The notes: generated by a model from the sequence alone, not told the origin. A stretch of DNA of 64,000 bases from Candidatus Desulfaltia sp. (GCA_030656555.1 JAUSPN010000049.1:36625-100624), one strand, 5' to 3'. Counted from the first letter of the stretch, positions 1-64,000 are shown. Made by a program: numbers and translations.

Positions 1-153
1 TTAATATTCTAATGCGTTTCATCTTGTTGGCATCCTTCTTTTTCTCTTAGATAGCGCTTTTTGGTGAAAACATATCTGCGTTCATTTGTGTGAATCTGTG
101 GCTGAATGATTGTTTTTTATATTCTTCGTGTGTTTCGTGGTGAATATTTATCA

Positions 154-1545
154 TTATAATTTAACTGTTATATAATAACTCTGATCGCCGCGCTGCAATA
201 AAACAACCACCGAGTTTTTAAGGCGATATTTTACAACCGCTTTTTCAAAATCCTTTACGCTGCCAACAACCATTTCATCAATTTGTTGTATTATATCACC
301 TGATTTTACGCCGATACGCGCCAGATAGGATTGACGATTAATCGATGAAATTACCACGCCTGTTTTTGCGGATGTTTGACCTTGAAAACGTTTTATTAAA
401 GACAGGTTTTCAACCTTTATCCCAAGAAGATTGAAGGCAAGTTCCCTGGCCAGCTCTTCAGGGAACACGGCCGCTGTTGTTGAAACAGTAAACACTTTGT
501 TGTTTCGCCAGAGCTCTATTTTGATATCATCCCCTTTGGCATAATTTTTCATGGCTGTATGGTAATGCTCAATCGAAGGGGTACTCCTGGAGCCGACAGA
601 CAGAATAATATCACCGTCCAGGACACCTGCTTTGTGGCCGGGGCCTCCCTTTGAGATCTCTTTAACAACCACACCCTTGAGTTCAGAAGCTTTCATGTAT
701 TGAGCAAGTCTTTTATCAAGGTTTTGCACGGTTATACCAAGCCATATTTGAACAACCTCGCCGTATTGAATAAGGTCTGACACAATCCTTTTTGCTTTGT
801 TAATGGGTATGGCAAATCCTATTCCCTGTGCTTTTGCATAAATTGCAGTATTAATGCCGATAAGTTCGCCGTTTATGTTCAGAAGCGCTCCTCCGCTGTT
901 GCCGGGATTAATTGAGGCGTCTAATTGTATAAAATCATGATAAACAGCGTTGTCTGTCCTGATGCTTCGGTTTATTGAGCTTATAACCCCTGTTGTTACT
1001 GTATTGGAAAATCCGAACGGATTACCTATAGCTATAATAGTTTCTCCTATCATAAGGTCGTCGGAGTCGCCCATTTCTATAGACGGAAGAGAGTTTTTTG
1101 ACGATATTCGCAGCACAGCCAGATCAGAATCAGGATCAGCGCCTATAATCATGGCATCAAATTTACGCTCATCGTTTAGAATAACTGTTATTGTAGTGCT
1201 TTTTGCGAGTACATGCGCATTTGTGAGAATAAGGCCCCGTTTTCCATCAATAATAACTCCTGATCCAAGACTGGTCCTTTTGTAGCGCTGTTCAAAACCG
1301 GGATCAAAAAAGTCTTTAAAAAAGGAATCAAACAATGGCTCTATCCTGAATCCGGAGAAAGGATTGGCGCGTCTGCGAACCTCATATTCCGAATTTATGT
1401 TTACAACCGCGGGGCTGACCTTGCGCACAGCCCTGACAACAGGGTTTTCCCGTTCATATTCCGCTGCAGAGCATGGAAAAGAAATGGTTAGTATTGCAAT
1501 AAAGGCTATAATTAAATGGATAAATTTCTTATATATGTGTATCAT
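154..1545 (-). CDS. degP: HtrA/DegP (Do-family) periplasmic serine protease with two PDZ domains
   Basis: Signal peptide; LGSGVII, TNAHV (His), SDLAV (Asp), INPGNSGGAL (Ser); two C-terminal PDZ-like segments. Confidence 0.93.
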   Translation of the reverse strand: MIHIYKKFIHLIIAFIAILTISFPCSAAEYERENPVVRAVRKVSPAVVNINSEYEVRRRANPFSGFRIEPLFDSFFKDFFDPGFEQRYKRTSLGSGVIIDGKRGLILTNAHVLAKSTTITVILNDERKFDAMIIGADPDSDLAVLRISSKNSLPSIEMGDSDDLMIGETIIAIGNPFGFSNTVTTGVISSINRSIRTDNAVYHDFIQLDASINPGNSGGALLNINGELIGINTAIYAKAQGIGFAIPINKAKRIVSDLIQYGEVVQIWLGITVQNLDKRLAQYMKASELKGVVVKEISKGGPGHKAGVLDGDIILSVGSRSTPSIEHYHTAMKNYAKGDDIKIELWRNNKVFTVSTTAAVFPEELARELAFNLLGIKVENLSLIKRFQGQTSAKTGVVISSINRQSYLARIGVKSGDIIQQIDEMVVGSVKDFEKAVVKYRLKNSVVVLLQRGDQSYYITVKL

Positions 1546-1639
1546 GGCCGAGACTCTTGCTTTTGTGTTTTGATTAACTGCGAACGGTTACAAAAAAGGT
1601 TTGTACAAGATTGTAAAATGATTATTATAACATAATATC

Positions 1640-4165
1640 ATGAAAATTAAAACATTTCAAGACATCCTACCGATGGTAGAACGGCCAAGTCGATATCTGG
1701 GTACGGAGACAAACTCCATAAAAAAAGATCCGAACAAGGTCAGGCTAAAGGTCGCTCTTGCATTTCCGGATCTATACGAAATAGGTACATCACATTTCGG
1801 ACTTCAGATACTTTATCATATCCTCAACAAACACAAAGAGATAGCCGCTGAAAGGGTTTACGCTCCAGACGTTGACATGGAGTCTTATTTGAGGTCGTCA
1901 CATATGCCCCTTGTGTCCATGGAATCACATAAACCGCTTAAAAGTTTTGATATTATCGGTTTCAGCCTGCTTTACGAGCTGAATTATACTAATGTTCTTA
2001 CAATGCTCGATCTTTCGGGCATACCGTTTTTTTCTTCAGAAAGGGATGGTTTGTTTCCGCTGATTATAGCTGGTGGTCCCTGTACATGTAATCCAGAGCC
2101 TGTAGCCGATTTTTTTGACGTTATGGTTGTCGGAGACGGCGAAAAGGTGATAGTCGACATATCAAAGGCTTGGCTTACATGGAAAGAGGATGGTAGTGAA
2201 GACAAAGGTGTCCTTTTAAAACAATTGTCTTTAATTAAAGGGGTTTATGTGCCGGCGTTTTTTGATTTGGCAGGCAGCAGTGCGGGAAGCAAAACATTTT
2301 TTCAGATCCCGCAACCCAGATTTTCAGACTATAAGGTTATTGCAAGAGAAATAATCGCGGATCTTGACACAGCTCCCTTTCCTGATGCTCCGATAATCCC
2401 GTTCGGCAAACCTGTACATGATCGTCTTCGTCTTGAGATCGCAAGGGGATGCACCAGGGGCTGCCGATTTTGTCAGGCAGGGATGATATATCGACCAGTG
2501 CGTGAACGGTCGGTAAAGAAACTGCTTAACCTGTTTGACACTTCATGTGACGCTACAGGTTATGAAGATCTTTCGTTGTTGTCGCTGAGTACCGCAGATT
2601 ATAGTTCTATTATCTCCCTGATGAACCAGCTAATGTCTCGATGTGAACCCAGACATATTGCTGTTTCTTTACCTTCGTTACGTGCCGGCACGTTGACCCC
2701 CGAACTGATTAATATCATAAAAAAGGTCAGAAAAACAGGTTTTACTATTGCTCCTGAAGCCGGTAGTCAGAGGCTTAGGGATGTTATCAACAAGAATATT
2801 ACAGAAGAGGAAATCGTTGAGACGGTACAGGATGTCTTTGATCTGGGTTGGCTGGTGATAAAATTATATTTTATGATAGGTCTTCCATCAGAAACCGAAG
2901 AGGATCTTCTGGCTATTGTTGAGCTTGTTAAGAAGCTTCGTAAGATTAAAACCCGGTCAGGGCGCAAGGGCCAAATAAATGTCAGCGTGGCGACATTTAT
3001 TCCAAAACCGCATACACCTTTTCAATGGGCTCCTCAGATATCTCTGACTGAATCAAGGGAAAAGATAGAAAGGCTACGGGCAAACTTAAAAATACCTGGA
3101 ATTCGTTTTAAGTGGCAAAATCCCGAAGTGAGTATGCTCGAGGGCCTTTTTGCACGGGGAGACAGGAGGCTTAGCTGTTTGCTGGTGGATGCATACAAAA
3201 AAGGTTGTAAGTTTGACGGCTGGAGCGACAGGTTTCAATATGGATTATGGGAAAAAGCCTTTTTTGATCAGGGGCTTGATGTAGATCGTTATACAACCCG
3301 CGCAAGGGATGTTACAGACCGGTTGCCATGGGATCATATCGACACAGGGGTAACAAAAGAATTTTTAAAGCTTGAATGGGAAAAGGCAGAGTGCGGCGAA
3401 CATACGCCGGACTGTCGCAGGGGTGATTGCAACACCTGTGGAGTATGCGACTTTAAAACTATTGAGCCAAAAGTGCTTCAATCCGGCAAGGATATGGTTA
3501 ATGAGCGTTTATACAAAAAAAGAGGCGCGTCAGATGAAGAAGCCGGAGCTTATACAATGATTAGGCTTTTTTATTCGAAACAGAGCCATGCAAAATATTT
3601 TGGGCACCTGGAACTTGTAAATATCTTTTTACGTGCCTTGAGGCGGGCAGGCATATCGGTAAAGTTTACGGAAGGTTTTCATCCCATGCCTAAGGTGTCT
3701 TTTGAGGATGCTCTTCCAATAGGTATGGAAAGCCTGAACGAATCATTGTCTGTGGTGGTTTGCGGCAGTGTCAAACCAAACGCCGTGACAACCTCTTTAA
3801 ACAAACATCTTCCGAAAGGTCTTTTAGTGAAAGATTGTCAAATATCTTCTTCAAAGCCGGACATTAAACGGCAAAAATCCGCCACATATTTCGTGGAACT
3901 AAAAGAGGGTTGTTTTGACAAGCAAAAGTTAAACGATTTTATAAAAAGTCCCGATTTTGTAAAAACCCGTGTTAATCGAAAAGGCAAGGTAAAAAAGATA
4001 GATTTTAAGGACATGGTTTTAAAGATTAATTTAACCGAACCTAGCAAAATGATGATAAGTCTCAGGTCTGAGCCCGGTAGAACAGCAAGGCCGTTTGAGA
4101 TTATAAAGGAGATTTTTAACCTTTCCGAAGAGATAATGAAACAGGCAACAATAATAAAACAGTGA
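1640..4165 (+). CDS. Radical SAM protein (TIGR03960-like) fused to a C-terminal radical SAM-linked domain (TIGR03936/DUF2344-like)
   Basis: RGCTRGCRFC CxxxCxxC motif; N-terminal FPDLYEIGTSHFG; C-terminal YFGHLEL..RALRRA..FTEGFHPMPK. Confidence 0.9.
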   Translation: MKIKTFQDILPMVERPSRYLGTETNSIKKDPNKVRLKVALAFPDLYEIGTSHFGLQILYHILNKHKEIAAERVYAPDVDMESYLRSSHMPLVSMESHKPLKSFDIIGFSLLYELNYTNVLTMLDLSGIPFFSSERDGLFPLIIAGGPCTCNPEPVADFFDVMVVGDGEKVIVDISKAWLTWKEDGSEDKGVLLKQLSLIKGVYVPAFFDLAGSSAGSKTFFQIPQPRFSDYKVIAREIIADLDTAPFPDAPIIPFGKPVHDRLRLEIARGCTRGCRFCQAGMIYRPVRERSVKKLLNLFDTSCDATGYEDLSLLSLSTADYSSIISLMNQLMSRCEPRHIAVSLPSLRAGTLTPELINIIKKVRKTGFTIAPEAGSQRLRDVINKNITEEEIVETVQDVFDLGWLVIKLYFMIGLPSETEEDLLAIVELVKKLRKIKTRSGRKGQINVSVATFIPKPHTPFQWAPQISLTESREKIERLRANLKIPGIRFKWQNPEVSMLEGLFARGDRRLSCLLVDAYKKGCKFDGWSDRFQYGLWEKAFFDQGLDVDRYTTRARDVTDRLPWDHIDTGVTKEFLKLEWEKAECGEHTPDCRRGDCNTCGVCDFKTIEPKVLQSGKDMVNERLYKKRGASDEEAGAYTMIRLFYSKQSHAKYFGHLELVNIFLRALRRAGISVKFTEGFHPMPKVSFEDALPIGMESLNESLSVVVCGSVKPNAVTTSLNKHLPKGLLVKDCQISSSKPDIKRQKSATYFVELKEGCFDKQKLNDFIKSPDFVKTRVNRKGKVKKIDFKDMVLKINLTEPSKMMISLRSEPGRTARPFEIIKEIFNLSEEIMKQATIIKQ

Positions 4166-4413
4166 TCAAAAGTTGAATTCGGCTCCTTTGCTGTCGCGAC
4201 ATTGATAGAAATCAAGGGCACGAAATTTGAGTTGGTGCTTTTGACAAGATTTCGTTATATTATAAATTGTTAACAATGCTAAATTTTTGGCGCTTGACTT
4301 TATAATTGACTTATGATTATTTTATCAGTTTAAAAACAACTTATTGGGCGTTTTTGCTGCGAGATCCTTGAGAAATGTTTACCGCTAAAAGCGGTATTAA
4401 GCTTGATAATGAA

Positions 4414-4500
4414 TTAAAGAACTCTGTAGCAATCTACGGGGAATCTTCGACCGTAAGGATGTTAGCTGTTTTTAGATTAGCTTGCTATTGCGGTTCAATA
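4414..4500 (-). repeat. Dispersed MITE-like repeat, copy 1
   Basis: Reverse complement TATTGAACCGCAATAGCAAGCTAATCTAAAAA...CCTTACGGTCGAAGATTCCCCG matches 29754-29867 and 59440-59560. Confidence 0.7.
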
Positions 4501-4548
4501 CAACGCAAAAGATTTCTCAATAAACACATAATTTAGGGGATATGTAAT

Positions 4549-4683
4549 ATGAAAAGAACCTATCAGCCAAGCAGGATAAAGCGTGCCAGAACGCACGGTT
4601 TTTTGAAAAGGATGTCAACAAAACAGGGTAGAAGGGTTATTAACAGGCGTAGAGCTAAAGGCAGAAACCGTTTGAGCGTTTAA
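4549..4683 (+). CDS. rpmH: 50S ribosomal protein L34 (not in ORF track)
   Basis: Hand translation [44 protein letters not shown] (44 aa); canonical position before rnpA. Confidence 0.97.
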
Positions 4684-4729
4684 ACACAATACATCATAAA
4701 ATCGATTGGTTGCAAGGGTTTCAAGGTTG

Positions 4730-5098
4730 ATGTCTCGTGAGATTTTTTTTACCAAGGCGGATAGACTATTAAAGCGCCCAGATTTTCTAAGCTTGACGGC
4801 AAAAGGCAGGCGATGCAAAAACAACAATTTTATTGCAGTTTTTGCTTTGGATAAAACCGAAAGAACGCGCCTTGGTATTACTGTTTCAAAAAAGGTTGGA
4901 AACGCTGTCGTTCGCAACAGGATTAAACGATTTACCCGTGAATATTTTCGACTCAACAGGCACAAAAATACAGGGAAAGTGGATATAAACATCATAGCAA
5001 AGAAGGAGGCTGTCAACCTGTCATCAGCCCAGGCTTTTTTGTCCCTGCAAAACATTTTTGACCAAATTACCAAGATTACAAGGAGTCTTTATCATTAA
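4730..5098 (+). CDS. rnpA: Ribonuclease P protein component
   Basis: [21 protein letters not shown] (RNR motif); synteny; start may be 4706. Confidence 0.95.
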
Positions 5099-5102
5099 CA
5101 AA

Positions 5103-5315
5103 ATGTTTCAGATACTTGCTCTGTTTACTATAAGGGCATATCAATATGTTTTGTCTCCTGTTTTGAGTCCGTCGTGCCGTTTTTATCCAACCTGTTCCGA
5201 GTATGCCTATCAGGCTGTTTTACGTTATGGACCGCTAAAGGGATCGTTCCTTGCTTTAAAAAGAATTTTGCGATGCCACCCGTTTAATTCGGGAGGAGTC
5301 GATCCTGTCCCTTAA
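5103..5315 (+). CDS. yidD: Membrane protein insertion efficiency factor YidD
   Basis: [10 protein letters not shown] and [14 protein letters not shown]; between rnpA and yidC; start uncertain. Confidence 0.92.
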
Positions 5316-5507
5316 CCGGATGGCCGTGAATGGGGTCAGGCAGGCCTGTGCTGTCAGGCTCATTGAAAAACAAATAATATTAGAGATCCTTGTATCCCCT
5401 AATAGGCCACTCAAAGATTCTGCCAATGCAACCAATCTGTTTCAGCAGGTTTTAATGAACTTGAACCGACAATAATTTTTACTAAGTATAAAATTTAGGA
5501 GTATATT

Positions 5508-7166
5508 ATGGATTTTCGTCGTTTAGCTATAGCTATTGTTCTTTGTTTGATTGTTTTTGTTTCGTGGGAAATGTTCTTTATGGACAAAAAAGTTATTCAA
5601 TCCCCAAGCAAAAGCCTACAAACTGAACAGACGGCAAAAGAGACACTGTTTAATAAAGATCTTGAGAAGAGTATTATTAACAAGAAGATGATACCTGAAA
5701 AGAGCAACGTGTTGAAACCTGTAAAAAAAGCCAGAACAATTACTGTCAATACCCCTTTATATTCGGTTAAAATTTCAGAAAAGGGAGCGGCCTTTAACAG
5801 TTTTGCTCTAAAGGATTACAAAACAACCAACGAGGACAATTCATCTTTATATGAAATGATACCCCCAGAGATACAGGATCAGGGAACCGTTCTGCTCGGG
5901 CTTGCCGACAACAGCCTGCCCGGCCTGAAACAAGCGGTTTTTAGTGTAAACAACGATGCCGATGCCATTAACGTTAGCAATCAACCGGAAAAAATTACAT
6001 TTTCCTGGGTATCTGAAAACGGTGTAATTGTAGAGAAAAGCTTTGTTTTTTCTCCTGAAACATATCTGATTGGGCTCGATATCACAATTAAAAACGGTTC
6101 TAATCAAACAATAGAGGATAATCTAATACTGTCGTTAATGAAAATATATTCTAAAAAAAAGGAAACGTATGGGTTTGATGGCCCGAGCGCTTTGATTAAT
6201 GATTCTCTTGAGCAGATCGAGGCCAAGAAAATAAAAGACAAAAACATATATGCAGGGACTCTGCAATGGGTTACGGTTCAGAATCGTTACTTTATGTCAA
6301 GCATTATTCCTACCAACCCTGTTGAAGCGACCATGCGTCTTTTCCTTCAGGACGACCTGTTGGAAGCTCAGTACATGCACCCGAAAACCATAATAAGACA
6401 GGGGATGCAGCATGATTATGAATACAAACTGTTTTTTGGTCCTAAAAGAACAGATATCCTCAAGCAAATAAATTATAACCTTGCCGATGCGATTAATTTT
6501 GGAATGTTTGATGTTATTGCCAAACCATGCCTCTGGTTTATGAATTTTCTATACAGAACTATCCCTAACTATGGTGTGGCCATTATTATTTTAACCATAC
6601 TGACAAAAGTTGTTTTCTGGCCTCTTGGTACAAAGAGCTATAAAACAATGAACGAAATGAAAAAGATTCAACCGCTGTTAAAGGAGATAAGAGCAAAGCA
6701 TAAAAACGATAAAAAGAAGATGCAGGAAGAAACTATGGCTTTACATAAAACGTACAAGATAAATCCTCTGGGCGGATGTCTTCCCATGCTTGTGCAGATA
6801 CCTGTGTTTTTCGCGCTTTATCGCATGTTGTATGAAGCTATAGAGCTCAGACACGCTCCTTTTTTTGGCTGGATCACAGACCTGTCTGCTCCGGATCGCC
6901 TTTTTCATTTTGGTTTTTCTGTCCCGATGATGGAACCGCCTTACGGCATTCCTGTCTTAACTATTATTATGGGCGCCTCCATGTTTCTGCAGCAGCAAAT
7001 GTCACCGCCCGTAGGTGATCCTGCCCAAGCCAAGATGATGAAGTTTCTGCCGATTGTTTTTACAGTGATATTTATAAACTTTTCTTCCGGACTTGTTTTG
7101 TACTGGTTGATAAACAATATCCTGTCTATTGCGCAACAATATTATATTATAAAAAAGAAAGCTTAA
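5508..7166 (+). CDS. yidC: Membrane protein insertase YidC
   Basis: NYGVAIIILT, NPLGGCLPMLVQIPVFFALY, WITDLSAPD, SGLVLYW. Confidence 0.97.
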   Translation: MDFRRLAIAIVLCLIVFVSWEMFFMDKKVIQSPSKSLQTEQTAKETLFNKDLEKSIINKKMIPEKSNVLKPVKKARTITVNTPLYSVKISEKGAAFNSFALKDYKTTNEDNSSLYEMIPPEIQDQGTVLLGLADNSLPGLKQAVFSVNNDADAINVSNQPEKITFSWVSENGVIVEKSFVFSPETYLIGLDITIKNGSNQTIEDNLILSLMKIYSKKKETYGFDGPSALINDSLEQIEAKKIKDKNIYAGTLQWVTVQNRYFMSSIIPTNPVEATMRLFLQDDLLEAQYMHPKTIIRQGMQHDYEYKLFFGPKRTDILKQINYNLADAINFGMFDVIAKPCLWFMNFLYRTIPNYGVAIIILTILTKVVFWPLGTKSYKTMNEMKKIQPLLKEIRAKHKNDKKKMQEETMALHKTYKINPLGGCLPMLVQIPVFFALYRMLYEAIELRHAPFFGWITDLSAPDRLFHFGFSVPMMEPPYGIPVLTIIMGASMFLQQQMSPPVGDPAQAKMMKFLPIVFTVIFINFSSGLVLYWLINNILSIAQQYYIIKKKA

Positions 7167-7181
7167 TAAAGGAGGTTATAT

Positions 7182-7973
7182 ATGTCGCCTTCTTTGGAAT
7201 TTGAAGGTAAAGATATTGAGCAGGCGGTCAAGAATGCCTGCTCTGCACTTAATGTGCCCAAAGAAAAACTCAAACACGATGTTATTTCTTATGGATCTAC
7301 CGGTATTTTCGGGTTGGTCGGAGCCAAGAAAGCAAAGATACGGGTTAAGGAGCCCGGGTCTTTGCGCGAAATCAGACCGGAGACGGTCGGTAAAGAGCAG
7401 CCGGAAAAGGTTAGCAAAGAGCAGCCGAACACTATTGATGATGACGATAAATCATTAAAAGAAGCACCTGTAACCACGGCAACAGCTCCGGATGATTTTA
7501 AACCGGTCAATCTTGGAAGGGATGTTTTGCAGCATATAGTTGATTGCATTACTACTGATACAACAACATTGATTGAACGGGACGAGGACAGAATATTGTT
7601 CAGGGTGAAGGGAGACAACCCTGCGCTTTTAATCGGTAAACACGGACAGACACTTGAGGCCATACAATATCTGGTTGAAAAAATCATCAATAAAAACAGC
7701 GAGCAAAGAATACGCATACAGGTAGATGTGGATGGTTATCTGGACAACAGACAGACAAGTTTGCAAAAACTTGTCGGACGGCTTGCTAAAAAAGCCAAGC
7801 AAACAGGTAAACCTGTGACAATAGGTCAAATGAATGCTTATGACAGAAGAATTGTGCATCTTTCCTTAAAGGATGATAGCGAAATTAGAACCAAGAGTAT
7901 CGGCAACGGCTATATCAAGAAGTTGATGATATTTCCCAGAAAAAATTCTATCAAAGAGAAAGCCTCTGGCTGA
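7182..7973 (+). CDS. jag: RNA-binding protein Jag/EloR (KH + R3H)
   Basis: Jag N-terminus, LIGKHGQTLEAIQYL (KH), MNAYDRRIVH (R3H). Confidence 0.93.
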   Translation: MSPSLEFEGKDIEQAVKNACSALNVPKEKLKHDVISYGSTGIFGLVGAKKAKIRVKEPGSLREIRPETVGKEQPEKVSKEQPNTIDDDDKSLKEAPVTTATAPDDFKPVNLGRDVLQHIVDCITTDTTTLIERDEDRILFRVKGDNPALLIGKHGQTLEAIQYLVEKIINKNSEQRIRIQVDVDGYLDNRQTSLQKLVGRLAKKAKQTGKPVTIGQMNAYDRRIVHLSLKDDSEIRTKSIGNGYIKKLMIFPRKNSIKEKASG

Positions 7974-8007
7974 ACCGGTTTCAGAAACATGTTCTCAAAG
8001 GTTTTAA

Positions 8008-9420
8008 ATGGACAATCACACCATTGCTGCTGTTGCGACGCCAATAGGTCAAGGTGGTATCGGTATTGTCAGGATTTCCGGTAAAAAGGCATTAAGAATA
8101 GCCACAACCATTTTTAGAAGATATTCTTTTTCCTCTGATCACACAGATACATGCGACTTTTCTTTTGCAAGATTTAAATCCCATCGGTTATACCATGGAT
8201 ATGTTGTTGATCCGGCAAACGGGCGGCGGCTCGACGAGGTGCTTTTGGCAATTATGAAGGCGCCACGTTCATATACCCGTGAGGATGTCGTAGAGATACA
8301 GGCTCATTCGGGGCCTGTGGTATTAAGTTCTATTTTGGAACTGGTGTTAAAAAACGGCGCCAGACTTGCCGAGCCGGGCGAGTTTACAAAGAGAGCATAT
8401 ATAAACGGCCGCATTGATCTTACACAGGCTGAAGCGGTTGTTGACATTATCAATGCCAGGACAAACAAATCGCTAGAAATCGCTACGGCTCAGCTAAAAG
8501 GTGATATGCGAATGAGCATTGAAACAATAAAGGGTTCGCTGTTTGATGTTTTTGCTGAAATAAATGCAGCCATAGATTTTCCGGATGATGTTACAGAGAT
8601 TGTCGATGTTGATACACCAATCAAAACACTCCAGGACAAGATTGTCGCAAGGTTAAAAGAGCTGATAGAGCGATATGAAAACGCCCATGTTTTGAGAGAC
8701 GGTCTCAAGCTGGTTGTTGTGGGCCGTCCAAACGTCGGAAAATCAAGCCTTATGAATCGTCTGCTCCAAAAGGAGCGAGCTATTGTTGCTTCAATGCCAG
8801 GCACTACAAGAGACTTTATAGAAGAGCCGTTAGGCATCAGGGGCATTCCTGTGATTATTACAGACACCGCTGGTCTGCATGAAACAGATGACCCTGTTGA
8901 GGTTCTCGGCATAAAAAAGACTTATGAGCACACAGACCTGTCTGATCTGGTTTTGTTTGTGCTTAATGCAGACTGCCGGATAACAGAGGAAGACTATAAG
9001 ATATATGAAAGGATCAGCAACAGGAAGCTTATAATAGTTATAAACAAATCGGATCTTGTAGATGATAAATACAAACTTGAGATGCCGAATTCCTGGATTA
9101 ATATTCCGCAAGTTAAAATATCGGCTCTTTATGGCCAGGGGCTTGACAGGCTTAAAGATTTGATAGCAAAAACAGTCCTTAGTGAACACTGTTTCGACAC
9201 TGAACATACAGTTGTTCCAAATTTAAGGCACAAGATAGCTCTTGAGAGAAGTCTTCAGGCTGCATCATTAGCTGTTGAAGGAATGCAAAGGCGAACACCA
9301 TTTGAGTTGATTTCCATCGATATTAAGGAGGCTATTGATTCGCTGGAAGAAATCACAGGCGTTATTGCCAACGAGGAGATGCTGGACAGGATTTTCAGCA
9401 GATTTTGTATAGGCAAATAA
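8008..9420 (+). CDS. mnmE: tRNA modification GTPase MnmE
   Basis: GRPNVGKSS, PGTTRD, DTAG, NKSD and C-terminal FCIGK. Confidence 0.97.
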   Translation: MDNHTIAAVATPIGQGGIGIVRISGKKALRIATTIFRRYSFSSDHTDTCDFSFARFKSHRLYHGYVVDPANGRRLDEVLLAIMKAPRSYTREDVVEIQAHSGPVVLSSILELVLKNGARLAEPGEFTKRAYINGRIDLTQAEAVVDIINARTNKSLEIATAQLKGDMRMSIETIKGSLFDVFAEINAAIDFPDDVTEIVDVDTPIKTLQDKIVARLKELIERYENAHVLRDGLKLVVVGRPNVGKSSLMNRLLQKERAIVASMPGTTRDFIEEPLGIRGIPVIITDTAGLHETDDPVEVLGIKKTYEHTDLSDLVLFVLNADCRITEEDYKIYERISNRKLIIVINKSDLVDDKYKLEMPNSWINIPQVKISALYGQGLDRLKDLIAKTVLSEHCFDTEHTVVPNLRHKIALERSLQAASLAVEGMQRRTPFELISIDIKEAIDSLEEITGVIANEEMLDRIFSRFCIGK

Positions 9421-9436
9421 TGTTTCACGTGAAACA
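9421..9436. promoter_or_regulatory. parS centromere-like site (ParB loading)
   Basis: TGTTTCACGTGAAACA, a perfect match to the 16-bp parS palindrome, immediately after the mnmE stop. Confidence 0.9.
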
Positions 9437-9624
9437 AGGCTAAAGGTTAAAAAAACAACCACGAAAACACGAGACAAGGAAATCACGACACAAAAAAAGA
9501 ATGTAAGTTTTATTTTTTTGCTCCCATATAAATTTTCGTGTTTTTGTGATAAATAAGCTTTGTTTAGTTTCCCGACAAATTGGGATTTTTACTTTGTTTA
9601 AACCGGCACGTCCGGGTTAGGAGC

Positions 9625-10335
9625 ATGATCGTGGAGATAGATTTTTCACCTTTTTTCAGGAAATATGAAGAGCTTGTGGCAATGTCGGATGCCGTTTTTG
9701 AACGCGTAAAAAAGGAACACCCAGAAGGTGTAACGTGTAAACAAGAGTGCTCCGACTGTTGTTATGCTCTTTTCGATCTTAGTTTGATTGAAGGATTGTA
9801 CATAAATTATCACTTCAACAAAAAATTTAAAGGAAAAGACAGAGACAGGCTTATTGACAAGTTAAACGAAGCAGACAGAGAAGCGCACAGGATAAAGAAA
9901 AAAGCATATAGAGATTTTGAAGCAGGAAAAAAAGAAGCTGACATATTAATGGATATAGCAGAGAAAAGGGTTAGATGCCCGCTGCTAAACGAGCAGAATC
10001 TTTGCGATATGTATGAATACAGGCCCATAACATGCCGATTGTACGGGATTCCAACCAGTATTGGCGGATCAGGTCATACCTGTGGCAAATCCGGTTTTGT
10101 TGAGGGCAGGCAGTATCCTACGGTAAATCTGGATATACTCCAGAACAATCTTTACAAAATATCTGCTGAGCTTGTAAAAGAAATTAAATCCAGCTATGTG
10201 AAAATGGCAGACATGCTTGTGCCTTTATCCATGGCTCTTATTACCAATTATGATGAAGAATTTTTTGGATTAAAAAACATCAAGAAAGACAGCTCTAAAG
10301 AAAAGCAGAAGGTCCAAAAGGAGCAGAAAAAATGA
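9625..10335 (+). CDS. YkgJ family cysteine-cluster protein
   Basis: CKQECSDCC, CPLL, CDMYEYRPITCRLY motifs. Confidence 0.85.
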   Translation: MIVEIDFSPFFRKYEELVAMSDAVFERVKKEHPEGVTCKQECSDCCYALFDLSLIEGLYINYHFNKKFKGKDRDRLIDKLNEADREAHRIKKKAYRDFEAGKKEADILMDIAEKRVRCPLLNEQNLCDMYEYRPITCRLYGIPTSIGGSGHTCGKSGFVEGRQYPTVNLDILQNNLYKISAELVKEIKSSYVKMADMLVPLSMALITNYDEEFFGLKNIKKDSSKEKQKVQKEQKK

Positions 10336-10682
10336 CAAAAATGTCCCCTGAAGAGGAGGAAAGAAGAAAAAAAGCCATACTTGACGGCATGTCTCCGCGC
10401 CGCCGGGAACATATCCTGAAAAAAGGTTATGACAAATGGGATCCTTTTATCAAGCCAAACGATCCGATAGATATCAGGAAAGATGTGACAAACCGCACAA
10501 CACAGATGCTTATAAGGGAGTTTATGCAGGCCTGGAATCCTGAAGATTGGAGCAACGAATTCGGGGGGGGGGCCTTTGAGCTTTGCTATGGCATAATTAA
10601 CAGGAATGAAAAGGTTAGAGGCATGTTTGAGTTTGCATGCTGGTATAAGGAGCTCTTGAAAAAGGAAGGACATATTGAGTGA
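10332..10682 (+). CDS. Hypothetical protein
   Basis: 116 aa ORF overlapping both neighbours by 4 bp (translational coupling). Confidence 0.7.
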   Translation: MTKMSPEEEERRKKAILDGMSPRRREHILKKGYDKWDPFIKPNDPIDIRKDVTNRTTQMLIREFMQAWNPEDWSNEFGGGAFELCYGIINRNEKVRGMFEFACWYKELLKKEGHIE

Positions 10683-11506
10683 CCTCTGTAAGCAATTACA
10701 ATTTACTGAAACAAAAAGTAGCCGAAACTGTATGTGAATCAGATAGATGCTTGACCGAATTGGACATAGAAAAGGAATTAGCAAAGAGATCTCTTTATCC
10801 CAAAAAACAGATAAAACAGGCAATCAAGGCTTTGGTTGCAGAACAGACCCTTACATATACTTATAAATATGGTCACACCTTCCTGGAAAAATCCTTTAAT
10901 AAACCGGTGCGAATATCAAAACGGGTTGTCATTAAGCCGCCGGGCATTACATACAGGCCTGAAACCGGCGATCTGGTAATCGAGTTGCTGCAGGGAGTGT
11001 CTTTTGGTAATGGAGAACATCCAACTACAAGGCTGGCAATTAGAGGTATCGAGTACGCATTATCTTCAGACAGATTTTTAAGAGAAGAGCAAAACACATT
11101 TGCCCTTGATATTGGAACAGGCTCAGGGGTTCTTGCAATTACGGCAGTCCTGTTTGGCATAAACCGGGCAATCGGAATTGATATTGATCCTGTTGCAAGA
11201 TCGGAAGCTAAAAAAAACATTTCACTTAACAAATTGTCCGGCAAAATTAGCATAAACAACCGGTCTCTGGATGATATCAACCGGCAATTTTTACTTATAA
11301 CTGCGAACCTGCGTTCTCCTTCCCTGAAAAAGTTATATTCCAGTCTAAACCATATTACAAAGCATAAGGCAGTCGTTATAATTTCAGGCCTTAAAATATC
11401 TGAAATGATAGATGTGCAAAAACTCTATACGCAGAAATTGTTTAAATTAGAAAGAAAAGAGGTAGAAAAAGGTTGGGGCGCAATGGTGTTTAAAAAAACA
11501 GATTAA
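10679..11506 (+). CDS. prmA: PrmA-like (ribosomal protein L11) methyltransferase with atypical N-terminus
   Basis: SFGNGEHPTT, LDIGTGSGVLAI, GIDID, ITANL, IISG motifs. Confidence 0.75.
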   Translation: MTSVSNYNLLKQKVAETVCESDRCLTELDIEKELAKRSLYPKKQIKQAIKALVAEQTLTYTYKYGHTFLEKSFNKPVRISKRVVIKPPGITYRPETGDLVIELLQGVSFGNGEHPTTRLAIRGIEYALSSDRFLREEQNTFALDIGTGSGVLAITAVLFGINRAIGIDIDPVARSEAKKNISLNKLSGKISINNRSLDDINRQFLLITANLRSPSLKKLYSSLNHITKHKAVVIISGLKISEMIDVQKLYTQKLFKLERKEVEKGWGAMVFKKTD

Positions 11507-11529
11507 AGAGATCTATCAAACCTATATAG

Positions 11530-11565
11530 CGAGGCCCTTGAAAAGAATTCTTTTCAAGGGCCTCG
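11530..11565. terminator. Perfect 36-bp palindrome between convergent genes, probable bidirectional terminator
   Basis: CGAGGCCCTTGAAAAGAA|TTCTTTTCAAGGGCCTCG. Confidence 0.7.
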
Positions 11566-11593
11566 AGATGATGTATCGCTGTTTGCTTTTAAA

Positions 11594-12112
11594 TTATGAA
11601 AGATCGGGATTAGCAGGCAAAGTAAAAACCTTTCCACAAACCTTCCACGCTTTGTCTTCTTTTATAACCGGAATTGTTGCTTCAATCTTATGGGTTCCAC
11701 CTAGCTGAAATATTTTTCCGACTGTTGCAAAGAGCGGGTTTATGCTTTTCCTTATTTCACAGGTTAACACGACTTCGGCTTTTCCATCTCCCAGGGGGAT
11801 TGTATGGGTTTTAACATAGTACATCTTGTTTTTCATATATTTTAACTCGAAACCCATTTGCCTGGCTTCGTTGGCTGACCGCTGAATATATTCGTCTATA
11901 ATATTAACTTCATCTATTGTTTTTTGTGCGTTGCAGAGACGTTCGTTCATTATTGCTTTATCAAGCAGAAAATATGCTTTGGAAAATTCAACAGCAGCTT
12001 TGTGCGGCGAATCTGTGTTGTCAGCATAAACAAAAAGCACCTGCAATATGAATCCTATTATTACAACTGCTGCTACCATAGGTATTATTGAGCGATTGTT
12101 GTCTTGCGCCAT
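11594..12112 (-). CDS. Hypothetical membrane-anchored protein
   Basis: 172 aa, N-terminal TM helix, AGGAGG RBS. Confidence 0.75.
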   Translation of the reverse strand: MAQDNNRSIIPMVAAVVIIGFILQVLFVYADNTDSPHKAAVEFSKAYFLLDKAIMNERLCNAQKTIDEVNIIDEYIQRSANEARQMGFELKYMKNKMYYVKTHTIPLGDGKAEVVLTCEIRKSINPLFATVGKIFQLGGTHKIEATIPVIKEDKAWKVCGKVFTLPANPDLS

Positions 12113-12271
12113 TTTATTCTTCCTCCTTTTAAAACGTCATCTAAAACCTGACAAACTTGTCCTGTAATGATCCAAATTCATAAGTTAAGATCCATACCAC
12201 CTTTTATGTTTTATTACAAGATATTTTCAGGTTCATTGTAGAATCACTTTTTTGTTTTTTCCAGTTCATCA

Positions 12272-12300
12272 TTGACAAACATAATTGGGGTGACTAAATT
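12272..12300 (+). promoter_or_regulatory. Putative sigma70 promoter of the HesB-like gene
   Basis: TTGACA-17 bp-TAAATT. Confidence 0.5.
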
Positions 12301-12351
12301 ATAATTTAGTTCGTTAACAAATTTTGATATCATGTTATTAAGGAGGAAGTT

Positions 12352-12666
12352 ATGGTTGAAATTACAAACGCAGCAACAACGCAGATTGCTGAATATTTTA
12401 AAGGCAGAGATGTATCGCCGATTCGGATTTTTTTAAACGAAGGAGGATGAGGCGGCCCTTCCCTCGCAATGGCTCTGGATGAGCTAAAAGACAATGATAG
12501 TATATATGAGGTTGACGGATTTAAATATATTGTCGATAAAGTGTTTATGGATAAATCAAAACCGATTAAAGTAGATTTTAATCAGTTTGGGTTTAAAATA
12601 ACATCGGGCATAGATTTAGGGGCTACTGGATGTTCCAGTTGTGGCACTACCGGTTCATGTTGCTGA
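12352..12666 (+). CDS. IscA/HesB-like selenoprotein (UGA at codon 33 read as Sec)
   Basis: AGGAGG RBS, ATG 12352; MVEITNAATTQIAEYFKGRDVSPIRIFLNEGG-U-GGPSLAMALDE...CSSCGTTGSCC; TGA 12448-12450 at the GGCGG Cys position; downstream hairpin TGGCTC-TGGAT-GAGCTA. Confidence 0.88.
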
Positions 12667-12684
12667 TGATAAAAAATATGTTTG

Positions 12685-12720
12685 AAAAAAGGGCATCACC
12701 ACACGGTGATGCCCTTTTTT
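12685..12720 (+). terminator. Rho-independent terminator
   Basis: AAAAAAGGGCATCACC-ACAC-GGTGATGCCCTTTTTT. Confidence 0.85.
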
Positions 12721-12760
12721 ATTGTCCATTGAAAACTGATTATGATAAAAATTTGAAGTT

Positions 12761-13756
12761 ATGGATCCCATAACACACATAACCGCAGGTCTTTTAGGCT
12801 CCCAGGTTGTACACAAACCCCTTAACAAGCGCTTTACAATATTGTTTTGCATTATTGCGGCATGGCTGCCTGATATAGACAATCTGGTTACATTTTTCGG
12901 ACCGGAACTGTATCTGATCCATCATCGGGGGATAACCCATTCCTTTGCAGGCGGCCTTATCCTTTCGATCCTGCTGGTTGCCGTCTTCAGGCTCTTTATA
13001 AGATATTTTCCAATAATCAAAGGATTAATTATATCCTTATTCATGTTCCTGCTTCATATATATCTCGATCTTGTAACATCATACGGCACCCAGATATTTT
13101 ATCCTTTTAATAATACCAGATACTCCTTAGACGCAGTTTTTATCGTGGATCTGTTTTACACAGTTTCAATAGCAGGTATCTGCTTTTTTTCTTTTTGGAG
13201 CAAAAAACATAAACAAAGGATTATCATGCTGGGACTTGCCTGGCTATTTCTATATCCAGTTATATGCCTTGGCATAAAACAGGCGGCTTTATATCGTGTT
13301 GAAAACGAACTTCAAAGAAACAGGATTTCATTTGAAAAGGTGCATATTTCACCGGAGTTCTTTACACCTTTGTTCTGGAAGGTTATTGTTGAAAACAGGA
13401 AAACCTATAAGATAGCCGGCTTTAACATTTTCAATGCCAGCGGCACAAAAAGTTTTATTAAATTTGATAAAGCCGAACCACACATGTTTAATAGGTTTGG
13501 GGAATGCGCATCTATTTTTAATACATACGCCTGGTTTGCAAGCTATCCTGTAATGAAAACCGCAAAGTCAGGTCAAAGCCAATTAATTACATTTGGTGAT
13601 TTAAGGTTTTACAGCACTATAGGTTTTGTCAGGGAATTATTAAAAAACAATGAGCCACCCTTTTCATTGACCGCAAGGGTGAATGAAAGTCGCAAAGTGA
13701 TGGAATATTATTACCATAAACCCGGTGGGACCAAAGTAATACAGCACCTGGAATAA
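12761..13756 (+). CDS. Membrane-bound metal-dependent hydrolase (YdjM-like)
   Basis: MDPITH, LPDID, HRGITHS, HIYLDLVTSYGT motifs; TM helices. Confidence 0.87.
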   Translation: MDPITHITAGLLGSQVVHKPLNKRFTILFCIIAAWLPDIDNLVTFFGPELYLIHHRGITHSFAGGLILSILLVAVFRLFIRYFPIIKGLIISLFMFLLHIYLDLVTSYGTQIFYPFNNTRYSLDAVFIVDLFYTVSIAGICFFSFWSKKHKQRIIMLGLAWLFLYPVICLGIKQAALYRVENELQRNRISFEKVHISPEFFTPLFWKVIVENRKTYKIAGFNIFNASGTKSFIKFDKAEPHMFNRFGECASIFNTYAWFASYPVMKTAKSGQSQLITFGDLRFYSTIGFVRELLKNNEPPFSLTARVNESRKVMEYYYHKPGGTKVIQHLE

Positions 13757-13912
13757 TAAACATAAAGCAGGTGCTGTTCCAAGTAAAATTAACCTTAATC
13801 ATACTTGAAGCTTATTAGGTAAAAGTTATTTTTGGTTACAGCGTCTCGAAACGGCATAATTTAGATTTTTTCGAATTCATCAAGTAGTAAGTTTGATTGT
13901 GGGGGGATTATT

Positions 13913-14455
13913 ATGACGGATCTTATGGAGGTCATAAAGGAAAGAAGAAGCATTCGCAAGTACGAGGAAAAAGATATCTCTGAAGAGCTTGTAAACAGGG
14001 TTCTTGATGCTGTCAGGTGGACGCCGTCGTGGGTCAATACACAGAACTGGGAGATTGTCGTTGTAAAAGACAGGACAATAAAGGAAAGGCTCCAGTCCAC
14101 GCTTCCCAAGGGAAATCCTGCCGCAAAGTCCTTTGTGACGGCACCGGTGGTTCTTGCCGTTTGCGGCAGGCTTGGCAAGTCAGGATATTATAAAGACAAA
14201 GTTTCAACAAAATTCGGAGACTGGTATATGTTTGATCTTGGGCTTGCCACACAGAATCTTTGTCTTATGGCCCATCATCTTGGCCTTGGAACAGTGATAG
14301 TCGGCCTGTTTGATCATGACAGGGCCAAAGAAATATTAAATGTACCGGCAGGCTATGAACTGGTTGTCCTTATACCGATGGGATATCCAGCCATAACGCC
14401 ATTGGCTCCAAAACGAAAGGAGATAAAAGAGTTTACGCATTATAATATGTTTTGA
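13913..14455 (+). CDS. Nitroreductase family protein
   Basis: RRSIRKY, TPSWVNTQNW, LMAHHLGLGT. Confidence 0.9.
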   Translation: MTDLMEVIKERRSIRKYEEKDISEELVNRVLDAVRWTPSWVNTQNWEIVVVKDRTIKERLQSTLPKGNPAAKSFVTAPVVLAVCGRLGKSGYYKDKVSTKFGDWYMFDLGLATQNLCLMAHHLGLGTVIVGLFDHDRAKEILNVPAGYELVVLIPMGYPAITPLAPKRKEIKEFTHYNMF

Positions 14456-14459
14456 GTAT

Positions 14460-15110
14460 CTATTCAGCCGCCGATTTACGCTGATCAGTACTGATTTTTT
14501 TTGAGCACGGAATACATAGAAGATTACCGTTGTCAGCGCAGACCATTTTCGTTGACATCGTCATTTCTCCGCACGTGCTACAGGCTTCGGAACGCGCCAG
14601 GGGCGCATAGGGGGGCATTGAAAATTCCACTTTCTCCGTTGAGAAAACTTCGTCAAAGGGCCTTGAAAGAAGATCTTCCGACTTTAAATGTTTATGATGC
14701 CATCTTTCTCTAGTTGTTTCAGAGCCCTCGGAAATAGCGGCATCCAGTCTGGCAAACTCCTCTTTATCTTTGCCCTTGTATGTGTAATGTTGTTTTCGGG
14801 AAAAGCGATAAGCCGTCTTGCTTGCCCGGTTCAGAATCGTGTACGCGTTTTTACCGTAATCTTTTATAATAAGGTTGCCTTTGCCTGCTGTTGTGCCGAG
14901 GAGTACCTGGAACGGATCAACAGCACATGAATCGTTTTCGCAAACAGCTACCACCTCTTCATCTCTTGATCGTTTAAGGGTAAGAATTTTTATGGCTTGT
15001 CTGGCAACCAGATAACCGTAAACAAGGCCGGGACATTGGTGCCCGTGAAAGGCTATGCATTTTTTAAGATCTTCCGGTATAGTTGTTGAAATATTTTCTA
15101 TTTTTTCCAT
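14460..15110 (-). CDS. FmdE-family protein with C-terminal Zn finger
   Basis: FHGHQCPGLVYG, ENDSCAVD, GTTAGKGNL; CSTCGE...CIPC. Confidence 0.88.
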   Translation of the reverse strand: MEKIENISTTIPEDLKKCIAFHGHQCPGLVYGYLVARQAIKILTLKRSRDEEVVAVCENDSCAVDPFQVLLGTTAGKGNLIIKDYGKNAYTILNRASKTAYRFSRKQHYTYKGKDKEEFARLDAAISEGSETTRERWHHKHLKSEDLLSRPFDEVFSTEKVEFSMPPYAPLARSEACSTCGEMTMSTKMVCADNGNLLCIPCSKKISTDQRKSAAE

Positions 15111-15203
15111 TGTATGATTTTTCCTTAAAAATGTTTTACAGCGTGAATTACATTACCATATTAAAAAAACTGTCGATATCAACGTCAGCAGGTATTATGT
15201 TTT

Positions 15204-15944
15204 ATGTTAAGTGAAGTTACAAACACTATTTCTTCGTTATGGGTGATTTTTTCTTTTTCCTTTCTTGTGGCATTGACCGGAGCCATGGCCCCGGGTCCGC
15301 TGCTTACATATACTATCATCAAGTCTGTACAATCCGGCAGGCGAGGCTACCTGATGGGTTTATGGATTATAACAGGTCATGCCATACTTGAAATGGCAAT
15401 TATTATATTTCTGCTTTTTGGCTTCTCCTTTGTCCTGCAAAACACTATCGTTGTCAGAACCATAGGGGTCGCTGGAGGAGCTTTACTTGTCTATTTCGGA
15501 TTATCCATTATTCGAAATGTACACAGGGGCAATATCTCGACATCTTTTTTAAACCCAGTCAATAAAACAGATCACGAACCGCAAAAAAAAGCTTACTCCT
15601 CTGCAAAAGCCAACAAAGGTCTTGATAATCCAATAGTCGGCGGCCTGATAGTTTCCATGTCAAATCCCTACTGGTGGGTCTGGTGGGCCACCATAGGATT
15701 TGCCTTTATGATACAGTTTGACATTTCTTTCAGGCAGTGGCCAAAGCTGCTGGCATTTTTTGCGGGGCATGAAGCCGGAGATCTTATCTGCTACCTGTTT
15801 GTTTCGATTTTGTCCTGTTTCGGCCTGCGATATTTAAACAAAAAGATCTATTATGGAATTCTTGTATGCTGCGGAATTTTTATGGTCCTGTTCGGCATAT
15901 ACATGGGTATTTCCCCATTTTACCATCCCCAGGTAAGATATTGA
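15204..15944 (+). CDS. LysE family transporter
   Basis: GAMAPGPL, GHAILE, SNPYWWVWW; multiple TM helices. Confidence 0.85.
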   Translation: MLSEVTNTISSLWVIFSFSFLVALTGAMAPGPLLTYTIIKSVQSGRRGYLMGLWIITGHAILEMAIIIFLLFGFSFVLQNTIVVRTIGVAGGALLVYFGLSIIRNVHRGNISTSFLNPVNKTDHEPQKKAYSSAKANKGLDNPIVGGLIVSMSNPYWWVWWATIGFAFMIQFDISFRQWPKLLAFFAGHEAGDLICYLFVSILSCFGLRYLNKKIYYGILVCCGIFMVLFGIYMGISPFYHPQVRY

Positions 15945-17326
15945 TGCATTGAATCAGCGGCTTTTCTGCCGGCGCCCATTGCTAAAATTACCGTTGCCTG
16001 TCCGGTTACAATATCACCTCCGGCCCAAACCCCTTTTTTGCTGGTTTTACCGGTTTCCGGATCAGCTACAATATATCCCCACTTAGTTAACTTCAGCCCT
16101 TTGGTGGACTTTGTAAGCAGAGGATTGGCCCCTGAGCCCACAGCAATGACCGCCAGATCACAGTCCATTGTAACCTCGGAACCTTTTATGGGGACAGGTC
16201 TGCGCCGTCCTGAATCATCGGGTTCGCCTAATTCCATTTTGAGACATTCCATGCCGGTAAGATGTCCCTGCTCATTGCCTAAAAAACGCACAGGATTTGT
16301 AAGCAGAAGAAAATCAATACCTTCTTCCTCTGCATGGTGAGTTTCCGCCGCTCTTGCAGGCATCTCTGTTCTTGATCGGCGATAGACAATGCGGACGGTT
16401 TCTGCTCCAAGACGCATTGCTGTGCGGGCGGAATCCATTGCAACATTTCCTGCGCCAAACACAGCCACATTTTTCCCCCTGACAATCGGCGTGTCATATT
16501 CCGGGAAAAGATAGGCTTTCATAAGATTGGATCGTGTAAGATACTCGTTTGCCGAATATACTCCGGAAAGATTCATGCCCGGGATTTTGATAAATGTCGG
16601 CAGACCTGCTCCAACACCGATAAAAACAGCATTAAACCCGTCTTTTTCGAAGAGTTCGTCTATTGAGCGGATGTTGCCGATAACAGAATCAAGTTTGATC
16701 TCGACTCCCTGGTTTTTCAGGAAATCTATTTCCGCCTCAACGATGGCCTTTGGAAGACGAAATTCAGGAATTCCGTAAAAAAGAACGCCTCCCGGTTTGT
16801 GAAGAGCTTCAAATATGGTGACTTCATGTCCAAGCCTTATCAAATCCCCAGCAACGGTCAGGCCGGATGGTCCGCTGCCGATTACGGCAACTTTTTTGCC
16901 TGTAGGGGCGGGTTTTTCAGGTAGATCAACCAGATTATTAACACGCTCATAATCAGCACAAAATCGCTCCAGATTTCCTATTGCAACCGGTTCACCCTTT
17001 TTGGCTAAAATGCATTTACATTCGCACTGGATCTCCTGCGGACAAACACGACCCGTAACAGCAGGCAGGGCGTTTGTTTCTTTAACCATTCTGGCAGCCG
17101 CGGCAAATTCTTCCTTTGCAATAAGTGATATGAATCCCGGAATTTTCACCTGAACAGGACAACCCATCATACAGCCCGGTTTTTTGCAGTTAAGGCAGCG
17201 TTTTGCCTCTTTAACAGCCGTATCAGGAGAGTAACCATAAGGCACTTCTTCAAAATTTCTTGCTCTTAGTTCAGGCAGTTGCTCCGGCATGGGCTGGCGG
17301 GGACAGCTTTTTTTCTTTTTTTCCAT
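15920..17326 (-). CDS. gltA: NfnB/SudA-type flavoprotein (glutamate synthase small-subunit homolog), transhydrogenase large subunit
   Basis: RCLNCKKPGC..GCP, GRVCPQEIQCE..C, GSGPSG, GAGNVAMDSAR, GGDIVTGQATVILAMGAG; adjacent to nfnA, no gltB. Confidence 0.88.
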   Translation of the reverse strand: MEKKKKSCPRQPMPEQLPELRARNFEEVPYGYSPDTAVKEAKRCLNCKKPGCMMGCPVQVKIPGFISLIAKEEFAAAARMVKETNALPAVTGRVCPQEIQCECKCILAKKGEPVAIGNLERFCADYERVNNLVDLPEKPAPTGKKVAVIGSGPSGLTVAGDLIRLGHEVTIFEALHKPGGVLFYGIPEFRLPKAIVEAEIDFLKNQGVEIKLDSVIGNIRSIDELFEKDGFNAVFIGVGAGLPTFIKIPGMNLSGVYSANEYLTRSNLMKAYLFPEYDTPIVRGKNVAVFGAGNVAMDSARTAMRLGAETVRIVYRRSRTEMPARAAETHHAEEEGIDFLLLTNPVRFLGNEQGHLTGMECLKMELGEPDDSGRRRPVPIKGSEVTMDCDLAVIAVGSGANPLLTKSTKGLKLTKWGYIVADPETGKTSKKGVWAGGDIVTGQATVILAMGAGRKAADSMHQYLTWGW

Positions 17327-17377
17327 ATGGTTTCTCTTTTAATTTTTTCTTTAAATCAACAGCACTTCTGTTTTCTA

Positions 17378-18226
17378 TCAATTAGCAATGCAATTTAACC
17401 CTCTGGCCTGGTCGTAAAACTGATAAGCCATTGCTTCATTTTTCACATAAATCGACTTTCTTTTAAATATCTCTTCCCAGTCAACCTGATGTCCGTCAAA
17501 TTCAGGGCCGTCAACACAGGCAAATCTGGTTTCTCCCCCAACCGTCACGCGGCAGCATCCACACATGCCTGTGCCATCCACCATAATCGGATTTAAGGCA
17601 ACAAGGGTTTTGATGTTATATTGTCTTGTAATATTAGAACAGTTCATCATCATGAAAGTGCAGCCCACAAAATAGCTTCTGTCGAATGTTTCACCATTTT
17701 GCAGCAGTTTTGTGAGAATATCCGGGACCATACCCTTTGATCCCCTGGAACCATCGGCGGTACCGACAAGCACTTTATCAGAAACCTCTTTTAGTTGTTC
17801 TTCCAGATAGACGAGATAAGCGCTTCGAGCCTCTATGATTGTTGTAACTGTGTTGCCCGCTTTTTTCATAGCCCGTGCAATAGGATAGACAGCCCCGATA
17901 CCATAGCATCCTCCCCCGCAGACAACGGAGCCGAATTTGTCAATAAGGGTCGGCTTGCCAAGGGGCCCTGCAACGCTGTACAAGGCGCCGCCGCTCTTAA
18001 TGCGGGCCATCTTGGCGGTCGATATGCCCACTTCAAGGAAAAATATCGTTATTGTGCCTTTTTCAACATTCCAGTCCGATATGGTAAAAGGCACCCTTTC
18101 CCCTGTTTCATCCGGCATAATAAGGACGAACTGGCCCGGCCTTGCTTTTTCCGCAATAGCCGGCACCTCAATTTCTATAATATGTACGTTAGGTGCTATC
18201 TCATCTCTACGGACTACCTTGTACAT
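17378..18226 (-). CDS. NfnA/SudB-type FAD/NAD-binding 2Fe-2S subunit
   Basis: RPGQFV, GERVPFTI, GPLG, MVDGTGMCGCCRV..ACVDGPEF; start at MYKVV with GGAGG RBS. Confidence 0.88.
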   Translation of the reverse strand: MYKVVRRDEIAPNVHIIEIEVPAIAEKARPGQFVLIMPDETGERVPFTISDWNVEKGTITIFFLEVGISTAKMARIKSGGALYSVAGPLGKPTLIDKFGSVVCGGGCYGIGAVYPIARAMKKAGNTVTTIIEARSAYLVYLEEQLKEVSDKVLVGTADGSRGSKGMVPDILTKLLQNGETFDRSYFVGCTFMMMNCSNITRQYNIKTLVALNPIMVDGTGMCGCCRVTVGGETRFACVDGPEFDGHQVDWEEIFKRKSIYVKNEAMAYQFYDQARGLNCIAN

Positions 18227-20597
18227 CTTGTCCTCCAAAAATCTTGTCATGCAAAATCTTAAGGTCAAAGACCTTTTCGGTTAAATCAACGCCCCTGTAA
18301 TGCCAAAGCGGTTTTTTCTGCAACATACTTCTCTTTGACGGAGATGTTTTCTCAACAGATGTCAGTGTAAACTTTTTCTTTAATTTTAAATCCCGGATGC
18401 CATGTCCGGAAATCAAAGGATTAACCCTGCATATTTCATCAAACACTTCCGAAGCACTTGAAAACTCAAAGCCTTTAACATTCATCTTTTCAGCTATCTT
18501 ACAGATTATTTTCCAGTCAGGCATAGACATTCCAGCAGGGTTTGTTCCGGCTTGCAGGGTCTGGACTCTTTGTTCAAGAGAAGTAATGGTGCCGTCTTCT
18601 TCTGTAAAGGCAGCGGCAGGAAATACAATGTCGGCTGTTTCAAAAAGCGGCGAAGGATATATGTCATGAAGCACTAAAAAATCAAGCCGTTCAAGAGATA
18701 TTTCCCGCGGAATTTCTCCGCCGGTAACATACAGAGCCTTTATAGAACCTTCGACAGCAGCATTAAGGATGGCAGGATAATTTAATCCAGGTTTCTTCGG
18801 CAACTTGGCAGACCAGCTGTTTTCAAATGCGGACAAACTGCCTTTATCTGCAATATTCTGATAACCGGGAAGAAAATCAGGCAAGGCTCCCATATCAGCG
18901 ACCCCCTGGCTGTTTGCTCCATCCATAAGCGGAACAAAACCCGCAGGGCTGCCGGCAAGAAGAAGTATGTTAAAAAGCATGCCTATAATCTGCTTCGGGT
19001 CATCACATTCTAATGTTTTTGGTCCATACAGTATAGAACCCCTGCCTGATGAAAGTATAGTGGATGTCAGTTTTTCAATCAGATTCTGAGAAATGCCGCA
19101 AGTACCGGCAATTATTTGAAGGTCAATTTTTTTGAGAGAGCTTTCCAATTTGTCAAAATCATCGCATTGACCGGTTACAAATTTGCTGTCAAAGCCTTCC
19201 TTTTCAACAATTGTTTTTAATATGCCGCAAAGCAGCGGGAAATAACCGGACGGCTCAACAGAAATACAGGAGTCAAACAGTCTGGAGTTAATATTTTGTT
19301 CAGAACCTATTAATGAAACAAAAGCTCCACGCTTTTTTGCCTGGTTAATCTTAACCGTCAGTACCGGATGTGAGGCAGCAATATCGCCGCCCACGACAAT
19401 TATCCATCCGGATTTTGCAATATCAATAATTGTTTCTGCGCCCATGTTTGAGTGCTTAATCCGGGATTGAATGACCGGGCCTGAAAAAAACGAAGATGTA
19501 TCAATATTGTTTGTTCCAACACAGACACGGGCAAATTTCTGTAGAAGATAGGCTGCTTCATTTGTAAGGAAAGGGGATGCTAAAAAGGCTGTTTCCTCTG
19601 GAATATATTTGCCGAGCTTTGCGGCCGCCAGTTCAGTTGCTTCATCCCATGTTGCAGGGACAAGCCTGCTGTTTCGTCTAATAAGGGGGTATTTCAGCCG
19701 GCTTGCCCCGTTAACAAGAGCGGGAATGGCAAATCGACCCCTGACACAAGCCTGTCCCTGATTGGCCGGCCCTTCTGCATCGGGACGGACAGCCATAATT
19801 TTGTCCCATTTTGTTTCCAGTTTTAAACTGCATCCAACAGAGCATAAGGCACATGTTGTAGTTGTCACTTTGTCAGGAATGCCATGCCATTTGCTTCCCC
19901 TGGCGGAAAGCGCGCCGGTTGGGCAGGCATCAACACAGGCTCCGCAGAACTGGCATCCGCCGTCAAGATGTGATTTGTTAAATGCCGTACCTACTTTTGT
20001 ATCATGTCCCCGCTTTGTTAAGGAAATAGCCCCAACCCCTCTTATCTCCTGGCAAACCCTTACGCATCGTCCGCAAAGAATGCAAAGATTATAATCACGA
20101 TCAAAAAAGGGATCTTCTCTTTCAAGGGGAAGGTTTTTGTATGTAAAAGGGAATCGAATTTCTTTGATTCCAAGATATTCCGTTGCCTGTTTGAGCTCAC
20201 ACCTGCCCTTGTTGGGACAAAAAGCACACCCTGTTACACGTCCACTTTTTGTGGGACATATATTATAATTGCCGCACAGATCTTTTTGATCGCAGATAAT
20301 ACATGAATTCGGATGTTCTGAAAGGATGAGTTCCAACACGTTTTTTCGTAACTCATTAAGTTCAAGATCGTTTGTGGTGATTTTCATTCCTTTGGCAGCA
20401 GGAGTTGTGCAGGCAGGGGGAAATCCCCGCATATTTTCTATTTTAACGAGACACAGCCGGCAAGCTCCAAAGGGCAGCAGACCGGAATAGGTGCATAAAG
20501 TAGGTATATAGATCCCGTTAGCCGCCGCAACTTCAAGAACCGTGGCTCCTTCTTTGAAGTCAACCTCTTTTCCATCGATAGTTAACATCGATATCAT
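18207..20597 (-). CDS. NuoG/FdhA-like Fe-S molybdopterin-oxidoreductase-fold subunit, apparently without the catalytic Cys/Sec
   Basis: IPTLC, GACRLC, HPNSCIIC, CILCGRCVRVC, CQFCGACVDACP, CALCSVGC..CVRG; NNIDTSSFFS where Fdh has NN(I/V)DxCARxC/U. Confidence 0.82.
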   Translation of the reverse strand: MISMLTIDGKEVDFKEGATVLEVAAANGIYIPTLCTYSGLLPFGACRLCLVKIENMRGFPPACTTPAAKGMKITTNDLELNELRKNVLELILSEHPNSCIICDQKDLCGNYNICPTKSGRVTGCAFCPNKGRCELKQATEYLGIKEIRFPFTYKNLPLEREDPFFDRDYNLCILCGRCVRVCQEIRGVGAISLTKRGHDTKVGTAFNKSHLDGGCQFCGACVDACPTGALSARGSKWHGIPDKVTTTTCALCSVGCSLKLETKWDKIMAVRPDAEGPANQGQACVRGRFAIPALVNGASRLKYPLIRRNSRLVPATWDEATELAAAKLGKYIPEETAFLASPFLTNEAAYLLQKFARVCVGTNNIDTSSFFSGPVIQSRIKHSNMGAETIIDIAKSGWIIVVGGDIAASHPVLTVKINQAKKRGAFVSLIGSEQNINSRLFDSCISVEPSGYFPLLCGILKTIVEKEGFDSKFVTGQCDDFDKLESSLKKIDLQIIAGTCGISQNLIEKLTSTILSSGRGSILYGPKTLECDDPKQIIGMLFNILLLAGSPAGFVPLMDGANSQGVADMGALPDFLPGYQNIADKGSLSAFENSWSAKLPKKPGLNYPAILNAAVEGSIKALYVTGGEIPREISLERLDFLVLHDIYPSPLFETADIVFPAAAFTEEDGTITSLEQRVQTLQAGTNPAGMSMPDWKIICKIAEKMNVKGFEFSSASEVFDEICRVNPLISGHGIRDLKLKKKFTLTSVEKTSPSKRSMLQKKPLWHYRGVDLTEKVFDLKILHDKIFGGQDVQGSP

Positions 20598-20603
20598 CCT
20601 TTT

Positions 20604-22475
20604 TTATATTAAAAAACCGGTTGTTTTTTCAACCGCCCCATATTTAGAAGGGCACACCTGATAACAGATCCCGCACTTAACACATATGGATTCGTTGATG
20701 ATATGCAGATTTTTCTTTTTACCGGTTATCGCATCTGCGGGACATTTTTTTCGGCAGAGGCCGCAGCCCGCACATTTTTCTTCGGAAATAGCGTATTTTA
20801 TCAAGTCTTTGCAAACCAGGGCAGGACAACTTTTATCAATTATGTGAGCTTCATATTCGCTGCGGAAGTAACGCAGCGTTGATAAAACAGAATTAGGCGC
20901 TGTCTGGCCCAGGCCGCATAAAGAAGCATTTTTAATTGTTTCAGCCAGACTGCTTAATTTATCTATGTCGGCTATTTCTCCTTTGCCGGATTTAATTCTT
21001 TTCAGGATGTCGAGCATTACCTTTGTGCCTATCCGGCACGGGGAGCATTTTCCGCATGATTCAGCCTGGATAAAAGAAAGAAAATAACTGGCAATATCAA
21101 CCACGCAAGTCTCTTCATCCAGAACGATAATGCCGCCTGACCCCATAATGGAGCCTGCTGACATTAAAGATTCATAATCAACTGGCAATGATGAGAGCTC
21201 GGCAGGAATACAGCCTCCGGAAGGTCCGCCGGTTTGAACAGCCTTGAATTTCTTGTCGTCTGCAATCCCTCCGCCTATATCAAAGATGATTTTTTTAAGA
21301 GGGGTACCCAGAGGAACTTCAATTAATCCAGTTTGTTTTACCTTGCCCACCAGGGAGAATGTTTTGGTTCCTTTGGAAGATTCTGAACCAAAACCCGCAA
21401 ACCACTCGCCGCCTTTGCGCATTATCGTAGCAAGAGTTCCAAGAGTTTCTACATTATTAATAATGGTCGGTTTTCCCCAAACGCCGGAAATGGCAGGAAA
21501 AGGCGGCCGCGGCATGGGCATGCCCCTTTTCCCCATGACGGAAGCGATAAGGGCTGTTTCCTCGCCACATACAAAAGCGCCTGCCCCTTGTTTTATCTTT
21601 ATATCAAAACTGAAATCGCTTCCTAAAATGTTATTGCCAAGCAGGTTGTAAGATTTCATTTGAGAGAGTGCATGTTCCAGCCTTTTGATAGCCAGGGGAT
21701 ATTCAGCCCTGATGTATATATACCCGTGGTTGGCGCCGATTGCATAAGCTCCTATAAGAAGACCTTCCAGCACTGCATGGGGGTCGCCCTCCAAGAGAGA
21801 GCGGTTCATAAAAGCCCCTGGATCACCCTCATCAGCATTGCAAATAAGGTACTTATCGTCGCTTTGAACATTATGGCAGATTTCCCATTTTTTCCATGTA
21901 GGAAACCCGGCGCCTCCACGGCCCCTGATGCCGGAAGCTTTTATCACAGCAATAACTTCTGAGGAACTCATCTCAAGAGCCTTTTTTACACCAAGATATC
22001 CATCCCTTGCGATATAGTGATCAATTTGATCCGGATCAATAATGCCGCAGTTTCTTAGTACAAGCCTTGTTTGATGTTTAAGCATGGGATATTCAAAAAG
22101 CCCAGGTATGCCGCTTACCCGGCCATTCCCTAATGTTCCCAAAGCCAGGTCGGGTCTTGGGTCGTTATTTATGAGATAATCCTCCAGTAGTTTCTTGATT
22201 TTCCCTGGAGTAATTTTTCCGTAACACACAGGCGGAGATCCGTTTTTCTGGATATAGATAAGAGGTTCAAGAAAGCATGGACCTATGCAGCCGACTTCCA
22301 CCAGGCTGATATTCAGGTTAAGCTCCTTTGATGTTTGTCTGATTTCTTCTGCAACCGCTTCTATTCCTGCTGCACGGCCGCATGTTGCTGCGCCTAAATA
22401 TATAACAGGAGTCTTGCTGGATTGCAGAGCTTCCCATTTGGCAACCGCTTTTTCCCTGATTTCAGCAAAATCCAT
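20604..22475 (-). CDS. nuoF: NuoF/HydB-like FMN/NADH-binding subunit with C-terminal 2x[4Fe-4S]
   Basis: GRGGAGFPT, CNADEGDPGAFM, GAGAFVCGEETAL, GGPSGG, ESCGKCSPCR, two C-terminal CxxCxxCxxxCP motifs. Confidence 0.92.
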   Translation of the reverse strand: MDFAEIREKAVAKWEALQSSKTPVIYLGAATCGRAAGIEAVAEEIRQTSKELNLNISLVEVGCIGPCFLEPLIYIQKNGSPPVCYGKITPGKIKKLLEDYLINNDPRPDLALGTLGNGRVSGIPGLFEYPMLKHQTRLVLRNCGIIDPDQIDHYIARDGYLGVKKALEMSSSEVIAVIKASGIRGRGGAGFPTWKKWEICHNVQSDDKYLICNADEGDPGAFMNRSLLEGDPHAVLEGLLIGAYAIGANHGYIYIRAEYPLAIKRLEHALSQMKSYNLLGNNILGSDFSFDIKIKQGAGAFVCGEETALIASVMGKRGMPMPRPPFPAISGVWGKPTIINNVETLGTLATIMRKGGEWFAGFGSESSKGTKTFSLVGKVKQTGLIEVPLGTPLKKIIFDIGGGIADDKKFKAVQTGGPSGGCIPAELSSLPVDYESLMSAGSIMGSGGIIVLDEETCVVDIASYFLSFIQAESCGKCSPCRIGTKVMLDILKRIKSGKGEIADIDKLSSLAETIKNASLCGLGQTAPNSVLSTLRYFRSEYEAHIIDKSCPALVCKDLIKYAISEEKCAGCGLCRKKCPADAITGKKKNLHIINESICVKCGICYQVCPSKYGAVEKTTGFLI

Positions 22476-22477
22476 CT

Positions 22478-22945
22478 TTACTCCTTTTCATCAGACGAAC
22501 TATATTTGGAGATAATTTTTTCAACCTTTGGACCCGCGACATTCGGATATATCTTATCATCCACAACAATAACCGGAGCAAGAGCGCAACACCCCATACA
22601 GGCGACGCGTTCGAGGCTGAAAGCAGAATCCAGAGTGGTTTGACCCGGCTTAATGTTCAGAATGTTTTCTGTCCTGTCCAACAGCTGCTCGCCGCCTCTG
22701 ACATGACAGGCTGTTCCAAGACAGACCTTAACCATGTGATCACCCGGCTTTGTATATCGAAACTGTGTATAAAATGTGGCTACGCCGTATATTTCATGTT
22801 CGGACATGTTCATATTCAGGGCGATCGTTGATATTGCATCTTCGGATATGAATCCGGTTTTTTCCTGAACAGCCTGGAGAATAGGTATAAGACTTCCTTT
22901 TTCGCCCCGATACGGTTTGATGATATCCTTAATCGTGTTTTTCAT
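22478..22945 (-). CDS. nuoE: NuoE/HydC-like 2Fe-2S subunit
   Basis: GVATFY, VCLGTACHVRG, ACMGCCALAP. Confidence 0.92.
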   Translation of the reverse strand: MKNTIKDIIKPYRGEKGSLIPILQAVQEKTGFISEDAISTIALNMNMSEHEIYGVATFYTQFRYTKPGDHMVKVCLGTACHVRGGEQLLDRTENILNIKPGQTTLDSAFSLERVACMGCCALAPVIVVDDKIYPNVAGPKVEKIISKYSSSDEKE

Positions 22946-23149
22946 AATGTCTCCAAAACAGCGCTAATACAGACAGCGTCATAAAAAAGTGCGAAACTTA
23001 AAATTGTTACCTATAATTGCCAAGAAACATTATAAAATCAACTCAAAATATTGATACTTTCAACTTTTACCTGTATAAACTTTGCAAAAAATCTAAAAAA
23101 ATGCCATTGCGAGCGAAGCAAAGCAATCTCATGCAAGGAGCAAAACCAA

Positions 23150-24862
23150 ATGACTCTTGATGAAATTATAAAATCGGCGAAGGGAGAAAAAGATGTAGAC
23201 ATTTTACTCACCAACGCCAGAATTATCAATGTTTTTTCCGGCGAAATCGTTGTTGGCAGCATAGCTATAGCAGACGGTTATATTGTCGGGTTTGGTTCAT
23301 ATTCTGCAAAAAAAACAGTAGATATGAAGAAGCGGTTTGTCTGTCCTGGCTTTGTTGATTCTCATTTTCACATCGAAAGTTCAATGGCATGTATTACTGA
23401 GTTTGCACGGGCCGTAATTCCATTTGGCACAACAACGGTTATCGCAGACCCGCATGAAATAGCAAATGTGCTTGGGACCGATGGAATAAATTATATGCTT
23501 GAATCAAGCAAAAACCAGCCCATGAATATATATTTTACTTTGCCTTCATGTGTTCCGGCAACTGATATGGAAACTTCCGGAGCCAGGCTTGGCGCAGATG
23601 ATCTTTCCCATTTTATGGGCGATGACAGGATAGTTGCTCTGGCTGAAATGATGAACTATCCAGGCGTAATATATAGAGATCCTGAAGTATTAAAAAAAAT
23701 CGAACTGGCAAAAGCACACAGAAAACCTGTTGACGGCCATGCGCCGGGGCTGACAGGAAAGGATCTTTATGCATATATTGCAGCGGGAATTTCAAGCGAC
23801 CATGAATGCACGACAGCCCGGGAAGCCAAAGAAAAACTCGATGCAGGCATGCACATTATGATTCGTGAGGGAACAGCAGCCAAAAACCTGTTGTCCCTTA
23901 TTCCCATTGTAAACGAAAGATCCTCGAGCCGTATTATGTGGTGTACGGATGACAGACATCCGCATGATATTCTTGAAGAAGGGCATATTGATTCAATGGT
24001 TCGAAGAGCTATACATGCAGGTATAGACCCTCTACTCGCCATTAAGATGGCAACAATAAATCCTGCCAATTATTTTGGCATAAGCGATGTGGGAGCAATC
24101 AGCCCGGGAAGACGCGCCGATTTAGTGGTTTTTTCCGATATTCACCGCCCTTGCATTGAAGAGGTGTATTATGGCGGTGTCCTGGTTGCTCAGGAAGGCA
24201 AAATATTACCGGGAATAAAAAAGCCGGCTCCCGCAGCATTTCAGCCATCCATAAATGTTGGCAACAAAGAAATTGATTTTTCTGTCCCAGCGCAGGCAAA
24301 GCGTTTAAGGGTTATTGATATTGTTCCTGACCAGGTAATAACCAATCAGAGTATTGTGGAAGCTGTGGTGTCCGGCAACAAGGTTGTTTCCGACATTACC
24401 CGGGACATTTTAAAAATTGCCGTTGTAGAAAGACACACAGGTTCCGGCAATATCGGAAAAGGCTTTGTCAGGGGCTTTGGATTAAAGCGCGGAGCCCTGT
24501 CGTCGAGTGTTGCACACGACTCTCACAACATAATAGTAGTCGGGACAAATGACGAAGATATGAAAGCAGCGGTAGAAGCTGTAATTAAAATGGGTGGAGG
24601 CCTGGCAGCCTCATGCGACAATAAAACATGTGCCACACTTCCGCTTCCTATTGCAGGGCTGATGTCTCAGGAGCCTGTTTATGCTGTGAGAGAAAAACTG
24701 GACAAACTGCTTGAAGTTGCGCGAGGTTTCGGGACAAGCTTGAACGACCCATTTATGACATTATCCTTTTTAGCGCTTCCGGTTATTCCTGAGCTAAAGA
24801 TCACTGATAAGGGGCTTGTGGATGTAAAGCGGTTTTGTATAGTGCCGCTTTTTATAGATTAA
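23150..24862 (+). CDS. ade: Adenine deaminase
   Basis: PGFVDSHFHIESS, DPHEIANV, EMMNYPG, DGHAP, SDHE, CTDD, SVAHDSHN; start MTLDE after AGGAG. Confidence 0.95.
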   Translation: MTLDEIIKSAKGEKDVDILLTNARIINVFSGEIVVGSIAIADGYIVGFGSYSAKKTVDMKKRFVCPGFVDSHFHIESSMACITEFARAVIPFGTTTVIADPHEIANVLGTDGINYMLESSKNQPMNIYFTLPSCVPATDMETSGARLGADDLSHFMGDDRIVALAEMMNYPGVIYRDPEVLKKIELAKAHRKPVDGHAPGLTGKDLYAYIAAGISSDHECTTAREAKEKLDAGMHIMIREGTAAKNLLSLIPIVNERSSSRIMWCTDDRHPHDILEEGHIDSMVRRAIHAGIDPLLAIKMATINPANYFGISDVGAISPGRRADLVVFSDIHRPCIEEVYYGGVLVAQEGKILPGIKKPAPAAFQPSINVGNKEIDFSVPAQAKRLRVIDIVPDQVITNQSIVEAVVSGNKVVSDITRDILKIAVVERHTGSGNIGKGFVRGFGLKRGALSSSVAHDSHNIIVVGTNDEDMKAAVEAVIKMGGGLAASCDNKTCATLPLPIAGLMSQEPVYAVREKLDKLLEVARGFGTSLNDPFMTLSFLALPVIPELKITDKGLVDVKRFCIVPLFID

Positions 24863-24864
24863 TA

Positions 24865-25438
24865 ATGAATTTTAAAGAAAAAGAAAAAAGATTGATAGAG
24901 CTTTAGGGTGAATTTGAAACACAAGCTCTGAAATATAAAGAAAAAGCTATTTGTAGGCTGCGCTTATTGCTGCATACATTTTGGGTCAGTGGATATGATA
25001 ACCCTTGAGGGGCTTATTATAAGGAAACGTATAAATGATTTTGCAGAGCCCTTGAAAAAAGAGGTTAAAAAAAAGATTGCCAAAAACAGAAAGCTAAAGG
25101 AAAGACAGCAAATTGCTCAATGTTCCTTTTTAAAGAAAGATAAAACATGCCTGATATACGATGTAAGACCTTTCAGCTGCCGGCAACTTTATTCTTTGAG
25201 GGAATGTGATGGGCATGGGCCTACTGTGCATCGCAAGGCAGTTGATTTGGCTAAAAACACCGTTAAAAAACTTCAACAATTAGATTGTACAGGATATTCC
25301 GGGCATATTAGCTTTATTTTATATCTTCTTGATAAACCGGATTTTAGAAAGCTTTACCTTGCAGAAGGGCTTGATCCAGGTAAGATTATGGATTTTGGGA
25401 AATCACACGGCATTATTATTAATTACAGCCAAACATAG
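24865..25438 (+). pseudogene. YkgJ family cysteine-cluster protein with in-frame TAG and frameshift
   Basis: MNFKEKEKRLIEL*GEFE..KAIC, then shifted frame GCAYCCIHFGSVDMITLEG..CSFL..CLIYDVRPFSCR. Confidence 0.75.
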
Positions 25439-25586
25439 CCTTTGTTATTACCTGTTTATCAAACAGCATATGGGCATCGCCGGCACAGATGCTGGTAAAG
25501 ATGGTTGATGTGAGATATTCCTTTTTGGTTTAGTCATGAATATCTGTAAATGTTTAAGGAACAGTTCGGAAATTCCCCTTGAAGTT

Positions 25587-26003
25587 TTAATTCCCAATTA
25601 TCTTTACAAGAGCTCTTTTACGTCTTCTACCGTCAAACTCTCCATAAAATATCTGTTCCCATGTCCCAAAATCCAGTTTGCCATCAGAGACAGCTACAAC
25701 AACTTCGCGTCCCATTATCTGCCTCTTCATGTGAGCATCTGCATTATCCTCCCCAGCATTGTGCCTATAGTTTGAAACCGGCTCATGGGGAGCAAGCTTT
25801 TCAAGCCAGACATCGTAGTCGTGATGAAGGCCGGCTTCATCATCATTTATAAAAACCGATGCTGTAATGTGCATTGCATTAACAAGAACAAGACCTTCTG
25901 TTATTCCACTTTCTCTCAGGCAATCCCTGACTTGGGGAGTTATATTTATAAATGCTCGTCTTGTTGGAACTTCAAACCATAATTCTTTACGAAAACTTTT
26001 CAT
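25587..26003 (-). CDS. YjbQ/UPF0047 family protein
   Basis: [34 protein letters not shown]. Confidence 0.92.
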
Positions 26004-26034
26004 ATGATTGACCTCCGAAAAAGCAATTTGGTTA

Positions 26035-26865
26035 TTAAACAATTACTTTATTAATTAATCCATCAATTAAATCTTCTGCAGCTTGAAGATCGTTGTATGA
26101 ATCAAATTGTGACTCCAATTCTTGTAGTAGGTTATTATATCTTGATACGGTCTTCTCGCTTGACTCATAATTTATATGGGGCCTGGAATAAAGCTGGTCT
26201 TTAAAAAAATAATTTGCCGGTCCTGAGGAGGATTTTCGCCTGAAAGGCCAATTAATCTTTAAATTTAAAAGCTTTCTTACAGCTTTAAGGCATCCATTGT
26301 TTTTTAATAAGCTGTTTGCTGTTAATGGCCGATTAAGACGATGTTCAATTTCTTCAAAAACTGTGTTTAACAATTTTGTTTCAGTAATTACAAGTCCATA
26401 ACCATACCAATTAATTGCTGTTTCGCGAACGATCTCCTTGGAAACTGCTGAAAGACTATAGTATGTAGGGCAGAAGTAAACCCTGCATGCCATGCCTCCA
26501 TAAAAACTTAGCCCCCTGAAATCTATACCTTTATTTTCGTCAAGCAGGGGGTGTAAGAGACAACCCACGCGTGAACGCTCTTTCCCCGCCAGACCTATAT
26601 AAGGGCAATGAGGAAACTCGGGAAAGGGTCTCGACTGTGGTTCTCTGTCTTCGACTTCTTCTTTAAAGTCGAGTATGGCATCCATATTTCGATTAACACT
26701 TGAGAACCTATCTGTGCGCCATGTAAGCATTTTCATTATAGATTCGTACGATGAATCGGCAACATTGTATAAACCGCAGCATGCTCCACAGGAAATTTTT
26801 TCATTAACCTGACACAGGTAAATTCCACCAGGCACCTGATTGTCATTAGTTTGGACAATGGGCAT
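26035..26865 (-). CDS. Cys-rich hypothetical protein
   Basis: [29 protein letters not shown]. Confidence 0.75.
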
Positions 26866-26914
26866 TAATAGAGACCTTTTTGGTAGTTTTGTAAATGGAC
26901 TTTTTACTTTACCG

Positions 26915-27361
26915 TCATGGTTTTTTGAGACTTATTAACCGCCATAGCTTACGGTAATAGTGTAAACTCGACATCAAAAGCGCTCCGCCTATAGTCGTAT
27001 AGACGATTGCCAGGTAATGTTTGGGAATAGAAGAATGCCGCAAAATGATTCCAAGTGTGATCATGACGGCGATGATTAGATAGCTTTTCCATGCCTGAAA
27101 AGCGAAAACACACCCTTTTTCAGGGAGCAGACAGATACGGTCAATATTTTTTTTAGCTATTCCTGAAAATCCAAAGCGATATACCGCCAAAGACAAAACA
27201 ATTCCAAATAACCCCAAAGGTAAAGCAGTTAGCAAAGCAACCTCTTTAAGCCAGAAATAAGCCGTGCTGCAAAGCATCACACCTACTGTGCTCCACATAA
27301 AACCAGCAATAGCAATAAGCAAATATTTGGAAACAGCCGGTTTTATCCTTTTATAAAACAC
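26915..27361 (-). CDS. Hypothetical membrane protein (4 TM)
   Basis: GTG start after AGGAG; hydrophobic helices. Confidence 0.7.
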   Translation of the reverse strand: MFYKRIKPAVSKYLLIAIAGFMWSTVGVMLCSTAYFWLKEVALLTALPLGLFGIVLSLAVYRFGFSGIAKKNIDRICLLPEKGCVFAFQAWKSYLIIAVMITLGIILRHSSIPKHYLAIVYTTIGGALLMSSLHYYRKLWRLISLKKP

Positions 27362-27368
27362 CACACTC

Positions 27369-28973
27369 CTAATTAACGGCCTTATTACAGGCATGGGCGA
27401 AGTCTTCGGGATACTGCCCGATAATCCAGCGATATAGCCACTGACTGTAAGTTCCCGGCGATTTAGGATGACGGGGAATAAAAGTGTACATAAGCCGCTG
27501 GTCATTGTCCGGACTATCAAATCTCTTGGATGTTTCGTAACAAACCATCATTTCCACACCCAATTTCTCCAGCATCCTTACAGTTGTCAAAATAGCCATA
27601 TCCAGAGATTTTCTCACTGTAGAATCTGCCTCAAGAATATTGCCGCACTTTGCTGTGGTCATAATCTGTACTTCTCCTTGAGTGCGTTGAGCTTTGGGTA
27701 CAAAACTTATGATGTTTTCATCCTGATAGAAAACAAGGCTTTTTGCCTTGTCTTTTCTACCATCCATTCTCCTGTTGTTTTTTATGGCATTAATGTATGT
27801 TTTAAAAAAGTTTTTGCCGGTACTGTTTCTGAACCCGCGGCAAAAGCGAGCTATTTCATCTCCTTGAGTATAGGTTGGAAATAAAGAATGGCTTTCATCG
27901 TTTTTCCCATTGATAAAACCCGGAGTATATTTGGGCACTATGGCAAATTGCTGGTGTATTTGCTGGTGAGATGCATTGAGACGATATCCTGAAGGAGATA
28001 GATCAAACCCGAAATTCCATCCCCACATTGATGCGTTAAATGGCAAATCGTTCTTGTTTTCTTCATGATCTTTTATGGTTTTAAGAACCTTTATCCGTAA
28101 AGACTCTAACTCATCTTCCGTGAGAGTGCGTTTTTTTGCGGGAACGGAAAGGCCAAGACTCTGGGCGACCTGTGTGTAAATCCTCTGATAGTATAAATGC
28201 CTGAGACCGATCAAATCCTCTTTCTTAAGCGCTTCTATTTTATACCGGATTGAATCATGTGCCATGTTTGCTGCATAATGTCCCCATGGGATATAGCTGT
28301 TTTCTCTCAGATATTCCCAGATATGAGTGCCGGCAGATTTTTTATACTCTCCCACAATTTTATTGGGTCCCTGGATGCCCGGGATAAGTACCATTGCCTG
28401 CTTATAAGTATCAGGTAAAAAAGGATTGTTGGAGACGATTTCAAACAAATGATGGTTTTTAATTGCCCGTTGAATCCCCCCATTTTTTGTTTTTTCATAT
28501 TGAATACCGGCAGGCGCTCCTGTGTGTGGATCAAACTCAAACAAGCACGACTTGTTGGCTAACTCGACAAGCAAATCTGCGTCTGTGGACATTCGGCCAA
28601 GTGATATAATAAGCGGGTCATTGTCTTCGAGCTCATTTATACCGGCTTTTAATTTTGAAAATTTATGTTTGTTAATAATATCAAAAGGATTTGCATTTTC
28701 TATTTTTTTATCGGCGCTTGACTTTAATATAAAAGTTGCACCCATAAAAGGAAACGGATTAGAGATCTCGAATACCCAGTCTGCATTGTCAATTGTTACA
28801 TCATTTGCTGGAAAGTTAATTTTGTTTTCAACAGCGGTTTTGCCGTTAATATGTCCAAGCGTTGCTATATGATTTTTTTCCCTCAAATTGACTACTGTAT
28901 AATCGGGCTTGTGAATGCCGTAAACAAATTCACCGGAACTTGCTACGCAAGTCCTTACAGACGATTCATTCAT
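27369..28973 (-). CDS. Hypothetical protein, possible GalT/HIT-superfamily fold
   Basis: 534 aa; WGWNFG..SGYRLNASHQQIHQQ resembles the GalT NxGxxxGASxxHPHxQ motif. Confidence 0.7.
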   Translation of the reverse strand: MNESSVRTCVASSGEFVYGIHKPDYTVVNLREKNHIATLGHINGKTAVENKINFPANDVTIDNADWVFEISNPFPFMGATFILKSSADKKIENANPFDIINKHKFSKLKAGINELEDNDPLIISLGRMSTDADLLVELANKSCLFEFDPHTGAPAGIQYEKTKNGGIQRAIKNHHLFEIVSNNPFLPDTYKQAMVLIPGIQGPNKIVGEYKKSAGTHIWEYLRENSYIPWGHYAANMAHDSIRYKIEALKKEDLIGLRHLYYQRIYTQVAQSLGLSVPAKKRTLTEDELESLRIKVLKTIKDHEENKNDLPFNASMWGWNFGFDLSPSGYRLNASHQQIHQQFAIVPKYTPGFINGKNDESHSLFPTYTQGDEIARFCRGFRNSTGKNFFKTYINAIKNNRRMDGRKDKAKSLVFYQDENIISFVPKAQRTQGEVQIMTTAKCGNILEADSTVRKSLDMAILTTVRMLEKLGVEMMVCYETSKRFDSPDNDQRLMYTFIPRHPKSPGTYSQWLYRWIIGQYPEDFAHACNKAVN

Positions 28974-29094
28974 AAATTTTCCTTGTTATTTACAATTTTT
29001 AGTGAAACTACCTGCCCTTCCGTGATTAACTTTTATAAATTAGATAAAAAACACATCTGAGTTTTAATTGTCAAGAATGTATATCCTCTGATAT

Positions 29095-29128
29095 AAAAAA
29101 GGCAGGGCCTTTTAAAGACCCTGCCTTT
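29095..29128 (-). terminator. Rho-independent terminator of hsp20
   Basis: GGCAGGG/CCCTGCC stem followed by a T-run on the minus strand. Confidence 0.75.
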
Positions 29129-29162
29129 GAGAATGAACCGTATTTCAGCTATGTGTTGGTAA

Positions 29163-29612
29163 TTATTTTACATCTATGGTTATTTGTTTTGGTTTCTTTT
29201 CTTCCGGTTTTGGAACTTCGATTGTAAGGATTCCGTCTTTATAGGTCGCCTTAATATCCTCAGGGTTTACCGTTGTAGGCAGCGTAAAAGATCTGTGAAA
29301 CGAACCAAAACTTCTTTCCCTGCGGTAGTAGTTTTTTTCCTTAATCTCTTTGTCAACAGATCGCTCACCTTTGAGGGTCAATACATTGTCCTTAACATCA
29401 ACAGAAACTTTTTCTTTATCTACACCGGGAAGTTCTACTTTAAGAACAATAGCGTCATCAGTGTCATAAATGTCTACCGTGGGCTTCCATGAAGCCAGGC
29501 TAACCTCATCATCAATGTCCTTTGAACGGAGAAAGGCTTCATCAAACATACGATTAATACGGTCTTGCAAGGTTGCTACATTTCTGAAAGGATCCCATCT
29601 AATGAGAGTCAT
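29163..29612 (-). CDS. Hsp20/alpha-crystallin small heat shock protein
   Basis: WDPF, VDIYD, ELPGV, ERSFGSFHRSFTLP, YKDGILTI. Confidence 0.95.
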   Translation of the reverse strand: MTLIRWDPFRNVATLQDRINRMFDEAFLRSKDIDDEVSLASWKPTVDIYDTDDAIVLKVELPGVDKEKVSVDVKDNVLTLKGERSVDKEIKEKNYYRRERSFGSFHRSFTLPTTVNPEDIKATYKDGILTIEVPKPEEKKPKQITIDVK

Positions 29613-29753
29613 AATAACACCTCCTTCTATTAATTTGTTTGTGGTTCTTTCCAGCAAAAAAATAATCACACTGGATGTTTTGTCAACAAAAACGTTGATT
29701 TTGTAAGAATATTTTGCTTAGTTGACTATAATGCTGTAATATATGAATATATT

Positions 29754-29867
29754 TATTGAACCGCAATAGCGAGCGAATCTAAAAAATGGCAAACTTCCTT
29801 ACGGTCGCTGCGAAGCACTGCCGTCAGGCAGAACATTCCCTGCATCTTGCTACAGAAAATCTTCAAT
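29754..29867 (+). repeat. Dispersed MITE-like repeat, copy 2
   Basis: TATTGAACCGCAATAGCGAGCGAATCTAAAAA...TTCCTTACGGTCG...CTTCAAT; ATTGAA/TTCAAT ends. Confidence 0.7.
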
Positions 29868-29972
29868 GAATGGTGTTCAGAACGTTAAAAGTATTTTACT
29901 AAAAGTAATTATCGGTTTATAAAGTTTGATTGTAGGTCAAAGCTTAGATCGTTTAATGGAGGGCTAATAATA

Positions 29973-30794
29973 TTGGTTGCAAAAAACAGGATCAAAGAAG
30001 GAGACGTCCTGCTGGAACTCGAAGATATTTGTATGTATTTCGGGAAAGTCTGTGCTCTGGCAGACATAAATCTGAAAGTCAGGAAAGGAGAGATCCACTC
30101 AGTTATCGGCCCTAACGGAGCCGGTAAAACGGTAATGATGAATATTATTAACGGCCTTTACCACCCTCAGAATGGAAATATATATTACAAGGGGCAAAAG
30201 ATTAATAAACTCAGGCCCTACCAGAGAGCTAAGCTGGGTCTGGCCAGGACATTTCAGAAGGTGGAGGTGTTCGGCGGCATGACAGTGCTGGACAACATCC
30301 GTCTTGGCAGACATATACATTTAAGATCGGGTATATTTAGCGGTTCAGCATATATTGGAAAAACAGCACGCGAGGAAATCGAGCACAGGGCTTTTATTGA
30401 AGAAGAAATAATCGATTTTTTAGAAATTGAACATATCCGCCATAAAGCGGTCGGTATGCTGCCGTACGGATTACAGAAAAGGGTTGAATTGGGCCGGGCG
30501 CTTGCCCTGGAGCCGGAGCTTCTCATTCTGGACGAACCGCTGGCCGGCCTTAATCTGGAAGAAGTCGAGGATTTAGCCAGGTTTATCCTGGACATCAATA
30601 AAGAGGACCGGTGGAGAGTAACCTGCCTTTTGGTAGAACATGACATGGGTGTGGTCATGGACCTTTCCGATCATGTTTTAGCGATTAATTTCGGTAACAC
30701 CATACTTGATGGCAAACCTGAAGAGGTTCAGAACAATCCAGAGGTAATAAAGGCTTATCTGGGTGATGAGGATCTATATGCAACAAGGGCGTAA
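29973..30794 (+). CDS. Liv-type ABC transporter ATP-binding protein (LivG-like)
   Basis: GPNGAGKT, LARTFQ, LPYGLQKRVE, LDEP, VEHDM. Confidence 0.92.
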   Translation: MVAKNRIKEGDVLLELEDICMYFGKVCALADINLKVRKGEIHSVIGPNGAGKTVMMNIINGLYHPQNGNIYYKGQKINKLRPYQRAKLGLARTFQKVEVFGGMTVLDNIRLGRHIHLRSGIFSGSAYIGKTAREEIEHRAFIEEEIIDFLEIEHIRHKAVGMLPYGLQKRVELGRALALEPELLILDEPLAGLNLEEVEDLARFILDINKEDRWRVTCLLVEHDMGVVMDLSDHVLAINFGNTILDGKPEEVQNNPEVIKAYLGDEDLYATRA

Positions 30795-30822
30795 AAAAGG
30801 CGAAAGCAAGGCGAATCAGGGT

Positions 30823-32724
30823 ATGGAAATTCCCAAAACACTGACGATTCCCAAGCTTTTTCTTAAACAGGCCGAAAAGTTCGGCAAGAATACTATTGCC
30901 ATGCGGGAAAAGGGGTTCGGCATCTGGCGACCTATCACGTGGCATGATTATCTTGAAAATGTTAAACACCTGGCTCTTGGCCTGATCAGTATAGGTCTTA
31001 AGAACCAGGACAAGATTTGCATGATCGGCACCAACCGTCCTGAAGGCTTATGGGCTGAGATGGCCACTATGTGCGCAAGAGGAATAGGTGTCTGGTTGTT
31101 TCAGGAGTGTCTTATAGATGAGGTCAAATACATTGTTGATAATTCAGACACCAGGTTTATATTTTGTGAAAGTCAGGAAGAGGTTGATAAGGCTCTTTCC
31201 ATATTTGATGAATGCCCAAAACTGGAAAAGATTATCTGGGATGATCCAAAAGGGATGCGAGATTACGAGCAGGATTATCTGATAAGCTTTAAAGATCTAC
31301 AGCAGTTAGGCAGAGAGTTAGATCAAAAACAGCCCAATCTTTTTGAGGAGATAATCTTGAAGGGGCATGGTGACGAGACAGCTCTTCTTTTTTATACTTC
31401 AGGCACTACGGCGCTTCCCAAGGGCGCTTTGCTGTCTCATTATAACATGTTGACAATGGGAAAGAATCTCATGACGGTTGATCCGTGTCTTGAGACTGAT
31501 GATTATGTTTCTTATCTTCCCTTTGCATGGATCGGCGAGCAGATGATGTCTATTTCATGCGGCCTTCAAATCGGATTTACTCTTAATTTTCCTGAATCGT
31601 CTGAAACCTCTCAGGCAGATATCAGGCAGATCGGGCCCCATGTTATGTTTGCCCCACCCAGGATGTATGAACAGATGACCCGAACGGTTCAGGTCAAGTA
31701 TTTGGATTCCACATGGATTAAGAGAAAGTGCTACGAGCTTGCGGCAAAGATCGGTTATCATGTGGCAGATCTGAAATTTGAGAAAAAACCGATACCGTTT
31801 CACTGGAGGCTTCTCCATGTGCTGGCCTATATCGGAGTGCAAAAAAAGTTGAAGGACAATCTCGGGCTTTCCCGTGTTCGCAATGCTTATACAGGCGGCG
31901 CCGCCATGGGGCCTGATCACTTCCGTTTCTTTCATGCTCTTGGCGTGAACCTGAAACAGATTTACGGGCAGACTGAAGTCGCCGGCATTTCGGTAATCCA
32001 TAGAAGCGGAGACATCAAGTTTGACACAGTAGGCACTCCTATCCCGGAAACAGAGGTAAAAATTACAAAAGAAGGTGAAATCATTACTAAAAGCCCATCG
32101 GTTTTCCAGGGGTATTATAAGAATCCCGAAGCTACGGAGAAAACCCTGATTGATGGCTGGCTATATTCAGGAGACAGGGGTTTTATAGATGATGACGGCC
32201 ACCTGGTTGTGTTTGACCGTTCAAAAGATGTCATGACTTTAAAAGACGGCAGGCCGTTTGCTCCTCAGTATCTGGAAACCCGCTTAAAATTCAGCCCGTA
32301 TGTAAAGGATTCCTGGGTGATAGGAAATAACCTGGACTATTTAACGGCGGTTATCTGTATTGATTATTCGGTAGTAGGAAATTGGGCAGATGAAAAAAAG
32401 CTTACCTACACAAGCTATCCTGAACTTTCTCAGAAAACGGAAGTCTATGATCTTGTTGAAAAACAAATCCGTCAGGCTAACAAAGACCTTCCTGAGCCGG
32501 CAAAGATCAGAAAATTTATCAATTTATATAAGGAACTTGACGCGGATGATGATGAGCTTACCAGGACCAGGAAATTGCGCCGAGCATTTGTACTAAATAG
32601 ATATCAACAGATTGTGGATGCTCTATATTCTGAAGAAGACATGGTTCATATCGATACTACCATAAGCTACGAAGACGGGAGAAAAGCCCACATTAAGGCT
32701 GATTTGCACATTCGGAAAATATAA
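30823..32724 (+). CDS. Long-chain fatty acid-CoA ligase (AMP-binding)
   Basis: YTSGTTALPKG, IYGQTE, GWLYSGD, ELTRTRKLRR. Confidence 0.9.
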   Translation: MEIPKTLTIPKLFLKQAEKFGKNTIAMREKGFGIWRPITWHDYLENVKHLALGLISIGLKNQDKICMIGTNRPEGLWAEMATMCARGIGVWLFQECLIDEVKYIVDNSDTRFIFCESQEEVDKALSIFDECPKLEKIIWDDPKGMRDYEQDYLISFKDLQQLGRELDQKQPNLFEEIILKGHGDETALLFYTSGTTALPKGALLSHYNMLTMGKNLMTVDPCLETDDYVSYLPFAWIGEQMMSISCGLQIGFTLNFPESSETSQADIRQIGPHVMFAPPRMYEQMTRTVQVKYLDSTWIKRKCYELAAKIGYHVADLKFEKKPIPFHWRLLHVLAYIGVQKKLKDNLGLSRVRNAYTGGAAMGPDHFRFFHALGVNLKQIYGQTEVAGISVIHRSGDIKFDTVGTPIPETEVKITKEGEIITKSPSVFQGYYKNPEATEKTLIDGWLYSGDRGFIDDDGHLVVFDRSKDVMTLKDGRPFAPQYLETRLKFSPYVKDSWVIGNNLDYLTAVICIDYSVVGNWADEKKLTYTSYPELSQKTEVYDLVEKQIRQANKDLPEPAKIRKFINLYKELDADDDELTRTRKLRRAFVLNRYQQIVDALYSEEDMVHIDTTISYEDGRKAHIKADLHIRKI

Positions 32725-32757
32725 GTGTGCTTCAGGCAGTAAGAAGGAGAAAACCCA

Positions 32758-33642
32758 ATGGAATTGTTTTTGATGGCCCTGACCAATGGCATTATGGTGG
32801 GTGGAATTTATGCGCTCGTAGCTATCGGCTGGGTGCTTATATATAAATGCTCGGGCGTGTTGAATCTTGCAATGGGGGAAATGACCCTTATCGGCGCCTA
32901 TATTTCTCTAACATTTTATTCCATGGGCCTGCCCTTTCTTTTGGCATTATTAGTTTCTCTTATCATCGGCTTATTGCTTGGCATTTTGACGGAAAGGGTC
33001 TTTTTAGACAAACTAATAGGAGAGCCTGCCCTGTCGGTTATCATGGTTACGGTAGGGCTTTCCTTTTTCTTTAGAGGGACTATTGAATTAATATGGGGAA
33101 CGGATACAAGAGTCTTTAATCCACCTGTTTTTTCAATAGAGCCGATTACTATTGGGATGATTTCAATCAGCGAGGTCTATTTATGGAGTTTTGTGGCAGC
33201 TATTATTTTGCTGGTAATTTTTGTATGTTTCTTTAAATATACCCGCTGGGGCCTTGCAATGCAGGCCACGGCAGATGATGAGATGGCTGCGCTGTCCCTC
33301 GGGGTGAGCGCCCGTTTTGTTTATGCTGCTGCCTGGGCTATTGCCTTTATGGCTGCCGGTGTAGGAGGCACCCTTTTAGGAAATATAAATGGGCTGAACA
33401 TATCCGTAGGCTACCTGGGGCTGCTGGTTCTGCCCGCTGTGGTGCTGGGCGGGCTTAATTCCGTACCAGGCGCCATTGTCGGAGGTATTGCCATTGGAAT
33501 ATTGCAGAATTTTACCGGTGTATATCTGGATAGATTCTTTCCGGGCGCTGTAAAAGAGGTAGCCCCCTTTGCTTTTATGGCAATCTTTTTGCTTTTTAAG
33601 CCCCACGGTTTATGGGGCTGGGAGCGTATTGAACGAGTTTAA
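32758..33642 (+). CDS. Liv-type ABC permease (LivH-like)
   Basis: GGIYALVAIG, NLAMGE, GLAMQATADD, LGGLNS. Confidence 0.9.
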   Translation: MELFLMALTNGIMVGGIYALVAIGWVLIYKCSGVLNLAMGEMTLIGAYISLTFYSMGLPFLLALLVSLIIGLLLGILTERVFLDKLIGEPALSVIMVTVGLSFFFRGTIELIWGTDTRVFNPPVFSIEPITIGMISISEVYLWSFVAAIILLVIFVCFFKYTRWGLAMQATADDEMAALSLGVSARFVYAAAWAIAFMAAGVGGTLLGNINGLNISVGYLGLLVLPAVVLGGLNSVPGAIVGGIAIGILQNFTGVYLDRFFPGAVKEVAPFAFMAIFLLFKPHGLWGWERIERV

Positions 33643-33657
33643 AACGGAGTAAATTAT

Positions 33658-34758
33658 ATGTCAACGACCTTCCTTCCTTGCGGTGATTACCATCAAACCT
33701 ATGCGCAGGAGCATGCATGGTGGCAGACAAAGTTTATTAAAGGTAAGATGATTTGTTTGTTTCTTTGTTTGTTTGTATTTATTCCTCTGGTGGCAAATGA
33801 TTACTGGATCAGCATTTGTAATATGGTTGGTTATACGATTCTGGGAGCTTTAGGCGTTCAGCTTCTAATCGGTTATTGCGGACAGTTGACCCTGGGCCAA
33901 GGAGCATTCATTGCAGTGGGAGCATACGTGAGCACTTTGCTTGTACTGGAATTTCCCTGGCCGCAATTCATGCTGGATTGGGGTATTGCATATCCTGTAA
34001 GTGTTCTTGTTGCCGGAATAGCTGCCGGTATCTGGAGCGTGTTTTTCGGGCTCCCTTCCGCCAGGGTAAAGGGGTTTTATCTGATTTTAACTACAATGGC
34101 GGCCCAGTTTATTACCGTAGATTTTCTGCTTACACAATATGTCAGCCAGATAGGCGGTCGCGGTCAGGCCTTTTCCCTCCCTGCGGGGACTATAAAGCTG
34201 GGGCCGTGGGTTATTGACAGTGATCTCAAAGTCTATTATTTGATGATCATGCTGGTTATTGTTTTTTGCGTTGTCATATCCAACCTCATGCGGTCAAGGG
34301 TCGGCAGGGCATGGGTGGCTATCAGGGACAATGATATTTCAGCCGAGGTTATGGGGATTAATGTTGTTAAATATAAACTGCTTGCCTTTTTTGTCGCAGG
34401 ATTTATCGCAGGCATAACAGGAGCATTCTGGATAAGCAATCTTGCAGCCATCAGTCCGGAGCACTTCCCGTGGTTTCTATCTCTCTCGCTTGTTGGTGTG
34501 ATTCTTATCGGCGGTGTAAGTTCCATACATGGCACAATATTCGGCGCCATATTTATGGTGGTGGTAATGGAATTGTTGCAGCTTGCTGTTATGCCGCTGG
34601 CTGATACCTACCCGAAGCTTTTGATGGATTTTTTGTTTATCAAAGAGGCTGCCTTTGGCCTGGCGATTTGTCTGTTTCTTATGTTTGAACCCAATGGCCT
34701 TGCCTATCGTTGGTGGCAGATTAAAAATTATTTTAATCTGTGGCCATTTTCATATTAA
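33658..34758 (+). CDS. Liv-type ABC permease (LivM-like)
   Basis: GYCGQLTLGQGAF, GRAWVAIRDN, EPNGL. Confidence 0.9.
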   Translation: MSTTFLPCGDYHQTYAQEHAWWQTKFIKGKMICLFLCLFVFIPLVANDYWISICNMVGYTILGALGVQLLIGYCGQLTLGQGAFIAVGAYVSTLLVLEFPWPQFMLDWGIAYPVSVLVAGIAAGIWSVFFGLPSARVKGFYLILTTMAAQFITVDFLLTQYVSQIGGRGQAFSLPAGTIKLGPWVIDSDLKVYYLMIMLVIVFCVVISNLMRSRVGRAWVAIRDNDISAEVMGINVVKYKLLAFFVAGFIAGITGAFWISNLAAISPEHFPWFLSLSLVGVILIGGVSSIHGTIFGAIFMVVVMELLQLAVMPLADTYPKLLMDFLFIKEAAFGLAICLFLMFEPNGLAYRWWQIKNYFNLWPFSY

Positions 34759-34781
34759 AAAGATTAACGAAAGGGGGAACT

Positions 34782-36056
34782 ATGAAGTCGAGGATTTTAG
34801 TGTTTTTGATGTCGCTGGCTCTTATAGCGGGAATTTTCTCCATTTATGCCTGTGGTGAAAAACCCGAGAAAAAAGAGAAAGCAAAGCTTGCTGCCGAGGA
34901 AATCCAGATTGGGTCATTAAATGATATGACCGGCGCAACCTCAGATGTTGGTAAGGACTATGCCTTAGGAATTGCCGAAGCTGTTCATTATATAAATGAA
35001 AGTGGCGGAATAAACGGGAAACTAATCAAGCTGCACCAGTTTGATTATGGTTATCGTATTCCTGAAGCACTCACAAAGTATAACCTGTTTAAGCAATTGA
35101 AATGCGTTGCTATTCTTGGGTGGGGCACAGGGGACACAGAGGCGTTGGCCCCTACTGTTGCCAGAGACAAGATCCCTTATGTATCGGCTTCTTACTCCGG
35201 GCATCTGTGTGATACAGCCAAGACACCGTATAACCTTTTCTTTGCAACAGATTATTCAACCCAGGCGCGTGGATTAATAACAGCCTGGTTTGACACAAAG
35301 TGGCCGAAAAATCCTGATTATGGTAAACGAAAACCTCGAATTGCCGCCTGCTATATGTTTGCTTCAGCTTTCAGCAGCGCATCGATCAAGGCATACAAGA
35401 ATCAGGCAGAGCTGCTTGGATTTGACATTGGTCCGGATCAGGATGTATCTCTTTTTGCCATTGACACAAAGAGCCAGATTCTTGCCCTGAAAGAATTCAA
35501 GCCGGATGTGGTTTTGCACACAAATACGGTTATGTCTGTTGCCGCTACTATGCGTGATGCATATGCGCTGAAATTAGGAGCGGATCATATCATCAAGAAC
35601 TGGGGTTTTGACGAGAACCTTCCAAAGCTGGCAGCAGCAGCAGCAGAGGGGGCAATAGGATGCGCTCCATGGGCTTTTTTCGGCCAGGATGCTCCTTTAA
35701 TGGACAAGGTTATAGAATATGCTGAAAAATATAACCCGGGAATTCCGCTTGAAAAAAGAACCATCCATACGGTGCAGGGTTGGGCAAGCGTATTAGGACT
35801 TGCAGAGGCTTTAAAACGCGCGGACAAAGCCGGCGGTTTAAGCGGTGAATCTATTTTGAAAAATGGTTTTGAAACCATGGTTAACTATGAACTTGGTTTG
35901 GGTATAGCGCCTGTAACCTTTAAGGAAAAAGACCACAGAGGGCAAAGCCAAGCCAAGATTTATGAGTGGAAAGACAGCAAGTTCACCCTGCTTGCCGAAG
36001 TGGACCTGAAAAAGAGATGGCCGGATAAGTGGGAGAATGAGTGGTTAGGATGGTAA
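34782..36056 (+). CDS. Liv-type ABC substrate-binding lipoprotein
   Basis: Lipobox IYAC; DMTGATS, GGINGK; PBP1-like. Confidence 0.88.
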   Translation: MKSRILVFLMSLALIAGIFSIYACGEKPEKKEKAKLAAEEIQIGSLNDMTGATSDVGKDYALGIAEAVHYINESGGINGKLIKLHQFDYGYRIPEALTKYNLFKQLKCVAILGWGTGDTEALAPTVARDKIPYVSASYSGHLCDTAKTPYNLFFATDYSTQARGLITAWFDTKWPKNPDYGKRKPRIAACYMFASAFSSASIKAYKNQAELLGFDIGPDQDVSLFAIDTKSQILALKEFKPDVVLHTNTVMSVAATMRDAYALKLGADHIIKNWGFDENLPKLAAAAAEGAIGCAPWAFFGQDAPLMDKVIEYAEKYNPGIPLEKRTIHTVQGWASVLGLAEALKRADKAGGLSGESILKNGFETMVNYELGLGIAPVTFKEKDHRGQSQAKIYEWKDSKFTLLAEVDLKKRWPDKWENEWLGW

Positions 36057-36092
36057 CATTATCGACAGGTTTTCAAGGGAGGTCTTAAGGTT

Positions 36093-36908
36093 TTGTCTCA
36101 GGATGAAATGATCTTAAAGATCAATAATATTGAAGTTAAATATCATGAAGTAATACTGGTTATAAAGGGCGTTTCCATCGAGGTTCCCAAAGGTGGTATT
36201 GTTGCTCTCCTCGGCGCCAATGGCGCCGGCAAGAGCACGACCTTGAAGGCTGTTTCAGGCTTGTTGAAACATGAAGACGGCAAGGTTACGGACGGTTCCA
36301 TTGAATTCATGGGAGAACGCATTGACAAAAGACGTGCTGAGAAAATCGCCAAAATGGGGATAGTCCAGGTAATTGAAGGGCGCAGAGTGTTTGAACATCT
36401 TACGGTTGAACAGAACCTGAAGGTGGGTGCCCATATGAAAAAGAAGGGGGGCAGATCCATCAAGGAAGGGCTGGAGATGGTATATAACTATTTCCCAAGG
36501 CTTAAGGAGAAGCGAAGCGAAATCGCCGGATTTATCAGCGGTGGAGAGCAGCAGATGACGGTTGTAGGGCGAGCCTTGATGACCAGCCCCAAGCTGATCC
36601 TGTTAGATGAGCCTTCCATGGGTCTTGCACCTCTTCTTATTCATGAAATTTTCAATATTATTTCCCGGCTTAATCAAGAGGAGAAGATTTCGATCCTTTT
36701 GGTGGAACAAAACGCCAAACTGGCCTTAAATGTTGCCCCTTTTGCCTATGTGATGGAGAACGGCAGAATAGTCATGAATGATTCAGCGGAAAAGCTTCGA
36801 CAGAATCCTGATATAAAGGACTTCTATCTTGGCATGAAGGATCATGGAGGCAGAAAAAGCTTTCGTGATGTTAAGCATTATAAGCGAAGGAAAAGATGGC
36901 TTACATAG
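36093..36908 (+). CDS. Liv-type ABC ATP-binding protein (LivF-like)
   Basis: GANGAGKST, SGGEQQM, LDEPSMGLAP, VEQN. Confidence 0.92.
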   Translation: MSQDEMILKINNIEVKYHEVILVIKGVSIEVPKGGIVALLGANGAGKSTTLKAVSGLLKHEDGKVTDGSIEFMGERIDKRRAEKIAKMGIVQVIEGRRVFEHLTVEQNLKVGAHMKKKGGRSIKEGLEMVYNYFPRLKEKRSEIAGFISGGEQQMTVVGRALMTSPKLILLDEPSMGLAPLLIHEIFNIISRLNQEEKISILLVEQNAKLALNVAPFAYVMENGRIVMNDSAEKLRQNPDIKDFYLGMKDHGGRKSFRDVKHYKRRKRWLT

Positions 36909-36923
36909 ATTGGAGGCTAAAAA

Positions 36924-37529
36924 ATGCGTAATAAATTAATTATATTAATATGTTGTACCTTTGTTTTTATAGCCGCTTTCTTGCCGGCTTGTACGAATGA
37001 AAAAAAGGCTCCCGGGCCGACCGAGCAGAATTTTAAGGCTCCGACAGTTACACTGAAATCTGTAGAAGTGGCCCATTACTGGGGATGGTGGTATTTTTCG
37101 AGCAAAGTTGCGCCAACCAAGGGAACGGCTGGTGACTACGGAGCCCCTCTTGATCTTGCCTTTATATTCGACATTCAAAACCCGAATTCCTATCCTGTTT
37201 TAATGGATGGTTTAAAATTTACGGTTGCTTTTGAGGAGTTTGATCTTAACTCACTCAGCTCCATGGAAACTCAGTGGATACCTGCCGGAAAGACAAACCA
37301 GGTGAGAGTTCATGGAATGTTTGACGGAAGGCAGTCTTTGCTTAGTCTTCTTGTTACAGGCGGGTTCAAGCTCCAGGAAAAGGGAGTGACAGCTTTTGAT
37401 CAACTTGAAAAGTGGTGGGTTGGAGTTCCTGAACTTGCCTTTCCGATCAGTGTGAAGGAAGGATCCGCTGTTTTCAAGGCAGACAATTTGACCAAGGTTG
37501 CTGCCTTTAGCGGCACATTTCCAAAATAG
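36924..37529 (+). CDS. Lipoprotein, possibly LEA_2/WHy-like
   Basis: Lipobox LPAC; IQNPNSYP motif. Confidence 0.72.
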   Translation: MRNKLIILICCTFVFIAAFLPACTNEKKAPGPTEQNFKAPTVTLKSVEVAHYWGWWYFSSKVAPTKGTAGDYGAPLDLAFIFDIQNPNSYPVLMDGLKFTVAFEEFDLNSLSSMETQWIPAGKTNQVRVHGMFDGRQSLLSLLVTGGFKLQEKGVTAFDQLEKWWVGVPELAFPISVKEGSAVFKADNLTKVAAFSGTFPK

Positions 37530-37556
37530 TTAACCTGTTCTACTTAAAGTTTGTTT

Positions 37557-37620
37557 TTAACCACAGAGTTCACAGAGAAGATTTTGTTTGGTTATTTCCC
37601 TCTGTGTTCTCTGTGGTAAA
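37557..37620. repeat. Inverted pair of 9-mer tandem repeats (hairpin, possible terminator)
   Basis: CCACAGAGTTCACAGAG...CTCTGTGTTCTCTGTGG. Confidence 0.6.
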
Positions 37621-37734
37621 TTTGTTTTTTTCATTAAAATGTTACGTTTTTCATCCCTTTATTCCCTGTCTGCCGACAGGCAGGCAATTTTCCATTGTTC
37701 CACTATTCCAGTTTACTGATGAGGTTAGTTCTTT

Positions 37735-39261
37735 ATGGCACTTTATGATTTTACAATTTATGATCTGATCAGCCGCAATGCCGTCTGTTTCGGTGACAGG
37801 CCCGCATGGTTCGAGGTTGATGATAACAGAACTTTAACATTTGCCCGGTACAAGGAAAGTGTGGATAGGCTTGCGTGCGGTTTGCAGGAAGCCGGTATTC
37901 AAAAAACAGATCGAATAGCAGTTTTGGGGAAAAACAGCCTTGAATATTTTCTCTTGTATGGAGCTGCTGCTGCAACAGGGACAATCGTGCTGCCGATTAA
38001 CTGGAGACTGTCTGCTGATGAAGTGTGTTTTAATCTGAATGATTGCGAGCCGACTGTTTTTTTTGTTGATAAAGAATATCAGGAATTAGTCGAGGGATTG
38101 AAAGACAGCCTGCATTCGGTGAAGAAATATTATAATCTCAAACCAGGTGGCGGTGGATTTCTTGATTTTGAATCGCTGATGGATAATCAGGGAGATTTCA
38201 AACAGGTGGATATTTCATCAGATGATGGCCTTGTAATAATTCATACTGCGGCCGTGGGTGGAAGGCCCAGGGGGGCTTTATTGAGCCACGGCAACCTGTT
38301 ATGCGCCAATATGCATTTGAATTATAATTTAAATATGACGCCTGAAGATGTGCATTTAAATTTGTTGCCCCTTTTCCATACAGCCGGTCTTTTTACGGCA
38401 ACGGGCAGTTTTCAAGCAGGCGCCTTAAATATAAACATGAGTAAATTTGAACCTGAAAAGGCAGTAGAACTTATTTGCGATAAAAAGGTTACTGTGCTGT
38501 TTGATTTTGCGCCTATACTTTCCTCGATTCTTGAACAGCATGAGAAAACAGGGAAAAACATAAAAACCCTGAAAAAAATATTAGGGATAGATACACCTGA
38601 AACCATAGAAAAATATCAGAAAACAACAGGCGGCATCTTTTACTGTCTGTACGGGCAGACAGAAACATCATGCCTGGCAACTCTTGGTCCATACAACGAC
38701 AGGCCGGGTTCAGCAGGAAAGATGTTAGAGTTGACTGTGGTAAGAGTGGTGGATAATTATGATAATCCTCTGCCTACAGGTCAAACCGGTGAAATTACTT
38801 TAAAAGGTCCCATGGTTTTTAAGGGCTACTGGAATCTTCCCAAGGTAAATGAACATATCTTTCGTGAAGGGTGTCATCACACAGGAGATCGGGGTCGTTT
38901 TGATGAGGAGGGCTTTTTATGGTATATGGGTCGAACACCAGACAAGGAGCTTATTAAGCCCGGAGGTGAAAATGTCTATCCTTATGAGGTGGAAAAGGTT
39001 ATTCTCCAGCATTTGGACGTTGAGAAGGTGATTGTTTTCGGAGTGCCTGATCCCAAATGGAAAGAAGGAATAAAAGCTGTCTGCTTGTTAAAAAAAGGCA
39101 AGACACTTGATCAGCAGGATCTTATTAGCTTTGTGGGTAATCGCATAGCAAGTTACAAAAAGCCTCAATATGTTGAATTCGTGTCGGATTTACCTTTACT
39201 TGAGGATGGATCATTAGACAGAGCCAAAATAAAAGAGCTGTATGGAGGCATGCGGGAGTAA
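37735..39261 (+). CDS. AMP-binding acyl-CoA synthetase
   Basis: HTAAVGGRPRG (variant P-loop), YGQTE, HHTGD, IKPGGENVYP. Confidence 0.88.
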   Translation: MALYDFTIYDLISRNAVCFGDRPAWFEVDDNRTLTFARYKESVDRLACGLQEAGIQKTDRIAVLGKNSLEYFLLYGAAAATGTIVLPINWRLSADEVCFNLNDCEPTVFFVDKEYQELVEGLKDSLHSVKKYYNLKPGGGGFLDFESLMDNQGDFKQVDISSDDGLVIIHTAAVGGRPRGALLSHGNLLCANMHLNYNLNMTPEDVHLNLLPLFHTAGLFTATGSFQAGALNINMSKFEPEKAVELICDKKVTVLFDFAPILSSILEQHEKTGKNIKTLKKILGIDTPETIEKYQKTTGGIFYCLYGQTETSCLATLGPYNDRPGSAGKMLELTVVRVVDNYDNPLPTGQTGEITLKGPMVFKGYWNLPKVNEHIFREGCHHTGDRGRFDEEGFLWYMGRTPDKELIKPGGENVYPYEVEKVILQHLDVEKVIVFGVPDPKWKEGIKAVCLLKKGKTLDQQDLISFVGNRIASYKKPQYVEFVSDLPLLEDGSLDRAKIKELYGGMRE

Positions 39262-39265
39262 AAAG

Positions 39266-39748
39266 ATGATTAGAACAGAGATATCACTTTTTCTAAAGAA
39301 TGTTCCAGGAGAACTAGGGAAACTGTCATCAATGCTTGAAAAGGACGGGATCAATATTGATGCTCTCACTATACAGGACGCATCGAGTTATGTTAAGGAG
39401 CTTTTTCAGGCAAGAGGAAAATCATTAAAGAGAATCGCTTCAGTTGCGAGCTATAACTCGATGAGAAAGGACTCGGCCCAGTTTGCGCTGATACGTTTTT
39501 TAGTTGACCAGACAGACAAAGCAATAGACCTGTTATCAAAAAACGGGTATATTTTTGATATTATGCCTGTGATTGCAGTTGAACTCGAAAACATCCCTGG
39601 CGCTCTTGCCAGGATGGCGGTGAAATTAGGAGAAAAGGGAATTAATATTAACTATGTTTACGGCTCAGTCTCATCTCCGGAAGCAAAATGCCTTTTTGTG
39701 TTCTGCCCGGAAGATATAGACCTGGCAGCTAAAGTATTTAAAGAATAA
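39266..39748 (+). CDS. ACT domain protein
   Basis: Two ACT repeats: NVPGEL..GINI and NIPGAL..GININYVY. Confidence 0.85.
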   Translation: MIRTEISLFLKNVPGELGKLSSMLEKDGINIDALTIQDASSYVKELFQARGKSLKRIASVASYNSMRKDSAQFALIRFLVDQTDKAIDLLSKNGYIFDIMPVIAVELENIPGALARMAVKLGEKGININYVYGSVSSPEAKCLFVFCPEDIDLAAKVFKE

Positions 39749-39766
39749 GCCGCTAACAACCTTAAC

Positions 39767-39982
39767 TGTTATGGTCGGCGCTTATCTTTTAAAATATGGT
39801 TTGAGATAACTATCCTCTGAATTTCTGATGTTCCTTCGTAAATAGTAAAAACACGCGCATCCCTGTAAAATCTCTCCACAGGATATTCCTTAATATACCC
39901 ATAACCACCGTCGATTTGGAGCGCCTTTGCGGTAACACGATTTACCATTTCAGAGGCAAAAAGCTTTGCCATAGAAGCCTGG
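39767..39982 (-). repeat. Left 216-bp direct repeat (displaced 3' end of acyl-CoA dehydrogenase)
   Basis: Colinear with 48832-49047; 24 substitutions by hand count; perfect 42-bp block at 39941-39982. Confidence 0.92.
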
Positions 39983-40281
39983 GCGGCAAGCTCGGAATGC
40001 TTTTCGGAATCAAGCCCGCATTCGGAAAGCTCTTCTTCAAATCTTATTTTCCGTGAATCATCCAGCAAATCTAAAATATACTCGTTGACCCGCCCCATTT
40101 CATCTCTCAATGTATAGCAAAGCATATTCATGCTTTTCTCATCCAGTGTGAAATAGCGGTCTAAATGCCGCCGCAGATATAAAGTGCACTTTTTCAAGGC
40201 AAAGCATTCATTTTTATCAAGAGTTGCTTTGGAATCTGTTAGTATCCGCTTTTTTCTTCGATGTTTTTTACGCGCTACCAA
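39769..40281 (-). pseudogene. Chimeric ORF: ~100 aa truncated island gene fused in frame to the ACAD C-terminus
   Basis: Last ~70 aa (QASMAKLF...DKRRP) match 48834..49988 except F>Y and H>D; N-terminus unrelated. Confidence 0.75.
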
Positions 40282-40325
40282 TCTCCTTTTTGACTTGTTT
40301 CTTTATATTATAACATAACGGCTGT

Positions 40326-40419
40326 TCCCTTAAAGTCCCCCTTTGAAGGGGGATTATAGGGGGATGTTACTCATGGAAATACTATCAAAACACCCCCCTG
40401 CCCCCCTCAAGGGGGGAAT
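40326..40419. repeat. REP-like CCCCCTT/AAGGGGG palindrome doublet
   Basis: TCCCCCTTTGAAGGGGGA...CCCCCCTCAAGGGGGG. Confidence 0.65.
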
Positions 40420-40470
40420 AAGTTGTGGTTTGATTATTTCAGAATGAAATTATATTATAGCATGTTAATA

Positions 40471-40490
40471 TTCCATATCACGGAACGGAA
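40471..40490 (+). promoter_or_regulatory. Putative operator upstream of the WYL gene
   Basis: TTCCATATCACGGAACGGAA, 17/20 identical to the reverse complement of 46908-46927. Confidence 0.55.
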
Positions 40491-40513
40491 ATCCTTTTCC
40501 CTGGAGGTGTTTT

Positions 40514-41542
40514 ATGCCTGAAAAATTAAGCCCTTATAAGAGTTATGGAGAAAAACTGATCAGCCTGTTCGCAAGGCTTATGTTTTCAGGACAAAGCCAT
40601 TCACTCACCGAGCTTTCCAAAACGCTCAAGTGCTCAAAACAGACTGTATTACGATTGGTAAACGACATAAAAAGATCGTATGGCGTAGATATTGAGGAGA
40701 GCATGCAGGGGAATAAAAAATATTACCGACTAAATAAGCCGAAGTTGATACCTCCGGCCATAAATCTTACAGAAATGGAGATGAACGTTCTCAAGATGTG
40801 CAAAGCCTTTTCAGAGCATTTATTAGGCAAAGAGTTTTTTAAAGAAGCAACCCGGGCGCTTGAGAAAAGCCAGGCTCTTCTCCCGAAAGATAAAGCGTTA
40901 TCGTCTCACCCTTTTGCCTCATTTAGCCCGGGAAGCATTGACTATACGCCTCATCAGGAAAGCATTCGTATTCTGTTAGAAGCAATGGAGAAAAAAAGGA
41001 TATGCAAAATCACTTACAGAGCCATTATGTCGGAAAGTTTAAAGACCTTTTACATAAAACCGCTCAAGATTTTTTCACACCATGACACGATCTATCTCCA
41101 CGCCGGTATGGCGAGAAAACCCGGTGAAACATACAAAGAACCTGATTTTGATCCCTTACTGGCAATGCACAGAATTAAAAATGTTGAACTGACGGAAAGG
41201 ATGTTCGAATTCCCCTCAAAATATGACTTTGAGAAAATCTTTAACCAGGATTTCGGAATCATAAAGGAGGATACCTTCAGGGTAGAAGTGGAATTCACCG
41301 GATGGTCGGCCAAATACGTGGCCGAGAGAATATGGAGTCCTGATCAGAAGATCATTAAAAAAGCTGATGGAAAAATAAGACTTATCTTCAGTTCTTCATC
41401 TGAATCCGAGCTGACAGGATGGGCGCTTTCTTTTGCAGACGAGGCAAAAGTGGTTAAGCCGAAGTGGCTGGTTAAAGAAATAAAAGAGACTGTAGGCAGG
41501 ATGCAAGAAGTTTATACGAGGAGCAGGAGTTATCCAGTATAG
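40514..41542 (+). CDS. WYL-domain transcriptional regulator (wHTH-WYL-WCX)
   Basis: N-terminal HTH (ELSKTLKCSKQTVLRLV); IKPLKI..HDTIYL, LAMHRI; VAERIWSPDQ; KVVKPKWL. Confidence 0.9.
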   Translation: MPEKLSPYKSYGEKLISLFARLMFSGQSHSLTELSKTLKCSKQTVLRLVNDIKRSYGVDIEESMQGNKKYYRLNKPKLIPPAINLTEMEMNVLKMCKAFSEHLLGKEFFKEATRALEKSQALLPKDKALSSHPFASFSPGSIDYTPHQESIRILLEAMEKKRICKITYRAIMSESLKTFYIKPLKIFSHHDTIYLHAGMARKPGETYKEPDFDPLLAMHRIKNVELTERMFEFPSKYDFEKIFNQDFGIIKEDTFRVEVEFTGWSAKYVAERIWSPDQKIIKKADGKIRLIFSSSSESELTGWALSFADEAKVVKPKWLVKEIKETVGRMQEVYTRSRSYPV

Positions 41543-41693
41543 CAGACAACAAGGGCTCCGGCTTCAGATCGGATGAGCTGTTGCTGGTGACGAGAGACAC
41601 CGATAAAGAACTCGACAGGACAAGATTCGTTCCCCTGGCATTTAAAACGGTTCATTAAATAATCGTTGCGTTAACGGTTAAATAGAGCTATTC

Positions 41694-41807
41694 ATTACCG
41701 AACGGGAATAAACCGTTGTTTTCCTGTGTGAAATATCAGAATATTCCCGTTCGGTAATTTATCTTGAATTAAAAGTGGGTTGAGCATAAATATTTCCTAT
41801 CGGTAAT
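41694..41807. promoter_or_regulatory. Three putative HipB operators
   Basis: ATTACCGAACGGGAATA (41694-41710), its exact inverse (41742-41758) and TATTTCCTATCGGTAAT (41791-41807). Confidence 0.65.
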
Positions 41808-41865
41808 ATTTTATAGCAAACGGAAAGATTCACCGGTTATTTTTTTGGCAACAGGGAGATAGATT

Positions 41866-42126
41866 GTGGACACAAAAACATTAATATTGGGTCAAAAAAA
41901 TAAGAAAACCTGGATTGAAATTCATAACCTGAAGGCCATTGGTCAGATGGTTCGTGAAAAACGTAAGGCAATGGGAATGACGCAGGCTGAAGCTGCCGGG
42001 CTTTGTAATGTTGGCGCCCGTTTTATGTCCGAACTGGAAAACGGGAAAGCTACTATGCACTTTGATAAAATCATGAAAGTTTTAAGAAGTTTTGGTTTTA
42101 TTATCGGTATTAGTGAAAGGTCTTAA
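41866..42126 (+). CDS. HipB-like XRE antitoxin (y4mF family)
   Basis: MTQAEAAGLCNVGARFMSELENGK HTH directly before hipA. Confidence 0.88.
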   Translation: MDTKTLILGQKNKKTWIEIHNLKAIGQMVREKRKAMGMTQAEAAGLCNVGARFMSELENGKATMHFDKIMKVLRSFGFIIGISERS

Positions 42127-42131
42127 TACCC

Positions 42132-43376
42132 ATGGCAAGATTAGCCATATATTTGCATGATAAGTTTGCTGGATACCTTTGGCTGGATGAAAAAAGGCGT
42201 TTTATTTTCCAGTATGACAAGAACTATATGAATTATTCTGATGCCATACCTCTATCTCTCTATTTGCCATTGCGGGAAGAGCCTTACATCGATGATATCG
42301 CAAAGCCTTTTTTCAGCAATTTGTTGCCGGAGGGTGAGATCAGAGCCCGAATTTCGAAAATTAAACATATTTCAAAGCAAAACGATTTCAAACTGCTGGA
42401 AGCAATTGGCGGTGAGTGTGCCGGAGCTGTCTCTATTCTTCCGCAAGTTGCTGCTCTGGGCGGTAAAGAAGGATATTTATTGCTGCCGGATCAGGAAATT
42501 GAGCAGCTCATGGAAGAAAATGCTGTAAAGCCGATTTTGATTATAAAAGATGAGTTGCGTCTTTCTTTGGCAGGCGCTCAAAATAAAATTCCAATTTTTA
42601 TAAATAACAACAATTTTTATTTGTCGCTTGGAATTGCGCCGAGTTCCCATATTCTCAAGCCCCAAAATCTGTATTTTGAGGATATGGTTCAAAATGAATA
42701 CTTTTGTATGTTGCTTGCCGAAGCAGTTGGATTGCCGGTCCCAAAGCATTTTATATGGAAGGGCGAAAAGTATATTGCATACATAGTGGAACGCTATGAC
42801 AGGGTAAAGAAAAAGGACGGAAGACTTACACGAATTCACCAGGAGGACTTATGCCAGGCGCTTGGCTGTATGCCTGATCAAAAATATGAAACTGAAGGTG
42901 GACCAGGCTTGAGCGACTGTTTCCGTCTGATCGAAACATATAGCATAAATCCTGTTTCAGACAAGCAAGCCTTGATAAAATGGCTAATATTCAATTGTTT
43001 CATCGGCAATGCAGATGCCCATGGAAAAAATTTATCATTTATCAGGACAGGGGGCGGCGGCATTCGCCTGGCGCCCTTTTATGATTTGATTTCAACCAGG
43101 GTTTATCCTGAGCTTTCCTCGAAAATGGCAATGAAAATCGGCATGGAAAACCGTTTTGACTGGATTGTTGAGCGACACTGGCTGCGGCTGGCAGAACAAC
43201 TCGATTTAAAATTTGCATATCTTAAACAGGTAATAGAGGAAACTGCATATACTTTTGAAAAAGTTTCGACTCAAATTGCTGATAAATTAATTGATGAATT
43301 TGACGGCAATAAAACAGTTCTAAAAATTTGTAATATTCTTTCAAATTACATAAAGCATGTAAGGCATTTTCTATAG
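42132..43376 (+). CDS. hipA: HipA-family toxin kinase
   Basis: PLSLYLP, FSNLLPEG, SLAGAQNK, HQEDLCQALG, GNADAHGKN, LAPFYD. Confidence 0.93.
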   Translation: MARLAIYLHDKFAGYLWLDEKRRFIFQYDKNYMNYSDAIPLSLYLPLREEPYIDDIAKPFFSNLLPEGEIRARISKIKHISKQNDFKLLEAIGGECAGAVSILPQVAALGGKEGYLLLPDQEIEQLMEENAVKPILIIKDELRLSLAGAQNKIPIFINNNNFYLSLGIAPSSHILKPQNLYFEDMVQNEYFCMLLAEAVGLPVPKHFIWKGEKYIAYIVERYDRVKKKDGRLTRIHQEDLCQALGCMPDQKYETEGGPGLSDCFRLIETYSINPVSDKQALIKWLIFNCFIGNADAHGKNLSFIRTGGGGIRLAPFYDLISTRVYPELSSKMAMKIGMENRFDWIVERHWLRLAEQLDLKFAYLKQVIEETAYTFEKVSTQIADKLIDEFDGNKTVLKICNILSNYIKHVRHFL

Positions 43377-43524
43377 CGTTGAGAAGATACAGACCTTTTT
43401 AATGAACTACTCCGCCGCAAGCAGCGCAGAATTAACCCCTACAGATTTCGCATCGCACTTCAAGTGATTATAGTAATCTGTGTAATCTGCGAATAAATGT
43501 CTGTTACAAAGACGTTATCCCGGA

Positions 43525-43660
43525 AAGAGAAACAGAAGGTCTGAAGGAGCTGAAGGACTCCGGCTTCAAATCGTATGACCTGTTTCTGGTGACCAGAGAC
43601 ACAGATAAAGAACTGGACCGGATAAGATTCGTCCCCCTTTGGGAGTGGCTTCTAAGCAGG
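43525..43660 (+). pseudogene. C-terminal fragment of an AAA/DUF4143-type ATP-binding protein; second copy at 41551-41636
   Basis: RETEGLKELKDSGFKSYDLFLVTRDTDKELDRIRFVPLWEWLL resembles the usual family C-terminus. Confidence 0.5.
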
Positions 43661-43812
43661 AACTTTTTTTGAGCATGGATTTTCTGAATCCGAGCTGACA
43701 GGATGGGCGCTTTCTTTTGTGGATGAGGCAAGAAACCTCCATACCTCCCTAAATTGGCAAATGCGGCTTTTAACAAGGCGAACATGAATGAGGGAAAGTG
43801 TATTATTAGTCA

Positions 43813-44049
43813 TTAAACCGTGATCCAGCCTGTATATTCTTCATCAGCCATCTTTTGAGCGAATGTTGTCCAATCTATCCTTTTGCTGCTTTGTTTCTTG
43901 GCCGGTGTCCACTGCATTGAACCCTGTCCGACTAACAATGTCCCAAGTCTTAAATTATTACTAAAAATATCAAGTTTTATACCGCTTCCTGCTCTTGTCA
44001 ATTCGTGACTCACCATTGTTGCTGTAACTTTATGCTTCTTTTTTATCAT
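43813..44049 (-). CDS. Small hypothetical protein coupled to the HEAT-repeat gene
   Basis: 78 aa; ATGA overlap with 44046..45551. Confidence 0.65.
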   Translation of the reverse strand: MIKKKHKVTATMVSHELTRAGSGIKLDIFSNNLRLGTLLVGQGSMQWTPAKKQSSKRIDWTTFAQKMADEEYTGWITV

Positions 44050-45551
44050 TTTATTTGGCTCCTTAGTGATGTTGCAACTTTCTTTAAATTATTGCTTGCA
44101 TACTTATCTTTTCCAACCTTATTTAAAGCTGCTGCTGCTCTTTTTGTGCCAATTGCCCCTAATGCCTGAGCAGCTTTTCGTCGTATAATCATGTCTTCAT
44201 CCTTATTCAGCAAAATATCAGAAAGATTCTTGATAGCGATTGCGGCCTTGGTGGTGCCAGCGGCAATAATACATTTTTTCTTTAGTTCATCATCTAAGAA
44301 TTCATAAAATTCAGATTCCAGAAAGTTAGCCAATAATTGGTGTGCTTTTGCATTTTTTGAGTTAGACAAAAAATCAAATAACTCATTAGCTTCGCCGTCG
44401 TAGAACAAGATACCTTGAATGTGGCCAGAATCATCGGAATATTGCTCAAAAAAATCATTTAATACATCTATTGCTGCATCTCCGCCGATGGAGATTATTA
44501 TCCTGAGCAAATTAGCGTAATCTTCATCATCAAGATTTTCTAAAAGCAAAAATTCCGCTTTTTTAAGCACATCATCTAATCTGCACATAGATAAAACAAA
44601 AACTATATGATCTGATAAAATGGAATTATTGTAATTGTGTAATAATGTGCCAAAAAGTTCATCCAGAAAAGATTTGTCTCCAGTATTTTGATATTTTTGC
44701 ATGAAAAAATCAATGGCTACACTTTTTATCTCTTCTTCTTCTTCAAAATCAAACTCCTTTTCCATAACAAATGGAAATGAAAGCACCTTGCCCAAAATTT
44801 CTGAGGCCTGTTTATCATCGATGCGTGAAAGAGAATCCACAATATCAAATATTTGGTAATAGTCATCTTGTGTAATAATCTTATCCCATATATTGTCTAA
44901 CACCCCCATTTCCAATAAGTATTGCGCCAACTCACCCGCTTCTTTTCTAACTTCTCCTTTGCGATCATGTTTTCCTACTGCCTGAACTGGTCCAACAGCA
45001 TAAATACCGAAGCGTTTTTTGTGATCTCGTATAAATTTTATTCCTGCCAAACGATTCATTTCGCTTTTATCCTTTAACAAATCAAGGATATATTGAATTG
45101 GTTCATCTTCGTCCAAAAAGTAAAGCGTTTTTGCTGCCTCGAGTCTGACGTTATGCCATTTGTCTGATAGCAAAGGATAAATATTTTCAACCACATTTAT
45201 ATCTGCAATCTCCCGTAATGATCTAAGTACTGCCTCGCGGACATAGCGACTGTCATCATTTAATGCTTTCGTCAAAATGCTAATCGATTTACTGTTTTTA
45301 ATGCCAGCCAACTTACTTACTACAGCATATCTGATAATTTCACGTTCATTGTTAATCATTTTATAAAAAAGTCCTATGTTTCGGCTATCATTAGTCTGGA
45401 ATTTGAGAATACCACAATATTTTACGAAAGTATCACGGTCGCGAAGCAAATTGCAGATGTTTTCAGGGCTGTATTTTTTGTTTGAATCTGAATACCATGA
45501 CATCACCACAAACTTATCACTGTATTTCTTCAGCGTTGTTCTAAAACTCAT
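44046..45551 (-). CDS. HEAT-repeat (PBS lyase-like) protein
   Basis: LNDDSRYVREAVLRSL, LSDKWHNVRLEAAKTL, IRRKAAQALGAIG; AGGAG RBS; low GC. Confidence 0.85.
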   Translation of the reverse strand: MSFRTTLKKYSDKFVVMSWYSDSNKKYSPENICNLLRDRDTFVKYCGILKFQTNDSRNIGLFYKMINNEREIIRYAVVSKLAGIKNSKSISILTKALNDDSRYVREAVLRSLREIADINVVENIYPLLSDKWHNVRLEAAKTLYFLDEDEPIQYILDLLKDKSEMNRLAGIKFIRDHKKRFGIYAVGPVQAVGKHDRKGEVRKEAGELAQYLLEMGVLDNIWDKIITQDDYYQIFDIVDSLSRIDDKQASEILGKVLSFPFVMEKEFDFEEEEEIKSVAIDFFMQKYQNTGDKSFLDELFGTLLHNYNNSILSDHIVFVLSMCRLDDVLKKAEFLLLENLDDEDYANLLRIIISIGGDAAIDVLNDFFEQYSDDSGHIQGILFYDGEANELFDFLSNSKNAKAHQLLANFLESEFYEFLDDELKKKCIIAAGTTKAAIAIKNLSDILLNKDEDMIIRRKAAQALGAIGTKRAAAALNKVGKDKYASNNLKKVATSLRSQIK

Positions 45552-45585
45552 TACTCAACTCCTTAATAAAATTCTATGTTTGAAA

Positions 45586-45642
45586 TATGACGGAAAGTGG
45601 AAAGCTCACCTCCCGCCATTAGTGGCAGCCACATTCTATGGC
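45586..45642 (-). other. Degenerate attC-like site
   Basis: Minus strand right after HNH stop: GCCATAGAATGTGGCTGCCAC...GGTGAGCTTTCC(ACTTTCC)GTCATAT. Confidence 0.4.
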
Positions 45643-45643
45643 T

Positions 45644-46321
45644 TCATCTAAAGCAGTATTCCGCCAATCGTTTATTTTTCTTTTGGTTACAATGGGCACA
45701 CAAAACTTGAAGATTATCGACAGATTTGCTCGTTCCTTTTCTGCTAAAGGGTAAAATATGGTCAATATGAAAGACAAAACCATCCTTCTTTTGAACATCA
45801 CTCGGCACAGGACAATTAGGATTTTCACAGACCCCACCATTTTTCTCAAATCGGTCTAATATAATCTTTTGAAGATCTATCGGTATCCTTCTCCTTCGTT
45901 TTGAATCACTGTATCTTTTACCTTTTTTGAGACCACTTATAAATTTTATAATTGTATCGAATTCAGCCTTTTCACATAATCGCCATTGTTGGTCATGCGA
46001 TTGATTCTTGGCAGAAGAAATATTCAGAAATGGTTGTTCTGACTCTGGTTTATACATTTTAAATTCTTTGTTTAGCATCAATAACGCCCATCTTTTTCTA
46101 TTCAGGTGCATATAGAAGACTTTTTGTCTATCGTGATATACCTGAAGACCATCATCGGTCTTCATATCTACTATAAGCAGATCGTTTTTTTCACCAAGCT
46201 CCCATAATTGTTTAAGAAAAGAGACAAGTTCTCTTAAAAGTTGAGGCTCAGGTTTATGTAATTGTGCCAAGACTCTAAGAGTGTCGGAATGGCGTTTTGT
46301 TGTTTTTCGATAGGCTTTCAT
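45644..46321 (-). CDS. HNH endonuclease
   Basis: CENPNC, FHIDHILPFSRKG..DNLQVLCAHCNQKK; start MKAY after GGAGG. Confidence 0.88.
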   Translation of the reverse strand: MKAYRKTTKRHSDTLRVLAQLHKPEPQLLRELVSFLKQLWELGEKNDLLIVDMKTDDGLQVYHDRQKVFYMHLNRKRWALLMLNKEFKMYKPESEQPFLNISSAKNQSHDQQWRLCEKAEFDTIIKFISGLKKGKRYSDSKRRRRIPIDLQKIILDRFEKNGGVCENPNCPVPSDVQKKDGFVFHIDHILPFSRKGTSKSVDNLQVLCAHCNQKKNKRLAEYCFR

Positions 46322-46523
46322 CCTTATTGTCCTCCAAACGTGCCGTTCAGTAGCTGATGCAACATAAGAGACATTCTCAATATTTAAAATTATCAATCAT
46401 CAGCAACATAAAGCAAGGCCGCCGCGGGGCGAACCATTAAGTGTAAAGATTAAATTCAATGATATTAGCTATTCTTGGATTAAATTTTGATTTGTTTTGC
46501 ATGGTAACATATCATAATTGTTT

Positions 46524-46605
46524 ATGAAAAAGCAAGATAATCACCAAAAACCACGAAAACTGCTGGATCAGGTGCGTTGACGCCTTAAGGGACTAAACTT
46601 ATCAA
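46524..46605 (+). pseudogene. N-terminal remnant of an integron integrase (IntI)
   Basis: MKKQDNHQKPRKLLDQVR*, continuing DALRTK with two 1-nt corrections; compare IntI KLLDQVRxxIRxKHYS; divergent from the cassette-like genes. Confidence 0.65.
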
Positions 46606-46907
46606 CTTATTTAACGGTTAGTGAATATTTGTTAGCTTCTTGCCTCGAATTACTGATTTACCGACCTTGCCTGTGCAATGCACGCAGACAGGTGGCCTGT
46701 ACCGACGTGTCGGCAATGATATTCTGCAAAAACTTTGTCAGTGGGCTAGCAACCATGGATCAAGCAGGGAAGCCCCGCTGATTTCAATGCCTTATGAATA
46801 GATTAAGCCTATTTTTTTGGTTTAGCCAATAATATCATGACAACGTTCCATATTAAGAAACTGTTAACGAATATTTTTTAACATAAAATCATGTCCGAAA
46901 AAAGGTT

Positions 46908-46927
46908 TTCCATTCCGCAATATGGAA
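46908..46927 (-). promoter_or_regulatory. Second copy of the putative WYL operator
   Basis: TTCCATTCCGCAATATGGAA just before TGCTATGAT (extended -10) of ORF 47013. Confidence 0.55.
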
Positions 46928-47012
46928 CATCTTTATGCTATGATGCGATAAAGCAGGGTTAAGCCAAAACCTTTAGAAAGGTATAATGTTTATCAAACAA
47001 TAGGAGGAAAAT

Positions 47013-47819
47013 ATGATTAAGCGTTTCAGTATGATAGTGGTGTTGTGCGTAATATTTGTTTTCAACTATAATAGCGTTTATGCTGCATCTTTATCACCAT
47101 ACGGAAAGTTTGAATGGTCGGACAATGTCCTCGATGTTTTTAGAAAATTAAAAGAGATTAAAACAATCAAGGAGATATCTATTAAAGGACCAGACAGCTT
47201 TGACAGGGTAAATGCTGTTGGAAAATCAGAAGATGATCTTAAAGCTGGAATTACAGATTTTGTTGCGAAAGGAGCCAAGGGGTGGAGATTCAGCGAGTAT
47301 AATAAGGAAGTTGTTCTTAAGGATGGCAAGAAGAGCCTCTATCATGTCAGAGCAATTAATCTAAAGGCACAACCAATAATTCTTGTTGGAATTCCATACA
47401 GGATTTCATTCAACTTTGTGCAAGTTCCCGGATATGTTTTAAATAATTATGACAAGACTATTAAAATTGATATAAACGGGAAGAAAATTCTGTTTCTTTC
47501 CCAGTTTAAGAGCATTAATCTCACTCCGATTGATAATGAACTGGCTGAAGCATTTCATCAGAAACTATTCGATGTCATAAGGAAGAAGTATCCAGTGTTA
47601 AAAGATGTCTTTGGACATGAATGGGATGGAAAACCAAATTCTATGGCATCCTACTATTCAGAAGATGGTGATTATTCTTTTGGATTCTTTCCAGACAAAC
47701 AGGAACCTGGAATGGAATATACGAACTCGTTCCAGTCGGTAGAGAAAATTTATAATAGCCACAAAAACAATATCTTGTCACAAGAAAACAAGAATAACGA
47801 CTCTTCGTCAGGACTTTAA
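47013..47819 (+). CDS. Secreted hypothetical protein
   Basis: AGGAGG RBS; signal peptide ending VYA; 268 aa. Confidence 0.8.
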   Translation: MIKRFSMIVVLCVIFVFNYNSVYAASLSPYGKFEWSDNVLDVFRKLKEIKTIKEISIKGPDSFDRVNAVGKSEDDLKAGITDFVAKGAKGWRFSEYNKEVVLKDGKKSLYHVRAINLKAQPIILVGIPYRISFNFVQVPGYVLNNYDKTIKIDINGKKILFLSQFKSINLTPIDNELAEAFHQKLFDVIRKKYPVLKDVFGHEWDGKPNSMASYYSEDGDYSFGFFPDKQEPGMEYTNSFQSVEKIYNSHKNNILSQENKNNDSSSGL

Positions 47820-47935
47820 TCCACAGATTACACAGATTTTTCTGCCTGTGCGTGTCCGCGCGAAGACAGGCGTGAGTTATTGAGTTAAATTCCCCGAAGA
47901 TTGTTTCATTTAGATTGCGAAAATCAGATGCGCGA

Positions 47936-47967
47936 TACCCCGTAGCTTGCTGCGGGGTAGTTCATTG
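47936..47967. repeat. REP/IS200-IS605-end-like hairpin
   Basis: ACCCCGTAGCTTGCTGCGGGGTAGTTCATT; degenerate inverse copy at ~43401-43432. Confidence 0.55.
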
Positions 47968-48062
47968 GGACGAGGGAAGTAATTGGGGCGCCACACGGAA
48001 GGATAAGGAGTTTACCGCCGGTTATCGTAGCGTTTTTGCTGGAAAAAACTGAGGAGCTTTTA

Positions 48063-48731
48063 ATGCAGATTAATAATAACGGTTTTCATGGCAAGCTTTG
48101 TATGTCAGAAAGTATGCTTGAATTTATAAGATTAAAAAATGATAAGGAACTCAAGGTTGGCGACCTTATCTCCTTTAATCTTTCTATATACTTTGATCGT
48201 TACGCAGAAACCGATTGCCATGTTCCTCTTCTAAAGCACACAATCTATGACTTATACGAGATACGATTCAGGCCGATTCAAAGATATTATAATGACCAGC
48301 ATAAGAATTGTTATCACTACCTGATTGAGATATTTCCCAATTTGTTGCTGTTCCATTTTAACTGGCTGAAACAATATGAGCAGTACCTGCAAGTCGGTAA
48401 ATGGTACGAAGGCTTTGGAAATCTATCAAACTGTGGTGATCCGTCCGAAGAGAATTCTTTTGTAAAAGCGGCTGATATTAACAAGATTAAACATACTTGC
48501 AGGCTGGAACAAATTCTTGTCAACCAGATTTATCAGAAATGTTTTGAAGAATGGAACCGGCAAATATCAGAAAGCCCGGATTATCAGGGCGTCTTAAACC
48601 GGTTAGGCTATCCTGATAAGATAAATGAATTCCGGCAAAATATAGACAAACAACAAAGAGGAACAAAAGAGATAGAATCTACAGCCATTAATGAAAATTA
48701 TCAGGATTTGGTTTTGTGTTTTAACTTATGA
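48063..48731 (+). CDS. Hypothetical protein
   Basis: GAGGAG RBS before ATG 48063; no recognised motif. Confidence 0.7.
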   Translation: MQINNNGFHGKLCMSESMLEFIRLKNDKELKVGDLISFNLSIYFDRYAETDCHVPLLKHTIYDLYEIRFRPIQRYYNDQHKNCYHYLIEIFPNLLLFHFNWLKQYEQYLQVGKWYEGFGNLSNCGDPSEENSFVKAADINKIKHTCRLEQILVNQIYQKCFEEWNRQISESPDYQGVLNRLGYPDKINEFRQNIDKQQRGTKEIESTAINENYQDLVLCFNL

Positions 48732-48831
48732 TATTAGGAACATGCTTTGAATGGGAAAACCCGGCTACAGTGGAAACCATAAAAGACAAGCTGGCAGAAA
48801 TTAATTATCCTTCAAAATAAGGGATAATATA

Positions 48832-49047
48832 TGTTATGGTCGGCGCTTATCTTTTAAAATGTGGTTTGAGATAACTATCCTCTGTATTTCCGAAGTGCCT
48901 TCGTAAATGGTAAAAACCCGTGCATCCCTGAAAAAACGTTCCACCGGATATTCTTTTATATAGCCGTATCCGCCGTGTATCTGAAGCGCCTTTGCGGTAA
49001 CACGGTTTACCATTTCAGAGGCAAAAAGCTTTGCCATAGAAGCCTGG
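48832..49047 (-). repeat. Right 216-bp direct repeat (functional 3' end of ACAD)
   Basis: Counterpart of 39767-39982. Confidence 0.92.
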
Positions 49048-49988
49048 ACTGTATATTTTTCGCCTCTGTCTTTCATTGCTGCAGCAGAAAACATCAACTG
49101 TCTGGCAGCTTCGATTTCCGTGGCCATATCCGCAATCATCCATCGCAGCCCCTGGAATTTGGAAATCGGCTGGCCGAACTGCTCCCTTTCTTTTGAATAT
49201 TGCACCGCTGCATCTAAAGCAGCCTGGGCTACTCCGACAGACTGGGCGGCAATTCCTATGCGTCCGCCGTCAATGCCTGTCATGGCTATCCTAAAACCCT
49301 CTCCTTCTTTACCAAGCATGTCTTTAACGGGTACGCGGCAATCTTCAAATATAAGATCTGTTGTATCAGAGGCGCACAGCCCCATTTTGTTTTCCGTTTT
49401 GCCGACTATTAACCCTGGGGTTTCCTTTTTTACCAGAAATGCGCTTATACCCTTGTGCTGTTTACTTGCATCGGTAACCGCCGTAACAATAACAACTCCG
49501 GAATTCTTGCCGGAAGTAATAAAACGTTTTGTCCCGTTTAAAATATAAAAATCACCGTCACGCACGGCATTGGTTTTCTGGCTGACAGGATCGGAACCTG
49601 CATTTGGTTCGGTAAGGGCAAAGGCGCCTATGATTATACCGGCTGCAAGCGGTTTTAAAAATCTTTCTTTCTGGTCTTTGGTTCCGGATTTATATATGCT
49701 TTCACAGACAATGGAGTTTTGCACAGACATCACAACCGCTGTTGATGCGCATGAATAGGCTATTTCTGAAAGGGCCAGCACATAAGCCACGGTGTCTGTG
49801 CCTGCACCGTTATACTCGGGAGGTATCATCATTCCCATGAGTCCCAGCTCTCCCATCTGCTTCAGGTTTTCAGCAGGAAACTCTTTGGTCTGATCACGCT
49901 TCATAGCTGTGGGGCTTACAACATTTCTTGAAAAGTCCCTGACCATAGCCTGGATCATTAGTTGATCTTCAGTAAGTTGAAATGACAT
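48834..49988 (-). CDS. Acyl-CoA dehydrogenase (butyryl-CoA dehydrogenase-like)
   Basis: [45 protein letters not shown]. Confidence 0.95.
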   Translation of the reverse strand: MSFQLTEDQLMIQAMVRDFSRNVVSPTAMKRDQTKEFPAENLKQMGELGLMGMMIPPEYNGAGTDTVAYVLALSEIAYSCASTAVVMSVQNSIVCESIYKSGTKDQKERFLKPLAAGIIIGAFALTEPNAGSDPVSQKTNAVRDGDFYILNGTKRFITSGKNSGVVIVTAVTDASKQHKGISAFLVKKETPGLIVGKTENKMGLCASDTTDLIFEDCRVPVKDMLGKEGEGFRIAMTGIDGGRIGIAAQSVGVAQAALDAAVQYSKEREQFGQPISKFQGLRWMIADMATEIEAARQLMFSAAAMKDRGEKYTVQASMAKLFASEMVNRVTAKALQIHGGYGYIKEYPVERFFRDARVFTIYEGTSEIQRIVISNHILKDKRRP

Positions 49989-50075
49989 GGAATTTTCGCC
50001 TTTCCCCGCTCAAGGTCCGGGACATTGGACTTTCCGTTCATCAAAATTAATAATCTCGTAACACCTATTTTATAT

Positions 50076-50280
50076 TCACCGCAGAGCCGCAGAGGACGCA
50101 AAGAAGTTTATTTTTTTTAAATTGTCGTGAGAGGCGACAATTTAAAAGCTAAGCTGTCTGATATAAATGCAATATATCCTCGATATGACAATTTTACTAA
50201 TGAGTTTCTTTTTGTTTTCCGTCCTCTCAACGGAAAACAAAAAACTTTTCATCTTTGCGTTCTTTGCGTCTCGGCGGTGA
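50076..50280. repeat. ~200-bp element with inverted 9-mer repeat arms
   Basis: TCACCGCAGAGCCGCAGAGGACGCAAAGA...TCTTTGCGTTCTTTGCGTCTCGGCGGTGA. Confidence 0.65.
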
Positions 50281-50345
50281 GATATATTTTTCTTGTTTAT
50301 CCTGCTTGCCCGCCTATCTCTGGAGGGTTATCCCGTCAGGTCTTT

Positions 50346-50897
50346 TTATTGCCCGTAGATAACAACTATAAGTTCCGCATCTTTCTTCCCGATATTTCTT
50401 AACATATGTTTTATCCCGGAATTAAAATGAAGGGAATCATTTTTGCTTAGCGTGTTGACATTATCTCCGACTATAACTTCGATTTTACCCGACAGCACAT
50501 AAACAAACTCTTCTCCCTCATGCTGATATTCCACTCCCTTATGATTCTGCATTGCGTCAATAATAACCCGAAAAGCTTTCAGGTGCTTATTTTCAGCGCC
50601 TGGTGTCAGGGTCGTATAAGCATAATTATCCGTTCGTTTGCTATATGCCTTTATCCGTTTCTTTAATTTATCTTCCTGCTCCTTTAATAAAAGCCCTGAA
50701 TCGATTTGTAAAGTTCGTGCGATCCGCAGAATAGTGCCGACAGGAGGAATCACCTTGCCGGCTTCCAGCTTTTTGAGGTAATCGACGGAACATCCGGTTT
50801 CATTGGCAACAAAATCAAGGGTAATCTTTTTTGCCGTCCGGGCCTTCTTTATTTTTTCCCCTATCGGAATAACCGTATCAGCCTTTTTTATTGGCAT
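50346..50897 (-). CDS. XRE-family regulator with cupin domain
   Basis: N-terminal HTH; HEGEEFVYVLSG..DSLHFNS..H. Confidence 0.9.
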   Translation of the reverse strand: MPIKKADTVIPIGEKIKKARTAKKITLDFVANETGCSVDYLKKLEAGKVIPPVGTILRIARTLQIDSGLLLKEQEDKLKKRIKAYSKRTDNYAYTTLTPGAENKHLKAFRVIIDAMQNHKGVEYQHEGEEFVYVLSGKIEVIVGDNVNTLSKNDSLHFNSGIKHMLRNIGKKDAELIVVIYGQ

Positions 50898-50906
50898 AAT
50901 ATCTCC

Positions 50907-51758
50907 TTATTTATATTCGTAGAACCCGCGTCCTGTTTTTCTGCCAAGCCATCCGGCCTCAACATATTTTCTGAGCAGCGGGCAGGGACGGTACTTTGAA
51001 TCTTTAAATCCATTATAAAGTGTTTCCATTATGGCAAGACATGTATCCAGCCCAATAAGATCAGCCAGAGCCAGGGGCCCCATTGGATGATTCATCCCAA
51101 GTTTCATTACAGTGTCAATATCCTCCCTGGTTCCAACTCCATGATATATACAGAAAACAGCTTCGTTAATCATCGGCATGAGGATTCTATTGGCAATAAA
51201 ACCCGGATAATCGTTTGACTCGGCTTGTGTTTTGCCGAATTTTTCAGCCAGATCCCAGGTTGTTTTAAATGTTTCTTCAGAAGTCGCCAGCCCACGTATG
51301 ATTTCAACCAGCTTCATAATCGGCACAGGATTCATAAAATGCATGCCTATTATTTTCTCCGGCCGTTTTGTCTGCGCCGCAATCCGGCCTATGGGAATGG
51401 AGGAGGTGTTAGTTGCTAATATAACATCAGGCGCACAGATTTTATCCAGATTTTGAAAAATCTGAAACTTAAGCAATTCATTTTCAGTGGCAGCCTCAAC
51501 AACAAAGTCGGCCGTTTCCATTTCCTTTAACTCAACGCAGGTCTTGATACGTCCTAAAACAGCTTCCTTCTCATCGGCGGTCATTCGCCCCTTGTCAACA
51601 TTCCGGCTTAAAATTTTTTTAATAGTCGCAAGCCCGCGATCAATAAATTCTGTTTTAATGTCATTCATAATAACATTAAAACCATTCATCGCCGCAACCT
51701 GAGCAATGCCGCCACCCATTTGACCCGCGCCTATAACGCCGATAGTTTTAATATTCAT
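50907..51758 (-). CDS. hbd: 3-hydroxybutyryl-CoA dehydrogenase
   Basis: GAGQMGGGIA, TNTSS, GMHFMNP, NHPMGPL, GWLGRKTGRGFY. Confidence 0.95.
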   Translation of the reverse strand: MNIKTIGVIGAGQMGGGIAQVAAMNGFNVIMNDIKTEFIDRGLATIKKILSRNVDKGRMTADEKEAVLGRIKTCVELKEMETADFVVEAATENELLKFQIFQNLDKICAPDVILATNTSSIPIGRIAAQTKRPEKIIGMHFMNPVPIMKLVEIIRGLATSEETFKTTWDLAEKFGKTQAESNDYPGFIANRILMPMINEAVFCIYHGVGTREDIDTVMKLGMNHPMGPLALADLIGLDTCLAIMETLYNGFKDSKYRPCPLLRKYVEAGWLGRKTGRGFYEYK

Positions 51759-51774
51759 AACAGACTCCTTTGTC

Positions 51775-52042
51775 TGTAACCGTTTACGGTTGTCGGTTTA
51801 CAGTTCACGGTTTTTTTCAATGAACTATGCAACGATTTAAAACGGTTACCGGTTTACAGTTAACTGTTTACGGTTAACCGGTAACTGCAAATCGTAAACT
51901 GTTACCAATAATTTATAAAGACGTACTGATAACCCGCAAGATTTTTTCCAAACTTCTAAATCTTCAAAAGAGGACCCCATAATTCTTTTCTACCTTCTGT
52001 TTTTTTTAACCGTGAACCGATAACTGTAAACCGTGAACGGTT
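51775..52042. repeat. Heptamer tandem repeats (AACCGTG/TAAACCG-type) flanking a gene remnant
   Basis: GTTTACGGTTGTCGGTTTACAGTTCACGGTT ... AACCGTGAACCGATAACTGTAAACCGTGAACGGTT; also at 53355-53380. Confidence 0.7.
51846..51980 (-). pseudogene. N-terminal remnant of a four-helix-bundle (IVP/TIGR02436-like) protein
   Basis: MGSSFEDLEVWKKSCGLSVRLYKLL (FEDLEVW signature), then runs into the repeats. Confidence 0.7.
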
Positions 52043-52046
52043 ATTT

Positions 52047-53222
52047 TTATCTATTAACAATCATTGCTACGGCTTCTCCACCGCCAAGGCAGAGAGAAAC
52101 AAGCCCTGTGCTTTTATTCTGCTTTATCATTTCATGCAGCAGGGTTACAAGCAAGCGGCAGCCGCTTGCGCCGATGGGGTGACCCAATGCAACGCTGCCG
52201 CCATTTACATTGACAACGCCGGGATCAAGCTCAAGTTCGCGCAATATTGCCACAGTGGAACCGCTGAATGCTTCGTTTATTTCGTAAAGGTCAACATTGT
52301 TTTTATCAATGCCTTCTTTTTTCAGGCATTTTGGAATTGCCCATATGGGAGCCACCAGAACATATTTCATGTCAATACCAAAAGATGCCTGGGCGCCTAT
52401 TGTCGCAATTATTTCACATCCAAGCTCTTTTGCCCTGTCTTTTGACATTACAACAACTGCTGCTGCTCCGTCGCTTATAATCGATGCGTTTCCGGCTGTG
52501 CCGACACCATCTTTTTTAAAAGCGCCTTTCATCTTTGACAGCGATTCATAACCGGTTTCTCTGGGGCATTCATCCTGACTAAAAATGACGGGATCACCCT
52601 TTCGCTGTGGAATCTCCACAGGAACTATTTCATCTTTGAACCTGCCGGAATTTATAGCAGCAATGGCTCTTTGATACGACTGGGCAGCGTATCTATCCTG
52701 GTCTTCACGGCTGACATTATATTTTTCCGAACAAAGTTCATTTGAAATTCCCATATGAAAATCGTTCACAATATCCCAAAGACCGTCATGAACCATGTGA
52801 TCCTGTAGAATGCCGGGGCCCATGCGATACCCTGACCGGGCTTTTTCAAGATAATACGGAGCCATGCTCATGTTTTCCATCCCACCCGCGACCACAACAT
52901 CCGCATCTCCTGTCTGAATCGCCTGAGCCGCAAGCATTACAGCTTTTAAGGCCGAACCGCAGACCTTGTTGACTGTAAAACATTCCACTTCCCATGGCAT
53001 GCCTGCCTGAACCGCTGCCTGCCTGGCAGGATTCTGGCCGTAGCCGCATGGAAGCACCATCCCCATGATAACCTCATTAACTTCATCTTTTTTAATTCCA
53101 GCTCTTTTGACAGCCTCTTCAATAACAATAGTGCCGAGTTTTGTCGCTCCAATCTCCTTTAATGCGCCATTAAAGTTGCCCAACGGAGTGCGCGCAGCGC
53201 TTACAATGACTGCTTCTTTCAT
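52047..53222 (-). CDS. Acetyl-CoA C-acetyltransferase (thiolase)
   Basis: [23 protein letters not shown]. Confidence 0.95.
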
Positions 53223-53287
53223 ATGTTTTTTCTCCTTTATTTGTAATAGTTCAGCACTAAGATACCAAAATTATGATAATTCTTGCC

Positions 53288-53353
53288 TAATTCCCATACT
53301 CCAGCGTTAAAACCCAGACGGTATGAATTCCCACGCTGGAGCATGGGAACGAG
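53288..53353. repeat. REP-like doublet
   Basis: TTCCCATACTCCAGCGT...TTCCCACGCTGGAGCATGGGAACGAG. Confidence 0.55.
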
Positions 53354-53386
53354 AAACCGTGAACCGTGAACCGCTCAACCCAGGTT

Positions 53387-56300
53387 TTACATGTTTCTTC
53401 TGTACTGCCCCCCGACATTATACAATGCCTGGGTTATCTGCCCAAGGCTGCATACCCTGGCAGCGTTCATCAGTTCATCAAAGATGTTCTCTCCGGACAG
53501 GGCTGTTTTTTGAAGACGTTTGAGCGCTGCCGGAGCCTTTTTGCTGTTTAGTTTTTTAAATCCCGCAAGACGCGCAAGCTGTGATTCCTTTTCCTGTTTA
53601 GTCGCCCTGGACAGCTCAACACACGAGGTTAATTCTTCCAGACCGGAATCCTTTTCCCGGAAGGTGTTAACACCGATTATGGGAAGTTCTCCGCTATGCT
53701 TCAACATTTCATAGTACATTGACTCGTCTTGAATTTTGCTTCGCTGGTAGCCTGTTTCCATTGCGCCAAGCACCCCTCCCCGCTTGGTAATACGGTCAAA
53801 CTCAGCAAGAACAGCATCTTCGACCAGTTTAGTCAGCTCTTCCACTATAAAGCTGCCCTGGTTAGTGTTTTCATTCCTGGACAGGCCCCATTCTCTATTG
53901 ATAATAAGCTGGATGGCAAGAGCCCGCCTGACCGACTCGCTGCTCGGGGTGGTAATTGCTTCATCAAATGCGTTAGTGTGAAGGCTGTTGCAGTTGTCGT
54001 AAACAGCGCAGAGAGCCTGGAGAGTTGTTCTGATATCGTTAAACTGAATATCCTGGCTGTGCAGGGATCGGCCTGATGTCTGGATGTGGTATTTCAGCAT
54101 CTGTGATCGTTCTGATGCGCCGTACTTTTCCCTCATGGCAATTGACCAAATCCGCCTTGCCACCCTGCCGATTACCGTATATTCGGGATCCATTCCGTTT
54201 GAAAAAAAGAATGACAGGTTTGGCGCAAAGCTGTCAATCGGCATCCCTCTGGACAGGTAATACTCAACATATGTAAACCCGTTGGCAAGCGTTAACGCAA
54301 GCTGTGTGACAGGGTTTGAACCTGCCTCTGCAATATGATAGCCGGATATGGAAACAGAGTAGAAGTTTTTAACATTGTTTTTTATAAAGAATTCCTGGAT
54401 ATCTCCCATCATCTTCAGGGCAAACTCTATGGACAATATGCAGGTGTTCTGGCCCTGGTCTTCCTTTAAAATATCGGCCTGTACTGTTCCGCGGATGCAG
54501 GACAACACATCAACGCGAATTTTGTCCACTTGCTTCTTTGTCGGGTCCCCCCTTTTTTCAGCTTTAAACTTATCGACCTGCTGGTCTATGGCTGCATTTA
54601 AAAACATGGCGAGAATAATTGGAGCAGGCCCGTTAATAGTCATTGAAACAGATGTGTTCGGCGCGCACAGATCAAAACCTTTATAAAGTGTTTTTACATC
54701 GTCCAGGGTGCAGATGCTTACGCCGGAATTGCCTACTTTGCCATAAATATCAGGGCGCCTGTCAGGATCGTATCCGTATAATGTGACGGAATCAAAGGCG
54801 GTTGACAAACGCTTTGCTTTATAGTCGGCAGACAAAAGCTTGAATCTGGTGTTAGTCTTGGCTGGGTCGCCTTCTCCGGCAAACATGCGTGTCGGTTCTT
54901 CGTCTGTCCGCTTAAGAGGGAATACGCCGGCGGTATATGGGAAATGGCCCGGCACATTTTCTTCTCTGAGCCACGAGTATATTTCTCCGGGATCTTTGAA
55001 CTTCGGCAGGGCAATTTTAGGTATCTTTGTATGGGCTAAAGAATCAAAAAACAGGGGAACCCTGAACTCATGGTTACGGACATGATATACAAATTCATCT
55101 TTGCCGTAAGTTTTTTTTATGTTTTCCCATTCGTTCATGTGTTTTACCGTGTCTTTGTCCAGCCCTTTTTTAGCTTTTGCAATTTCTTTCTTAAGGCGGG
55201 AAACCAGCTTTGAAGTTTCCTGATCCTGCGTATCGGCAGATATCTTCTTTGATGTTTCTTCCAGATGCCAGACCTTTCTCAAAGTATCTGCCTGCTCAAT
55301 TGTTTTACGTTGATACATTCTGACAGTATCGGCGATTTCCGATAGATAGCGTGTGTGCTCGGTCGGTATAATAATAGTTTTGGAGCTTGATGTTTTTGTT
55401 TCGGGTTTCTTGAGACCGGAATTGAATTTTATGCCGGTTTTGTCGGCTATTGTTTTAAGAATTGAACAATAAAGAGCTGTGACTCCATCATCATTGAACC
55501 TTGAAGCTATTGTTCCGAAGACAGGCATATCTTCGGGCAATTTATCCCATGCATTCTGATTACGCTGTATCTGCTTTCGAACGTCACGCACCGCATCTTC
55601 ACCGCCCATTTTTTCATATTTATTAACAACAACAAGATCGGCATAATCGAGCATATCAATTTTTTCTAACTGGGAAGCCGAGCCAAACTCACTGGTCATT
55701 ACATATATGGAGACATCGACAAGATCGGTAATTTTTGAATCCCCCTGCCCTATGCCCGCTGTTTCCACAATTATAAGGTCAAAACCGGCTGCTTTTACAA
55801 CATCTATGGCTTCGGGCAGGGCATCGGTGATTTCTGCGTTTGATCGGCGGGTGGCAAAGGAACGCATATAAACCCTTGGGTCGCTGATGGCGTTCATGCG
55901 TATTCTATCTCCTAAAAGGGCCCCTCCGGTTTTCCTGCGTGAAGGATCGCAGCTTAAAATCGCCACCCGTACTTTTGTCAGATCATGCAGAATGCGAATA
56001 ATCAGTTCGTCTGTCAGGGATGATTTTCCAGAACCGCCGGTTCCTGTAATGCCGATTACACATGTTTTGTGCTTGTCCACATTTTTTGCGAGCCATGATT
56101 TTAATCCGGTAAGCTGCGTGTTTCCCTGAGGTTTTGCCTGTTCAATGGATGTAATCAGGTTCGCGATCATTACTGCGTTGTCGGAAGACAGCTTGCTAAG
56201 GTCAAAGTTGTCTTTGACTATCGAAAAATCAACTTTTTTGACCATATGGTTAATCATACCCTGAAGCCCCATGGACGCCCCGTCCTCAGGAGAATATATT

Positions 56301-56662
56301 TTAGCAACACCATATGCCTCAAGCTCTCTGATCTCTTCCTGCACTATTACTCCGCCCCCGCCGCCAAAGATCTTGATATGCGAAGACTTTTTTTCCTTTA
56401 AGAGATCCACCATATATTTGAAGTATTCCACATGACCGCCCTGATAACTTGAAACGGCTATTCCCTGCACATCTTCCGCGATTGCGGCATCAACAACATC
56501 ACCGGCCGACCTGTTATGTCCGAGATGTATGACTTCAACGCCTGTGTTCTGAAGTATTCTGCGTATTATGTTTATTGATGCGTCATGACCATCAAAAAGC
56601 GCTGTGGCGGTTATCATCCTTATATTGTGTCTGGGCCTGTATGCTTTAACTTCAGCAATCAT
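53387..56662 (-). CDS. icmF: Fused isobutyryl-CoA mutase/MeaI GTPase
   Basis: N-terminal B12 domain ([10 protein letters not shown]), GTGGSGKSS GTPase, mutase [30 protein letters not shown]; 1091 aa. Confidence 0.95.
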
Positions 56663-57330
56663 GCTTCCTCCTGTGCCTGGATACAGGTTTTGTTTTTTTG
56701 CGTAAATAGTGCGAGGATAAATTTTGTTTGAAGCTCAATATAATCTTCAAGACTGTAGTGGTTTGCAAGAAACCAGCGCCGGAAAGTCCACATATGCCCT
56801 AAAACAGAGATATTGTGAGCGACAAGTTCGATTGAGTGTTCATCTATATACGGCAATTTTTTGGAAGAGATAAGGCTTCCTAATACTTTTATAAAAAGAC
56901 CGGTAATGCGGAGTTCGTTTTCAAGCACCTTTTTTTGCCACTGGGACGGTAGCGATCGTGTTTCCTGATATATAAGGAGGATAAAATCACTCATTCTGTG
57001 ACAAACCATGAAATATTCACGGATTACCTCTGCCAGAACATTTTTTCCTCCTGTAGTTCTATCCACAGCATCGGACATGCCGCGTTCAACCTCGGCATGT
57101 ATTGAATCGCATACAAGGTATAGAACATCCTCTTTGGAAGCTACATATTCATATAATGAGCCAATGGACAGCCCCGCAGCTTTGGCTATCTGTCTGGTAG
57201 TAGTTTTGTGAAAACCATTTTCAATAAAAAGTTGCACAGCTGCATCTATAATCAAGCGTCGCCGACGCCTGACAAGATCGGGATTTTTGATATGAGTTGG
57301 AATATCGTGTGATTTTTGTGAGTTAGGCAT
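56659..57330 (-). CDS. TetR/AcrR-family regulator
   Basis: [29 protein letters not shown]; ATGA overlap with icmF. Confidence 0.92.
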
Positions 57331-57363
57331 GATAAAATTGTTTTTATTAACAGAACTCCTTTC

Positions 57364-57413
57364 TGAACGATCGCTCATTAATTTTAATACCATGCAGATG
57401 ATTTCTTTGTCAA
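57364..57413 (-). promoter_or_regulatory. Promoter with palindromic TetR operator
   Basis: Minus-strand TTGACA...TGGTATTAA, then TGAACGATCGCTCA (57364-57377; palindrome with 1 mismatch). Confidence 0.6.
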
Positions 57414-57530
57414 GATGTAAGCGTTTACAAGTTTCACCATTCACAACACACAGGACAAAACCGGAACAAAAAGCGCCCTCCAGGGGCTGCCCAAACTTTT
57501 ACTGGACATAATGCAAAAGCAAATTCTATT

Positions 57531-57731
57531 ATGGAAACAACAACTCCAAAAGAGAAGCATATATGGAAACAAAAACTCGCTTTTAAAGAAGATTATCCTG
57601 AGGCACAAGCCTGTTTGTTATACCGGGGCAAAGAACGCCTTAAAATAAAAAATATCTTGTGTTTGCCATGCGAAGAGTTTCTGATGAATCTGAAACCTGA
57701 TAAACCAATCGAGTTTGATCTGAAAACATGA
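57531..57731 (+). pseudogene. C-terminal fragment of an AAA/DUF4143 ATP-binding protein
   Basis: LAFKEDYPEAQACLLYRGKERLKIKNILCLPCEEFL. Confidence 0.55.
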
Positions 57732-57735
57732 ACTA

Positions 57736-57802
57736 AAAAAAGAACTTAGCTGTTCTATTCTTAAAAATACAAACTTATAAACTGAAGAGCATCCGGTAAG
57801 TC
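57736..57802 (+). repeat. 67-bp imperfect direct repeat, copy 1
   Basis: Colinear with 59584-59650; identical 19-bp core ATACAAACTTATAAACTGA. Confidence 0.75.
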
Positions 57803-57838
57803 ACCCTTCGGGGCAAGATTCAGCGAGGTTGTCAAAAC

Positions 57839-58897
57839 ATGAAAAAGGAAACGGGAAAACAGGTTGTAAAAACATACAACAAGTCTATTTCCGGCGATCT
57901 TATAGGTGATATCCGTTCGCTTATTGAAACCGCCAGGCATAATGTTGCCATTACAGTTAACGCCGGCCTGACCATTCTTTACTGGCAGATCGGCAACCGT
58001 ATCCGCCAGGATGTTTTAAAGGAAAAACGGGCGGAATACGGAAAAGAGATTGTCGTGACGCTGTCGCGACAATTAACCGATGATTATGGCAATAATTTTA
58101 ACGAAAAAAATCTTCGCAGGATGATTCAATTTGCTGAAGTCTTCCCAGATAAAGAAATTGTCGTGACACTGTCACGACAATTTAGTTGGAGCCACTTTGT
58201 CTCGATTCTACCGCTCAAAGACGATCTTCAACGCGATTTCTATGCTGAAATGTGCCGGATAGAACGCTGGAGTGTTCGGGTCTTGCGAAAGAAGATTGAT
58301 GGCATGCTTTATGAGCGCACCGCCATATCAAAAAAACCTGAGAAATTGGTAAAGGAGGAACTGGCCGTTTTGCGAGAGGAGGACAGGTTAACGCCGGACA
58401 TGGTTTTCAGGGATCCTTATTTTCTCGACTTTTTAGGGTTGAAAGATACTTATAGCGAAAAAGACCTTGAGTCTTCTATTCTACGGGAAATGGAGAGCTT
58501 TATCCTGGAGCTTGGAGTCGGCTTTTCATTTGTTGCCCGCCAAAAGAGGATCACAGTTGATGATGAGGATTACTATCTTGATCTGCTCTTTTTTCACCGC
58601 AAACTGAAACGGCTTGTTGCCATTGAATTAAAGCTTGGCAAGTTCAAGGCTGCTTACAAGGGCCAGATGGAACTCTATCTGCGCTGGCTTGAAAAACATG
58701 AAAAGGAACCTGGCGAAGAAACACCACTGGGATTAATTCTTTGCGCCGGAAAAACAAGTGAGCAGATAGAACTGTTACAATTAGATAAAAGTGGTATAAA
58801 AGTAGCTGAATACATGACCGAACTTCCGAAACGTGAACTGCTGGAACGAAAGCTTCACAAAGCAGTTGAACTGGCGCGGAAACGTCTGGAGGCATAA
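57839..58897 (+). CDS. YhcG/DUF1016 PD-(D/E)xK nuclease-domain protein
   Basis: LYWQIG, SWSH, RDPYFLDFLGL, DLLFFHRKLKRLVAIELK, GQMELYL. Confidence 0.92.
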   Translation: MKKETGKQVVKTYNKSISGDLIGDIRSLIETARHNVAITVNAGLTILYWQIGNRIRQDVLKEKRAEYGKEIVVTLSRQLTDDYGNNFNEKNLRRMIQFAEVFPDKEIVVTLSRQFSWSHFVSILPLKDDLQRDFYAEMCRIERWSVRVLRKKIDGMLYERTAISKKPEKLVKEELAVLREEDRLTPDMVFRDPYFLDFLGLKDTYSEKDLESSILREMESFILELGVGFSFVARQKRITVDDEDYYLDLLFFHRKLKRLVAIELKLGKFKAAYKGQMELYLRWLEKHEKEPGEETPLGLILCAGKTSEQIELLQLDKSGIKVAEYMTELPKRELLERKLHKAVELARKRLEA

Positions 58898-59445
58898 TGA
58901 AAAAGGATATTATAATGTCTAATGTTGTAACAATGGAAACAATTACCGGTAAAATATGTCTGATCCGTGGAATGAAGGTGCTGTTGGATGCTGATCTTGC
59001 CGAGCTTTATGGAGTTACTACCAAGGCTTTAAATCAGGCTGTTACCAGAAACGAACAGAGGTTTCCGCCGGATTTCATGTTCAGGCTGGCCAAAGAGGAA
59101 AAACAGGAACTGGTCACAAATTGTGACCGGTTAGACAGGCTGAAACATTCTTCAGCTTTACCGCGCGTCTTTACTGAACAAGGCGTGGCAATGCTGTCCA
59201 GTGTGTTAAGAAGCGAACGAGCCATTCATGTCAATATTCAGATAATGCGAGTTTTTACAAGGCTCAGACAAATGGTTCTTGACAATAAAGAACTCCGAAA
59301 AGAGTTCGAAAAGTTAAAACAAATAACTGATGAACGTTTTCAAATTGTGTTTGAGACCTTAGATCAATTAATAAAGAGTGAAAATAAGCCAAAGAAAAAA
59401 ATCGGCTTTACAGTAAAAGAAAAGCTAAGTTCATATGGCAATTGA
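58897..59445 (+). CDS. ORF6N domain protein
   Basis: VLLDADLAELYGV, RNEQRFPPDFMF, FTEQGVAMLSSVLRS, KIGF. Confidence 0.92.
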   Translation: MKKDIIMSNVVTMETITGKICLIRGMKVLLDADLAELYGVTTKALNQAVTRNEQRFPPDFMFRLAKEEKQELVTNCDRLDRLKHSSALPRVFTEQGVAMLSSVLRSERAIHVNIQIMRVFTRLRQMVLDNKELRKEFEKLKQITDERFQIVFETLDQLIKSENKPKKKIGFTVKEKLSSYGN

Positions 59446-59560
59446 ACTGAACAGCGAGCGCATTCCCCGCTGCTTGCGGCGGGGTTAGCAAGTGGATCAA
59501 AAAATTGACAGAATTCCTTACAGTCGAAGATTCCCCGTTGCTTGCGGCGGGGAGATTCAA
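59440..59560 (+). repeat. Dispersed MITE-like repeat, copy 3, with two CCCCG..CTTGCGGCGGGG hairpins
   Basis: AATTGAA...TTCCTTACAGTCGAAGATTCCCCGTTGCTTGCGGCGGGGAGATTCAA. Confidence 0.7.
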
Positions 59561-59583
59561 AAATAAGATAGTTTGGTCGGTAC

Positions 59584-59650
59584 AAAAAAGGATTTAACTG
59601 TTCTGTTTTTGATGATACAAACTTATAAACTGAGAAGCGTACCGTAAGCC
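59584..59650 (+). repeat. 67-bp imperfect direct repeat, copy 2
   Basis: Counterpart of 57736-57802. Confidence 0.75.
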
Positions 59651-59659
59651 CCTGAATTA

Positions 59660-59890
59660 TTGCTCAAGCATAAAAATGTAAAAACGGCTTTAAAAGGAAA
59701 TATGTTTGCAGATCGATTTCGTGTTCAAAGAAAGAATGTGCCAGCAACAACTATTACTTCGCATATTTCTAAAGATGGGCACTATTTTATTCATCCAGTG
59801 CCTGAGCAATGCAGAAGTTTAACAGTTAGAGAAGCTGCAAGGCTGCAGACATTTCCTTTTATGGATTCTCTTAATAGCAGAACCATTTAA
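59660..59890 (+). pseudogene. Fragment of a DNA (cytosine-5) methyltransferase
   Basis: [16 protein letters not shown]...[15 protein letters not shown] (motif IX); lacks motifs I-VIII and X. Confidence 0.8.
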
Positions 59891-59908
59891 TATTGTTCGA
59901 GGCGATAT

Positions 59909-62900
59909 ATGGCATTAAAACTCGGGATATATGAGGAACTGATAAGCCACTCTCTGAAAAATGCAATTGAGGATACCAAGAATCAGAACCATGATGTGAC
60001 GACCAAAAAAGTAGACCCTGGCGAAAGTCACCAAATCATTACCCGGCATATGCAACGAATATTGGTCCGAGCTTTGGCTGATATAAACGCTGAAGATCAT
60101 ATAGCTCTCTATAATGATCTGTTGGAGATAATTCAAAAACATAATGCCAGATATAATAAATCCGACATGCTTTTATCGCCGGCAGAGCGTCTGCTTGGAG
60201 TACACGACCCGATGCTTCCAATCCATCCAAGGCCGGACACACCGCTTTCTTTCGGATGTCTGCTTACCGCCACATCATCTGACCCCAGCCTTGTATCCCA
60301 GTTGCAACAGGAAATGCTCAATGCAGACAGAGTTGATATTTTATGTTCGTTCATCAAATGGAGCGGAATTCGAATACTCAGGGATGAATTAGAAGAATTT
60401 ACCAGGCGAAAACATGCCCGCCTGAGGATCATCACAACATCATATCTGGGTGCCACGGATTTCAAAGCAATTGAATTCCTCCAAAGTTTGCCCAATACCC
60501 AACTGTGGGTTTCCTATGACACAAAGCGAACCAGGCTGCATGCCAAGGCATATATGTTTCATCGCAACAGTGGCTTTGGTACTGCCTATGTGGGGTCTTC
60601 TAATCTTTCCAACCCAGCGCTTACCAGTGGTCTGGAATGGAATGTCAAAATCAGCCAATACGAGTCAGAGCATCTGTGGAACAAAATTTGCGCCACATTT
60701 GAGACTTACCGGAATGATCGCGAGTTTGCTGTTTATGATAAGTCGCAAAAAGACCGCTTGAAACAGGCCTTGAATATGGAGCGTACAGCCAGAGATACTG
60801 AAGATAACGGGGGCATTATTTTATTTGATATAATTCCGTATCACTTTCAGCAAGAAATCTTGGATAAACTTGAGGCTGACCGAAAATTGCACAATCGATA
60901 TCGAAATTTGGTAGTTGCGGCTACTGGAACAGGCAAAACAGTTGTTGCAGCCTTTGATTATAAGCGATCAGTAAAGGAAAATAGGCAGGATAGGTTTCTC
61001 TTTGTGGCCCATCGCGAGGAAATACTAAAACAGAGCCGGGCCATCTTCCGCACGATATTGCGCAATCAGAATTTTGGTGAGCTTCTCGTGGGCAATCATG
61101 AGCCCGACCGTCTTGAACAACTTTTTGTTTCTATCCAGAGCTTCAACGCCAGACAGTTATGGGATATTATTCCGCCTGATTTTTATGATTTTATCATTGT
61201 GGATGAGTTTCACCATGCCGCCGCCGCAAGTTATCAACGACTGCTGAACCATTTTCGGCCCAAAATTTTATTAGGGCTTACTGCTACCCCTGAACGATCA
61301 GATGGCCTGGATATAGTAAAACATTTTGATAATCATATTACAGCCGAGATACGGCTGCCTGATGCAATAAACCGCAAGCTGCTTTGTCCGTTTCAATATT
61401 TCGGAATAACTGATGATACGTCGATTGATTTAAGGAACCTCACCTGGAGTAGAGGTGGCTATGATCAAAAAGAACTCGACAAGGTGTTTACCGGCAATGA
61501 TGCCAGGGCTCAGCTTGTTATCAAAAAGGTAAGGGAAACCTTGCTCGATGTACACCATGCCCGTGGCCTTTGTTTCTGTGTCAGTCAAAATCATGCCGCT
61601 TTTATGGCTAAAAGCTTCAATTATGCCAACATACCTGCTGACGTACTCACAGCAGAATCCTCTCGACTTGAACGTGATACTGCCCAGAAAAGGCTTGTTG
61701 AACGTAAGATAAACTTTATTTGTGTGGTGGATCTTTATAATGAAGGAATCGATATCCCTGAGATTGACACAGTGCTTTTTCTCCGACCTACTGAAAGTCT
61801 GATTGTATTTTTGCAACAATTGGGCCGTGGTTTGCGGCTTTATGATGATAAGGAATGCCTCACAGTACTCGATTTTGTGGGGCAGGCCCACCAGCGTTTT
61901 AACTATGAGCAGCGCTTTCGTGCGCTTACTGGCAGGACATCCCGCAGGATCAGTAAAGAGATCATCGAAGGCTTCCCGCATCTACCCTCGGGATGCGTGA
62001 TCAAGCTTGAAAAATATGCCCAGAAGTATGTTCTGGATAATATTAGGCAGAATCTCTTAAATATCACGAAGTCCAGGTTTGTTCAACGAATTGCAACCTT
62101 TCAAAATGATACGGGTTGTAAGCTTACGCTTCCTGCCTTTCTGGATTATTATGGACTTGGGCTATATGACGTTTATAAACGTGGTTCCTGGTCGAGACTT
62201 TGTGTCGAAGCAGGGGCTAAATCCGATTTTTTCGAACCCGATGAAAAACCTCTTAGCAAGGGGCTGCGCAGGATAATTCATTATGACTGTGCCCCTCAGC
62301 TTGAACGACTCTTGAATATTTTGAAAGGGGATTTGGAATCTATCAACAAACTGCAGCATGTTGAGGATGAGCGGCTACTGACCATGCTGACTCTGTCCAT
62401 CTGGGGGCAGAACCTGAGATTCAAAAGTCTATCAGAAGGATTTAATGCCCTACATAATAATCCAGTATTATATAATGAACTCCTGGAACTGTTGAAGTAC
62501 TTATATGAAAGGACAGATACGGTTGTCAATAGGCCAAAACTGCCTTTTGTTTGTCCGCTATATGTACATGCACGTTATACCCGCGATGAAATCCTATCCG
62601 CGCTGGGTCACTGGACAATCTCACGTCAGCCCAGCATGCGCGAGGGGGTAAAATATCTGCCCGCTATAAATACGGATCTGTTCCTTATCACCCTTAACAA
62701 GACCGATAAGGACTATTCCCCGACTACCATGTATGAAGATTATGCAATAAATGAGGATTTATTCCATTTGCAGTCTCAGAGCACGACCTCAGAAAAGTCG
62801 CCCACTGGCCAGCGCTACATCAATCATGAAATCCGCGGTAGCACTGTGCTGCTCTTTGTCCGGGAAGACAAAAAAATCAATAACCTGAGTATACCCTATT

Positions 62901-63025
62901 ATTTTTTGGGCCCGGCCACCTATGTTAGCCACGATGGTTCAATGCCCATGAGCATTATCTGGCGCTTGGAATATCCTATGCCTGGTAAATTGATCAGAAC
63001 GACTGAAAGACTCGCTATAGCTTAA
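59909..63025 (+). CDS. PLD nuclease-SF2 helicase-DUF3427 protein (SauUSI-like putative type IV restriction enzyme)
   Basis: RLHAKAY..GSSNLS..EWN (PLD); ATGTGKT, DEFHH, TATPER, QQLGRGLR; C-terminal TTMYEDYA..QSQS. Confidence 0.9.
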   Translation: MALKLGIYEELISHSLKNAIEDTKNQNHDVTTKKVDPGESHQIITRHMQRILVRALADINAEDHIALYNDLLEIIQKHNARYNKSDMLLSPAERLLGVHDPMLPIHPRPDTPLSFGCLLTATSSDPSLVSQLQQEMLNADRVDILCSFIKWSGIRILRDELEEFTRRKHARLRIITTSYLGATDFKAIEFLQSLPNTQLWVSYDTKRTRLHAKAYMFHRNSGFGTAYVGSSNLSNPALTSGLEWNVKISQYESEHLWNKICATFETYRNDREFAVYDKSQKDRLKQALNMERTARDTEDNGGIILFDIIPYHFQQEILDKLEADRKLHNRYRNLVVAATGTGKTVVAAFDYKRSVKENRQDRFLFVAHREEILKQSRAIFRTILRNQNFGELLVGNHEPDRLEQLFVSIQSFNARQLWDIIPPDFYDFIIVDEFHHAAAASYQRLLNHFRPKILLGLTATPERSDGLDIVKHFDNHITAEIRLPDAINRKLLCPFQYFGITDDTSIDLRNLTWSRGGYDQKELDKVFTGNDARAQLVIKKVRETLLDVHHARGLCFCVSQNHAAFMAKSFNYANIPADVLTAESSRLERDTAQKRLVERKINFICVVDLYNEGIDIPEIDTVLFLRPTESLIVFLQQLGRGLRLYDDKECLTVLDFVGQAHQRFNYEQRFRALTGRTSRRISKEIIEGFPHLPSGCVIKLEKYAQKYVLDNIRQNLLNITKSRFVQRIATFQNDTGCKLTLPAFLDYYGLGLYDVYKRGSWSRLCVEAGAKSDFFEPDEKPLSKGLRRIIHYDCAPQLERLLNILKGDLESINKLQHVEDERLLTMLTLSIWGQNLRFKSLSEGFNALHNNPVLYNELLELLKYLYERTDTVVNRPKLPFVCPLYVHARYTRDEILSALGHWTISRQPSMREGVKYLPAINTDLFLITLNKTDKDYSPTTMYEDYAINEDLFHLQSQSTTSEKSPTGQRYINHEIRGSTVLLFVREDKKINNLSIPYYFLGPATYVSHDGSMPMSIIWRLEYPMPGKLIRTTERLAIA

Positions 63026-63173
63026 AAGGTGGACTTAAGGGATGCTCTTCACTTTATAAATTTGGGAAAATAGGGATCGTCAATTGGATTATTGGTTTAT
63101 GATCTTCATCCTATACAACAATGGTAATGGTCATGAAATTATACGTTTCTTCTCAGATTTCAGGAACATCTAA

Positions 63174-63479
63174 ATGACCGGTGCTGTTGGACAAAAACGT
63201 GTGTCTGTAAGTTTTTTAATTGAAACAATTATGTCGCTTCCACCGATTAAAGAACAAGATCAGATCATTAGAGAAATTCAGGGGCGAATATCAACAATCG
63301 ATGTTGTTGATATTATGATTGATTTATCCCTAAAACATGCAGACCGCCTTCGCCAATCCATACTTAAAAAAGCTTTTTCCGGTAAACTCATTTGTTCTGT
63401 CAAAGATTACGAGCTTGATACTCCGTTGGAGCTACCTCTGGTCGTCGAAGCAGCCGCTGCTTATGGAACCAAGAGATGA
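63174..63479 (+). pseudogene. C-terminal fragment of type I RM specificity subunit HsdS
   Basis: MTGAVGQKRV, LPPIKEQDQII, LRQSILKKAFSGKL. Confidence 0.8.
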
Positions 63480-63545
63480 AAAATATAAAAAAAGCGCATG
63501 CTCCTTAGAGCCTGCGCTTAATGATACAAAGGTAAACAATAAACA

Positions 63546-63650
63546 ATGAGCCCGGCAGATATTGTACAAAAATTATAGAACTATTGTAACGTCCTGCGTG
63601 ATGACGGTATGAGTTATGGAGATTATGTGGAGAAATTGACGTATCTCTTA
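63546..63650 (+). pseudogene. N-terminal fragment of type I RM methyltransferase HsdM with W>stop
   Basis: MSPADIVQKL*NYCNVLRDDGMSYGDYVEKLTYLL. Confidence 0.8.
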
Positions 63651-63670
63651 AATTTAAGAGAGGTGATGCT

Positions 63671-64000
63671 TTGAAAAAAGGTGGACGTTATGATGTTTCT
63701 GGCTTAGTCGAAGCACAATATGAGCCAGGTTCTAACGATACGGTTCTTAGGAATCTTTTGGGAATTATTGATCTAGACGAAATGGGTCGAGTTGAGGCAA
63801 GGGGATTAGCTAAAGCAACAGATATATTAATTCGAAAATATGATCAGGAGCATCAGTTTAGCGAGGTAGATATTTGCCACTTTCATAAAACATGGCTGGG
63901 TAAAGCATATGAATGGGCCGGTAAATATCGCAACGTCAACATAACCAAAAATGATTTCACATTTGCAATGGCAGCTCAAACTCCTAAACTAATGAAACAA
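63671..64000 (+). CDS. Fic family protein (runs off the window)
   Basis: TTG start after GAGGTG; EPGS..VLRNLLGI, FHKTWLG..YEWAGKYRNVNITK. Confidence 0.8.
   Translation, partial: MKKGGRYDVSGLVEAQYEPGSNDTVLRNLLGIIDLDEMGRVEARGLAKATDILIRKYDQEHQFSEVDICHFHKTWLGKAYEWAGKYRNVNITKNDFTFAMAAQTPKLMKQ

Follow-up and report, generated by a model that had tools for sequence, protein, structure and literature searches.

A duplicated acyl-CoA dehydrogenase gene end around variable cargo in Candidatus Desulfaltia looks like a scar of untidy recombination

An acyl-CoA dehydrogenase (ACAD) gene of Candidatus Desulfaltia sp. has its 3' end twice, once in the working gene and once as an orphan about 9 kb away, which raises the question of how the second tail came to lie there. 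We analyzed the locus in a window of 64,000 nt (GCA_030656555.1, JAUSPN010000049.1:36625-100624) from a genome assembly of 107 contigs (G000 in our set). The initial annotation had proposed a site-specific element that inserts into the ACAD gene and brings its own selected allele of the tail, with the crossover in a 42-bp core. The flanking genes, the two tails and the left junction are as follows, with the basis of each assignment in brackets.

37735-39261, + strand: acyl-CoA ligase (AMP-binding), left flanking core gene (Pfam AMP-binding, 1e-62)
39242-39748, + strand: ACT-domain protein, left flanking core gene (Pfam ACT)
39749-39768: native ACT-ACAD spacer (side-by-side with G006 and G003)
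39767-39982, - strand: orphan ACAD 3' tail, left copy, codons 315-384 and stop (alignment with the right copy)
39769-40281, - strand: in-frame hybrid ORF of 170 aa, ATPase stub plus ACAD tail (ORF reading)
39981-39984: putative illegitimate junction, ACAD codon 314/315 to AAA+ ATPase codon ~100 (alignment with intact ATPase genes)
39983-40281, - strand: 5' stub of an IetA-like double AAA+ ATPase gene, ~100 codons (DNA identity to the gene starts of relatives)
48832-49047, - strand: right ACAD 3' tail, joined to the working gene (alignment with the left copy)
48834-49988, - strand: full-length acyl-CoA dehydrogenase, 384 aa, right flanking core gene (Pfam, three ACAD domains)

The two tails form an ungapped 216-nt repeat comprising the last 70 ACAD codons, the stop and 2 further nt, and when the tail is searched against its own genome, the other copy is found with an identity of 89% (E = 7.6e-77). 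They differ at 24 of the 216 nt, distributed over codon positions 1/2/3 as 2/1/21, a third-position skew with a binomial p of 6e-8. The differences comprise 21 synonymous codons, the AGA/CGT codon being one with two changes, and two non-synonymous ones, H338D and F353Y (right copy to left copy). The repeat, its 24 differences and both amino-acid changes had been described in the initial annotation and hold exactly, coordinates included. Among seven sequences, five states are unique to the left tail and two to the right one, and the H338D of the left tail occurs in 0 of 13 aligned relatives. Comparison of the copies supports two separate alleles, which would have diverged under purifying selection inside working genes; this part of the proposed selected tail allele stands, whereas its carriage by a site-specific element does not. 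The enzyme itself has acryloyl-CoA reductase as closest NCBIfam match, under the cut-off.

The longest identical block between the tails measures 42 nt (39941-39982), with additional identical runs of 29, 23 and 20 nt, and it contains the inverted repeat GGCAAA-AAGC-TTTGCC, both as had been claimed. Since the block is conserved among congeners, which differ from the window genome at 1 of 40 sites across it, its identity has a probability of ~0.35 and is unremarkable. The "core" thus reads as a conserved coding stretch, and conservation alone explains what had been taken for a crossover site.

The divergence of the tails has to be seen against that of the genus. Third-position divergence among congeners reaches 28-39% in the distal ACAD tail versus 9-19% in the 5' 798 nt, and the left and right tails are 37% apart by the same measure. 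Because the divergence profile shows the last ~300 nt of ACAD to be hypervariable across the genus, the two tails can be regarded as ordinary alleles. The acyl-CoA ligase is also strongly mosaic among congeners, with patchy divergence of 6-28% per 200-nt window. On the right, divergence from G004 and G006 falls near 49130-49190, all congener pairs being raised over the same stretch; both flanks show homology to relatives and a mosaic structure, and no unique homologous crossover point is placeable. The best reading of these profiles would be that the ACAD 3' end and the left flank carry old, much-recombined allelic diversity, which would be the reason why the tails differ synonymously.

The occupied state of the locus can be compared with an empty one. 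ACT adjoins ACAD directly in the congeners G006 and G003, and a further example comes from run X4, with a contig that connects 39748 directly with 48837, so that the empty site which the initial annotation had suggested looking for does exist. The spacer between ACT and the left tail is homologous to those of G006 and G003, and side by side with them the left tail appears to be in its native context beside ACT; ACT ends at 39748 and the left-tail stop at 39769, leaving the 20-nt spacer expected once the island is removed. Other cargo at the same place is found in G004, where the gap holds ~10.5 kb with RadC, a type I RM, PIN and DUF7019, but neither an ACAD-tail repeat nor an integrase, and it has only one 147-nt multi-copy repeat in common with the window's cargo. 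The interval is readable in four genomes of the genus (G000, G003, G004, G006), two empty and two with unrelated cargo. Among eight ACAD loci searched by tblastn, two tails occur in the window only (0/7 other loci). Taken across these loci, the ACT|ACAD gap is a variable hotspot.

The left edge of the island gives the clearest view of how it was joined. The segment 39983-40316 aligns with the starts of full-length AAA+ ATPase genes that have the same WYL neighbour and, in relatives, run past the junction. The stub shares 84-88% DNA identity with the starts of genes of 734-752 codons (738 and 752 aa for the ATPases identified with Pfam; an open frame of 734-738 codons at four loci). Since relatives have the whole ATPase gene next to the same WYL regulator, the junction 39982|39983 interrupts two genes, and the alignment identifies the left edge as a broken ATPase gene and not as an element end. 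Microhomology at the junction amounts to 2 nt, with a patchy 8-nt match (CTTTGCCA) 11 nt off. The 170-aa hybrid ORF is probably a by-product.

A contig of this kind might be an assembly join of two strains, one with the empty site and one with the island. The genome is in 107 pieces, the 42-nt identical block could mislead a de Bruijn graph, and among the Logan contigs listed none bridges 39971-40002, the breaks being at that same block. However, a k-mer overlap could not have made the left junction, where just 2 nt are shared. Furthermore, in run X1, which may be the source sample and would then be a re-assembly rather than independent data, contig depths are equal (ACT and left tail 38.9, island 33-39, right tail 37.9, ACAD body 40.6) and not additive, as they would be for two strains sharing the ACAD body. 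We give an artefact of this type hardly any credence.

A 216-nt direct repeat (89%) flanking cargo is a feature expected of an element that restores a gene end, and a single-copy empty site in relatives is present too, although recombination between alleles predicts the same. The element would have had a tyrosine or serine recombinase and an attP containing the ACAD 3' end, and at some time after the crossover in the 42-bp core it would have lost its integrase. Direct repeats around foreign DNA, with a block of identity at their inner edge, the existence of the empty site and the purifying selection on both tails all agree with this course. However, Pfam searches of the main island ORFs found no recombinase or remnant of one, none of 62 extra stop-to-stop frames of at least 45 aa matches any family at E<=0.01, and all 22 PF00589 matches in the genome are on other contigs; the earlier statement that no intact integrase remains is borne out and extends to remnants. 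The supposed end falls well inside an ATPase gene that relatives have in full, and a later deletion would need to stop precisely at the repeat edge. Defined termini do not recur, the left end being the interior of the ATPase gene and the island blocks being found separately elsewhere, and no attP or excised-circle joint is listed among the contigs of run X1, which drop rare variants. With the truncated ATPase at its left edge, no recombinase, a core identity expected by conservation, and G004 showing other cargo at the same site without repeat or integrase, we consider an ACAD-targeting element with its own tail very improbable.

A duplication inside the genome would dispense with a recombinase. 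Two full ACAD copies may have followed a tandem or segmental duplication that included cargo, and a deletion from codon 314 of the left copy to codon ~100 of the co-oriented ATPase gene would then have left the orphan tail and produced the junction, which truncates two same-strand genes as a simple deletion would. Several ATPase loci are shortened elsewhere, including L087, with a 596-codon frame whose homology ends after ~nt 1700, and database forms of 84, 85, 340 and 536 aa, which contig ends may have cut. Against this, two ACAD copies are present at 0 of the 7 other loci, and the tails are 37% apart at third positions, equal to different congeners, so the duplication would need to be ancient, or one of the copies replaced at a later time. 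This course also takes more steps than a single recombination between two alleles, and we judge it unlikely.

What lies between the tails is composed of the following pieces.

40330-40442: MITE/REP-like multi-copy short repeat between ATPase stub and WYL gene (copies in other genomes)
40514-41542, + strand: WYL/WCX-domain regulator (Pfam WCX and WYL; PADLOC WYL)
41866-43376, + strand: hipB-like HTH gene and hipA kinase toxin, a toxin-antitoxin module (Pfam HTH_3, HipA_C, Couple_hipA)
43413-43493: multi-copy short repeat (matches in many genomes of the order)
43553-43733: displaced pieces of the WYL gene 3' end and its downstream region (direct repeats D2-D4)
43813-46396, - strand: 78-aa ORF, HEAT-repeat protein (501 aa) and HNH endonuclease (250 aa) (Pfam; weak PADLOC matches; composition)
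46430-46576: multi-copy short repeat, the only sequence in common with the G004 cargo (comparison with G004)
46949-48735, + strand: two-ORF block with no assigned function, 268 aa with a signal-peptide-like start and 231 aa (matches in G008 and G012)
47871-47966: multi-copy repeat between the 268-aa and 231-aa ORFs
48749-48820, + strand: remnant of a copZ-like metal-chaperone gene, last ~22 codons (tblastn to G002)

By annotation, the cargo combines a WYL regulator, the IetA-like ATPase stub, HipBA, and HEAT and HNH proteins, with several ORFs without a family, and its content supports a variable, foreign-looking nature for the 8.85 kb. The WYL regulator has 89-94% identity at seven other loci and is the divergent partner of the ATPase gene in relatives, where fragments resembling its tail also trail cassettes. 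The repeat at 40330-40442 is missing at the corresponding position in relatives and has copies of 87-95% identity in G269 and G253 and a partial match of ~80% in G116. HipBA is a separate mosaic block, 91-95% identical in three other genomes at different locations. The block at 43813-46396 has a low G+C of 33-37% and is candidate defence cargo, and that at 46949-48735 is 89-92% identical in G008 and G012, in other contexts, with a right edge equal within 4 nt. The copZ remnant matches the intact 77-aa gene of G002 at 95% over 22 residues (tblastn) and reads as another orphan gene end. Given that the right edge of the island lies 2 nt beyond the ACAD stop and adjoins this remnant, the cargo sat in the intergenic gap and not in ACAD. 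Judging by these matches, the island has accreted from blocks that occur separately in other genomes and from gene fragments, namely the WYL-tail pieces and the copZ remnant.

A second junction of this kind, which speaks for a recombination scar, is present in another genus (G009), where the same ATPase stub is fused to a hypD 3' fragment at a 10-nt microhomology. The fragment recurs ~39 kb away over 688 nt with 10 differences, and the captured tail has 99% identity with the resident hypD. Within the 2.2-kb ATPase gene, the breakpoints of the window genome and of contig C1 of G009 are separated by just 11-21 nt, a closeness that random illegitimate joins do not predict. The orphan hypD tail is not in its native position and the interval between the hypD copies contains core genes, e.g. 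dsrAB; these differences from our case, like the closeness of the breakpoints, count against the recombination reading. As the hipBA of both modules are 95% identical, the two cases may not be independent.

A directed process, in which a recurrent break or recombination site near ATPase codon 100 would be mended with 3' gene fragments copied or captured from elsewhere, would, if true, account for both the ACAD and the hypD tails. It agrees with two such close junctions bearing 3' fragments of different housekeeping genes in two genera, with the same short ATPase segment giving the microhomology in both, and with the near-identity of the captured hypD tail. Nevertheless, there are just two, possibly related, cases; intact ATPase genes have no mosaic boundary near the breakpoint region; and other short forms end at about residues 71-74, 340, 536 and ~596 (contig ends may be the cause). 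Additionally, the left ACAD tail is 11% off the right one and so was not copied from the resident gene in its present form. We therefore regard a directed process as very improbable.

We consider it reasonably probable that the locus is a recombinant of an empty-type and an occupied-type allele, produced by one homologous and one illegitimate crossover in an HFIR-like manner. The empty-type allele would have had ACT, the 20-nt spacer and ACAD, whereas in the occupied-type one the two genes would have been separated by defence and toxin-antitoxin cargo that included an AAA+ ATPase gene under WYL control. In the two-crossover event that we infer, one crossover would be an ordinary homologous exchange within a flanking gene. 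The other would have joined empty-type ACAD codon 314/315 to about codon 100 of the occupied-type ATPase, at 2 nt of microhomology beside a patch of partial similarity, a pattern of HFIR or microhomology-mediated repair. The 3' 85% of the ATPase gene would thereby be gone and the empty-type ACAD tail left beside ACT as an orphan, whereas the working ACAD would retain its own occupied-type tail, with no "restoring" required. Against this reading, none of the genomes and contigs searched has an occupied allele that could be the parent, with ACT and ACAD bracketing an intact ATPase gene. Of genes relevant to natural DNA uptake, the genome has comEC and dprA homologues, but both families also match 10-11 of 14 control genomes.

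HFIR was reportedly worked out originally in Acinetobacter, Streptococcus and Pseudomonas. It is described for naturally transformable bacteria and, at low efficiency, for E. coli conjugation (PMC3240628), and has been proposed for effector-immunity arrays of Vibrio cholerae (PMC5361080). Our locus resembles it in the putative join through extended homology at one end and the short microhomology between unrelated sequences at the other, and in an illegitimate join that truncates genes with no need of a dedicated recombinase. It differs in that the process is read from genome anatomy alone, in an uncultured sulfate-reducer lineage, and in that the product retains a duplicated gene end, the usual HFIR product being a small deletion. 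Integrase-mediated islands enter the 3' ends of protein genes such as dusA, guaA and prfC and restore them. With those islands our locus shares the direct repeat of a gene 3' end around foreign DNA, the intact gene and the single-copy empty site, but it has no recombinase, its ends are not element ends, the inner edge of the repeat is a gene-gene fusion, and the same site has unrelated cargo without repeats.

Rhs, CDI and T6SS effector loci undergo C-terminal displacement with orphaned 3' regions (PMC5361080). There too, recombination runs through a conserved gene part and displaces an older 3' piece that is retained as an orphan, and repeated rounds give strings of fragments, to which the WYL-tail fragments here and in relatives are similar. 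However, ACAD is a metabolic enzyme, its tails encode nearly the same peptide with no new function swapped in, and the locus has neither an immunity gene nor any sign that exchange is selected.

Core defence hotspots offer a comparison for the site itself. For cDHS1/cDHS2 of P. aeruginosa, 29% and 47% of sites are reported to be without a detectable mobile gene, and transfer through homologous recombination of the conserved flanks is proposed (PMC10250203); E. coli has defence-island hotspots as well (PMC10121019). The ACT|ACAD gap, seen in only four congener loci and one metagenome contig, is like these in its fixed core flanks, in cargo that varies among close relatives, in its RM, toxin-antitoxin and candidate defence genes (by annotation only here) and in the frequent lack of a mobility gene. 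Unlike them, it has no tRNA or tmRNA at the flank, its flanks are hypervariable and one occupant bears a scar of illegitimate recombination. In this sense, the duplicated ACAD end looks like what untidy recombination may leave behind at a variable defence-island site.

The 3' end of the acyl-CoA dehydrogenase gene (ACAD) is present twice in the window, as the tail of the working gene (48832-49047, right copy) and as an orphan tail (39767-39982, left copy) whose stop codon lies 20 nt from the end of the ACT-domain gene (ACT, 39748). Both copies align gaplessly with 24 differences in 216 positions, 21 of these 24 at third codon positions (binomial p = 6e-8); 21 differing codons are synonymous and two are non-synonymous, H338D and F353Y in the direction from right to left. 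The initial annotation had given this repeat with exact coordinates and with the same 24 differences, so its observation is confirmed; its interpretation, an integrative element that inserts into ACAD and brings its own gene end, is partly supported. A search of the source genome (G000) with the tail returned both copies as well as a different ACAD gene farther along the contig, matched weakly at 70%, and among 8 ACAD loci searched by tblastn with the 70-residue tail two copies were seen only in the window. The features of the locus are as follows.

Features of the island and its right-hand flank
39769-40281, minus strand: 170-aa ORF, whose last 70 codons are the left copy
40330-40442, 43413-43493, 46430-46576 and 47871-47966: multi-copy short repeats of 80-150 nt, MITE/REP-like, in intergenic regions of the island
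40514-41542: WYL/WCX regulator
41866-43376: hipB-like HTH gene and hipA
43553-43733: WYL 3'-end fragments behind the hipBA block
43813-46396, minus strand: 78-aa ORF, HEAT-repeat protein and HNH nuclease, G+C 33-37% against 42-47% in the flanks
47013-47819 and 48036-48731: two ORFs without a family
48749-48820: remnant of a copZ-like metal-chaperone gene, last ~22 codons (22 residues within 48749-48814), adjoining the ACAD stop codon
48834-49988, minus strand: complete ACAD, 384 aa, whose end is the right copy

An assembly artefact was considered. The left junction has an overlap of 2 nt, which makes a graph join impossible as its origin. In Logan contigs of run X1, ACT with the left tail has a depth of 38.9 and the right tail one of 37.9; the island is at 33-39 and the ACAD body at 40.6. 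X1 is possibly the source sample, and these depths are not independent data. They are level and not summed at the ACAD body, which argues against two strains sharing one ACAD body. The listed X1 contigs stop at a 42-nt block that is identical in both tails, as is the behaviour of a k-mer graph, and none of those listed bridges 39971-40002, which is neutral as evidence.

The left edge of the island falls in the interior of a gene. The orphan tail is preceded by 100 codons (39983-40281) with 84-88% DNA identity to the start of a ~740-codon gene of relatives, where it is the divergent neighbour of the same WYL regulator and encodes a protein with two AAA domains (738 aa in locus L065, 752 aa in L063) that PADLOC classes as IetA-like (2e-40). 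We scanned this ATPase gene in one genome per species (6 loci) and in metagenome contigs (2 loci). Its frame is open for 734-738 codons from the start of the match in L084, L085, L086 and L090, and reaches the contig end in L091; L087 has a stop after 596 codons and L088 after 101, and the more distant L089 has a 737-aa ORF. Since the gene of relatives runs past the match, junction 39982|39983 fuses ACAD codon 314/315 to ATPase codon ~100, and the island's left edge is not the end of an element. Only 2 nt are shared at the junction, with a match of 8 nt (CTTTGCCA) at a distance of 11 nt; this is how a microhomology-mediated, illegitimate join looks, not an attachment site. The fusion of stub and tail is in frame, for which the chance in an accidental join is one in three. 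The stub keeps the ATPase gene's own start region beside the WYL gene, in frame with the ACAD tail (39769-40281), and a 170-aa chimeric protein under WYL control could be its predicted product.

On the right side, the repeat begins 2 nt past the ACAD stop codon, and the copZ-like remnant lies outside it; the intact gene of 77 aa stands next to a Cu-ATPase in another genome (G002, L029 6315-6548). In the source lineage of the right side, the cargo thus stood in the gap downstream of ACAD, and this cargo had cut another gene. ACAD itself was never interrupted on this side and did not have to be repaired. Pfam gave no recombinase in the main ORFs of the island and returned no family for any of 62 additional frames of 45 aa or more, read from stop to stop (69 in all, the remaining 7 being genes already scanned), while a six-frame search of the genome with PF00589 gave 22 matches, none on this contig. 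A scan of 36000-53000 against Rfam returned nothing at E<=0.1, which points to a site without a tRNA, tmRNA or other RNA target. The proposal that an integrase element restored the ACAD end is therefore left without a recombinase and without defined termini, two defining features in which this locus differs from gene-end-restoring islands of the integrase type.

The WYL block, the hipBA block and the right-hand block are each 89-95% identical elsewhere in other genomes, and the island is, by such matches, a mosaic. Its four multi-copy repeats are found across many genomes of the order, and the one at 46430-46576 has two further copies on contig C82 of the source genome. WYL 3'-end fragments also lie behind cassettes (hipBA, ORF6N and PDDEXK genes) in several genomes, with three extra ones in one locus and one each in three more.

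WYL 3'-end fragments in relatives
L065 10831-11001, 13473-13630 and 14690-14857
L066 11664-11791
L037 1716-1814
L063 1168-1413

Several of them begin near one position, about 41354-41359; they go back either to a single old event, since copied, or to several separate ones.

The two tails differ as ordinary alleles do. When ACAD was compared among the source genome, three congeners (G003, G004, G006) and a member of another genus (G009), third-position divergence within the genus was 9-19% over the first 798 nt and 28-39% in the distal tail, the latter as high as the distance to the other genus. The 37% found between left and right copies is thus nothing unusual for a pair of alleles in the distal tail. 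Among seven sequences, five states are unique to the left copy, including H338D (found in 0 of 13 aligned relatives), and two to the right copy. On the left, the acyl-CoA ligase and ACT genes are equally patchy, diverging by 6-28% per 200 nt. Flanks so divergent and patchy on both sides suggest that both carry old, shuffled alleles, as expected if cargo swaps by flank recombination. As for the 42-nt block, taken at first as the core where the crossover occurred, it is merely the most conserved part: congeners differ from the source genome at 1 of 40 sites there, so that full identity has a probability of ~0.35. The intergenic stretch upstream of ACAD (49990-50340) is unalignable with G004 or G006 (45-97% mismatch per window) and probably holds another multi-copy repeat, with about four-fold contig depth in X1.

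An empty ACT-ACAD site had been predicted, and it exists. ACT adjoins ACAD with a homologous spacer in G006 and G003, and in run X4, of another study, one contig links 39748 to 48837 through 22 other letters, again without cargo. In G004 the gap holds ~10.5 kb of other cargo (RadC, PIN, DUF7019 and a type I restriction-modification system whose hsdR is split), in which no integrase was found and whose sole sequence in common with the island is a 147-nt multi-copy repeat. This hsdR consists of two overlapping ORFs of 645 and 389 aa (L024 5601-8517) and is probably broken. The ACT-ACAD site is thus a hotspot, and it resembles the core defence hotspots of Pseudomonas, where conserved flanks enclose variable cargo, many occupied sites have no mobility gene, and exchange by flank recombination is proposed (PMC10250203).

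The simplest history of the locus, and a moderately probable one, starts from two alleles, an empty-type one made of ACT, spacer and ACAD and an occupied-type one in which ACAD follows cargo that includes the full ATPase gene; a single recombination would have joined them, with one homologous and one illegitimate crossover. The first crossover would lie in flanking homology and the second, illegitimate, would join ACAD codon 314/315 to ATPase codon ~100; the product would be ACT, spacer, orphan tail, ATPase stub, remaining cargo and untouched ACAD, which is the order observed. A break in the ATPase gene repaired on the empty-type template would be an alternative reading and would fit equally. 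Such an event would correspond to homology-facilitated illegitimate recombination (HFIR), which the scar matches (PMC3240628). HFIR has also been proposed for C-terminal displacement in Rhs and T6SS loci, where the orphan 3' piece that is kept parallels the ACAD orphan tail (PMC5361080). The parental occupied allele was not found among 6 one-per-species loci, 2 metagenome loci and 401 genomes of the order. In sliding windows the divergence from G004 and G006 drops near 49130-49190, but elevated divergence over these stretches is common to all pairs of congeners, and placement of the homologous crossover in this way was rejected; the resident allele could not be told from flank similarity either, because the flanks are too mosaic. 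As to a route by which the DNA may have entered, homologues of comEC and dprA are present in the genome, but both families also match most control genomes.

A self-scan of the source genome gave 69 same-contig direct repeats; ORF geometry served to screen 29 low-copy pairs, two of which were examined by Pfam. One is another orphan-tail pair, on contig C79 (L092 781-1004 and 4793-5016), 92% identical and 4 kb apart, and involves the final ~170 nt of a Y1-transposase-like gene (307 aa); between the copies lie Phd/PIN, DUF4143 (an ATPase) and DUF4160/DUF2442 genes, toxin-antitoxin genes among them, and an epimerase stub. The other, on C94, was rejected as two complete cobO paralogues.

A second case was found in G009, where the same ATPase stub is joined at a 10-nt microhomology to a 3' fragment of hypD (Pfam HypD positions 147-351 of 351).

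Fusion and recurrent segment on G009 contig C1
L066 8271-9192: fusion of ATPase stub and hypD fragment
L081 9529-10216: recurrent segment

This segment of 688 nt comprises the hypD 3' end and ~70 nt past the stop, in which a multi-copy 68-nt repeat lies; its second copy, with 10 differences, is at the complete hypD gene ~39 kb away. Between the two copies are dsrAB, tatCA, moaC and other core genes, and the case is not a simple island. In G013, a congener of G009, SppA and hypD are on different contigs, which indicates that the orphan hypD copy is the displaced one; the ancestral arrangement was not established from the hypD neighbourhoods in G000, G006 and G013. A multi-copy repeat at the outer edge might have acted as the homologous anchor.

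The ATPase breakpoints of G000 and G009 contig C1 lie 11-21 nt apart, and their near-coincidence in two genera is unexplained by the recombination of alleles. It might reflect a preferred break or recombination site near ATPase codon 100, the gap being patched with the 3' end of another gene (ACAD, hypD) to leave in-frame or near-frame fusions of stub and tail, a reading we hold very improbable. Intact ATPase genes show no mosaic boundary near codon 100, cuts there were seen only in these two (6 + 2 loci and 401 genomes of the order), and the modules themselves are relatives (95% identity in hipBA), perhaps not wholly independent. Protein databases hold short forms of 74, 84 and 85 aa and intermediate forms of 340, 536, 577 and 671 aa, all candidate truncations, of which those of 84, 85, 340 and 536 aa would point to ends elsewhere in the gene. 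Homology in L087 is also lost elsewhere: this gene, on contig C270 of G001 (L087/L064), has no homology to the others past ~nt 1700 before its frame ends, and is possibly a third, independent alteration of the 3' part. If a preferred site were true, it would mean recurrent, site-preferring disabling of a defence gene with duplication of chromosomal gene ends, and if the breakpoints are non-random the ATPase gene is worth study for itself.

Under the preferred history, recombination between alleles of the ACT-ACAD site, the locus adds an instance to processes of known kinds and leaves one detail unexplained, the breakpoints that nearly coincide in two genera. A tempting false positive is thereby removed, since a synonymous gene-end duplication around an island can arise without an integrase, untidy recombination between hotspot alleles being sufficient. 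It also documents, in an uncultured Desulfobacteraceae-like lineage, a hotspot free of mobility genes whose flank genes have deep allelic diversity, the scars (microhomology joins and orphan gene ends) by which the rebuilding of such hotspots can be followed, and the repeated erosion of a WYL-regulated ATPase, a candidate defence gene.
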